The notes beneath the pieces are model-generated. The model had not been told where the DNA came from. It saw only the letters and a program-made list of their open reading frames with translations, and made no database searches. A stretch of 64,000 nt of DNA from Guillardia theta CCMP2712. Its lineage: Eukaryota > Protista > Cryptophyta. Below are positions 1-64,000 of this stretch, piece after piece. Both the position numbers and the translations under genes were made by a program. The stretch covers positions 252,093-316,092 of the forward strand of contig NW_005434655.1 in NCBI RefSeq assembly GCF_000315625.1, in the 5' to 3' direction. Within the stretch, counting starts at the first letter, position 1, and every line of letters starts with the position of its first letter.

Positions 1-424
1 GATTTCGTCCTCCGTCTTCCAGTCTACAAGTTTTCCCAAGGTTTCAGAGTCCTCGTCTTCATCGAGATCGCCCCTTCGAGTTGCCACAGGACGTGATTGA
101 TCATCACCAGCATTAGAGCATGCTTTCGTTCTCCTTGAACTTGATTCAGGCCGTTTATGATTGTTTGCATGCTTAATGTCGTCAAAAGTCCGCGCGATGC
201 CTAGCCTCACATGCTTGCTGGGCGAGCTGGCTTCCTTCAAGGCCGATATCGCCACAGCATTCTCAGCAGATGAGCCACCGAGAAGAGTATTTGAAAAATT
301 CATGCTGGTTGAAAGCAGGGACTGAAACAGCATACTGACCTCACCTTGCGCAAGCTGAGCTCCGTCAATCGCACAAGTGCCGTTGACGGTCAGCACTTTT
401 TCAAAGGAAAATGTCGTTCAGGCC
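1..424 (-). CDS. Partial spliced gene of unknown function, running off the left edge
   Basis: Minus frame is open from at least 303 to 1 (MNFSNTLLGG...DLDEDEDSETLGKLVDWKTEDEI). It is preceded by a short GTGAGG...CCAG intron (~304-345) and another exon. No recognisable domain; start not determined. Confidence 0.45.
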
Positions 425-917
425 TGTTTGAATGAGAAATATCAGTATAATACGAATCAAAAGTATCCAATATTCATCACAACAAAGTTACTTCAAGAGA
501 TAAGATAACTGGTATGATGATGATTCGCGGATCACGAGGAAACGATCAAAAATGCACATTGGAGCTGTAACAATAAAAAAAAAATCCTACCACTCGGGAG
601 ACAGACACAACCTCAACCAAGAGAAGAACTTCACTTTCAATTGATCAGCAAGAATCATCAGAAGTAGATCTCTATTTCTGCACATTGACTCTTCTCCTTC
701 ACATCTCTTCTCTCCCACGCGTCTGAGCAGCATCTCAATTTCTCACCGCCATGGCGTCGCTTGGTATTTTGAGGAAAACCCACCCCCACCCCCCATATCC
801 AACCACTACCCCCATGGAGGAAGTCTGCATTGACCCCCTCTGTTTACACCGACCACCCACCCTATTTCACCGCCATGTTCATTGTTGCATGTTCTGCCTT
901 GTATGAAATTCAAAGTC

Positions 918-1320
918 TCTTTACTCAAAGTTAAGTTAAAAATCAGTACGAGACTATTCCGATCAGTGCCGGCCCCTGCAACCGGCGCACTGGCAGAGGA
1001 ACCGTTTGTTCCGAGCCGGGGTGGCCGGGCCGGCCCAGCGGCGGCCGGGCGGTCACCGGGTCGCCGGGTGACTCAGACGGTCACGGTCCGAACTATCACT
1101 GATCGTCGCGATGATCCGAGACTGCCCGCCAGCTGCTGCGGCAGACTCTGCGATTCAGTACTACTGAGTACCGGGGCCCGGCCTAGTACCGGCGTGGGCC
1201 GTCAGCACGGTCGCCGGGGCCCGGGCCGGCCCGGAGAGGCCCAGCGGCCCGGCCGGCCCGGCGCCGGGCTGTCGGTCCGATCACTGAGGAGTCCGAGTGT
1301 CAGAGTCACGGTCACGGTAT
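918..1320. promoter_or_regulatory. GC-rich, palindrome-rich intergenic core between divergent genes, with TTTACTCAAAG motif at its left edge
   Basis: Dense CCGG/GGCC/CCCGGG, ACGGTCACGGT, TGACTCAG and AGTAC words. The same vocabulary recurs at ~12.8k, 13.3k, 21.3k, 33.6k, 39.3k, 47.6k and 53.8k. Promoter role is inferred from position. Confidence 0.5.
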
Positions 1321-2107
1321 GACTTCATGCTTTGGAATGTAGGGGTGGAATGAAATACCACCCCTACATTTGAAGGGAAATATTTGCTGATCCTCATAGA
1401 AATGGAGGGGTACCCACTTCTCGTGTAGGGGGTCCGGGTGTATGTTGAAAGTTTAGTCAACTGCCACGAGCGCTCCTCTGTGGACGATGGCGGGAGGAGG
1501 GTTGGGACGCAAGGAGCGATGGAGCAGAGGGGGGGTGGGGAGAGATGCTAGATCAGGAAGGTGCCATGATCAAGATTGAGATCAAGGGCGGTCCTGTGGG
1601 ATGGTAGATCAGGACAAGTGTCGGGATCAAGATTGGGATCGGACACAGGAGGAAGGGCAGGAGCGGATTGGAAAGGAAATGTGAAGGTGTCAAGGGAAAA
1701 TCAATAGGAGCATTGGTATCACGTGCATGGTTGTAATCAAATCGTATGATAGTCTTGAAATGGCATCAGGTGTGTAGGAAGGAAGGGGAGATGGGTGGCT
1801 TTGGGAAACGGGCAGGGATAGGAGTTTAGTACTAGGAAAGTTTTAGCAATAAGAAGGATCAACGAATAGACGGCATTTCAAGTCAAAGACTGTAAGGGAA
1901 GGGAGCAATTTCTTCACAACAAAAATGAAAATTCAGGCTCAGTGTAGACTTGGAAAGTTGTCTGATTACCATGGTACCACGACTTCGATGCCTGACGGTG
2001 ACTTTGCAGGGTGGGTCGCTCGCCAGTCAGTAGCACTGTCATCTGAGGAGCGTTTGTTCGCTCACTCTTGTGTGATAATCGATCTTAGGACTTGAGCGCA
2101 GCAGAAG

Positions 2108-5100
2108 ATGTTCCTCTACGCCCTTACTCTCCAACGGTCTGGTGCGATTACATGCACTGCCTACGGAAACTTCTCGGCTCCGAAGCAGCATGAAATCGTG
2201 ATTTCTCACGGGAAGACATTGGAACTGATCAGGCCCGATCAGAATGGAAAGATTCAATCTATCTGTCAGATGGAATGCTTCGGCTTGATTCGCTCAATGG
2301 CTTCCTTCAGATTGCCGGGTTCAAACAAGGATTACCTTGTTTTAGGTGCGGATTCTGGTAGAATTTCTGTTTTAGAGTTCAGCAAAGAAAGGAATCAATT
2401 TGAGAGGGTTCACTTGGAGACTTACGGCAAGAGTGGGTGTCGTCGCATTGTTCCAGGACAATTCTTGGCGTCAGATCCGAAGGGACGTGCAGTTATGATT
2501 AGCGCCATTGAAAAACAGAAACTTGTGTATGTTTTCAACAGAGATGCTTCTTCAAAGCTAACCATCTCTTCACCGCTCGAAGCCCATAAAGCCTCTACAA
2601 TTCACTTCTCTATCGTTGGTGTTGACGTCGGCTTTGACAACCCCATTTTCGCTGCGCTCGAGATGGATTACTCAGATGCAGATGCAGATGAGACGGGCCA
2701 GTCAGCAGAAGAATTCAACAAAGTTTTGACATTTTATGAGCTCGACTTGGGTTTGAACCATGTTGTTCGCAAAGCGAGCGAACCGATCGATGCGGCCTCG
2801 AACATGTTGATTCCTGTTCCAGGAGATACGGATGGACCCAGTGGAGTGCTTGTTTGTGCTGAGAATAAGATTGCTTACAAAAAGCCCGATCATGAAGATG
2901 TTGTTGCCCTGATTCCTCGACGCCAGGGTATGCCGTTGGATCAACCACTTCTCATCACAGGATATTCTCACTTGAAACAGAAGGATGGATTTTTCTTTCT
3001 CTTGCAGAGCGAAATTGGCGATCTCTATCGTCTGACGTTGACTTACAATGATGAGGAAGTATCGGAAATCAATATCACATACTTCGACACGGTGCCTGTT
3101 GCCCAATCGATCACTATCCTCAAGACAGGATTCTTGTTTGTTGCTTCTGAATTCGGAAATCACGCCCTATATCAATTCCTGTCCATCAAAGGAAGCGATG
3201 AATCGGACATGATGCCTGTCGAAGTCGAAATTGAAGGAGAGACGATTGAAATTCCCCACTTTGCGCCTAGACCCTTGAAGAACCTGCTGCTTGTGGACGA
3301 GATGGAGTCATTGTCCCCGGTGATTTGACCTGTTTTGAACTGTTTATTGGTATCTAATTCTTTTCTTCCCTGTAGATTTTGGACATGAGGGTTTTGGATC
3401 TTGCTGGAGAAGAGACACCGCAAATCTATGCGCTCTGTGGAAAAGGCCCAAGATCGACTCTTCGTACCCTACGTCATGGTCTTGCAGTGGCTGAAATGGC
3501 TGTGTCTGAGTTGCCTTCTAATCCGCTTGCTGTGTGGACTGTCAAGGGCAGCAGCAAGGATGCGGCAGATAAGTATATTGTAGTCACGTTTGCAAACGCA
3601 ACCATCGTTCTCTCGATCGGAGATACTGTTGAAGAGGTAACCGATAGTGGGTTCTTGGCAACCAACAAGACTTTATCAGTGTCGCTTCTTGGCGATGACT
3701 CGCTACTTCAAGTTCATCCCAACGGACTTCGAACTGTGCGCTCGGACAAGCGTATCAGCCAGTTCACCCCGCCGAACAAAGGCGTCATCAACTTGGTTGC
3801 TGTGAACCAACAACAAGTTGTTGTCGCTCTTGCCGATCACACGATGATTTATTTTGAACTGGATGCCGTCGGCCAATTGCAGGAGAAGGCAAAGCCTGAG
3901 ATCGGAGGAGGACAAATAGCCGCACTGGACATCTCTCCTCTAGGGGCCGGACGCAGCAGAGGAAGGTTTCTTGCGGTTGGAGCTTCTGTGGATGGAAGCT
4001 GGTTCGTAAGAATCCTCTCGCTGGATCCTGGAAGTTTCATGCACATAGTTTCTCGTCAAGCCTTGCCTGCCAAACCCGAGTCACTCTGTTTGATTGAAAT
4101 TTCTATTGGAGCTGCTCAATCTGATGGTGGCACACCTACTCTTTTCCTCTTCGCTGGATTGGAAAATGGTGTTTTGATGAGGATTACAGTTGATCCAATC
4201 ACTGGTCAGCTGGCACCCGAGTTTCGAACTCGTTTCCTGGGTACAAAGCCTGTCAAACTTTTCAAAGTTTTGGTACAAGAGCAGCCTGCCGTCCTCGCTT
4301 TGTCTTCTCGGTCTTGGTTGGCGTACAACTTCCAAGGTCGGTATCAGATCACGCCCCTGTCATATGAGACCCTGGAGTATGCTTCTGGTTTTGCCTCGGA
4401 TCAGTGTCCTGAGGGTTTTGTTTGCGTTGCTGCCAACACCTTGAGAATCTTGACGGTTGAAAGGCTTGGAGAGGTGTTCAATCAGCATTCGATGAAACTT
4501 TCGTTCACACCTAGAAAAAGCGCACTGCTGAAGGACAGCGGATGCTTTGTTGTCCTGGAGACTGATCATAATTCTGATATGGAGAAGGCCAAAGAAGCGC
4601 GTTGTGATGTTGCTGAGGACGAAGAAGAAGAGAATGAGAACAAGCTCCCTCACTCCATTTACGGAGAGCAGGTATGAAACTTTTTTTTTTTTTTGTTCCT
4701 TCCGGAGTCCAGCCATGGTGCTCTGTGCTGACTTGTACCCGCAGCGTGCTGGAGAAGCAAAGTGGGCTTCACGTGTACGTGTGATTGATCCCAATGAGAG
4801 GGAAACAAAGCAAATCATCGAACTCGATCCCAACGAAGCTGCGCTGAGCGTGTGTGTAGCAACCTTCTATGACAGGAAAGGACATACTTTCTTGTGCTTC
4901 GGAACTGCTGTTGGACACAAAGTTGGCAGCCGAACTGGTTCAGGATTCCTGCACACGTATTCAGTTGTTGGCTCACAGCTTACCTTTGTTCATAAGACTC
5001 CCATCGATGGCGTTCCGAGAGCTTTGTGCAGCTTTCAGGTGAGAGCGGCTATGCTGATGGTTGTTGTGTAACCTGCTTGCAGGGTCGCTTGCTTGTCGGG

Positions 5101-6021
5101 GTCGGTTCAGCTCTGCGACTCTATGAAATGGGAAAGCGAAAGTTGTTGCGAAAATGTGAAAACAGAAACATCCCCAACCTTGTGGTGACGATCAGCACCA
5201 TGGGAGACAGGATCTATGTCGGAGACGTCGCAGAGTCCATCTCCTTCCTGAAGTACAATAGGATACTCAATGAGCTTGTCATATTCGCCGATGACACCCA
5301 CCCGCGATGGATGACGGCAGCTTGCCCAGTCGACTATGATACTGTTGCTGGAGCAGACAAGTTCGGCAACATCTTCCTGACCAGGCTTCCCGACAACGTG
5401 TCCGACGAGATCTCTGAAGAGCCTGGGGCAGTTGGGATGTTCGAGGGGAATGACCTGCAGGGGGCGCACTACAAGGCGGAGGAGATCGTGCAGTATCACG
5501 TGGGAGAAACAGTATGTAGCTTACAGAAGGCTACCCTGTCTCCTGGTGGCTCCGATGCTATCATCTATGGGACGATGTACGGAGGTATCGGGGCTCTCCA
5601 GCCGTTCGTGAGCCGCGAGGACGTGGATTTCTTCCTCCACCTTGAGATGCACCTTCGAGGAGCCGCCGGAGCAAGGGAACACAAGCCAGCAGGAGAAGGG
5701 TGAGTGGGCCGACCCGCATGCTCTTGTCCGCCGTTCGGTCCTCGTGATCCCTGGTCGCAGGTATGATCACCCGAGCATCTGTGGAAGGGACCAGCTCTCC
5801 TTCCGCTCCTACTACTTCCCCGTCAAGGACGTGGTGGACGGCGACCTCTGCGAGACTTTCAATTACTTGAGCCCGTCGCGACAGAAGCAGGTACCCTCTA
5901 CCGCTCTTGATGGTACGGATGTTGACTTGTGCTGACTTGTGTGCAGATCGCGGAGGATCTCGACAGAACGCCGGGAGAAGTGGCCAAGAAGCTCGAGGAT
6001 ATGCGGAACAGGCTGCTCTAG
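2108..6021 (+). CDS. SF3B3: Splicing factor 3B subunit 3 (SAP130/Rse1), 6 exons
   Basis: Conserved motifs: MFLYALTLQ, ETYGKSGCRRIVPGQFLA, LTISSPLEAHK, ADKFGN, CGRDQLSFRSYYFPVKDVVDGDLCE, DLDRTPGEVAKKLED. Exons 2108-3319, 3376-4671, 4745-5038, 5083-5699, 5761-5890, 5947-6021 are joined by GT-AG introns that keep the frame. Confidence 0.97.
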
Positions 6022-6770
6022 AGCATATCAGGACTGTTGGGAGATGATGATAACCTGTCAAGAGTCTTGGATGAAGATGCTGGGGTTGCCGAGCAAGTGG
6101 GAGGAGCCGGTGGAGGTGGGAAGCTCTCAAGTCCCGCCCGTGCGATCTTGAAAGAGAAGTCCCTCCTGCTTCACGTTGCTAGGACGTTGATGATTGGGAC
6201 GGGAGTTGCTGTGTAAGCGACATGATGCAAGCTAGGTTTATGGAGACAACAAGCATGAAATTTTAAGAAGAAGAAATGCGACGACATTCTGAAATGTCCT
6301 GCTCGCTCGTGCTCAAGAGCCTCTTTTTCAGCTTGTCCGACGTCCTCTACTTCACCGTTCTTGCCTTTCATCCCCCTCTCGTTCTCATTGAGCGCTGTCA
6401 AACTTTGCAATGTCGCTCTACCCCGTTCTGCCCCTCTCCCTTCCCCTCACACAAATTACACATCTCCCATCTTCATTGCGCCTCCAAATAACCTGCTCTC
6501 CTCGTCATGACCTAGTCCTTGTTTCTTGTCAATCATCGCTGCAGCTTCTGCCTCCTGCTTTCCCTTGGCTCGAATATCCTCATTCCTTCCCTTTTCCTCA
6601 TTCCCTCCTCCCTCCTCGAAACTCTGCGTGCACATCACTTTACATGTTGTAATCTTCTTTCTCTCTTTCTTGAAATGTTTGTTTCTCGAATAGAGGATCC
6701 TTCACAGAATTTGCGCTCTCCCATGCTCCCTTGCACGTCTCCATGGAGAATATCGCCTTCTCTGCATCTC

Positions 6771-6844
6771 CTGTACCATCCTTCTGTGCTGTACCATCCT
6801 TCTGTGCTGTACCATCCTTCTGTGCTGTACCATCCTTCTGTGCT
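6771..6844. repeat. 18-bp tandem repeat x4 (CTGTACCATCCTTCTGTG)
   Basis: Four perfect consecutive copies read directly from the sequence. Confidence 0.95.
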
Positions 6845-7889
6845 CGTCAGCTACCGTTTCTCATCTGCCTGCTCCACTGCCCCACTCTTTCCGTTTCGTC
6901 CATCCCCTCCCTCCTCCTCCCCTCCCCTCCCTCCTCCTCCTCCCCTCCTCTCAAGCCGTCATGAGCGATGGTTGTGCAATGCAGACTTCATCATTCTTCA
7001 GGGGTGGGGTGAACAAAAGTATAGGTGGGGGTATCAAAATCACCCCTAATTTGACATCAAATAAACGATAAATAAAGGGGTGATATAATCAAAGAGGGGG
7101 TGTAGGTCATCTAAAGTGGGGTACCCGCGCTGGGGGCACAAGGCGGATTGTTATGGCAGGACGAAGGGCGGGAAAGATGGCGGCGGCGATGATGTAAGAG
7201 GAGGAGGAGGAGGAGGAGGAGGAGGAGGAGGACATGGATGTATGTACTTGAGATGGAGGTCCAGAGTGGGGAGGAAGCGAGAAGAACCTGCGGAGGAAGG
7301 AGTGAGAACCCGAGGGGAAGTATGAGGATGGGAAGGGGTAGAGTTGTGTCAGGCACACATTGCGGGACGGGATTGCGAGACGAATGGCTGTGTAGAAGGA
7401 TGAGGATTGAGCAGAGAGACTTGGGTGAATGCGTTGATGCTCATGAAAGGAGGAGGAGGGGCGGGGCCGTGCAGGGATGGGAGGGTCCCAACGTTGCCGT
7501 GCATGACTGCAATGGTTCAGATTTCTGTCGCAGTTTTACTTGATGAGCTCCTCCTCATCGTTCCAGGGATTTCCGTGCTTTCTCAAGGAGACGAGGCAGG
7601 CCAGCCATCACCTGTATGTTTTCTGTCTAGAGCGCGGCCATCGAGAGGATGAACTCGAGCCCCCGGGAGACCGTGAGCGGCAGCATGCCAGCCGATTCAC
7701 GCCATCGCATTGGCTCCACTTGAACTCCCTCGGGCACCTGCGAGGAGGAGGAGATGCAGGTAGATCATACCAGGTGAGCGGATCCTTTCCCTGTCCGTCC
7801 CGGACTGACATGGAGGGCAGAGGGATACGCTACATCACGCATCTTCTAGACAATACTCGTCGACGGGTGCACAGAAGGACCCGGTGTCT

Positions 7890-10147
7890 ATGAAGATGGA
7901 CGCTCCAGGGATGCCACAGCATGTGATGGTTGATCAACAACAAGCAAACATGCAAGGCATGCGGTGGAACCCAACGACTGTATACGGTGAGAACCCTTGC
8001 CCTTTGCTATGTTGTTCTCCCTCCTCCCTCCTCCCTCCTCCCTCCTCCTCCTCCCTCCTCCCTCCTCCCTCCTCCCTCCTCCCTCCTCCCTCCACCTCCT
8101 CTAAGTTTCGCAATTCATTCCGATGGATCTAGTTCCTCCTGGCACGCGGCAGAGCATGAATCCGCTCCCTATGCAGGTTTTTCCCTCTCACCGGTACGAT
8201 GTTTCAATTCTGACGTGTCTGGAGACTCGACAGTACCAGTATGGCATGACGCCCCAAAACTACGCGGACCCCTCCCGACAGCCGATGCAGGTCCGTCTAG
8301 AGGTGCTAGCGAGTCTCGCAAGCTGATCTTTGGCTTTGAAGAACCCGATGCAAGGACGAGGGATGTATCCCATGGCCTCCAGCTATCCTCCTGCATCTCA
8401 CCACCATCCTCCTGCTCCGTACTACGGCAACGTGGCGCCTACTCCTTTGCAACCTGTCCAACGTGCTCCCTCCCAGTCCACTGTGCGCAAGACTCCATGG
8501 ACATGAATTCTGTCTGATGTGCTCCTTGACAGAGCCCTCCTCCCATCAAGATTGGAAGCGTGATCTCCTTGGTTTCGAAGAGGCAAGGAGGGAGGAGGAG
8601 AGGCTGGTAGAAGCTGACAGTTCCGTACAGTGAGCTGAGATACGAAGGCATCCTCGAAGTCGTGAACCCGACTCAATCTACCGTACAACTCGGGAACGTG
8701 CGATGCCTGGGAGGTCTGGCAGGATCGAACCTCCTCGCTGGTCTACTGACTCTTGATCAGACGAAGGGCGACGAGGACCGGACTCATTCGTTGCTCCTTC
8801 CGAGCAAATCTACGAGAGAATCGTCTTCCGTTCGCAGGTCAAGCATGATGCCTTGGCGTCTCGCCACCTCATGCCATGGCAGGACATCAAAGACATTCAT
8901 GTGCTCAACCCGAGTCTGCACGGTAAGATGTCGCTCCAATCCTTCCCTTCGTCGCATGCTCCTCCGTTCTCAACCCCGCCCCTCGGATGGGTCATAGACT
9001 CAACGCCGTCGACAGGTCCAGCAAGAGATCCAGCAATCGTCAGTTATCAGGTTGGCACTCCCAATCCGCCCGCCGTGAGCACTTCGGTCAGTCCACTTTT
9101 GCTGCTCGCATCGACCTCTCACCAGCTGCTCCTAGACTGCTCCTGTCGAGAAACGTCCATCCCAGAGTTCTCCCCTGTCTTCACAGGCAGCCAACGTCTC
9201 TGCTCCTGCTGTTCAGAAGGTGCGTCCAGTCATGCATGACGCTCTCCAACTGATCCATGAGCAGCTCCCGCCATGGTCGAATCCAGGAGACGGTCTGCGA
9301 TTGTTCAAACCGGGCCAGGACACTTCAAAGTTTGTGGGCAATGACAGGAGGCAGAGTGCTTACGCAGACTATGTACGTGCCCTCCACCTCCTTGCAAGCG
9401 ATGAGGTCCGCTGACGCCGGTTGACCATGTCAGAACATGAACGGGAACGCTCCTTCGAGGACGGGGACGTTCCAAGTGCCCAGGGGTGATGGAACATATC
9501 CGAGACGAGGCGTTGGTCACTTCCGGAAATCCGATCGCGAGGTGCTGCCGGGCCCGGCCTTTGACTGCACCCAGTCCTCACTAGGAGCCTCAGGACCTGC
9601 ACCTGGACATCGCGGCGCTTTCAAACCACAACACGACAATCAGTGTTCCCACCGACTCGTACAACGCCACGTGAGTCCCTCCCCTGCCCTCCCCTGCCCT
9701 CCCCTTTCCCCATCCACCGATCCCGCTTTCTTCCTGCCTTGACTCGATGCGACACCAGCGAATCGTTCTGGGACACAATCTCACGAGACGACCAAGTTTC
9801 GAGAAAGGGGGGAGGAAGGTTCTACCGACACGATAAGGTGAAATCAAACTCATGCACTCCTCCACTCTCTCTCTCTCTCTCTCCTGGTTTTCTATTTCCA
9901 ATGGCTCCCCATCGTCCTCAGACCTTGCTTTCCCTTCTTCCCTTCCCTGAGGTCTTGAGCAGGAGCTGGAGACCTTCGGCATGATGTGGAGGACTTCATA
10001 CAGGGGTCGACGGGTCTGTCGCTCTGCATCACTGAGGGTTTTACTAACGTTGTTCATGCTCAGGGAGGTCGTGCTCGATACAGGAGAGCCATGGGAACAG
10101 GCATGAGAGCACCTGAGCCTACGAATGTACATGTTCAACACCAGTAA
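7890..10147 (+). CDS. Divergent LSM14/Scd6/DCP5-family mRNA-granule protein (multi-exon)
   Basis: Spliced LSM14 domain IGSVISLVSKSELRYEGILEVVNPTQSTVQLGNVRCLGDEGRR...IYERIVFRSQDIKDIHV (~8551-8905). Also an FFD-box-like ESFWDTIS (~9760), a TFG box ELETFG (~9965) and an Arg/Gly tail RGRRGGRARYRR; stop TAA 10145-10147. The start codon is uncertain. Confidence 0.85.
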
Positions 10148-10646
10148 ACTGAAACCCTAGTTCACTGAAGTGCTGTTCATTGCGGCAATTGCCCGGCAAC
10201 GTTTTAATTTACTCGGATCAGGGTTGTTCCTCTCTGTCTTTTCTCTTATCGCCGTACAGTGGCTGTGCGACAGTGTGAGGGTCAAGCGTCTCCTGATTGT
10301 CCTCCGATCACTCCGATCATCCCGACTCCCGTTAATGACACTGGGAGCTGTTTCGTCCGTTGTAAAACGTTACATTCTGATTTCAAGCCTTGCAGTTTGA
10401 TGGCAGTTAGAATCAGCGTTGAGTGTGTAATGGTGGTGGCGGAGGCGACGACGTGAGGCGAGGAGGCGAGGAGGAGGAGAAGAGAAGAGGAGGAGGAGAG
10501 GAGGAGAGGAGGAGGGGAGGAGAAGAGGTTGAGGAGAGGAGGAGAGGAGGAGGAGGAGGAGGAGGAGGAGGAGGAGGAGGAGGAGGAGAGGAGCGGAGGA
10601 GGAGAGGAGCGGAGGAGGAGGGGGGGAGGAGGAGGGGAGGAGTAGA

Positions 10647-12681
10647 GTGAAGTCAGAGATGCAGGCGCAGGGCGACGGGGTCCTGACAGAGGGCCAGCTT
10701 ATGAGTGGCATGGTGTACAAGCAGGCACGAACAGCAGGAGGGCTGAAGTGGAAGAAGAGGATTGCAAGGCTTGACCTCAAGTCCGGCATCTTCACCCTCA
10801 CTCCCTTGATGGAAGTCGGAGAGCACCACGATGCTCCCGCAGAGGCGAGCAGCAAGAAGAAGGTGACGGAGATTATCGACTCGTTCACCGTCGTCAGCAT
10901 GAGGAATGAGAAGGATAAAGACAACGCCGATCATCCATGGAGGATAGAGCTGCGCTTCTGCCACCTGGGATCCAACTCTACTCAGACCGTGCTTCTCCTG
11001 GCGGTCAGGGACACCTCCGTGCGAGACGAGTGGCTGGCAGCTCTCAGGAACGTCATCCATGATAAGGCGCAGATACGGGAGCAATACTCCAAGTACTTTG
11101 ACCAAGAGTCTGAAAAGGAGATCGAAAACTACGTCGAGAACAAGTCCAGGATCCTGTCGACACCGCTGTCTGTAGTGCACGAGCTCTTTCAGATCTACGA
11201 TCAGGACAACAGCGGGGCGTTGGAGCTGGGGGAGGTAGAGTACCTCTTCCAGGACTTGCTCTACACTTATGGGAGGCAACTGCCGATTGAAGACATCAAG
11301 GCCCGGGCTTCAGAATGCGTCCAGATGTCGTCATCGCTCCAACCAGGAAAGGTGACGAGGAGCGAGGTGATATCGTGTTGTCTCCTGCCACTGTTGCTGT
11401 CTGAATGACATGGTTCTGCTGCCCTAGTTTGAAGACTACGTTGCAAACAACCCTTGCATCTTCGGCAACATGCTCATGTGGCGGTGCATGTTCTCCAAGT
11501 ATGCTCTAGAGATCACCGACGAGATCGAAGAGCCCGGCCTGATCCAGCTGGTCCTCGACGTCATGTCCTCAGCAGGGCGCTGCATGGACAAGGAGGCAGG
11601 TTGTGCCGATGGCTCGGCAGCAGGAGAGCTCATGGTGACGCGTGCGCAGGTCGTCGGTTCGCAAAGCAGATCCTCAAGAACTACGGAGGTGACGATGCCA
11701 CCCTGAGCTTCCCGGCCTTCCTGCAGTACGCCAGCACGCGCGAGGACCTCTTCGGCTCCTTCGCCCCGCAGAGCACGACGTTCCGACCCGAGTCGAAGCG
11801 CATCATGAACCCGGCCGGCAGCCCTGGGGGAGAGCTGGGAAAGGACAACAACATGACCCAGCTGAGCGACCAAGAGATGAAGATGGGGATGGACTCAGGC
11901 TCGACAAGGCCTTACCCGAGCTCGATATCGGTCAGGAAGTCGCAGCGGTATCCCATCATGCACGAGACCTTCAAGCGAAGTTCGCCCATGCTGAAGAAGG
12001 AGAGCTCCAATGCTCTGCTCGCCGAAGAGCCGTCGGTTCCTTCCGTCTTCATCGGGCCCACCGACCACCCCAAGAGGCAGGGGTACTCGATCAAGTGGCG
12101 GAAGCATGCGGAATCCACAGACGACAAGGGGCAAGGGGGGAAGGAGACCGAGTCAGGGCAGGAAAGGGAGGAGAACCAGCTCTTGAAAAGTCTGGGACGG
12201 TCCATGTCGCTAGGAAACATTTACTCCGTTCTCTCCGCGTCGGACGACACCTCGTCCATGCCCAGCAGCGATGGCGTCAATACTCGGCCTGATCGCCCGG
12301 GCAGGAACGACAAGGCACAGCTCCGCCGGCCTCTGGCCTCCTCCTCCTCCAAGAAAACCTCCGAGGTGAAGTCCTCCCCGCTCCTGCGCCGGCACATCAA
12401 CCACGAGCTCGGGGACCTCTACCGCTCCTACCAGCTACCAGGACGGCTCTTCCAATCCAAGTCTTCCACCTCAGTACGCCTCTCAGTCCTCTGCTCTCAG
12501 ATCTCCTTGTTGACAGCTGGCAGGAGAGGAGGGCGGTGACGGCCAGCACGAGCAGCTCGATCTTGCTGGAGGACGCAGAGTACGGCTCTCAGGCAAGTCA
12601 AACATCCTTCCTTTAAGCATGCCTTCACTGACCAGCCTCTGTGTACCCAGGGCTTCATATCGCCGATGTGGGAATGACTGA
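10647..12681 (+). CDS. PH-domain + EF-hand protein
   Basis: PH-like signature SGMVYKQ...KWKKRIARL...LLLAVRDTSVRDEWLAAL. EF-hand ELFQIYDQDNSGALELGEV and further degenerate EF-like segments (LSFPAFLQY). Ser-rich tail; the 5' exon is uncertain. Confidence 0.8.
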
Positions 12682-12744
12682 GGGGTAAACTCCGGTATTC
12701 GGAACTCAACAAGCAGAACTGTGCAGTTCCAGTGCCCACCTCTC

Positions 12745-13370
12745 TCTTCACTCAAAGTTAAATAACACAATCAGGCCCCGGAGAGTGACTCTGACACTCA
12801 ACACTACCGTCACGGTCCGATCGCCATCATGTGCGCGGCGCGTGACTCCACCTCGCCATGCGCACAATGATGGCAGCGAAGGCCCACAGACCCCATCCCC
12901 TGGCACATCTGGTGGATCGTATGCCAGCCGTGCCAGTCAGATAGCGGCCGAGTTAAGACGCCCCTTACGCGTTTCGACCTCCCTAGCCGTCCTCTCATGT
13001 CTGGATGCTTTGATTTCACATCCTAGCATACAGTCTATCTCTCATGTGCTCCTCAATTCTGGTTTCGTGTGCCGCGAAGTTAAACACGGTCTTGAGCAAA
13101 AACTGTCTGGTCGATATGATGTCTGCCGCTGATTACCTTGGCAAACTTCACAAGCCTAACCGTCAAACTTGTGCTCCGTCGTCACTATCCCCCTCACCCC
13201 CCGACAGGCCCGCCTCTGGTCCCGCCCCGCCTCCCCTCAGTGAGTCCGGCACGGGCCGGGCACTGACCGTGCCGTACTGAGGCCGTCACTGGGCAGACTG
13301 ACTCAGTGAGTCAGAGTCCGATCCCTAGCCTGAGTCCTCAGTGGCACCGTACGGTCGATCCAGCCCCAGG
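12745..13370. promoter_or_regulatory. Intergenic core upstream of FAM21 (palindromic words plus a TCACTCAAAGTTAA variant of the edge motif)
   Basis: CCGTCACGGT, TGAGTC, GACTCAGTGAGTC and CGGGCCGGG clusters at 12775-12825 and 13200-13360. Confidence 0.45.
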
Positions 13371-13736
13371 GTATGAGGGAGATGAGAAGGGATGGGGATG
13401 AGGGCCAATTGAATGCAGCGCCATGTCAGCAGTGGAAACATGGAAAGGGGAGAAGGACAGGAGGGGGGGAGGTAGCTGGCCATGAGCAGGTAGCTAGCCA
13501 TGGAGTGAAAGAGAGGGAGGGAGGAGGGAGGAGGGAGGAGTGAGGAGTGGATACGTCGGAGGGTATCAAGTGGAACATAAGGGGGACTTCTTACGAAGCA
13601 GACACAACGAACACAAAGAGAGATGGAGCAAGCACGAAGGGAGCACTCTAGTTCTAGAAGACACACATCAAATATTCTCTATATCCCAGCTACACCTCCT
13701 CCTAACGTCTCTTTCCAGCGTGCATTTCCAGGCACT

Positions 13737-16700
13737 ATGGCGGATGTTTCACCACCTCCACCGCCTCCCCCTCCCCCCCTCCCCCTCCACCCGCCTCCCC
13801 CTCCCCCTCCCCCCTCCTCCCCCTCCCCCAGGCGCCCCTGTTGTACAGAGCACTCCAGAGGTCCACACCAACCATGTCGCCGAGGTCAGCAAGACGGAGG
13901 CGGAGCGAAGGCTGATCTTTGAGGTGGTTCTTGCGCCGTGTGTGTCATGGGGCTGAAGAGCTTGCGCAGCTTCCCAAGACGATGGAGAAGCTGCGAGAGG
14001 ATGTGCTCGAGTGGTCCCTTGCCGACGACGTGGGTCTCCTCAGGGTCATCGAGGACGTGTCGTCGGACATTCGCAGCCAGATCCGGTTGGTGGAGAAAGA
14101 CGTGGACGACCTCTTGTTCGAGGCCTCCAGGGCCCACGTGGCACTTCGCAACACCTTCACGGACTTCTCCATGCTCTCCCACCGCCAGGTGCTGACGTGA
14201 CCGTCGAGCTCTCCTCCCCCGCTCACTCTTCTTGCAAGTTTGTTGAGAACCGCGTGTATGAGGAGGACGAGGTTGTGAAGACCAAGACGGATAGCAAGAA
14301 CGAGAACGCGGTAGCTTCCTCTTCCCTCCCTCCCTCCCTCCCTCCCTCCCTCCCTCCCTCCCTCCCTCCCCTCCCTCCCTCCCTCCTCCTTTCCCTCACC
14401 TTTTCCTGCTCACACGTCTTCTCCAGACTCCTCAGAACGATGCTCAGACAAGGGAGGCGAATCTTGTCCCCAAGGTGAGAGGAGGGCAAGGGAGGTCGCC
14501 GGAGTCTGACTGCCCGCTGCAGTACACGCAAGCGATCGCTGCCTCCTACAAGGTCCTGCGATCACGCGTCCACTCCCTCGAGCAGATCTCGAGCACTTCG
14601 CGAGGCAGCTACAGCAGGCGCCCTCTCCCTCTTGTCATCGGGTCCTCAAAATTCAACAGCAATGACGTGGTGATGTGTTGAGGAGGAGGAGGAGGAGGAG
14701 GAGGAGGAGGAGGATGTGCAGGGCTGATTCCTACCTGCAGGCTGGGATGTGCAGCGCGCTTGAAAGGTGCGAGGCCCCCGTGGAAGAAGAATTTGTGTCC
14801 GAGGAGGAAGAGGAGTTTGTTCCCCGGGCCAAGCAGCATGCCGCCCAGCCGACTGCCAACCACCAAGAGAACGGGGAGCAAGAGAACGAGGTTGCCTGCT
14901 GCAAGGGGGAAGGGGCTCTAGATTGAAGCTTCTTGTTTACGCAGAACATCTTTGCAAGGGCTCTGGACATAGTGGAAGGAGAGGGGCTGTCTAGTCGTCG
15001 TGATGTGACGTCGAATGGAGGTCTGTGTGGTTATTCTGATGTGAAGGTGAAGTGTTTGTCTCCTCAGCTTCTGCTCTCACGTCAAATCCCGTCGTTGACG
15101 ACGACGACGACGACGACGAGATCTTTGGTGGAGGATTCTTTGGGAGCATCACCAGCAGGAAGAAGAATGTTGGCTTGTTCGGCGACGAGGTGACCTGGCG
15201 ACATCTGCCCGTCGTGCTGCTGACGTTATCGACTTCCTCTGTTTGCTCGTAGCCTGTCCAGGACGACAGAGACTATGTCGATCTCTTCAGCAAACAACCT
15301 GCAGAGGCCAAGAGTTCCTTCATGCCGGAGGAGGGGGCCAAGGATCTGTTCACTCCTGCCTCAGGTTTCAAGCTCTTGTTCTCTCTCCTTGTTTGTTCGA
15401 ACGGCTTCTCCTTGCTGCGAGCCTCCTCGCTGACCTCTCGTGCTACAGGCTCCTTGTTCGGCCCACCGGACGACGCACATGACGATCAGAAGGTGAGGAG
15501 ATCCTGCGAGATGCTCGAGCTTGACCGGTAGAGCAGGAGAAGAAAGATCAGGTGGCTGATCAGCCAGCAAAGACAAACTCACTCCTTGCTGCATCCAAGG
15601 TGAGGGGAGTAGGAGAGGAGACGACCCTGTGTGTTGATGTCGGAGGGCAGCACAAGGTCCGGAGGCCTGACTCGAGCAGCGACGAGGACAAGGACGAGTG
15701 GAGTGATGACGATAGCGTTCCTGCTGCTCAAGGATCCAAGGCCGTGAAGGAGGAGACGAAGCATAGCAGCTCCACTCAGCGGCAGCGGGGGAGGCTAGAT
15801 GGCTTGTTTGACGACGATGACTCTTTCTTGTACGACTTATTGGTGGAGGGGAAGGGGCTGGTGACTGACTTGGTGGGTCGAAGATTTGGTGGAACCTCTA
15901 CGGCGGCGCAGAAATCGTCCCCGGCGATAGTGAGCGATTGTGGATATTTTGTGCACCAGGGCCTGACATGTTACTCTTTCAGAATGTACCCTCGCAGACT
16001 TCAAACACCAAGAAAGGATTGTTTGATGATGACGATGATTTCGTACCTGTCATCAAACCGGTGAGAAATTGTGCACGATATATCCGCTGCGAAAGAGGGA
16101 GCAGGCAAGGAGGGCAAGAGAGTTGGAGTGCTCGCGAGATCTAGGAGAAGAACAAAAATCTAACGAATGCTGTGTGGTCACAGACAAGCACTGCTGGAGG
16201 GGGAGCAAGCAAGGCAGAGGCCAAGCCCAAGGGCGGACTCTTCGGGGATGACGACGACGATCTGTTCAGCAGCAAGGCGAAGGTAGGCAGGAGGGAGAGG
16301 GAAGAGAAGGAGGGAGGATGTTGAGGGGGGAAGAAAACGAGCAGGAACGAAAGTCAAGGAAGAGACTGACGTATTGACGGTATGTCTGCAGGCGACTGCG
16401 GCACCAGCTGGGGGATCAGCAGCTGCGAGCAAGGCAGAGGCTAAGCCCAAGGGAGGACTCTTCGGGGATGACGACGACGATCTGTTCAGCAGCAAGGCGA
16501 AGGTAGGGAGGAGGAGAGGAGGAAGAGGAAGGGCAAGAGGGAGTGGGTCTGTACGGGGAGGGCTGACGGACGCGATGGTACAGCCCAAGGCAGCACCAGC
16601 ACCAGCATCGGCATCGGCAGGGACGCCAGGAGGAGGGGCAAGCAAGGCAGAGGCTAAGCCCAAGGGCGGACTCTTCGGGGACGATGCGGAGGAGGATCTG

Positions 16701-18316
16701 TTCAGCAGCAAGGCGAAGGTAGGGAGAGGGGAGGAGGAAGAGGTAGGGGGAGGGCTGACGGACGCGATGGTACAGCCCAAGGCACCACCAGCACCAGCAG
16801 CATCGGCATCGGCAGGGACGCCAGGAGGAGGGACGAGCAAGGCAGAGGCTAAGCCCAAGGGAGGACTCTTCGGGGATGACGACGACGACGACGATCTGTT
16901 CAGCAGCAAGGCGAAGGTAGGGAGGAGGAGAGGAGGAAGAGGAAGGGCAGGAGAGAGTGGGTCTGTACAGGGAGGGCTGACGGACGCGATGGTACAGCCC
17001 AAGGCAGCACCAGCAGCAGCAGCCTCACCGGCAGCAGCATCGGCATCGGCAGGGACGCCAGGAGGAGGGGCAAGCAAGGCAGAGGCTAAGCCCAAGGGCG
17101 GACTCTTCGGGGACAATGCGGAGGAGGATCTGTTCAGCAGCAAGGCGAAGGTAGGGAGGAGGAGAGGAGGAAGAGGTAGGGGGAGGGCTGACGGACGCGA
17201 TGGTACAGCCCAAGGCAGCAGCACCAGCATCGGCATCGGCAGGGACGCCAGGAGGAGGGGCAAGCAAGGCAGAGGCTAAGCCCAAGGGCGGACTCTTCGG
17301 GGACGATGCGGAGGAGGATCTGTTCAGCAGCAAGGCGAAGGTAGGGAGAGGGGAAGGGGAGCAGAAGAGAGATGGAAGGACAAGTCTGTGAGACTAGGAG
17401 GGAGCAGGAGGGAGCGGGAGGAAGGGCAAGAGCAGAGGGCTGTCAGACTGAGAGGGGCGGTTTTAGGCGCAGGCGGCAGCAGCAGTGGAAGGAACGTCAG
17501 GGGGAGTATCAGGAGGGACGAGCAAGGCAGAGGCTAAGCCCAAGGGCGGACTCTTCGGGGATGACGACGACGACGACGATCTGTTCAGCAGCAAGGCGAA
17601 GGTAGGGAGAGGGGAGGAGGAAGAGGAAGGGCAAGAGGGAGTGGGTCTGTACGGGGAGGGCTGACGGACGCGATGGTACAGCCCAAGGCAGCAGCACCAG
17701 CACCAGCACCAGCAGCCTCACCGGCACCAGCACCAGCAGCATCGGCATCGGCAGGGACGCCAGGAGGAGGGACGAGCAAGGCAGAGGCTAAGCCCAAGGG
17801 CGGACTCTTCGGGGACGATGCGGAGGAGGATCTGTTCAGCAGCAAGGCGAAGGTAGGGAGAGGGGAGAAGGAAGCAGGAGGGAGCAGAAGGAAGGGCGAA
17901 AATTTGAAGACTGATTGAGATGTTTGTAGAAAACGACAAGAACAGCAGCACCCCCACCCTCCAAAGACGAAGCCCAGCTCTCCTCGACCTCCAACAGCCG
18001 CAAACTGGCAATGACACTCAACATCAATCCCTCAGCCATGCTGCCTGGGGCCAAGCATCCCAAGAAGAGCGAGGAAGAGAAGAAGGAGGAGAGGAGGGAG
18101 GAAACCAGGGAGGAAAGAAGGGAAGAAAAGCGGGAGGAAAGGAGGGAGGAGAAGAAGGAGGGGGAAACGGCTGGGTCTGTTCTACAGCACGAGACGGCCC
18201 AGAGGCCGAAACTGGCAGGGAGGAGGAGGCCTACGTCGAGACTTCCAGGTGCGAGCTCGGAAGCAGCAGAAACTTCAGGGGTAGAGGCGAAAGCAGAGGG
18301 CGTCGCGCAGGCTCCA

Positions 18317-18351
<35 letters not shown>

Positions 18352-18413
18352 AGTGGTGAAGCAGGTGCAGGAGGTGCAGAAGGCAAAGGAGAAGGAGGAG
18401 GCGCGAAAGGCGC

Positions 18414-18447
<34 letters not shown>

Positions 18448-18490
18448 AATCTTTTCATCCAAGCCCACCTCCTCTAAGTCAATCTTCTAA
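13737..18490 (+). CDS. WASHC2: WASH complex subunit FAM21 (multi-exon)
   Basis: N-terminal EWSLADDVGLL...LRNTFTDFSMLSHRQ|FVENRVYEEDE, then RPLPLVIGS, many LFa motifs (GLFGDDDDDLF), LNINPSAMLPGA, and a capping-protein-interaction motif LQHETAQRPKLAGRRRP. Stop TAA 18488-18490. Confidence 0.92.
16184..17860 (+). repeat. Tandem exon+intron units in FAM21 (8 KAEAKPKGGLFGD..DLFSSKAK exons)
   Basis: GGACTCTTCGGGGA occurs 8 times. Each copy ends AAGGCGAAG|GTAGG. Five introns end with the identical GGCTGACGGACGCGATGGTACAG. Confidence 0.93.
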
Positions 18491-18622
18491 AGCCTCTCAA
18501 CTAACTAAACCCTCTTGAACTACCCTCCCTAAGTCACTTCCTACACCTGCAGACCACCTGCTGGGCTCGGCTGGTGACTTTCACACCCCCCAGCTGGTTT
18601 CCAGCAGTTCTCCGCGCTCGCC

Positions 18623-21237
<2,615 letters not shown>

Positions 21238-21289
21238 AAACTACTACTCCCTTTATATGCGACCTCTCTTTCTTTTAACTTTTACAGGT

Positions 21290-21400
21290 CCTGGCGGACC
21301 GCCGGGCCCGGCGGCCCGACTCAGAGTCACGGTTGCTCCGAGCCTCCGATCGGAGCCTGAGGCTCTCAGCGGCGGCCCGGCCAAGGATATGGCACTGAAG
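21290..21400. promoter_or_regulatory. Intergenic GC core immediately upstream of the PDZ-TPR gene
   Basis: GCCGGGCCCGGC, GACTCAGAGTCACGGT, CGGCCCGGCC. Confidence 0.45.
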
Positions 21401-22050
21401 AACTTGTAGGTAGCGAGACAATCTGTACACTGTCTGATGCGCGCTTGCACAGCAGCAGCAGACGCTCACTGAACTACTTGGCTCGGCCAGTTGAGCCTCG
21501 CGAGATTACCTAGAGAGTTGCTACACCCGGGTGCTACCTGAAGGTCACTAGTCTACAGCTGACTACCACTTGGATCCGACCAAAGTCCAGTTGACGTGTG
21601 ACAGGCAGACACGGTCACAGAGCTGAAGGAACATTCCACTTCGAACAAGCTCAGTTGATTTCGATCCATGGTGACAAAGGAAGTCACAACAGATCGGTGG
21701 GTAGAGAGAGTCAGTACCGTACACTTCTAGTGTGTACTACAGATCAGTGCACTCGGTCAGTACACCGAGTACCGTCCGATTACTAGTCTATGTAGACTGA
21801 GATCATTGCACTACTAGTACCGTACTGAGAAGGTAGAGGGATCAGTACATTACCAGTAGAGATCATCAACGGTGGAGAGATCAGTAAACCACTGTTAGTA
21901 GGCAGAGAGATCAGACAGAGGCTGATAAGTGACAAGGGCCCCATAGCAGACTATTTACAGTATCACTGCTCTTCGTTCTAGTATCCACACTTGCCTTGCA
22001 ATGTTCAAATCTTGCTGGTGTTGCCTCGTAGCTGCATCAATGAAGATCTT

Positions 22051-22923
22051 TCAGCACATCTGCTCCCCCTGGTCTGCGTCTTTCGGATCGAGCCCCTTGA
22101 AGTCTTGCGATGAGTTTGGATCTGCCAGCCAGGCGAGCCCTCCTTCGATACCGCTCCCTGGCAGTTCAAACATCACAGAGAGATTTGCCGACGTCCTCTG
22201 TCTTGACTTGCCTGTCAGGGCGCAGCAGCCCTGCACCAAGAGCGGCCTCCCTTTGATCGAATCGAGCTCGAACGCTTCCTGCACGACTCCTTCCTCATGC
22301 ATGCCGCCAAGCGATCAAGAGGGAGGACTCACAGTGATGTCCTCCACCGACATGGCGTCGGAACGATCTTGCTTGTTGGCGTATACCAGCAGAGGCTTGA
22401 GATGACGTCAGCACTTGCGGTCAACACTGACCTTGTTGGTGAATACATACCACATTTTGTAGTACGTCCGACTCCAACAAGTCCTTCAGCAGATCCTTGG
22501 CTTCCTTGATCCTGAGAGGACGTCAAGTGACACAACCGTCAAGGGCTGTAGAAAAACCATTGGCGGTCGCAGCTATCAATCACGAAAACAATGCCTTTCT
22601 TCTTATATTTTACCAGGTTCGTGCAAAGGGTTTTCTGGAACACTGGCCGGCTCTGGCAACCAGATGAGAGGAGATCAAGCATGTGAGGTGAAAGAGAGGA
22701 TTACCCTCTGTTCTCCTCCAACGTCGAAGAAAGTGAAAGTGATGTCGCCACGTTCAAGCGTCTCCATATTCGATCCAACAGTGTGCGACGTTGTGACGCA
22801 GGTTCCAGAGACCCAATGGTACAGTATGGTCGTCTTTCCTGACTCAGCGTCTCCCGTCATCAAGACGCCTATCTTCTGCTTCCACGACACTGTCTGCAGC
22901 AGTCGAGTGAAGACTCCGCCCAT
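22051..22923 (-). CDS. ARF/ARL-family small GTPase (atypical, multi-exon)
   Basis: MG myristoylation start, P-loop GDAESGKT, switch I HTVG, FDVGG, GIVFVIDS, LLVYANKQD, GCCALTG, GIEGGLAWL. Confidence 0.88.
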
Positions 22924-24006
22924 GCCTCAAGTCCAGATGATTGAATGAATCGACACTCAAGATTTCAGAGCGGTTTGCTGCCAGCCTTACCGGCACTCCG
23001 CTCGTGGAGGATGGAAAGGAATCGGAGTGACTGGAATCTGATTTGAATTGTGAGGACAGGAGAGAGAGAGAGAGCAGCTGCCGAAAGAAAGCCAGGAGGA
23101 TCGCAGTGCAGGATAGTTGGAGTTGCAGGGGAAGGAAAATGTTCGAGTCTGGACTCGAGCACGGAAACCGCAATATGAAGAGAAGATGAAGCGAGGCGGA
23201 GGAAGAATCAAGGAGCTCAACAGGGAGGATGATGAGTAAGGAGAGGAGGAGAGAAGGAGAGGAGGAGAGGAAGAGAGGGAGAGGGAGAGGGCGCGAGTGG
23301 AGGGAGGGGGGCAGGGGACAAAATTTTTGCAGGCTCAATTCTTTAGCTAGAGATCCCGCAAGGTGCATCTCTTGTAGGGTAGGGGTACTTTTGATGGGTA
23401 GGGTAGTAATCTGAAAGACTGTGTATACCCATAGATATCCATGAAAAAGAGGGGTAGGGTTTCATAAAGAGGGGTAGATTGAAGTAGGGGTACTGAGGGA
23501 AATAGGGGTAGTCGAGGAATGCGGCTTGCCAGGATTTCCATGCCATCACACATGCTGTCTCTGCAGTTCCCCTCCCCTCACTCCTCCCCTCCTCCTCGCC
23601 CTATCCTCCCGTTCCTCATCCGGTCATAGCATCCTCGCCTCCTGATCTCCTCTGCTGTCCTCTCCTGCTCTTCGCTTCCTCACTTTTCTCCCTTCCTCGT
23701 TTGGTCGATTCACTCACCCCGTCCATTTGTATACCTGACGTGAAATTCTTCCTTCTCTTTCTCTCTCCTCTCCTTTATCCCTCCATCGTTCGCACCTTCT
23801 CTTCCTCCTTCTCCAGTCCACATTTCTTCTTGCAGACTCCTTACATGGCACTGATGGAGGGCTGCAACCCCCGTTCATGCTGCTCATCGATGACAGAACG
23901 ATAGCAATCGATCTTCAAACTCAAGACATTGAACTTGCAGACATGCGCCTGAACACTTGCAGAGATCATCAGCTACAACGATCGAGTTGATCTCTTACTC
24001 GACGCC

Positions 24007-27000
24007 ATGAGCGTCAGTCAGACCGCACCAGTGCGTCAAGGCAGGTTGTTACAGCGAGCTACCTGGCTTCTAGTTCTGGTCCTCCACGCTCTCTCCTTCG
24101 CGTTCTGCCATGGATGCTCCGTCTTGATATCAGCAGAGCCTCACCACGACTGCCAGGAAAGGACGTGGGTGCTAGAGGGAGGAGTGAAGGGTCACTGGAG
24201 CCAGGGGATAGACATCCTCGTCTTCGAGTGCGAAATGGTCAACCTTGTGCTGATGGCGTCAGGTTGTGAGGCAGCAGAGCAGCAGCCGGTCAAAGTGAGG
24301 ATCGACACGGGCGAGCACTTTATCCATAGGGGGAGCTACACCTCCTCCGAGCAGCCCTCTTTCCGCCTCGAGATCCCTGGCGTCTCCGAGTCCGGCATTG
24401 ACGTTCCCCTCCTGCACCTTGCCGATGGCATGTACAACCTGACTGCCCACTTCGGACATCCCCTTCACCTTGCGGCCAGCACCATGTTCGCCAAGCTCTC
24501 TCCCCACGTCAACCCTGCTCTGGAGGTCATGTTCCCTCCCCAACGGTACACTTTCGGCAACGACATGGAGCCTTTCCTGCAGGTCTACGTGCAGGACCGT
24601 GACGCTTCCATAGCAGCATCAGGAACCACAGCAGGAGCATCGAAGCAGCTCGCGTTCTACCTGAACATCACGATCAGGAGGCTCGAGGGAGAAGAGGTGG
24701 TGGAGGAGAAGACGGTCATGGAATGGTCGCCGAATTCACGGAAAATCTTTCTCGGGAGGCACATGGAGGCATCGGGAACTTACAAGATCGAGATGGTGAT
24801 CTATGATGCTGTGCTCCGTCCGACAGATGCTCGAGAAGAAGTCCTTGTCATGATCTCCCACTCATCGCGCTCCCCTCTCGCCTGCATCGCTGGGGAACCA
24901 GAGTGTACCCCTCAGGCGACAGACAGGACGGGAGAGGAATGGTTTCAGGGGGGGAATCATTCTACCTTCCTCGATCGACTGGTTGATGCCGTCCAATCTC
25001 ATTGCCCGCAGATTTCACCGCAGGACAGACATTGTCGGGACAAGGAGCAGGATGCTTGCAGCGGACATGGGTGGTGTTTGGACAGTTTCTGCTACTGCTA
25101 TCAAGACTATGCTGGTCCGAAATGTGATACCCACTTGCTGTCTGCTCTGCAATATTTGCCCTCCTCCTATCCGACGCAGGACGTGTCCCACTGCCATCAA
25201 AGTATTGCTCTGTCGAGGTGAGAGTGGAAGGCAGGACAGCAGGACGAGATCTGAAAGGGAGAAGGGAGGAGGGGGAAGCGGAGGGAGGAAGAGCGCGGGG
25301 AGGAAATTACACCTGACTGATGCATTTCAGGGGGATGGAGGGCCTGTCGCGAACTTATAATGCTCTGCAAAATCCAGCTGTATGTGATGATAGCAAGGTG
25401 AGAAGACTCGTTGCTGCTCTGTCGAAGATGCAATGAATGACATGTAAGCTCTGCCGATTGAGGAACTTTTATGTCTTGATACAAGATGTACCTGTTCGTT
25501 CATGGGGCAAACGATGACTATGTTCAAGTCTATTCAGCGGAGGTTCAACAAGACCCAAGGGCTGGGCGTCACTTTCCGTTGGCTCTCCCTCTCTCTCCTC
25601 TTGTCTCTTGCAGAGCAGAAGGTGAGCAAGATTTCAATGAACTTCACTCCTCCTCTCTCCCCCCTCCTTCAACATGCATGTCGCTCTACTCTTGTTCTTC
25701 CTCTTCGCGCCACTTTCCATCTCTCGCTCCCACTCGTTCACTCGTCGGGATTCAGACGCTGCTGATCGGAGGGAAGTGGCGAGCTTTCAACTTCGAAGGA
25801 TGCAGCGATCGCGGGCTCTGGTGCTACCTCCTGCCCAGCAGCAACTGTAGCGTGAGCAGTTGGCGCTGGGAGGAGATCAGTGAGAAAGATTTCTATATGC
25901 CACAGGTAAAGGAGCAACGACGTGCATGTTCTCCCAGCAGCCCCTGGCGGCTCCCCTGTCCTCTCGTTTCTGCTCCTTTTCCACTTCGCTCCTCCTCCTC
26001 CTCCTCCTCCTCCTCCTCCTCCTCCTCCTCCTCCTCTCTTCTTTCTCTTCTAGTCCCCTCCTCTCCTCTCACCCCTCCTCTTCCCTTTTCCCCCTCCTCT
26101 CTCCTCCTCCTCTCATCACCCCTTCACCTCTCTCGTCGACTGCTGCTATGTACTCCCATAGTCCCATCTTCCGCCCCTGCCATTCTCTTCATCTCCGCCT
26201 CCTCTTGCTCCCTCCTCCTGACTCCTCCCTTCCTTTCAGGTGCTTGTCGTCCCCTCTGAAGGGATCGACCAGGGGCAGCTGTGGTGGAGCTCGCAGATGA
26301 CGCATCTGATCATGAGGCCCTCAGTTGACTTGAAAGAGAAGGTGCGACGGATCAAGGTGAAGGAGGAGGAGGAGGAGGAGGAGGAGGAGGAGGACTGAGG
26401 AGGAGGAGGAGGAGGAAGACTGAGGAGGAGGAGGAGGAGGAGGAGGAGGACTGAGGAGGAGTAGGAGGAGGAGTACCAAGGGTTTGAGTGAGAGAGGAGG
26501 AGGAGGAGGAGGGAGAGGTGGGAGTGGAAGATAAGCAGCAGCAGCAGCAGGTGGTGGTGGTGGGGCTGCTGCTGATGAGAGCGTCTTGTCAGAATTCTCT
26601 CAGCTGGTCTGGTCGAGTCGTGGGGCTTCACGTCCGGCATGGAGACTCTTGTGCTGACATCGCTCGCCGTCGTTGCCTGCCTGCTGGGAAGTACCTGGAG
26701 GTGAGGAGGAGGATGGCAAGGGATGCGAAGAGGAGGCGTGCCAGGAGTGGAAGTGAGTTGAGGATGAGGAAGAGGAGCAGAGGAAGGTCAAGAAGCGGGT
26801 AGAGGAGAGGCGAGGAGAGGCGAGGAGAGCAGAGGTCGGGAAGAGGTGAGGAGAGGCGAGGAAAGGTGGGGAGAGGCGGGAGCGGGAACAAGACAGGAGA
26901 AGAAAAGAAGGGACGTGGAGAGGGTTAGGCAAGGGAGGGAGAGAGGAGGGAAAGACGGATGGATCGGCTCCCTTGTAACATTTGAGGAGGTGGCGGAGGA

Positions 27001-27279
27001 AGTCCTTTCACGCTACCGGATGGACGCGATCTACTTGGCAACTGACGACCCTGTGGTGGTGGAGGAGGCGAAGAAGAGAGGAGTGAGGTAGGACGCATGT
27101 ACTATCTTCCCTTCTTTCTTCCCTTCCTTGGGCGCATTGTGGTCTACCTGCTCCTTGGAGGATGGAGAGTGAGGAGCTGACGGCGAGGCAGGTACATCTC
27201 TGCTCCCATCAAGCGCCACCTTTTCAGCAACCACATGTACATCGAGCATCGGCTCAACTTGGGCGTCGTCGACAGGAAG
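24007..27279 (+). CDS. Secretory EGF-like + GT23 (alpha-1,6-fucosyltransferase/NodZ-like) protein; 3' end lost in the gap at 27571-27670
   Basis: N-terminal hydrophobic anchor or signal peptide; EGF-like CSGHGWCLDSFCYCYQDYAGPKCD; fucosyltransferase motif I GLHVRHGDSC and motif II IYLATDDP; WCYLLPSSNC. Confidence 0.75.
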
Positions 27280-27570
27280 GTTGGGAGGAGGAGGAAGGGG
27301 GAGACGAACGAGAGTTGGAGAAGTTATGAGTGAGAGGCTGGGGAAGAAAGTGGAGAAAGGGGGGATGACAATGGGAGAGAAGTCAAGTGCAGATGGAGGC
27401 AGGGTTGGTAGGAAGGAGGGTCATGGTAGGAGACATTGGGGAAGGGTTGAGGAGAGCGAGGAGGGAGGGAGGAAGGAGGAAGTAGGGAGGGAGGAGGGAG
27501 GAGGGAGGCGGGAGGAGGGGGGGGGGGGAGGTGGTGGGTGGGAGGGCGTCGGTCGTGGAACCCGTCCCGA

Positions 27571-27670
27571 NNNNNNNNNNNNNNNNNNNNNNNNNNNNNN
27601 NNNNNNNNNNNNNNNNNNNNNNNNNNNNNNNNNNNNNNNNNNNNNNNNNNNNNNNNNNNNNNNNNNNNNN
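27571..27670. other. Assembly gap (100 N); others at 19004-19103, 29290-29389, 30672-30771, 42512-42611
   Basis: Runs of exactly 100 n, all flanked by simple repeats or purine/pyrimidine tracts. Confidence 0.99.
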
Positions 27671-27709
27671 GATGATGAGGAGGAGGAGGAGGAGGAGGAG
27701 GAGGAGGAC

Positions 27710-30594
27710 CTGGTTGCAGAGGCAGAGGTCTAGGTCCTTGGGAGAGGAGGCCCAGGAGAGCGTGATGAAGACTTGCTTGGCATCCAGGTCGCTGATCGCC
27801 GCCATGCAGAAACTGGCGCTAGGCTAGAGGGAGGGAACAGGAATGAGATGAAACGAATCAGTGGAAGAGGAGGAGGAGGAGGAGGAGAGGAAGAGGAGGA
27901 AGAAAGAGGAGACGAGGAGGAAGTGACCACGACGACGACGACGAGGAGGAGGAGGAGGAGGAGGAGGAGATCTACCTGGATCTGATTAGAGACGAGGAGG
28001 TCGGAGTAGAGGGCGGGAGAGTGACATTTCTCGTCCTTGACCTCTACCTCGTACTTGCCCCACTCGCAGAAGAATCGATACTCGTTGGGCCGCGTGTACT
28101 CGGGCTGTAAGAAGATGCAGAAGAGGAAGAGAAGGAGGGATGAAGGAGGAGGAGGAGGAGGAGGAGGAGGAGGAGGAGGAGGAGGAGGAGGCAGAGAAAG
28201 AAGAGAAAAGGGAGGTCAGCAGAGCAACCATAGCTCATCTTCACTTACATGGTCAGGCGTGAGGGGGGCAGGGAAGATCCTCAGAGGCACAGTCTCGTCC
28301 ATACTCCTCACGGACACCTGCGAGGACAGCGATGAGAACAAAACCTCCTCTTGTTCCTCTCCTCTCCACTTTCCTCCCTCTCCCTCTCCCTCTCCCTCTC
28401 TCTTAACTCCGCTTGTTCCACCACCAGCACCTCCCCCTCCTCCTCCTCCTCTTGCTCGTCCTCCTCCCTCACTTGAGCCGACGGGGTCAAGTCGGAGTCG
28501 CTCCTCGCCGGGTTGATCTTGACTGTCACCAGCCTCCCTCCCGCCGGGTCCTGTCCTGCCACGTTGTTGATCGTCGACACGCTCCCCTTCCGAAGCTGCA
28601 GACGTCCCAGTAGACCGTCGGGCTCTTGATGTGCGAGCTGGACTTGGAAGGCAGGAAGGATTGTACGACTCCCTCCTTGGAGAAGAGCGTGAGTTGCATG
28701 TTCCAGTGCTCCATGCTCCCTCCCGCCGACACGATCGCCCTGTTGGTTCTCCTGCTCCCGGAATCTGACAGCCAAGGGCAGTCGTCCTCCAGCGGGGCAC
28801 GGAGGAGGCAGCTACGGGGGTTCTTGCCGATCATTCTCATGCTCTTATCCGAGCCAGGGAACGTCTCCGCCTCTTCCACCCGCACGTTCCTCCCTGGCGT
28901 CTCCATGTGCAGGTTGGCGGAGCCGGCGCCCCCCCAGGAGAGGATGAAGCAGAGGTCTGTGTCGCTGCGGAAGAAGTCTGGACGGACGAGCGGAATGGTA
29001 GCGCTGCCCTCCTGCGGGGAGGGTGAGGAGTGAGAGGGGAGGAAGGGAGGAGGAGGAGAGGGTGAAAAATAAGGGACAAGGAACAAGGACGATGATCAGA
29101 AAGAATAGGGAGGAGGGAGTATGGAGGAGGGAGGAGGGAACGAGAGAGGATGCAAGAGAGAGGATGAACGGAGGGAAGAGGGAAGGGGAAGGGGGGATGG
29201 AAAAGGGAGGAGGGAGGAGGGGAGTAGTGGAAGAGGGAGGAGGAAGGAGGGAGGAGGGGAGGTAGTGGAGGAGGGAGGAGGGAGGAGGGNNNNNNNNNNN
29301 NNNNNNNNNNNNNNNNNNNNNNNNNNNNNNNNNNNNNNNNNNNNNNNNNNNNNNNNNNNNNNNNNNNNNNNNNNNNNNNNNNNNNNNNNTGCACCTCTGA
29401 AGCAACAAGAAGCGGAGATGCAAGTGAGAAGTGCTGAGTAGGCAGAGCACAAGCCAAGGTAAAGATGATGCTTCCTTCAACCCGCTCTAGAACTCCTTCT
29501 CGTCCTCCTACTCAAACTTGACCTCGTGATCAAGAAGCTTGTTCACGTCCTCGCAAAGGATACTCTGCAGGGGTAGCAAGAGAGTGAGAGGAGCACAGCA
29601 GCAAGAAAGGAGGAGGAGGAGGAGGAGGAGGAGGAGGAGGAGGAGGAGGAGGAGGAGGAGGAGGAGTAGGAAGAGGAGTAGGAGTAGGAGGAGGAGGAGG
29701 AGGAGGAGGAGGATACCTGGTCGCTGAAGCGACTGTCGCTCTCAATACGTAGATCGCAGACGTGCCAGCAGCAGAGCTTCTCGTCCTTCTCTGCCTTGGC
29801 GACTCGATCGAGGCAGCTTTGGGCGTCAAGCTTGAAGGTTTTCCAGATGCCGTTGAACATGATGATGGTGACGAGAGGGTTGCAGGCGAAGATCTAGGAG
29901 ATAGTCAGGAGAGGAGGAGGGGGGAGGAGGAAGGAGACGGAGAAGGGAGGAGGAGGAGGGGAGGTGAGATGAGAAGGAGAAGGAGAAGATATGCAGCAGC
30001 AGAAGAGCAGGAGAGAAGCAAGAGGAGCAGGGAAGCGGCTGTGGTCGTGGTGTAGGAGGAGAGGGGGGGCAGCAAAGTTGGAGGAGGAGACCTTCTTGTC
30101 GTCTTCGCGGTTCATGACGTAAAGTTTGAACTTGCCCGACATGCTTTGTGTGAGGCTGATGACTTTTGGACCGAAACCTTCATGTACTGCCGTCTCGTAG
30201 CGAATGTTCTTCAGGGAGGGAGCCTGGAGAGAGCGTGAGGGAGAGGGGAGGGGAAGAGCGGAGAGGAAGGGAGAGAGGAGAGGAGGGAAGAAGGGAGGGC
30301 GAGAGAAGGAGGAGACAAAAGAAGTAACAATGTTGGGGTTGAGGAGGAGGCGCCGGGCAGAGTTGAAGAGAAACTCGCGGGAGAGGAAGGCGACAAAGGA
30401 GGAGGAGATAACGGAGTAGAGGAGCAGCCATGAACTAAGAGGATGGGGAGGGGCGTTACCCTGCTCTCGTTCTTGGTTGAGGAAATTATGCCGTCCTGTC
30501 TTGTTGTGAGTGAAAGAGTAGAGGCGGGAGAGGAGGAGGGAGAGGGGGAAGGGGAAGGTTGGCGGCCAGGCGACCGACACGGACGGAAAATGGC

Positions 30595-30671
<77 letters not shown>

Positions 30672-32734
30672 NNNNNNNNNNNNNNNNNNNNNNNNNNNNN
30701 NNNNNNNNNNNNNNNNNNNNNNNNNNNNNNNNNNNNNNNNNNNNNNNNNNNNNNNNNNNNNNNNNNNNNNNCCCTACCTCTCCCTGCGAGTCAGACACCC
30801 CGAAGTCCCCGACTTGCGTGCTCGACTCCGGCTGGACCTGAACCTTGGCACCCGGCACGAGCATGCCGTCAAGGTCGACCACACGGAGGAGGAAGTCGCG
30901 GTAGCCCGGCTCCTCGAGTTTGAGCTCGTTGAAGGAGCGAACGGCGATGGTTCCGCTGGCAGAGACCTCCAGGAAGCAGATATCCCACCAGCTGCCAGCC
31001 TCCTCCTGGAGGAGGGAGGTCAGAGAATGTTCGAGACAGGTAGGAGGGAGGGAGGGGGGTGAGATGAGAAGAAGAGAGAGGCATGAAAGAGCAAGAGGAG
31101 GAGAAGGTGGTGGTGGTGCTGGTGGTGGAAGAGGAGGAGGAGGAGGAGAAGGGAGGTAACGGGGGCCGCACTCGTCCGCAGCAGTTGAAGCTCCGCGCTC
31201 CCTCCCATGCCATGTCCTCTGGTGTGTAGAAGCGAAGCTCTGCGTTGGAGTTGGACCAGCCGATGTCTCTTCCTCCCACTTTGTACGCTTCGCAGTGAGC
31301 GTAGATATGATAGCGCCCGGGGATAAGGCCGGACAGGAGGACCTGATCGACTTGTTAGAGAGGGAGACGTAGAGAAGGGAAAGAGGGAGGAGCGAGAAGA
31401 TGAGGAAAGGAGAGCAGAGGAAAGGAGAGGGGAGGGGGGAGAGATGAGAAGAAAGATTAGATAAAATGAGAGGAGAGGACGAGGACGAGGACGAGGACGA
31501 GGAGAAGAGAGGAGAGGACGAGGGGGAGCGAGGAAGGGCAGCAGGATGCACAGCACATGGGAGGGGGGGGATGGAAGGGAGGAGGGAGGAGGGAGGAGGG
31601 AGGAGGGAGGAGGGAGGAGGGAGGAGGGAGGAGGGCTACCGATATCGGCCCGAATCCTCCTTCAGTCGGGGCGACCTCGAACTTTGCGTTCTCCAGCGTC
31701 TGCTGGCCCATCAGGATATCCTTGGGGATATCTAGGCCCTCCACGCCAGGGGACGGGGACTTGATGTTCCCCTCCGGCGTCTTGACCTTGAGGAATACCT
31801 CGTGCGGGTACTCGGCCCACGTCAGCACGATCCTGACCTGCCCGTCAGGAAGGGGAGGAACGAGCGGCACACAGATGCTCTTGGAAAGATCTCCATGGAC
31901 GTCGAAGGTCGCCGACCCCTGGAGGTCGCCCGAGTCCTCGGAGGAGGCGGGGAGCCTGGCGATGGCGGTGAGGCTCTTCCTGAAGGGCAAGTGCAGCATC
32001 TGCGAACCCCTCCCGTCCGTCCTCGAGTGGCTGTTGGGAGGATGGAACTCTTCCTCCGTCGATTGGTCGTGGACTTCGACCAGGGCTCCAGCACACGGGA
32101 GGCCCTCGGGGACTTTGCGAACCAGCACCTCGAACTGCGTGATCCTCGCTCCGCTCAGCACGCGCACGAGGTAGTCGACGACGTCAGGAGGGTTCGGGAA
32201 CTTGAGTGTGTTAAGCTTCGAGAACAGGACGACGGACTGCCTGCCTCCTCTACCTGACGACCAGTTGCTCGATCCCCAGGACAGTAGGATTTCGAACGAG
32301 CCCAGTCTCGGTCGGCGGAGGGAAGGGTCGAGGGACTGCGGGCCGAGGCACCTCTGGGGATCGTTCTTGCTCACCTTGACGTTCCACATCGCGTCCCCGT
32401 CCGGAGTTTCAGCCAGCTTCGACTCCACCTCCCTCACCAGCGAGTTGTAATTAGTCTCGTAGCGGTTGTACGGGGTACCCTCCTTGTAGGACTCCCTCAG
32501 CGACAGAGACTTGGTTCGATCCGCGATGCAGACCTCGACGTCTATCTCCAGGGGGGTGTCGAACCTGATGCTCCCCATCTCCACCATCTTTTTGAGCTCT
32601 TCGTGTTCTCGCTTCCAATAGTAGCAGAGCTTCCTTCCCGGATGGAGGTCCGGGTTGTCAGCGTGAGCCTTGCCGGGGGACCTCATCCCGAGAGAGTTGG
32701 CCGTGCTGGGCCTGCTCTTGAGAGATTTGTTCAT
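27710..32734 (-). CDS. Large protein: Rdx (SelT/SelW/SelH)-like domain followed by repeated beta-sandwich + YfaP/DUF2135-like modules; 3' end in the gap
   Basis: Rdx-like PRLGSFEI...LFSKLNTLKFP. Repeated modules VRIVLTWAEYP, LCFILSWGG..NLHMETP, VFITLSWASSPKDLDL, GFGP, G-x-Y/F-x-I/L-Y, W-W/Y-D-V/I-C. Carboxypeptidase-regulatory-like LRVVDLDGMLVPGAKVQV. Confidence 0.65.
30596..30671. repeat. (GAT)n microsatellite abutting gap 30672-30771
   Basis: Direct reading. Confidence 0.95.
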
Positions 32735-33409
32735 GTTCAGCTCAAGAATTCAAGATAATCGCGATAGTTCCCAACAGTCGATGGAGGGTTTGAAACCGCC
32801 GCGCACACGTCCCGCGCCGACAATCACCAGCTCCTCCACGCAGACGCCATCAACCTTAATGCAGCGATCCCGGTACCCGTCCCTAGATGCTCTGCATGCT
32901 GCTCTGCACACAATCAGGTACCCTCACTTGCAACCCCTGGATAAGCTTGAGATCCCACCTTGCAGTTCACTTTCAGTCCTCTGTGTCCTCATCCTCTCCT
33001 CGTCCTCCAGACCCTCTCCTCATCCTCATGATCGACATACTCTCATGACCGCCATGTCGCATCCTCCACCTCCTCTCGCCGTCTCCGCCATGTACTCATC
33101 GCTCCATCTCCATCAGCTTCGCCGCTTCTCCCCTACTTTCCCAAGCTGCATAATCAACCGTCGACCACCCCCCCTTCTTCACCCCACAAACTAGCCCAGT
33201 GAGTACCCCTACACAATACCCTCTGACCCACCCTTGAGTTCCTCCCGCAAGTTAATTACAAAAGTACCCCTCAGGGTCCAAAAATGAGACACCCACCCTC
33301 CCTAGACTGACACACCCCCCTTTGTACATGATGTACCCCCGAATCCTCTACCAACATTGGTACCCACCACTACCCCTACCACCCCATTCGAGTGACTAGA
33401 GGATTGTGA

Positions 33410-33800
33410 GGCTCGTTTTTTTACCGTACTGTCGGAGCCTCGATGTGCCTCCCGTCCCCAGCTGCGTGAATCGAGCCTGAGTCGGCACAGTCCAAGTCCG
33501 ATCTCAGTAGAGGGCCCGGCCCGGTGACTGTCCGGTCGCCACAACACGGTGCCTTTACTCAAAGCACCGTCAGTCGGTCTTTACTCTCATCAGTCGGTAC
33601 TACGCGCCGACAGCCCGGCCCGGGCCGCTGCGTGACTGAGTCACTGCTAGCCGCGCTGCCGAGGAGGGCTTGACACTGACCAAGTTGAGGTTGCCGGGCC
33701 CGCCCGGGCCACGTGCCCCGGGCGGTCACCGTGACGGTGCACTGCCGAGCCTGGCGGCCAGTCACTCAGCAGGCAGAATTACCCCTGGGTCTCAGTTCCC
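33410..33800. promoter_or_regulatory. Intergenic GC core between divergent genes
   Basis: GGGCCCGGCCCGG, TGACTGAGTCA, CACCGTGACGGTG palindrome, CTTTACTCAAAG at 33553-33564. Confidence 0.5.
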
Positions 33801-33830
33801 TGAGGCGGACCTGGTGACTGGACTCTAACC

Positions 33831-36541
33831 ATGTTGGGGCGTGGGGTTCGGCAAGCGATGCTGGCGGGGGGCTGGCGATGGCGGGCGATGCACTCACAGC
33901 CGGACGTGAGCGAAGTCGTTGAGCTGAGTACAGCAAGAGGAGGGGAAGTGAAGGTAGATGTGCGATGTCTGGATGATCCTTTCTCAAGTTTGCTGGCAAG
34001 CTCGGAAAGCTCAGGCAGTTGGTCAATCTCCCTCCCTTCGACGAGGTGTTCTTCGCCTCTCCGTGCCGTGGACCACTCCCAGCCCTCATGCTGGTCGCAG
34101 ATGTTTGGGATCGCTCGCAAGAAGATGCTAGCTTGCATCGACGTCGAGCTCAGGAAAGCGCACAAGAAGAAGAAGTGAGCGAGTCGGTACTCTTGAGTTG
34201 TTGAAAGCAAAGCGCAGATCGGAATTGAATGCCTTGGATTTTGCAAACGTGCATAAGCTGTCTCTCCTGGCGTTCTCCTCCTCCATTTCCATCCCGCTGG
34301 GAGAGGTCTGAAGTGGATGTCCAGCTGCTCGTTCCCTGACCCCGATCCTCTAACCAGGTGCTGAAGCAGAATGAGAATCTCCTGAAAGGGCTTCACGACT
34401 TTGAGAGGGTCTCTAGGAGCCCTCTCCTCGATGCCTGCAGTCCTGCTCACGCCTCCCTCAGGTAGCAGCCGAACTGATCTTCGAGGACTCGAGACGGAAC
34501 AACGGTCAGGAGCTGGACAATGTGGGAGGGAGAGTCCTGTTTGATGCTGGCGAGATGAGACTGCGACAATGCAGGCGACGGCAGGGATAACGGAGCTGCG
34601 GAAGCAGATTGTGAGCAGCTCGACGTGCGGCCTTGTCTGACAAGATGGCTGATGACTGGCAGGTGTTCGACCTCAAGGATGCGTCATCCAAAATATCCAA
34701 GTTGAAGAACAAGGATGAGATCATGCTTGTGCGAGTCGATGCGACGCCCGTGTGGTCTGAGCTGACCGCAATCTCCTCAAGGTGCACAACACTGCTCTGC
34801 AGAAGTCGAAGGTACTGCTGGCTCAACACAACAACGACATCAAAGTGGGGCAGATTGCTGATATACACATGTTTGCTGACTTTCCCCCCCCTTAGCTCAT
34901 AAGGAACTACGTCAAGAGGTTCCGATCTCTTCCTTTCATCGATCTGAGGTCCTCCTCTCCCATCCTCCCTCCTGTTTCCTCTTCCTTCTCCCCTGTCACT
35001 CCCTCCTCCCCCTCTCCCTCCCAGTCTCCCCCTTTCTCCGCTTCCCTTCCTCCGCCCGGTCTGCCCTACTCTCTCCTCTGCATGGACTTGGGAGACCTGC
35101 TAACTCGTGCTGCAGCGTACCTCTCTTTGTGCTCGTCGGAGCTCCAAACGTGGGAAAGAGCAGCATAGTGAAGGCGGTCTCGACTGGTGAAGGAGAGGAG
35201 GAGGAGGGGGGAAGGCGGTGAGACGAAGGAGCAGGGGAACCGGAGGTGGCGGACTACATCTTCACCACCCGCAAGATCTTGCTAGGGCACATCTATGACA
35301 CTACCTATGGAGGCTGGCAGTGTCAGGTGAGGAGAGGGAGCAGGGGCAGGAGTAGCAACAGGGAGCGGGGAGCGGGGAGCAGAAGGGATAGGAGCAGGAG
35401 TAGGAGCAGTAGCAGCAGCGGCAGCACTTTCGAGATTGTGGAGGCACAGGCAGGATGGGTGGAGAGAGGGAGTGGGAGACGCGGGCGATGCTGAGATGAA
35501 GATGGAGGTCATGGACACGCCGGGGGTCTTGAGCCGCAACGACGAAGACAGGAACGTGATGGAGAAGATGACGGTAAAAGGCGAGGTAGCCGTTTGCTGA
35601 GTTTGACAAGCCGTAAAGATTGCAGCAATGGAGAACCTCCCGTCGAACATCATCTTCGTGACAGATCTCTCAGGTTGAGTGGCGAGGGGGAGGAGGAGGA
35701 GGAAGAAGAGGAAGACGTTGGAGGAAGGAGCAGGACGAAGAGGAGGATGAAGATCGCGTTGACTTGCTTCACAGAGACGAGCGGGTCGAAATCAAAGTTG
35801 GAGCTGCAGTTGGCGCTGCGGCAGGACTTGAGGGGAAAGTTTCCGAATAGGTGAGAGAGGAGAGAAGAAGAGCTGAGTAGAGGCCAAGAGAAACGGGAAG
35901 GAAGAGGAGAAACGATTAGTAGTGGATAGATCACTTGCAGCTGCTCTTGATTTTGAAGATGATGACGTGACGACGACGAAGACAATTTTGCTGTTGTTGT
36001 TTTCGTTGGTGGTGATGATATATTTTGCTGCTGCTGCTTCTGCTGCTGGTAGTGGTGGTGAAGATGTTGTTTGCGATCATTGTATTGTTGATTGCGATCA
36101 TTGTGTTGTTGCTGTTTTCCTTCGCATCCTCCTCCTCCTCCTCCTCCTCGTTACCATTTGTGACGTTTCATGTCGCAGGAGATGGCTGGATGTTATCTCA
36201 AAGGGCGACCTCCTTGAAATTGACCCCAGCGAATTCGGGATAGAAAATGTTCAGCTCCTCCTTTCCGCCCCCTTCCTTCCCCCTTTCGCTCTTGCTCCCT
36301 CCTCTCTCCCCCTCCCCTTCTTGAATCCCTCTCCTCCTTTCTGCGCCTCCCTCATCAACCGATCCACCCACACCCTCGTCCTCCTCTTCCTCTGCTGCTC
36401 CTCCCTTACAGATTCTACTCGCAGGCAGTGGTTGTCTCCTGCATCACCGGGGATGGGCTGGAGAAGCTGAGGGTTCTGCTGAAAGAGCAATCGGGCGCGG
36501 GGGGGGGAGCGGAGGAGGAGCGAGTAAACGTCTCAGGCTGA
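33831..36541 (+). CDS. NOG1-like Obg-family GTPase, probably organellar (multi-exon)
   Basis: LVGAPNVGKSS, EVADYIFTT, VMDTPG, MEKMT|IAAMENLP..IIFVTDLS, WLDVISKGD, VSCITGDGLEKL. Arg-rich N-terminus MLGRGVRQAMLAGGWRWR lacks acidic residues. No NOG1 C-terminal domain is visible. Confidence 0.85.
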
Positions 36542-39298
36542 TTTTCCTTTCTCTGGCCAGTAGGATACGAGCATGGACATGTTGGAGTAGTCCTCGAGCA
36601 GCGGGTTGTACCCGTTCATGCACGCGGTCCTCTCGGTGTCGCCGTACCTGCTGCTAGATGAGGAGAGAAGAGAGAGGGGAGGGAGGAGTGACAGGACGAC
36701 AGGTATGGTTGAGACGGAGGAGGAGGACTGAGGAGGACGACGGTAGAGGAGGGAACGGAGAGCGAGCAGCGAGAAGATTCAGATGCTCAGCCGGTGGAGG
36801 GGAGGAAGTTCAGAGAAAGAGCGGGAGGGGAGGGGCAGGGGAAGTGGAGGAGGTGAGATGAGGTGATGGGGAAGGAAACTCACCTGGAGCAGAATTCTTT
36901 GTGTTTGAGGACAAACCCCTCCCTTCCTGTTAGTTTCTTGTACAGGCCTGCATGCTCAGTCATGAGGGTTGTAGCAACGTCAGGTCTGACGTGACAGACG
37001 GTGAAAGTCGGTAGGATGGAAAATATCGACCAAACCTGCGAGGGGATAAAGAGGGGTAAATAGAGTACCAAGAGCCATGAGATGGGAGGAGGTAGAGGAG
37101 GAGAGGAGATGATAGGAAGGAGGAGGAGAGGAGATACAGGAAGGAGGAGGAGAGGAGATGATAGGAAGAAGGAGGAGAGGAGATGATAGGAGAAGGGGGG
37201 AAGTGGAATCATACAAGGGAGGAGGGGTCACGAAGAAGCGAGGGGTCCGAGACAGCACGAGGTAGAGGAGAGGAAGAGAGAAGGAACTGAAGAGGAGGTG
37301 AAAACCCGGAGCAGGAGAGCAGAGGAAGGGAGAGCAACCTGGGCTGGTCAGGTAGGACTTGTGAAATCTGCTCCTCCCGTCCAGCTTCGACTGCACCACC
37401 TGATCCTCCGCTCAACCATAGGAACGACAAGACAAGTGGTGGGAAGGATCAGACGGAAATGGAGGGGACATGTAGTGGAGAAGATCAAGAAGAGCATGAG
37501 CAAGCCGAGCGTTCGGAAGAAGAGGAAGCAGGAAAGGGTTGATGCGGAAACGAGGAAGGCAAAAGGGATATGGAGAGAGCGGTGGCTCGCCATTACCGGA
37601 GCATTTATCCCTGGGATGGCGTCTGGCAGGAAGTCAAAATCTGCCAAGACGACGTGGACGCGAGGAAGAGAGTCAGCAATGAGCTTGATCAAACTGCCAG
37701 GAAGGAACACTCAGAAAGATCTCGCTCCTCCTCCTCCTCCTCCTCCTCCTCCTCCTGATCCTCCTGTCTCACTGCTACCCTGTTCGTTACTCTCCTCCCT
37801 CCCCCCCCCCTTCCCCGGCTCTTCCCAGTGTCCGCTCACGCTCCTCCCCATCTCCCTCCTCCCTCACCTATGAGCACTCGTGGGCAAGAAGATCTCTTGG
37901 TGGCGCGGCGTCAACTTGAGCCACGAGAGGCAGCGGGTCAGCAGCTTGCCGTCCATCACCCGCGAGGGAGTTCGACACTTGAGCCGCTTCGAGTCCGGGC
38001 AGGCAAACACGTTCAGTTCGTCCCACATGCCCGAGTCCTGCAGGTAGCTGCAGGGAAGGTAAGACCGAGAGTGAAGCAGGAGGAGGAGGAGGAGGAGGAG
38101 GAGGAGGAGGAGGAGGAGCAGAAGCAGCAGCTGCAGCAGCTGCAGGAGGAGGGAGAGACATACAATACCATCACACTTGCAGCAGGACCTCACCTGATGA
38201 TCTTGTCATCCCTCAGCGGCCTCCACTCCTCCACGAACGCTCTTTTGGCCGCCTCCTCCGCTACGAACGATCTCTTGCCCTCCTCCACCAACGCTGCCTT
38301 GGCCGCCTCCTCCTTGCTCACGACGGCGACCTCGAAGATGTCTCCAGACTCTGACACCACGATCTTGTCGTGTGCAAGGTTGTCCAGCACCTCCATGCCG
38401 ATCAGCAGCGTCTCTCGATCCTCCCCCTCGGCCAGAACTTGGACCATGTCATTCCCGCTCTTCCTCCCCGCCAGGAAGCTGGTCGCATCCGCGTGATGGA
38501 CCTCAGCACAGGGATGGGCACCGCAGACCCTCCTCTTCTGGATGAAGAAGAGCTTGTGCGAGACCTCGACCATGCTGTACCTGCCAACGGCTCGTCAGAG
38601 GTGAACGCCAGGGGCTGTCAAACTGACTTCATCCTGTCGTACACGCTGCGATCGCTGCTCTTCACGTAGTCAAGGAACCCCAACGCAAAGGTTCCGTTCC
38701 CTCCTCCTATCTCGATGACGTGGAACTTCCTCCCTGGTGCCCCGAGCGCCTCGCTTGCCCTGAGGCTGTCCACGAAGTGACGGGCGACGCTCTGAGCGTA
38801 GAAGGGATGAAACAGCTCCGACGGAGTGAGCCATGCCGATCCTCCCTGGTCATACAGTGACTGCACCTTCACTCGGTACTCCGTCTCCGACAGCATCTCA
38901 TTGAAATTCATGCCGGCCGCGCTGCCTCCTGCCACCAACATAGCGTAAGACTTGTTGGAGAAGGAGCAAGGACATGTGGCAGCACCTGGCATCGACTTGA
39001 AGTCTGTGACTGATCCCACCACGTCTTGATCTCTCTGGAAGTAACCTTTCCCTGGAGCATACAGCGAGTCGAAGACGAACTCCCGTACGAGTCTCCCTCC
39101 ACTCTGTCCTTGCGGGGGAACCACTGAGACGATTCTTCCCGTACTCACACCCCGGAACCCCTCGCTCCTCCTCTCACTCAGCCTCATCCAGCTCTCCTCT
39201 CTCATCATGATCCCTCCTCCCTTCCGCCATCTCTCCCTCATCCTCCTCACTCCCTCTCCCCGCCATGCCGGGCTCCCCGCCAAGCGTCCGATCGCCAT
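36533..39298 (-). CDS. NDUFAF7/MidA (DUF185)-family SAM-dependent methyltransferase (multi-exon)
   Basis: LVREFVFDSLYAPGKGYF, WLTPSELFHPFYA, IEIGGGNGT, MEVLDNLAHD, ADFDFLP...GINAP, DIFHPTDF, GYNPLLEDYSN. Arg-rich N-terminus. Confidence 0.88.
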
Positions 39299-39387
39299 AG
39301 CGACCAGATGCCCGGGACCCGGGGCCCGGCCCGAGGAACTGAACTTAATTAAAAAAAAGCTCACTTGTTGACGGGCAGGATTCAGAT
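39299..39387. promoter_or_regulatory. Very short bidirectional promoter region
   Basis: About 90-100 bp between divergent ATGs, containing CCCGGGACCCGGGGCCCGGCCC and GAACTTAATTAAAAAAAAG. Confidence 0.5.
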
Positions 39388-39396
39388 ATGCCAGCA

Positions 39397-44773
<5,377 letters not shown>

Positions 44774-45036
44774 GGCACAAGAAAATCTTTCCATAATCCA
44801 AACAGATCCGCTAGAGCCACATTCTCAGACACCAACAATCGATCGAATGCGATCGTATCCATCCTCCCAGCATTGTGGAAGCTGCGGATGCACGGAGGAA
44901 AGGGCAAGTTTGCAGAAAAAGACAAAATGTGTAATGAAGTGACTAGAAAACAGAACAAAAATGCTACTCAGCATACTTGTACAACATAGACAGACAGAAA
45001 CAATTTGCAAATCTCCTCCTCAACACGCCTCCATGA

Positions 45037-46182
45037 TCATCGGTCGTGCCTGGAGTGCCAGAACCCGCATCGCACTAGCTCCTGCGCCACCCACTCCACC
45101 CGCTCGGCGTCGCAATGCAGCGTCCTCCAATCGCTCTCCTGTACGCTGATCACGACCCATCCCTCCCTCTGCAGGGCCCTCTGCTTCGCGAGCATGTAAG
45201 ACGACGACACGTCCTTTGCCGTCTGGAAGACAATCTTAGTCTGCTCCTGCTGCTGCTGGCTCCCGTGATGCCCGATCCCCCCGTGCTCTACGATCACATC
45301 CATGTACTCCTTGCCCTCGTGCCTCGTTGAGTCGATCCTGTTCCTGACCCCGATGATGTCCAGCGTCTTGGCGAGCGACACGTGCAGAGACTGCTGCATG
45401 CATGCCCCGTTGCAGTGCGTCATCCCGCAGGGAGCATGCACGGCCTCAGCTGGGCCTTCCGCTTGCTCCTTCTTGGCTGAGTCCTTCTTCAGGATGTTGG
45501 TGAACGTCCTGTACAGACGCATCTTGTACGGCTCCTCCACCTCCTCCAGATCGATCTCGCACTCGTTGTCGTTGCATGTGAACGCCTGGGAGGATCGCTC
45601 GCTGGATAGAGGGCACTTGCGATTCAACCGCTGAGTCTCCAACGCCGCCTCCGAGGCATGCCGCTTCTCGACATCGTACACCTTGCTGATCCCCTCAAAG
45701 TACAGCGTGAGCGCGAGCTTGCTACTGAATTCAGCTTGCTGCTCCATCTCCATTCGTCTCTCTGCGCATAGAATAGTCAGGCGCGAGTCGTCACAAGATT
45801 GTACTCGCTCACCCTTCAAGGTCTTGGCCGACATGGCGTCCTCGAGCTGCTTCTGCAATGTCGGGACATTCTTCATCTGTCGGAACGCGAGAGGAAGAGC
45901 AAGAGGAAGCGCCGGCCGCACGAGCTCGTCGAAGTCGACGCCCACGTCCAGCATCCACTGGACTGGGACTGGTGGGGAGCTTGCGAGCTCGAGCAACGCA
46001 GGAGCGGAGAGGAGAGACATCCTAGTTTGTGGCTTCATCGACGACTTGCCCTGCGCACGGTTGAAAACTGATTTGCTGAGCGGAGCGGCAGGGATGTAAG
46101 CTCTAACTTCATTCTGGATTGTGTAAACGTGGAGCACAGCCACGAAAAGCTGAAGGCTGCCCATTCCAAATCTGCTGTGCAT
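45037..46182 (-). CDS. Intronless RAP-domain protein with probable bipartite plastid-targeting sequence
   Basis: Signal-like MGSLQLFVAVLHV...VRA|YIPAAPLSKS followed by a Ser/Lys-rich transit-like segment. C-terminal RAP-like LHVSLAKTL...MDVIV...LAKQRALQREGWVVISVQESDW. Confidence 0.7.
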   Translation of the reverse strand: MHSRFGMGSLQLFVAVLHVYTIQNEVRAYIPAAPLSKSVFNRAQGKSSMKPQTRMSLLSAPALLELASSPPVPVQWMLDVGVDFDELVRPALPLALPLAFRQMKNVPTLQKQLEDAMSAKTLKGERVQSCDDSRLTILCAERRMEMEQQAEFSSKLALTLYFEGISKVYDVEKRHASEAALETQRLNRKCPLSSERSSQAFTCNDNECEIDLEEVEEPYKMRLYRTFTNILKKDSAKKEQAEGPAEAVHAPCGMTHCNGACMQQSLHVSLAKTLDIIGVRNRIDSTRHEGKEYMDVIVEHGGIGHHGSQQQQEQTKIVFQTAKDVSSSYMLAKQRALQREGWVVISVQESDWRTLHCDAERVEWVAQELVRCGFWHSRHDR

Positions 46183-47369
46183 CTCTCCTTGCCGGGCTAC
46201 GCTCTGTGAGATGATTTGTGTGTCCGGTTCTGTCGTCCAACAGCAAGGTATAGCTTTCTTTGATCCTACTTCCTTTGTTCTCTTAGAGCAATCGTGCAAC
46301 TTAAATGGGTACAATCTACGAAGCTCGGAAATGTGTCCTTATCCTCGCCCCTCACACGCTGCAGACTGATCGATCCGCGATGGTTCTTCTTGTTCTCTTG
46401 TCGAATCCTGTTGTTGCCTCTAACCGTCCTCTCTCTGGCTCCGTTTCAAGGTCAGTTTCTCCTGTGTACCTCCCTCCTTCCGTTTCGTTCTCCCTGCATG
46501 AAAGGAGCCCCCTTTTAGCGTCTCCCCACCCACAACTACCCTACCCGATTGAATTGTACCCCTGCAACTTACTACCCTACCCACTTCAAAGAATTCCATT
46601 ACTCCTAGCTCATTTAGCAATGATTGTACCCATCCCGGCCTGATGATTATTATAGCAATGATAAAGGGTATATACACTGTCGTAAATAATCACTGCTTCA
46701 ACAGTGAAGTGCTACAACCCTACCTTATTTTATCACCCCAAATCAAACCCCACCCTACAAAACAAAGTCCATCTTATCAGTACCCACCCATTTTGTTGAC
46801 TGTTCTCATTAACCCTACCCATATTCCTGACAACGCAAATGTGGGTAGACCTAAGGGTAGTTTCCTTTTCTTAAAGTTGGCGGACCGCCTCCAAAAGCGA
46901 ACCCCTTGAATCCATGTGAATCAATGGGGTATTTCTGTTACGTCCCAGGGGTAGGGTCATAGCCGTATTGAGAGGCATTTACTACCCAAAATGTGATGCC
47001 CAAAAAGGGGGTGAGTGAAGGTACTTGCTGAGCTTCAGATAAGACTTTTACTGCAGTACGCCAATCTTGGTTGAGTCGGGGGCGAGTGGGGGGAGACCTG
47101 ATATCATACTCGAAAGGAGAGTTGTTCAAATTTTAAAACAGATATTCTGATTGTAAAATACTATTTTCGCAAAAACTAAAAACTATTTATTCAGATAAGG
47201 ATCTGAGGCTGGTTCGTCGGGGTTTGATCGTGCGCTGCCGTGCCGAACAGACATGATTTCACGATCATGATGTCACAACCTGCAGTTCGCCTCGGGCATT
47301 GCATAGGAAAGGCAGCAAATTTTCACGGCTTTGTATTATTGTGAAAAATGCTGTCCCACTAAGATGTGT

Positions 47370-48260
47370 CACAGTCCCGGTCCGCCGGCCGGGCCCCGGC
47401 GGCCGGTGCCTGTACCGTACGGCTCTCACACTCACGGCGGACCGACGGACCGTCCGCCGCGCGCGGCCGGGCCCGGGCCTCACCGTGGCACATGCCGCAC
47501 TGCCCACCGCCACTGTGCCCGGCGGCCGCGCACTGCAGTGCCGCTTCCGCCGGAAGTTCGCCGCGCGGCCGGGCGGCCGCCGGGGCCGCGCCGCGCGGCC
47601 GTGACTGCCGCGGTGGCCACCGTGCCTACCGGCGCAGCCGCGGCCGCCGGGGCCTGGCCGCCAGTCACTGGCACGGTACTCACTGCGGAGGCTACTCACT
47701 GAGTCCGAGTACCGGCGTGACTCTCAAACGCAGGGTCGGACGGTCTAGTCTAGCGCCGCCTCAGCCTGGGTCAGGTGACCCATTTGATCGGATCATCCCG
47801 AGTCCCCAGTCGATTCACTTCAACGCCTCAGTTAATTCTATACGCCGGCCGGGCAGGCTTCTCCCACTACTAGGCTAGGTGACCGTCCCAGCGCGTCTTC
47901 CCCTCGCCATTATTCTTCCGAGTCTGAGTCTCATGTCGCGAAGCCGCGGCGGCGACGGACGGTGTCTTCTCTGCCGATCCTTGTCTTCAGTGTTTTACGG
48001 TTTGAGTTTTGTGCAAACATGCAAAGTTTGCCAAAGTTGCAGTCCCCCGGCCCGATCCCATGATACTTCCTCTGGCCGCCAGTACGGTCACCATCTTCAA
48101 TCAGTACCAAGTTGATTGCAGTGCGAGTGATCCGTCACATGATTCGGGCTCTCCGACCTCTCCTCTGGGCCTCTCCTTATTGTCCTCGTACTGCATTTCA
48201 CTTAACTTTGAGTAAACCCCCGATTCGAGAGTCTCGCTCCGAGGCAGTCACGGTAGTTCA
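47370..48260. promoter_or_regulatory. Large GC-rich intergenic core between the divergent RAP and receptor-CHAT genes
   Basis: Very dense CCGG/GGCC, ACTCACTGAGT, GTACCGTAC. Edge motif at 48171-48216. Confidence 0.5.
48171..48216 (-). repeat. Copy of conserved 46-bp intergenic motif (inverted relative to 53808-53853)
   Basis: Reverse complement TTTACTCAAAGTTAAGTGAAATGCAGTACGAGGACAATAAGGAGAG; 42/46 ungapped identity to 53808-53853. Confidence 0.9.
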
Positions 48261-48338
48261 AGCCTGCCTCAGATGATCAGGTGGGAAGTGGAAAAGATGT
48301 GGCTCCTGATCCAGCTTTGAGGGAGGAACAGCGAAAAC

Positions 48339-51300
48339 ATGTGGGGACTGCGAAGATGTCGTTTGCTCTCTTCGTCTTTAGCTGCATCTATCATGATGAT
48401 CATGATGTCCACGAGCGCTGCTACTGACCTCTGCTTCTCTGGTTTTTACTTCAACGGCACAGGATGCGTGCCCTGTGCTGGGAATCCTGGGAACTCTCGC
48501 TGGGCCTCCAATGGACCGCGATGCGGATGGCTGTGTGATGTGGGATACAGGGAGAGCAACGGAGACTGTGTGCCATGCTCCGGAGAGTGTCGGTCATATG
48601 ACGTCGAGCTGCTGCAGCTTAGCGAACTGAGCGAGGGAGATGCAAGCTTGGAGTTGATGTTTGACTTCTGCTCGGTTGTGTGCCAGAAGTTTGGTCTGTT
48701 CTTCACGGGCATTTTCAGCCCGTCAAATCGAATGTGCATGTGTGCATTCAAGGAAAATCCGCCCGTCATCATCAGCAGCATGACAGCATGCGAAATTCTC
48801 CAGTCTGGCGAGCTTGACGTGCCCATCAAGATGCTTGAGTTTCAATTTCAAAAGTTTTCCTCCCATTCAAAACCTTTTCTTGCCAAGAGCAGCTCGGATT
48901 CTGCTATTTTCTGCTATCAAGCCTCACAAACGACATCAGATATGAGGGTGCTCTGTCTTGTTTATGGGAATGTCACCAGTGCTGTCACATTGATGAGAGA
49001 CGGCAGATTGTCTTCAAATGCAGTTCAATACATGCACGTGAGGAGTACTTTCACACCGTTGTTGCTTCATGGCGATGGCGGGGAAGATAACACATGTAAA
49101 AGCTGCAAGGTCGGGCGCTTTCTAAATTTCAGACCTTTTCCAACCGCAAAGAGCAGCAGCAACACACTCAACGGACCGACAAGGGTTTCTTCGTTTCAGA
49201 TCGAGATTGCTCAGGAACGATCAAAGAAGATGTTTGCGTGCGCGAGATTGGTTAAGTCTTTGGGTTTTCCGTATTTCTGTCTCAAGACAGAGATCGACGA
49301 AGCGTGCTACGCCATCAGTTTCGCAGATGTGTTGAAGGAGGGGAATATGGAATGTTGGTCAGTCCAGATGGCATGTGAGGACTGTTCTGCTCCAGCAGGC
49401 TGGTATGCTTCTGCTCTGAGTCTCAACTTCACATCGCCTGGTCTGCCACTCCTTAATCAAAGCTGCAACGTTGAGTGTCCAACAGATTCTTACACCATCC
49501 GCGGTTTCGAATACATCTCGTACTGGGACAGGCGTGAAGTTACAGTTTGTTATGAAAAGCATGCATGGAATCTCCTGCGCACTGCTTATGTACTTCCAGT
49601 TCCTCTGGGGATGATTATCATTGCTGTAGCAATTCATTTTGAAAGGAAGATGAAGAAATCACAATCTCAATGTGCTGAATGCAGCAGCGAATGGAAAGAC
49701 AACTCCTGCCCCATCGATGGTTTGCCTCTTTCGCAGAAGCTGACACTGGAGGATCTTGGAATCGAGATGGAAGAAAGCTTTGAAGACAATCAAAACATTG
49801 TCAACCTGAGCTGTCAATGCTCGAGGGAGGAAGTTACGTCCATCTTGGTCTGCGGACATGGTTCTTGCAAGTATGAATCGTGTACAAACTGCGGCTGTTG
49901 TTGGGACAAGCAGAAATGGAAGCGCTCTTCTCTGTGGTGGATCCCCCTTGCTATTCTCACCTTCGCATGCTTTGTTTCTTGGAACATTGGTGCTGCTTTC
50001 TACGTCGGAAATTGGCTCAATTGGACGAAATTTTGGTGGATTCTCTTTGCTTCCAGTCACGCCATTATGTTTGTAGTGTATCTTAGAACATGTGCGTACA
50101 AGACAAAGTGCTTGCGCGATGATTGCTGTCCATGCTATTCGCCGGTACCGATGAAAAAAGTTCCCAAGGGATTTCAGTGTGTTTTGATGTTTTTCTTCAC
50201 CACTTTCATTCTACAGTTGTTTTTAACTCTTCTCACACTTAAGGTCGACTGGCAGTTTGCCGAACATTATGGAGGCTGTGAGAGCATCGACTGTTTGATG
50301 TATTCTCGTGTAGACTACAGAGCTTTCTGCCCGCTCTGTAGCGAAGATGAAATACTCTATGCAAAAGTTCCGAGTAACCTCAACAGCAGCTTCATGGTCT
50401 TGGGATTTTTCTTCATGATTGTCAGCTTGATCTGCTGCTTACGGACGCTGCATTTTAGCATAGTTATTGGCATCCGTATTTGCTGCGTGTGTGCAAACAG
50501 CAGGATTCACGAGTTTTCTTATATTTCAGGTTGTTATCAAGATTTCACTTTTGAGACTCTTGGACGAGAATTGTTTCGTTGGCCGAGGAGCTGCAGTAGA
50601 TGCAAGCAGAGACTGTGGAGGAAAGAGAAGCTGTTGGACTCGTTTCTTTATCGCCGGAGGACGAATGTGGTGGTTGCATTGATGAAGCGACTGTCTTTCT
50701 TCGTCACATTCCGGCGATTCTTGGACAACACAAGGCATTTCTACACGTACAAGCCCCTTGGCTCTGCCCAGAACGATCGCTCGGACATTGAGATGGCGGT
50801 AACCACAAGTCAACGTCGACGAAAACCTTCGGCTCCTCTTGTCACAGGATGGAGAGATTTACCTTTCTTGACGTTTCTGAAGACTGAGGGGGCAGGATGT
50901 GCGGAGCTCTTGTACGATGGGAGTCCCCAGCCAAGACTCTTTGCCTTCTCAAAGCTGCCCAAAGGGTTTGTGCTGGAGGAGGTTACAGGCGATCTGAAAT
51001 GGGACCTGCCGGCGGAGGAGAAGGAGGACCATTACCAGTTTGACCTCATCGCATCTAACTTTGTCGGGGAATGCAGGCACGAAGTCCATCTCTTCTTCTC
51101 TGCTGGGCCATGTCCTCCCGCCTCCCTCAGCTACTCTTGCAGTCGCTGCCTGCGCTGTCGGTGCGGCGGCATCTTGACAAGGTATGCCGGCTGGGGCGTC
51201 AAGGTAGTCTGCGACTATTGCGATGCCGTTGGGGAGGCTCATCGACTCGACTGGTTTGTCTGCAGAGCTTCTGGTTGCTCCTTCGATGTCTGCCCGCGTT

Positions 51301-52979
51301 GTGCTGGAAAGAACAGCAGCAGCCCAGATAGGGGAGAGGTCGTCTTCCAGCTGTATCACAATGTCGAGATGTTTGCATGGTGTCCGCTCCCTTCCTTCTT
51401 TCCTGGCTTCCCATCTCCGATCTTCGATGCTGCTGATCTCCCTCCTGGTCTCGTCATCGACGTTGCGACCGGCAAGATCTCAGGCATGCCGTCTGCTTGC
51501 GGCGTGTGGATGGTCACGGTCACGGCAAGCAACTTAGGTGGAGGGTGTCAAACGGTTTTTCTCATAGAGGTGGTAAGCTTCGAGCCGCCCCATGACCTCA
51601 GCTACACGAGCGTCTCGTCAGCCTTCACGGGCAACCAGTTCTCCTACGACGAGAGCAATTTCTTGGCGATTGACGCCTTCCGGTCGCCTGCTTCTAGTGA
51701 GACCTGTCTCATCCCCAGCTGGAGCGGTACCATCACACGCTTCTCCATTCATCCTGCGCTTCCTCCTGGGGTCCACCTGGAAGAGGAGACTGGAGTGATT
51801 TCGGGGGTCGCTAAGAGCGCCATGCAGACAAATTGCTTCACAGTGGTCGGGAGAGGGCCCGGAGGGATGTACTGCTGCGCCCACGTGCGGTTGAAGATCG
51901 CTCGCATCTTGGAGCCCAAGATTCAATACCTGTCTGAAGGCATGCGGAAGATTCCGCTCGGCTCGCACGTGAAGATCGAGCCGGTGAAGTCGCAGACGTC
52001 CATCTCCTGCAGACACATTGACCTGTCCCTCGTTCCTCGCATGTGGACACAGGAGGAGCAAGAGCCGGAGCCAGAGAAGTTCGAGCCACATCTTGTCTGC
52101 ATCAAGACTGACGTGCGTCCTCCTCTCCCCGAGGGACTTTCAGTGGACGAAGACGCGGTGATCTGTGGAACGGCAAGAAGGCCGACTCCAGCGACCACGT
52201 ACTCTATCGTCGTGAGGAACGAGAAGGGGTTGAGCTCCTCCGAAGTCTCCTTCGAGATCTTGAGAGCAGATGGCAAGTCGGCGACGAAGCCAAGGAGCAA
52301 GCTCCTTGCCTTCTTCACGACCCCGCAGGGTTATGAGTCGGTGAATGTGCATGGAGAGGCGCAGGAGATGATGAGGAAGCACATGGACCCTGAGTTTGCC
52401 TTCGACTGCGACGTCAACCCCCAGCCCACCTTCTCGGACTTCAAGAAGTTCCTGACTTCTCATCACGGCTTCAACGTCCGCGTCCTCCACTTTGCCGGGC
52501 ACGGAGAGCAGAACTTCGGCTTTATCTGGAATGAAGACCATCCCAGCATCGCTACTCCGGCTGTTTACGACATGGGCGAGCTTTGCAGCCTTGTGGGAAG
52601 GGTTGCCGTGGGACAGACGCTGACAGGAACGGTGGAGTGTGTTGTGCTCAATGCTTGCCAGACGGAAATGCTGGGGAAGAGAATGCGAAGTGCGGGAGTG
52701 AGAAATGTCGTTTGCTGGAGGACCAAGGTGAAGGACACGACGGCGATGGAGTTCACAGACGCGTTTTACGATTATTTCATGGGCAAGGAGCAGATAGAGG
52801 AGGAGGATTATCAGCATGCTTTCCGGCAGGCAAAGGAGAGAATCCATCCGACAAAGAAGTCAGACAATGCAGGCGCGCTGTCAAGAGCAATACGAAGGAG
52901 ATGTGACTCTCGATCAAGCCTCGACGTCGTTGTTTTCTTGAGTAAGCGAGGAGATGTTTTACCAGAGCAAAGAGAGTAG
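48339..52979 (+). CDS. Intronless multipass receptor-like protein with Cys-rich/WSC-like ectodomain, He_PIG repeats, ZZ-like zinc finger and C-terminal CHAT (caspase-fold) peptidase
   Basis: 1546-aa ORF. Signal peptide; CFSGFYFNGTGCVPC and CDVGYRESNGDCVPC; ~5 hydrophobic helices (49587-50460); LPxGL..D..TG.ISG-type repeats x4; CDYC...C....C.FDVCPRC; KLLAFFTTP...VLHFAGHG...VVLNACQT...FTDAFY. Confidence 0.88.
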   Translation: MWGLRRCRLLSSSLAASIMMIMMSTSAATDLCFSGFYFNGTGCVPCAGNPGNSRWASNGPRCGWLCDVGYRESNGDCVPCSGECRSYDVELLQLSELSEGDASLELMFDFCSVVCQKFGLFFTGIFSPSNRMCMCAFKENPPVIISSMTACEILQSGELDVPIKMLEFQFQKFSSHSKPFLAKSSSDSAIFCYQASQTTSDMRVLCLVYGNVTSAVTLMRDGRLSSNAVQYMHVRSTFTPLLLHGDGGEDNTCKSCKVGRFLNFRPFPTAKSSSNTLNGPTRVSSFQIEIAQERSKKMFACARLVKSLGFPYFCLKTEIDEACYAISFADVLKEGNMECWSVQMACEDCSAPAGWYASALSLNFTSPGLPLLNQSCNVECPTDSYTIRGFEYISYWDRREVTVCYEKHAWNLLRTAYVLPVPLGMIIIAVAIHFERKMKKSQSQCAECSSEWKDNSCPIDGLPLSQKLTLEDLGIEMEESFEDNQNIVNLSCQCSREEVTSILVCGHGSCKYESCTNCGCCWDKQKWKRSSLWWIPLAILTFACFVSWNIGAAFYVGNWLNWTKFWWILFASSHAIMFVVYLRTCAYKTKCLRDDCCPCYSPVPMKKVPKGFQCVLMFFFTTFILQLFLTLLTLKVDWQFAEHYGGCESIDCLMYSRVDYRAFCPLCSEDEILYAKVPSNLNSSFMVLGFFFMIVSLICCLRTLHFSIVIGIRICCVCANSRIHEFSYISGCYQDFTFETLGRELFRWPRSCSRCKQRLWRKEKLLDSFLYRRRTNVVVALMKRLSFFVTFRRFLDNTRHFYTYKPLGSAQNDRSDIEMAVTTSQRRRKPSAPLVTGWRDLPFLTFLKTEGAGCAELLYDGSPQPRLFAFSKLPKGFVLEEVTGDLKWDLPAEEKEDHYQFDLIASNFVGECRHEVHLFFSAGPCPPASLSYSCSRCLRCRCGGILTRYAGWGVKVVCDYCDAVGEAHRLDWFVCRASGCSFDVCPRCAGKNSSSPDRGEVVFQLYHNVEMFAWCPLPSFFPGFPSPIFDAADLPPGLVIDVATGKISGMPSACGVWMVTVTASNLGGGCQTVFLIEVVSFEPPHDLSYTSVSSAFTGNQFSYDESNFLAIDAFRSPASSETCLIPSWSGTITRFSIHPALPPGVHLEEETGVISGVAKSAMQTNCFTVVGRGPGGMYCCAHVRLKIARILEPKIQYLSEGMRKIPLGSHVKIEPVKSQTSISCRHIDLSLVPRMWTQEEQEPEPEKFEPHLVCIKTDVRPPLPEGLSVDEDAVICGTARRPTPATTYSIVVRNEKGLSSSEVSFEILRADGKSATKPRSKLLAFFTTPQGYESVNVHGEAQEMMRKHMDPEFAFDCDVNPQPTFSDFKKFLTSHHGFNVRVLHFAGHGEQNFGFIWNEDHPSIATPAVYDMGELCSLVGRVAVGQTLTGTVECVVLNACQTEMLGKRMRSAGVRNVVCWRTKVKDTTAMEFTDAFYDYFMGKEQIEEEDYQHAFRQAKERIHPTKKSDNAGALSRAIRRRCDSRSSLDVVVFLSKRGDVLPEQRE

Positions 52980-53066
52980 GTGAGATGCTAGCGAGAGAGA
53001 GCTCGTTGCAGAGTTAGAGATAATTAGATGTGTAAGATGTAGCCCGGACAAGCGTCTAACAGATGC

Positions 53067-53779
53067 ATGACACGAGCATCACTGTCCAATCTTATAGAAA
53101 TGTGTGGCCCCACCACCCCACTCCCTTGCACAAACAGATTCGCGCCATTCATGGCTTCTACGCACACGGGAAACGTATCAGCCATTCCATCAATTTCTGA
53201 GGATCAGCTTGCAGCCAAAGCAAGAAGGCATGTAGGAGGATCTAACATCACCAGAATGGATGTTGATGACGAGCAGCAGCAGCAGCAACAGCAACAGCAG
53301 GAAGAGAAGCAGAACGCTATCGAATTATGTTTTCTGTGGATGCCAACGAACAGAATGTGTCAATGGCGATTCGTCAGATGACCGTGATTCTTGTATACAA
53401 CAGGCGAATCTGAAATCCATTCGAATTTCTCTAGAAGCCAAGTGCTTCAAAAATGCATGGGAGCTGTATCACTTTGGCAACCATGCCAAAGGGATACCTG
53501 CTTTAAAGAAACTGCAAGGATCAAAATTTGAGAGACCGAACATCCGGAGAAGTAGGGCTTGTCGAGCGGACAGACATCTTACAGTCAAGTTCGGGGGACA
53601 GCAGTGGGCAGGATAAGACTTGGTTCTCACTGTCTTTTCTCTTCTCGCCGTATGGCCTGTGCGACAGTTTCAGGTTTTTAAGCCTCCTCATGTTGGTGCA
53701 GGATTCAGTGTTGAACGCATTCATTGAAGGAGACGAGTATACCACGAACACACACGAGCATGAAGAAACTCGAAAGTAG
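53067..53779 (+). other. Possible small or decayed coding region
   Basis: Overlapping short ORFs with polyQ and a NAWELYHFGNHAKGIPALKKL segment; no clean gene model. Confidence 0.3.
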
Positions 53780-53807
53780 CGCCGTGATCGGACTGACCGT
53801 GACGGTC

Positions 53808-53853
53808 TTTACTCAAAGTGAAGTTAAAAGCAGTACGAGGACAATCAGGAGAG
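53808..53853 (+). repeat. Copy of conserved 46-bp intergenic motif
   Basis: TTTACTCAAAGTGAAGTTAAAAGCAGTACGAGGACAATCAGGAGAG; a shorter near-identical copy is at 920-952. Confidence 0.9.
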
Positions 53854-54656
53854 TCGAGGAGGCTTGACCCTGACACTGTCGCACAGGCCAAACGGCGAGA
53901 AGAGAAAAGACAGCGAGAACTAAACCTAAACCTGCCGACTGCTGTCCCTCAAGTACAAAGTATGGCAAAGAAACAAGGCCGGGGTCCTAACCCGGCAAAT
54001 TACCCGTGAGGGTGGGTGGTGAGATTTCTCGCCTAGTAAAGGGGTGGGTGATTGGGGGCCCGCCGGGCCGGATGATGTAACTGCTACTATAGTACCGTTG
54101 ATATGCCATGCTAAAATGGGAGAATATCAGGGGTGCCGTGCCAGGGCTCCAGGGAAGCAGCGAGGAGAGGTAGGTGGGGTACTGTACCGTACCCCATGGG
54201 GCATCCGACATGGCTGTGGCACCACAGGGGGGCATGACTCAGAACCTACACTGATAGCTACAATGTAGGGGCAGGGGGAGGGTGGGGTGAAGTGATAATG
54301 CTGGTGGGGGGAATGAGGGGTAGGGGTCCAAACCACTTAATGAACTTGGGCCAGCATCGGGGTAGGTGGTACCACTGCGAGAAGGGTGCCTCATCGATGG
54401 AAGGGGAAGTCTGTTTTCAGAGCACCGCTTGTGACAGTAAGTGGGAGGGGTGAGAAGATCACCTACCCTATTCCCTAAAGTTTTCTTCAAAAAGTAGGGG
54501 TGATACAGGGAGTGACAGCATGTAGAAGGGGTATCAAATGATCATACAGGGGTTAGGCGCGGGTAATGACGTGAACGCTGGGGTGGGGTAGTGACCAGTG
54601 TCGGGTTCGGAAGGGACAGAGGGGGTGGGACTTGCGGTCCTCTGAGCGACTGGAGC

Positions 54657-57600
54657 ATGGAACCGGTGAGGCAGCGGCGGGGAGCAAGCATGCCGCCGTT
54701 CATGGGAGCCTTTCCCGTCTCTCCCACCCACATGCAGCATGCTCCTCCTTCCCTTCACTACCGCCAGGCGCATCCCGGGGGGCACCGGATGCCAGCCGGG
54801 GCTCAAGTCTTCGGAGGACCGATCCCTGTTACCACCATGCCCATGTATGGGGCGTCTGTAGGAGGTGCTCATAATCAGGCGTCGATGACTCTCGGGCTCC
54901 ATGGCGAGAAAATTCCTTCCCAACAGCATGCACAGATGATGAAACCGATGCTTCCCCAGCAGCCCTTCGGGTTCAACCCCCAGATGAAGCGCCCATCAGG
55001 GGGGCAGCACGCTATCCCAAACTTGGTCAAATCTCCGGGAGGATCGAGTGGGCTGCCTCCAAACATGGATCCGAGCTCTCACCAGACTGCTAGACGCATC
55101 TCAAATCCCAGCATGTCTTCTCCTGGATCTCAAATCCCGATATCAGGCAAGCCGATCATTGCTCAGTCAAGTGAGTATGCTGCAAGTCAAGTCGCGCGGC
55201 CACAGCAGCCCTCGGATGGAGCCATCTACAGCCAACACCTTGAAGCTTCTTCGGAATCGAGGAAACGAAGCCTGTCCGCAAGTCCGATGATGCCGAGGAA
55301 TCAATCGGTGCTGGGCTCGAGCAGCACCCCCGAACCTAGGATGCCGACGAACCCCTATGCTGCATCCAGCCAGGGGAACCCAAGCCTCTCACCCGCATAC
55401 ATGGAGAATTTCCAGGCTAAACCATCCAACGGCACAAGGACAGGTGTTGTTTGATTGCTCGTGTTGGTTGTAGGTCTGATGGGTGGGATCAGAGAACCTC
55501 GAGTGTGGCGTCGGTCTCTACTTCAAGATTGATAGCAAATCCCGATATTATGTAGATTACATCATGCCAGAATCGTCTGCTGCTGCAACAGGGGTCATTC
55601 AACCGGGAGATGTACTTGAGAACGTTGATGGTCACATGGTGAGGCGTGAAGATTCTTATACGCGTTTATGACGCACTCTTGATCCAGGTGGCGGGGAAGT
55701 CTTGGAACGAGTTGAGGAGGATGATCATGGGGGAAAGAGGCTCTTTTGTGAACCTCAGCTTCCTGCGAGAGCTACAGGATGAAGCCTTTCGCTTCGATCT
55801 CGATCTGACGCGGGGAGATCCAACACCTGCTGAGAAGGTGAACAGGCCCAAGGCTCCATCTCCAGAGGTAACCATGACTTGGCCAAATCCCGGATGAAAG
55901 TCGTTAATGTGTGCTGACACTGTGTTCAGGCTCCTGCCATTACAGCTGAGAATATCTCCGAGAGCTCTTATCCACAAGGTGATTGGAGCTTGAATCCATG
56001 CTGAAGACATATCATCGCTGACATGTGTACGACCAGTGGACAAAGAGAAAGAGAACCTCAAGAAGAAGTATCTTGCAGAGCAGCGACTTCACTTCGAAGC
56101 AGAAGAAGAGCTGAAACAGTACAAGGTCCACAGTTTGCTTGTCCTGCGGCTATCACTTGACATGTGGCGCTCAGGAGCAAGTCAGCATGCTTCGAATGAC
56201 CATAGCCGATTTGCAAAATGAGAAGGTGGCCTCTAGCGCAAAACCTACGATAGTTGCTGATCCGTCTACAGATAAATCTAGCGAAAAGTCAAGGGATCGA
56301 AGAAAACGCTCTGGCAGGTGTCCTCTGAGCATAATGTTCGATTTCATCCATTCCAGCACAACTGACTTTGCTCAGCTGGATTTGTCCCAAAGGATGTCCT
56401 GATGGAATTAGAATCTCGACTGCATGCCACGGAAGCGGAGTTGCAGATCATGAAGTCAGAGAGAAACGAATTGAGTGAGTGAATCTCGATTCTCCATACT
56501 TGCAATATTGACAGGGCGCAGTGAACCGTAACATGGACAAAGACTACGTGCCAAAGGAGCAGGTATGGTTCACAAGTGTTTGCCAGTGACTCTAATGTGC
56601 GACTTGGAACACTCAGTTTGAAGCTGCAACATCTCAGATCATGAAACTCGAAGATCAGCTCGAGATTGCGCGGCAGGTGCACCTTCACGTTCGAAGTTGC
56701 TCGAGACTGAAGGAGATTACAGATGCTGTCGTCGCAGGAGGCCACCTCCAATGCAAGTGCGTGCTTATTGACTGTGACATGGTTTCATCTTTCTCATGAT
56801 GTATTCGAACAGGGTCTACTGAGCACTCTCACATTGAGAAGTTGTGCTCGATCGTGTTACCAACAGCGATCACAGCTCTGAACGAGTGAGAACCACCTGT
56901 CGCATCTCATGTGCTCACCTTGTCCATTGAACAGTCTGAGCGATCAGAACGGACATTCTTCTTCCGCTCTCTGGACGCTGATTCGCATCGAGGGCTACAT
57001 CGCATCTCTCGCCTCCCGCATCGTTCAGTTCGACATCCAAAAGATGGCACTTGTTCTCCTGCAGCCCGAAAACGCAAGAGACCTCCATGAGTCTGCTCTG
57101 TCCATCGCCGTCCTGTCGTGGAATTCAAGTGGGAGGCAGATGCTGCTGGAAAACAGGTGGGCTCGTCTTACCCTGAGTGTAGCTCCTGACAGTCTTGTCC
57201 CAGCATGATCGTCCCTGCGTTGATGAGTCTCTTGCTCGACGAAGCGGAGCAGAGCTCTAACCAGACCGGGGAGGAGAGAATGCTCTGCGGGAGATACGCG
57301 TCCATGGCCATCGCAAACTTCTGCTTGGAGGAGAAAGGTGAGGGATGTAGCAACTGCATCCTTCTCTCACACGATTTGCGCTCAGGGAGAATTCTGATCT
57401 CGAGGGAGCCCATGGTGATCCGCACGCCGGAGCTGCGACTGACGATGTGACTCCCCCATCCTCCCCAGGCCATCCAGCGGCTCTTCGTCACCTTGAATGG
57501 GAGGGATCCTGACTCTGCCATCTTCGCCCTGCTGGGAATCGGCAACCTGTTCATGGTCCCGGACGTCAGGAAGCAGTACCTGCTCATCAGGCATGCTCCT

Positions 57601-58166
57601 CCCTCCTCCTTGCTGTTCCTCCCAGTGACCTCTTCCTCTGCCGCAGGGACTCCCTCGTTCCCATCCAGGAAGCCCTCGGTGCGGAGGATCCCATCATCAC
57701 GAGATTCGCTGTCGGGGCCGTTCGCAACTTTGCGACGGACGAGGAATGCAGGGAAGCCATCATGAAGCTGCCAGGGCTCCTTGAGATCCTGCAGGTCCCT
57801 TGACCCTCCTCTCCGTTGTCCTCGACACGGTCTGAGTCCTTCCCCTCTCAGAGCCTTGCTAAGAGCAACCAACCCCGCATTCGCGAGCATGCCGAAGCTG
57901 CCCTGAGCAATCTCGGGGTCTCGGGCTTCCTTCGGACTTCGAGGAGCTCCCAAGACGACTTCATGTGCTGCTTGCTCTGCTGCGTTGCCTGTAGGACTGA
58001 CGTGCTGGGGAAGGTTTCCTCAAGTCGACTTGAGTCACTTGTTCGCACATCGCAGGGAGGTATTACATCTCCATCCCATCCTATCCCTCCTATCAATTCA
58101 AACATGTCTGACTTTGTTCGGAACAGGAAAAGAGCTACGTTGAGTACGATCAGCGATCCAAGCTGA
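54657..58166 (+). CDS. PDZ + coiled-coil + ARM-like repeat protein (multi-exon)
   Basis: Pro/Gln/Met-rich N-terminus; PDZ CGVGLYF...PESSAAATGVIQPGDVLENVDG...IMGERGSFVNLSFLR; coiled-coil exons; ARM-like YASMAIANFC, FALLGIGNL, IREHAEAALSNLG. Confidence 0.75.
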
Positions 58167-58675
58167 GTTCAAGACCAGAGAACATCTTTTAGGTTCGCCG
58201 TTGCGATCTGTTGCAGGCCATCATCGACGGTGACAGTAGAAATCTGATGAAACAGAAGCATCATAGCAGTAAAGATACAATGAAAGTCAAGTACAGGCAT
58301 GATCCAACTGAAGAAGAATCGCGAAATGACTTTTCGCGTGTATTTCACGTCCGCCTCAGACTTTATATAATCATTCTTTGGAAGACAGTGAATATTAAAG
58401 GTCAATAATTCTATCTCTCAAATTGGAAACTCCAAGTTTGTTGCTCGATCCGCCCGGTGGAAGGAAGAATCCAACAGGGCGGGGAAGGAGGGAGGGAGGG
58501 AGGGAGGGAAGGGGAGGGGAGGAAGGGAGGGGAGAGGAGGGAGGGAGGGAGGGAGGGAGGGAGGGAGGGAGGGAGGGAGGGAGGGAGGGAGGAGAGAAGA
58601 GAGGAGAACGAGAGGAGGGAAGCTGACATTGTATCACAGAACAAGCGCGGAGGAAGCGGGTAAACATTTGCAATC

Positions 58676-60946
58676 ATGCAAGGTTCTCATGTGATACAAG
58701 CACATGGGATAGTTCCTGTGCAGCTCAGAAACAATGCGCAGTCATTGCGGCAAGGGCATGTCGGCTTGCGGTCTGTTCAGGGCTCTGCAGAAGGACCAAG
58801 CACCAGAAACTTTGAAGCTCTGAACAGGCTATATTCAGGAGGAGCGGCTGGTAAACAGAAAGCTCCTTCTCTTCCCAACGCACTGTTTGTATTCGTGGCG
58901 GTCGTTGGCATCGTTCTTGACTCGCTGCTCCCTCCTTCTGGTCAAACTTCTTTCATGATGCCCCTGGCGCTCCCGAGGAGAAAACCTTTCTTCGACGGCT
59001 GGTTCATCCGGATCACCGACCTTGCCATGAAAACATCTTGTTCTCTCATTGTGGGCTCGATGAGAAGATCAGGTTGAGGGCTTTGGTTGATAGGAAGCCA
59101 ATTTGACCCTTGTCCCGTTCAGGATCCGAGAGCTTCAACGAGCACTACGTGTCAATCTCCTTCAGCTCCCCTCGGTTCGGAAGGAAAGGTGCTGGGGTTT
59201 GCGCAAGTGGCAGGCCCATCTGAGGGCAGGGAGCAGGGCACAAGCCGTACGAGCTTCAGTCCTTTCACCATGTCTCGACACAGGAGGAGGTCTCAATCCT
59301 CTTTGACGAGAGGTGAGATTTGATCAAACTTGAATCCCGGCGAAGTTTAATCTGTTGCTCCCTCGTCCTCTTCATCGCTTCTTTTGTCCTCGTCCTCGTC
59401 TTTGTCCTCGTCCTCGTCCTCCCCAGGAAGATGAGCGGGTTCGAGAACGAGATCGATTGGAGAGCACCGGCAGCAGGTGCCTGGCTCTATGCCTTCTTCT
59501 CTCCTCTCGAAACGGGACTTAGCCTGACCAGGTCGATGCTCCTCCTTCTCATGGGAAAGTAAAGAATGCGGGTCGATGAGATTCCTGGACGGAGGTCAGG
59601 GAGGTTGGGGCAGCGACTTTCATCACGGATGCTGCAGGAGCGCGGGTGGAGGTAGACATGAGGCTGCGCAACGAGGTTCCTGCTCTGCTCCTCTCAGCGA
59701 TGATGTCTCATCGCTCTTGGCAGAGGAACGAGGTCATCGAGCTCAGGGCGAAGCTGCGGCAGCCGAAGCCGTGGGGGTATGCGAGAGTGCGGGGAGAACG
59801 ACTCGAGATCCATTCACGTCCCTCCCTCACGAGCAGGAAGAACGAGGCGGGCCCTGAGGGATGGCTGGGCAGGACGCCTCTGCTGGTAAGACTGACAGTA
59901 GCTAGCTTCCGCTGACCTTGACCTCGCGCCAGCCCTGCCGCTACTTCGTGCAGTCGCTGGGATCCGAGTGCTCGTACACGCTCAGAAGACGATGCGGCGG
60001 GATGGGAAACTCCTCGAGGGTTTATCACCTCGCCGACGTCTGCGTCTCCGGAGGTGGCTTCGCTCACGTGGAGACCAACTACGGCGCCGCGTTCCCCTCC
60101 GGGTGGATCTACCTACAGGAAACCAAGGCACGAAGAGAGGAAAGTGCTGACGGGCCCTCCACAGGTCATCGGGCCTGAGAACCGAGTAGCTCTCCTGGTC
60201 ACTGGCGGGAAGTTCAAGATCGGGGGACTGACTCCTCTCACTTGGATCGTTGCGTTCCGCGTATCGAACACGTCCTTCAACTTCCGCACCACCGACCTCC
60301 ATCAGGTGGGACAATGAATCATGTGATTCCTTTTCTCTCTCCTCTGCTCCGTTGGCGTCTGCTTTTGCTGCCAGCAGCTCTTGTTGAGACTCAGCTCAGG
60401 TGAAAGCGAGGTTTAGCTGCTCCAAGAGGACTTTCTCTCTCGAGGCTTTCAACCCCTTCAGTCCGCTCCTCCTCTCTCGATCGCGTTTTCACCTGACGGC
60501 TCTTTCAGCTGGGGACTTCGTCCAGATTGAGGCAAACGACGCGAACATGAATCAGGACGAGCAGAACGTCTGGGTCCCAACCTTGCAAGGGTTCACCAAC
60601 AAGCCAGGGTAAGGCATTGACGTTGTTGCCTGCGTGCCATCAACTGCTGCAACAGATGCTCCGAGTCCTTCGCCGCCACTGTTCGGGTCCGAGCATGGAA
60701 AGGACGGCACTTGCAACGCAGAAACGAGGACGCTCCTGACTTTGACGAGGTTAGTGAGACCTTTCTTAGCAACTCTTCTTCTTCTTCTTCTTCTTCTTCA
60801 TCATCATCATCATCATCTCCTCCTCCTCCTCCTCCTCCTCCTCCTCCTCCTCCTCCTCCTCCTCCTCCTCTGACTCATCTCAGTCTCTTCGCCTCGCTGC
60901 TTTAGAGTTCGGCGGAGAGTTCCAGCAAGACTCCAGTTCCTCGTAA
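58676..60946 (+). CDS. Tocopherol cyclase (VTE1)-like protein (multi-exon)
   Basis: FFDGWFIRI, YFVQSL, HVETNYGAAFPSGWIYLQ, and terminal ALEFGG. These resemble the tocopherol-cyclase family pattern (FEGWY.., EKNWG.SFP..W.W.Q, LE.GG). Confidence 0.72.
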
Positions 60947-61557
60947 AAGACCAAAAAAACGATTTCATTCTTTTGACAAGGAGTACCCCCCATATCTATT
61001 CGGATATGAGGGGTACAATACCCACCGTCCATTTCCTGTGCTCTTAGACACATTGACCACCCCACGGAATCCCTACTAATTCGGAATTTGTAAAAATACC
61101 GGTCCTTTTGCCTGATCTAGTTGGATACCCCTACCCTTACCCCCTCTCTCCGACACCACCCTCTTCGAATCGGGGAATGCGGTGATGGGAGCCGAACAGA
61201 GCGCACTGGAAGACTGCAGGATCTGCGATCAGCGTCGATCCTTGGGCTCCTCCTCCATCCCCTCCTCCTCCTCCCTCTTCACCTCTTCCTTGAACAACCA
61301 CACCCAACGCAGAAACCCACACTCGTCTCCTCCAACCCAGTCCTCCTCTACATCAGCTGAGGGGCAGTCCTCCGAGGAGCAGAGTTCACTGGTGCACCAT
61401 GGCCTAGGACCGCTTCACCAGGTTTGCCTGAGGGATGGAGACTCAAGCACACGTTGAACGAGGAACTGCAGGCGGCGGCAACGGATGATGACCTACAGAT
61501 CTGTCTTCTCGTGAGTTTACGCGGCGGGGAATTGAAGAGCCAGTGAAAGTTTGACAG

Positions 61558-63725
61558 GTGGAGAAGTTGGGATTTGATGTCAACATCACAGACGATTTCG
61601 GACGAACCCGTTGGTCTCCTCCTTCTCGTGGCAACTTCCTGACGGTGTTGATGTTTCCAGCATTGCATGCTGCGGCCTTCACGGGGAGTTTGCGGGCAGT
61701 GAAATGTTTGGTCAGTTTGCATTGGCGATGTTGTCTTGTACCAGAGGTTTCTCATCCGTTGGTGTGCAGATACGATTAGGAGCCAACCTTGACAGCATGT
61801 CCATCGACGGCAAAACGCCGCTTGTGTGCGCTGCCGAGCAGAGGCATACGCTGGTGTTGAGGTGCTGGTAGCAGGAGGGACGCAGAATCTTGCTGAAGAT
61901 TCTCACAGATATTTGCTTGATGCCCAGAGAGCAGACAGCTCTGGAAGGATCATAACACGTGATGCAGGAGTTGCTGTAACCTTGTCGATCTCAACTTCCT
62001 GCCAGAGCACATGCCATGGAAGATGGAGAATGGGGTTGGCTGGAATGACTTGCGAGAAGAGGTAAGGAAGTAGCTCGCGATGCCTGTGGTGGTCTGATAC
62101 AAGTGAACGAGTGGCTGCTGATGAATGTGTTGGATGTGTTGCAAGCATCAAGTGTCCTCAGATCATTCCATGTGTGTCGTTTGGCTATGAGCTTGTCCTC
62201 AACGATCATGTCAGGAGGCCGAGAGCATCTCCAGCGGAGCTGGGAGGAGTGAGGAGCGGAACGGGCAGAGCGTGAGTATCTGATAAGAAGAGAGCTCTTA
62301 GTAGCGATCCTCCTGAAGCTGGTTGGACCGTCAGATCGCGGACTTCAGCTCGGAGGGCAGCGCGAAAGAGAATGTCGAGTTTTCCCACCGCAACGACGAT
62401 CTCAACAAGGATATCGGCAGCGGTATTATCCACAAGGATACAGTCGAGGGCAGCCTTGATCAGTACGTGTGATTCAGCTTGTTATCTTACAAGCTTACTT
62501 CTCTTCCGCCTCCTCCCTTCCTCGTTCTTCACTCCCTTCTCCTGGTCCTCCCTTTTCTACTCCTCAACCTCCCCCTCAACCTCCTCCTCAACCTCCTCCT
62601 GCTTCTGCTCCATTTTCGTCTCGCTCCTCTTTGAATCCCTCTCTTCCCTTCTGTTGGTATCAGCAGATTACTAGCGAGACATACGAACATGGACTCAGGT
62701 TCCCTTTCACCATCCCCCTCTTCTTCTGATTTGTTTCGATCGCCCCACAGGATCCAGCGTGTGGAAGGTGACGGAGTGGAAGGTGAGTAGCCGAGGAAGG
62801 GTGTGGTTGAGGATGACCATCGGGGCAGGAGGAGAAGAAGGACAAAGAAACGAGAAACAAGACTGAGGAGGAGAAGGAGGGCGATGAGAAGCTCAACAAT
62901 GCCAAGCGATCGTTGGAGTTTGACTCTATAGAGTAAGTCAGCAGCTCCTGACCATTCTCCTCCTTATCCTCCCCTGTCTTCGTCTCTCTCGCTCCATGAA
63001 ATTCAGCCCTTCTCCCTCCCTCCCTCCCTCCCTCCCTCCACACACACACACACACACACACACACAACCAGCTCCCTCACGCTGGATCTCAGGGGCATCT
63101 TCAGCTTGCAGCGCAAACATTCCATCGGGCCCGAGGCACAAACTTGTCGCAAACTCGCGGGCACTGACGGGCAGGCAGGTCGTCGAGGAGCGCCTGCAGC
63201 TCGAACTTACCCCCTCCAATCCTGAGAGCAAGGATTCCTCGCAGGAAGGAACAAAAAGCCCTCCTGCCCAGCAGCAGCCCCAGCCGCAGTCCCAATCCCA
63301 GTCTCCTCCCATTCAGTACCTGGCGTTCGATGCCTTGAGGGATGATGGAGCAGGCGGCAGGAAACCTTCGATCGTCCTGATCAGCGAGACGGTTCTCTGC
63401 TGCTGCTCCACGCCTTCGTCCTCTCCTCACTTGCCACTTTCACGTACCCTCTGCGCTCCTCTTCCTTCCTCCCGCGCATTTCTCCTCCATTCTTTCCTCT
63501 TCCTACTTCACTCCCGGTCCTCCTCATTCTTCTCACTCTCCTCATCCTTCAGGCTCCGAGGCGACTGTCTGCCATCAAGGCAGACCTGCAGTCTCGTGCT
63601 GGTGTGCCCAGCCCCCGCAACGTCCCCAGCGTCAGATCGAGCTGGGGGAGTTCAACTCCGCGGGGTTCAGCCAGCTTTCGCCCCCTTCCCGAGCTGCCCT
63701 CCAGCTCGGAACCCTTGACGCCCAG
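61558..63725 (+). CDS. Ankyrin-repeat protein (boundaries uncertain)
   Basis: Spliced GFDVNITDDFGRT|ALHAAAFTGSLRAVKCL|IRLGANLDSMSIDGKTPLVCAAEQRH (61558-61860). Linking the later low-complexity exons at 62750-63725 to the same gene is tentative. Confidence 0.6.
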
Positions 63726-64000
63726 GTAAGGGAGGATCGTCAGAGGTCAGCTGGACTTGAGCTCGGAGCCAGGGGGCTGTACTCGCAGGGAGGAACACAC
63801 GTGGAGCACCCGATGAAGCGCGAAGAAGACGGAGGACGATCGTACCAGCTGCCGTCCTCTAATGTCGTGCTGCAGGTGCGATGCTGAGGAGGGAGGGAGG
63901 GAGAGGGAAGCGATTGAGGAGTTGGATGGAGGTCCATGGAAAAGGGAGGAAGGGAAGGGGCACGACAAGGGGATGTCCGAGAAAAAGATGACAGGGAGAG

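Follow-up and report, generated by a model that had tools for sequence, protein, structure and literature searches.

A single-exon gene of Guillardia theta that ends a predicted multipass membrane protein in a compact CHAT protease domain

Introduction

Can one polypeptide chain connect the outside of a eukaryotic cell to a caspase-like protease? A locus in the cryptophyte Guillardia theta raises this question. A sequence-only reading of a 64,000-nucleotide stretch of contig NW_005434655.1 (the window, to which all coordinates below refer; all features described lie on its + strand) proposed that a single open reading frame encodes a receptor-protease, in which a signal peptide and a Cys-rich ectodomain are followed by about five transmembrane (TM) helices and a cytosolic CHAT peptidase domain with an intact catalytic dyad. 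It also suggested that this architecture had no described eukaryotic counterpart. Phytoplankton display caspase-like activities and undergo regulated cell death. The literature that we found on algal cell death concerns metacaspases, and none that we found combines a CHAT domain with either cryptophytes or algal cell death. We asked whether the gene is real, whether its C-terminal domain is a likely protease, and on which side of the membrane that domain would reside.

Results

The open reading frame is a genuine single-exon gene, very probably transcribed

Mechanical listing and translation of open reading frames bore out a 1546-aa frame with an ATG start at 48339..52979, stop codon included. 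The open frame reaches just 6 codons further upstream of this ATG, for a total of 1552 aa. The whole frame is spanned by a single unspliced, transcript-like contig from run X2 (record 2; 48329..53072), which is 4744 nt long, has 0 differences and a depth of 46, and would include a 5' UTR of at least 10 nt and a 3' UTR of about 93 nt. The flanks at 47900-48086 and 53136-53500 had no coverage in this run. Run X2 is only probably RNA, a guess backed solely by its coverage pattern; with that proviso, one contig across the entire frame argues for one transcript rather than two. In run X13, which is confirmed raw-read RNA, we found 1 read in the ~6% of the run examined, and thus no sign of silence. 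Taken together, this is a genuine gene with a single exon, and it is very probably transcribed.

Two trivial explanations were considered and ruled out. The frame is not an artefact of gene fusion or assembly, as an independent metagenome contig and a single contig from run X2 both carry it uninterrupted. Nor is it a prokaryotic contaminant, given that open reading frames are sparse on the contig, giant single-exon paralogs are spread across many contigs, and the homologs are found in cryptophyte transcriptomes.

The metagenome contig carries an allele that is 99% identical, with an intact frame and 16 synonymous and 14 non-synonymous differences. The two alleles have a dN/dS of 0.24 (binomial p 1.6e-4), and they diverge by 4.3% in the 3' flank but by 0.65% in the open reading frame. 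From this comparison, the gene is under purifying selection. Because the frame is open in the second allele and dN/dS is 0.24 with a p of 1.6e-4, the feature goes beyond what would be expected by chance.

The C-terminal domain has a compact CHAT fold with an aligned His/Cys dyad

We next examined the C-terminal region, where Pfam, an AlphaFold2 (AF2) model and a family profile together delimit a compact, caspase-fold CHAT domain at aa ~1320-1540 (52296..52958). The proposed CHAT identity held up: the Pfam CHAT family (PF12770) matches aa 1337-1508 with 44.6 bits, above the cut-off of 24, and a scan of the organism's own genome with a CHAT profile scores the domain at 48.4 bits. Only profile positions 106-272 of 289 are matched, which describes a trimmed CHAT domain without a TPR partner. 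A Pfam search of the whole protein at E<=1 gave no TPR or ARM match; what lies ahead of the CHAT domain is a set of He_PIG Ig domains. The score for Peptidase_C14 (PF00656) was 16 bits, under the 21.4 cut-off, so the protein is not a C14 member, and an NCBIfam scan of the protein returned no family.

The AF2 model of the CHAT domain (pLDDT 86, pTM 0.83) found CHAT and caspase-fold structures in a Foldseek search, as the sequence-only reading had anticipated. The best match was 8TL0, the type III-B CRISPR-associated protease SAVED-CHAT (E 2e-10), to which the model aligned over 187 aa with a Z of 22.1 and an rmsd of 2.5 A in VIA-align; the family profile likewise matched 8tl0_A with an E of 8.6e-21. 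VIA-align gave Z scores of 13-14 against caspase-6/7, legumain, GPI8, MALT1 and gingipain (~13.5 for legumain and gingipain). Profile and predicted structure thus confirm a caspase-hemoglobinase alpha/beta fold for the modelled domain. Like the gene's domain, SAVED-CHAT, the closest solved CHAT domain, is compact and lacks TPRs, although identity in the structural alignment is only ~19%. The match to separase and to Csx29, the TPR-CHAT protein of Craspase, was much weaker (5FC3, 7ZOQ and 8EEY, at E ~5e-4); these share the CHAT/clan CD fold but are large, soluble, TPR/ARM-scaffolded proteins controlled by securin or by Cas7-11/RNA. Caspases and metacaspases (Peptidase_C14) have in common with the domain the caspase-hemoglobinase fold, at the Z of 13-14 seen for the caspases, and the His/Cys order.

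The short motifs reported for this region were all found where they had been placed: KLLAFFTTP at aa 1321-1329, VLHFAGHG with His1388 (codon 52500..52502), and VVLNACQT with Cys1440 (codon 52656..52658). They occur in the canonical order, with H-x-x-G-H-G after beta3 and L-x-A-C after beta4. The dyad also appears to be intact, as His1388 and Cys1440 align with H375 and C422 of SAVED-CHAT, a dyad that was defined by mutation and whose double mutant is inactive. In the alignment, HF-GHG and VVLNAC fall on chain indices 355 and 402 of 8tl0_A, a spacing of 47 that equals that of H375/C422.

Could this domain nevertheless be a non-catalytic scaffold, or a protease that cleaves only itself, once, during maturation, with the function of the protein residing in its membrane or Ig part? 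The trimmed Pfam match would suit such a role. So would the example of DdvA, a transmembrane anti-sigma factor of Myxococcus xanthus with TPR-CHAT organization, which has an 'incomplete' active site and is proposed to convert an outside signal into autoproteolysis. Against this, an alignment of 45 family members shows conservation of at least 90% for His1388, for Cys1440 and for the motifs around them, with E1340, E1433, N1438, W1460 and D1466 near-invariant as well; just 1 of the 14 amino-acid differences separating the two alleles lies in the CHAT region; and the model fits an active-state CHAT structure at the rmsd given above. We consider a scaffold or one-off self-cleaving role unlikely, and a putatively active protease the better reading of the domain.

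The gene is a kinase-less member of a cryptophyte CHAT family

We then asked whether related proteins exist. Searches for the compact CHAT subfamily returned 561 matches at E<=1e-3, 98 of them at E<=1e-10, and the named sources are cryptophytes without exception (Rhodomonas salina, Geminigera cryophila and Baffinella frigidus). Single-protein patterns run on GTDB genomes found no relative. Within the subfamily, CHAT domains are fused to Pkinase, Roc-COR, TIR, SPRY and He_PIG domains, and most relatives longer than 600 aa have no strong TM-like segments (KD >= 1.9).

Two distant paralogs in the G. theta genome, C186 (2177 aa) and C37 (2259 aa), resemble the gene in layout. In all three proteins an ectodomain is followed by several TM helices, He_PIG domains and a C-terminal CHAT domain, and at weak similarity they also share an N-terminal Cys-rich repeat and He_PIG units. 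The CHAT domains of these paralogs, and those of He_PIG-Pkinase-CHAT proteins from other cryptophytes such as KAJ1466575.1 of Baffinella frigidus, are 29-35% identical to that of the gene. The paralogs differ in having an outer C-type lectin domain and a kinase between He_PIG and CHAT, neither of which is present in the gene, and there is no detectable similarity between their TM blocks and that of the gene. Because both paralogs read lectin, multi-TM, He_PIG, kinase, CHAT, we take the gene to be a kinase-less variant; on domain content, it is a kinase-less member of a cryptophyte-expanded family of CHAT-ending signalling proteins.

These relatives bear on the suggestion that the architecture is unique. 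A single chain running from ectodomain through TM segments to a CHAT domain stood up to analysis, but its uniqueness among eukaryotes could not be established in view of the two paralogs and the He_PIG-kinase-CHAT proteins of other cryptophytes. Nor is the architecture without precedent more broadly, as the membrane-anchored CHAT proteins HetF and DdvA exist in bacteria.

The N-terminal part resembles an ectodomain but has few relatives

The N-terminus contains a plausible signal peptide (aa 1-27; 48339..48419), with a basic n-region (RR-x-R), a moderately hydrophobic core (KD 1.36) and the small residues SAA before the predicted cut. The putative ectodomain that follows (aa 28-412; 48420..49574) is rich in Cys (26 in total) and holds 4 N-x-S/T sequons. 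Its first part, aa 23-83, is a Cys-rich repeat common to giant open reading frames of the same genome; these giant Cys-rich frames resemble surface proteins. The remainder, aa 84-412, had neither a family match nor a homolog in Pfam, ESM Atlas or the word-indexed search. Specifically, the ectodomain searched alone in Pfam gave no match even at E<=10, ESM Atlas feature searches with aa 28-412 and aa 405-1000 gave no usable match, and a word-indexed homolog search of aa 28-830 returned the 99% allele and nothing else. A single-sequence AF2 model of aa 1-830 had a pLDDT of 38 and was kept out of the fold search. A WSC or furin-like reading, like that of a zinc finger, is an impression from the Cys spacing, as Pfam searches of sub-regions were empty at E<=10.

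This part of the protein raises the question of whether it senses anything at all. The protein could be a membrane-anchored protease resident in the endomembrane system, with a lumenal or structural N-terminal part and with control exerted in the cytosol, for example by kinases or Ig partners. Such a non-receptor would fit an ectodomain with no recognisable ligand-binding family and relatives that are mostly soluble, cytosolic signalling proteins. We also note that for the ectodomain and TM part alike the near-identical allele is the only homolog, so that conservation lends no support to sensing. However, the distant paralogs of like layout have their C-type lectin domain at the equivalent N-terminal position, as would be expected for outward sensing, and the Cys-rich repeat at the N-terminus recurs in the surface-like frames described above. 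On balance, we regard a protease without a receptor function as quite unlikely, and favor an N-terminal part that faces outward or into the lumen as a candidate sensor.

An Ig-like and Cys-rich module separates the membrane from the protease

About 500 aa, overlooked in the sequence-only reading, separate the last TM helix from the CHAT domain. They comprise four Ig-like domains of the He_PIG type, together with a Cys cluster that resembles a zinc finger. Three He_PIG domains (aa ~1000-1315; 51336..52283) were identified by Pfam PF05345, with 60.9-64 bits over 3 stretches, above the Pfam gathering threshold. The unit nearest the membrane, which brings the count to four (aa 840-922; 50856..51104; motif LPKGF...TG), is assigned solely because BLASTP aligns it with He_PIG regions in the paralogs. 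Between this unit and the other three lies the Cys cluster (aa 923-990; 51105..51308), whose four CxxC/Cx4C pairs have a spacing suggestive of a zinc finger; 12 Cys occur within aa 901-1000. The juxtamembrane region with the first Ig unit, and the Cys cluster, gave no Pfam match even at E<=10 when searched separately.

Five predicted TM helices favor a cytosolic protease

Hydropathy analysis revealed five strong hydrophobic segments, at aa 413-435, 531-553, 566-586, 613-635 and 683-705. TM1 (49575..49643) has a KD peak of 2.12 and is followed by ERKMKK. Loop 1 (aa 436-530; 49644..49928) is probably cytosolic, with basic residues at both of its membrane borders. It contains 11 Cys, spaced CxxC / CxC / CxHxxC / CxxCxCC, that may bind zinc, and when searched alone in Pfam it had no match even at E<=10. 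TM2, TM3 and TM4 (49929..50243) enclose a short outer loop 2 and then a basic inner loop 3 (6 K/R). Loop 3, the region after TM5 and both ends of loop 1 are thus basic, but loop 2 is not, nor is loop 4, which has 3 K/R and 8 D/E. TM5 continues into a hydrophobic, Cys-rich tail that ends at ~aa 720 (50385..50498), and beyond it lies a strongly basic juxtamembrane region at aa 726-835 (50514..50843; 23 K+R and 9 D+E over aa 726-830). It is chiefly this basic region that places the C-terminus in the cytosol by the positive-inside rule. We favor a topology of five TM helices with the N-terminus out and the C-terminus in. The five segments, their odd number and the basic C-terminal flank thus agree with the original proposal of five TM helices and a cytosolic protease, but the topology is an inferred one and aa 683-720 are ambiguous.

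A hairpin is another reading of this 38-residue hydrophobic stretch; it would leave the tail on the outside, and we count it against the favored topology. He_PIG domains in bacteria are typically extracellular. A surface or lumenal protease, produced either by six TM helices (two short ones within aa 683-720) or by an uncleaved N-terminal anchor, and comparable to DdvA, whose TPR-CHAT part is periplasmic, or to the clan-CD proteases legumain and gingipain, which are secreted, is decidedly unlikely: the length of the stretch past TM5, the Pfam description of He_PIG as a mostly cell-surface family, the precedent of DdvA for a CHAT domain that can function outside the cytoplasm, and the fit of the fold to legumain and gingipain would suit it, but it must contend with 23 K+R in the 105 aa following the last TM helix, a single sequon in the 820-aa tail versus 4 in the 385-aa ectodomain, a zinc-finger-like Cys cluster within the tail, TIR- and Roc-COR-fused family members without strong TM-like segments, a helix drawn unbroken at 680-720 in a low-confidence AF2 model (weak evidence), and paralog C37, in which no hydrophobic segment >=1.5 separates He_PIG from the kinase, so that these domains should lie on the ATP-containing side, and in which the CHAT domain follows the kinase with no peak >=1.6 (the listing threshold) past residue 1119.

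Discussion

Altogether, we consider it fairly probable that the gene encodes a multipass membrane protein with its ectodomain out, five TM helices and a cytosolic Ig-CHAT tail, acting as a latent signalling protease. After cleavage of the signal peptide, the Cys-rich, glycosylatable ectodomain would face the outside or a lumen. The cytosolic tail of ~820 aa would consist of the basic juxtamembrane stretch, four He_PIG domains with the inserted Cys cluster, and the C-terminal compact CHAT domain (clan CD), kept latent at the membrane. Clustering or a conformational change, transmitted via the ectodomain or the Ig array, could then activate the protease to cut its own chain or cytosolic substrates, as a step in stress, immunity or cell-death signalling. 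Caspases are activated by oligomerisation. The clustering step proposed here is modelled on SAVED-CHAT, which is switched on by oligomerisation into filaments; a complex prediction with two copies of the gene's CHAT domain scored 0.00, which speaks neither for nor against self-association. Receptor function, protease activity and the link to immunity or cell death are putative, and represent the most likely mechanism by analogy with known systems. A scan of the organism's own genome for gasdermin (PF04598) had no match, but the control was also silent, making this result uninformative.

How does this arrangement compare with known CHAT proteins? SAVED-CHAT is a soluble bacterial protein whose SAVED domain senses cA3, whereas the gene's CHAT domain ends a eukaryotic membrane protein with Ig domains. 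HetF of Anabaena likewise unites a CHAT protease with a transmembrane and an extracytoplasmic domain in one chain, and its protease activity requires a conserved Cys. It is, however, bacterial, with a TPR periplasmic part and no Ig array, and the likeness drawn here is one of domain description. DdvA is also membrane-anchored, but has the opposite orientation (CHAT periplasmic), a single TM helix and a TPR scaffold, and its output, unlike that of the gene, is a cytoplasmic zinc-binding anti-sigma domain. By analogy, HetF and DdvA are functional precedents for membrane CHAT proteins.

A bolder proposal, which we regard as doubtful, is that the gene and its lectin-kinase-CHAT paralogs form an undescribed class of cryptophyte cell-surface immune or death receptors, in which an outside cue causes clustering, activation of the CHAT protease and effector cleavage. 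Cues envisaged for such receptors are a virus, a bacterium, a grazer or a self signal. If this were true, the gene would represent a one-protein pathway from sensor to caspase, and would directly link the CHAT defence proteases of prokaryotes to regulated cell death in eukaryotic phytoplankton.

What the analysis means for cryptophytes is that one of them possesses a compact CHAT protease family whose fold is nearest to that of a bacterial CRISPR-associated defence protease. Members of this family are joined to kinases, to Roc-COR and TIR domains and to membrane modules that resemble receptors, all of them kinds of parts that immune signalling in animals, plants and bacteria employs. The kinase-less member described here is its simplest version, leading from ectodomain through the membrane to the protease, a design that could convert an outside signal into protein cutting. 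Its simplicity would make it a convenient entry to the roles of CHAT proteins in algal immunity and cell death, and to how a membrane may control a caspase-fold enzyme.

A single-exon gene with one probable transcript

The CHAT gene lies at window positions 48339-52979 on the plus strand (the window being C19:252093-316092 in a genome of 87.1 Mb and 669 contigs). The single 1546-aa frame that the sequence-only reading had placed here is present in the mechanical ORF list, where it starts with ATG, and its translation is intact; upstream of the ATG the open frame continues for only six codons. No other ORF in the window comes near this length, and ORFs are otherwise sparse there, as expected of a eukaryotic genome. 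The three motifs reported for the translation, KLLAFFTTP (aa 1321-1329), VLHFAGHG (with His1388) and VVLNACQT (with Cys1440), were all found, and the nucleotide positions assigned to the His and Cys codons were exact. The ESM Atlas collection already has an identical entry, a predicted protein for which it gives no model.

The sequence-only reading had named two separate transcripts as an outcome that would refute the single chain. Sequencing run X2, which carries the tool label "RNA?", gave a single 4744-nt contig on 48329-53072, with 0 differences and a depth of 46, and zero coverage in the intergenic bins 47900-48086 and 53136-53500. A single contig over the ORF with uncovered flanks argues against two transcripts. 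An unspliced mRNA would give such coverage, its 5' UTR measuring at least 10 nt and its 3' UTR about 93 nt, with the nature of X2 as RNA being taken from this pattern rather than from the run record. Run X3 covered 30 of 30 bins, flanks included, as expected of a DNA run. Pieces of the ORF were found at low depth in run X8 (also "RNA?"), and 1 read came from X13, the sole confirmed raw-read RNA run, of which about 6% was read. One probable transcript covers the entire ORF.

An allele of the gene, 99% identical and with zero indels, is present on a metagenome contig (ENA ERZ930071, locus L011). The two alleles differ at 30 of 4581 nt, 16 of the differences being synonymous and 14 non-synonymous, and at 14 of 326 positions in the 3' flank. 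Because dN/dS between them is 0.24 (Nei-Gojobori; p = 1.6e-4 in a binomial test against neutrality), and given the divergence of the flank, we conclude that the gene is under purifying selection.

Several other features were observed in the window. A dispersed motif of about 38 nt, with the core CTTAACTTTGAGTAAA preceded by TCGTACTG, occurs in 3 copies against 0 expected: at 48186-48217 (plus strand), some 120 nt before the ATG of the CHAT gene, and at 919-955 and 53807-53845 (both minus strand). Its 21-23-nt core occurs three times in an X2 contig of depth 113, two of these on the same strand 90 nt apart, and several X3 contigs stop at 48193-48216. One possibility for this motif is an element linked to a promoter or TSS, another a small mobile repeat. 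A 585-aa ORF at 40172-41929 (plus strand), with tandem KDEDTFPV repeats at its start and a matching repeat ORF on the opposite strand, suggests either a repeat protein of low complexity or a tandem repeat that is non-coding. At about 42250-43670 the assembly has a gap (a run of N, X in translations), and long codon repeats for poly-Leu, poly-Ser and poly-Gln, a CAG/CTG-type microsatellite, flank it. Strong GC skew (to +0.36) and AT skew (to +0.47) relative to the rest of the window mark 16001-18000 and 26001-32000; repeats with a strand bias could account for this, or else a long gene with a bias.

The C-terminal domain is a compact CHAT domain

The C-terminal domain had been called a caspase-like CHAT peptidase with an intact dyad, and profile, structure and active-site alignment bear out the CHAT fold and the dyad. 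It matches Pfam CHAT at 44.6 bits (cut-off 24), while Peptidase_C14 reaches 16 bits, below its cut-off of 21.4. A HMMER search with aa 1290-1546 against 1.84 billion representatives returned 561 proteins at E<=1e-3, of which 98 reached E<=1e-10; identity is 35-42% for the best relatives. In an alignment of 45 of these relatives, conservation is complete or at least 90% at His1388 and Cys1440, in the G-H-G and L-N-A-C that flank them, and at E1340, E1433, W1460 and D1466. When the domain was modelled by AF2 with this alignment (pLDDT 86, pTM 0.83), Foldseek ranked five chains of 8TL0 first (E 2e-10), a structure of the SAVED-CHAT filament in its activated state, with caspase-9/3, separase and Csx29 behind them. 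VIA-align against 8tl0_A gave Z 22.1 (rmsd 2.5 A, 187 aligned residues), above a plateau at Z 13-14 of caspase-6/7/8, legumain, GPI8, MALT1, gingipain and clostripain.

The family profile aligns to 8tl0_A at E 8.6e-21, placing HF-GHG on ILHFIGHG and VVLNAC on VVLNAC (indices 355 and 402), and the 47-residue spacing of His and Cys in this alignment is that of H375 and C422. According to the SAVED-CHAT paper, these two residues are the catalytic dyad, lie about 4 A apart, and yield an inactive protein when both are mutated. The domain is therefore a genuine compact, TPR-less CHAT with the dyad intact.

Membrane topology and the remaining domains

By hydropathy, the CHAT protein is a membrane protein, with five strong hydrophobic segments: TM1 (aa 413-435, KD 2.12), TM2 (531-553), TM3 (566-586), TM4 (613-635) and TM5 (683-705), the last with a Cys-rich hydrophobic tail as far as about aa 720. 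This agrees with the five or so helices of the sequence-only reading; the signal peptide proposed with them stays putative, the N-terminus having a fitting basic n-region, moderately hydrophobic core and SAA site. In an AF2 model of aa 1-830 (pLDDT 38), helices span 409-438, 534-555, 561-593 and 610-644, with one unbroken helix at 680-720; these low-confidence boundaries weakly favour five helices rather than six.

The charge distribution fits an N-out/C-in orientation: the borders of loop 1 are basic (ERKMKK and DKQKWKR), loop 3 has 6 K/R in 26 aa and the 105 aa following TM5 have 23 K/R, as against 1 K/R in loop 2 and 3 K/R versus 8 D/E in loop 4. Sequons occur in the ectodomain (N39, N211, N363, N373) and in loops 2 (N561) and 4 (N682), and the predicted cytosolic segments have only N489 and N992. 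We infer that the CHAT domain quite probably faces the cytosol.

The ectodomain contains 26 Cys. A Cys-rich repeat shared with giant ORFs of 2200-3070 aa in the same genome makes up its first ~60 residues, and the rest of it gave no detectable relatives in Pfam, ESM Atlas or homolog searches. Between TM5 and CHAT, Pfam identifies three Ig-like He_PIG units (aa 1000-1315, 60.9-64 bits); a fourth He_PIG-like unit, Ig1, at aa 840-922 is recognized by BLASTP to He_PIG regions of paralogs and by an LPxG...TG motif. A Cys cluster (aa 923-990) separates Ig1 from Ig2, with 12 Cys in aa 901-1000, and loop 1 has 11 Cys. Since no Pfam model matches either segment, their resemblance to zinc fingers is one of spacing alone.

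Relatives in cryptophytes and in the same genome

The close relatives with a named source all come from cryptophytes (Rhodomonas salina and Geminigera cryophila from EukProt/MMETSP; Baffinella frigidus, NCBI KAJ1466575.1), and the remainder are metagenome proteins. Compact CHAT is found at or near the protein end in He_PIG-Pkinase-CHAT, Pkinase-CHAT, Roc/COR(-SPRY)-CHAT, Roc-COR-TIR-CHAT and TIR-CHAT arrangements. The G. theta genome has at least 17 matches to the subfamily profile, as well as three classical full-length CHAT genes (contigs C21, C8 and C79). Because five of the compact-CHAT matches share the minus strand of a 41-kb stretch (G000:C118:127199-168022), they look like a tandem CHAT gene cluster.

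The full architecture of the CHAT gene is single-copy in this genome. Two distant paralogs, each a giant single-exon ORF, are found at G000:C186:44000-53500 (L024, 2177 aa) and G000:C37:52000-61500 (L025, 2259 aa). In both, a Cys-rich N-terminus is followed by a C-type lectin, several hydrophobic segments, He_PIG, a protein kinase and a C-terminal CHAT with intact dyad; they are receptor-kinase-protease fusions, the lectin-kinase-CHAT combination being confirmed by Pfam. The C37 protein has no hydrophobic segment >=1.5 between He_PIG and kinase; its CHAT comes after the kinase, and past residue 1119 no peak reaches the listing threshold of 1.6. On this evidence the Ig units, the kinase and the CHAT domain of that family share the compartment that contains ATP, which bears on the topology of the CHAT gene product.

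Discussion

Membrane-anchored CHAT proteins are known from bacteria. In HetF, a CHAT domain is joined to a TM domain and to TPRs in the periplasm, and DdvA combines a TPR-CHAT in the periplasm with one TM and an anti-sigma domain in the cytoplasm. With these precedents, a membrane CHAT protein made of one chain is not a new idea. Full-text literature searches (of incomplete coverage) found no account of CHAT proteins of this kind in algae, whether in eukaryotic transmembrane, cryptophyte/haptophyte/dinoflagellate, or algal cell-death and metacaspase contexts. We rate the CHAT gene as a known protease domain in a receptor-like eukaryotic architecture without earlier description, and the cryptophyte expansion to which it belongs as likewise undescribed.

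The domain is predicted, with a modest lean in favor, to be catalytically competent. Speculatively, the acidic residues conserved close to the strands of the active site could provide an S1 pocket that accepts basic residues. As a tentative proposal, possible but on the unlikely side, the protease would be kept latent until clustering or a conformational change, passed on from either the ectodomain or the array of Ig units, triggers it, and would then cleave in cis or in trans. This is drawn by analogy with caspase induced proximity, with the filament-dependent activation of SAVED-CHAT, and with DdvA, a membrane protein for which signal-induced autoproteolysis has been proposed. The CHAT gene belongs to a signalling-type family, and is best seen as a kinase-less, lectin-less member of a receptor-like group with the C186 and C37 paralogs.
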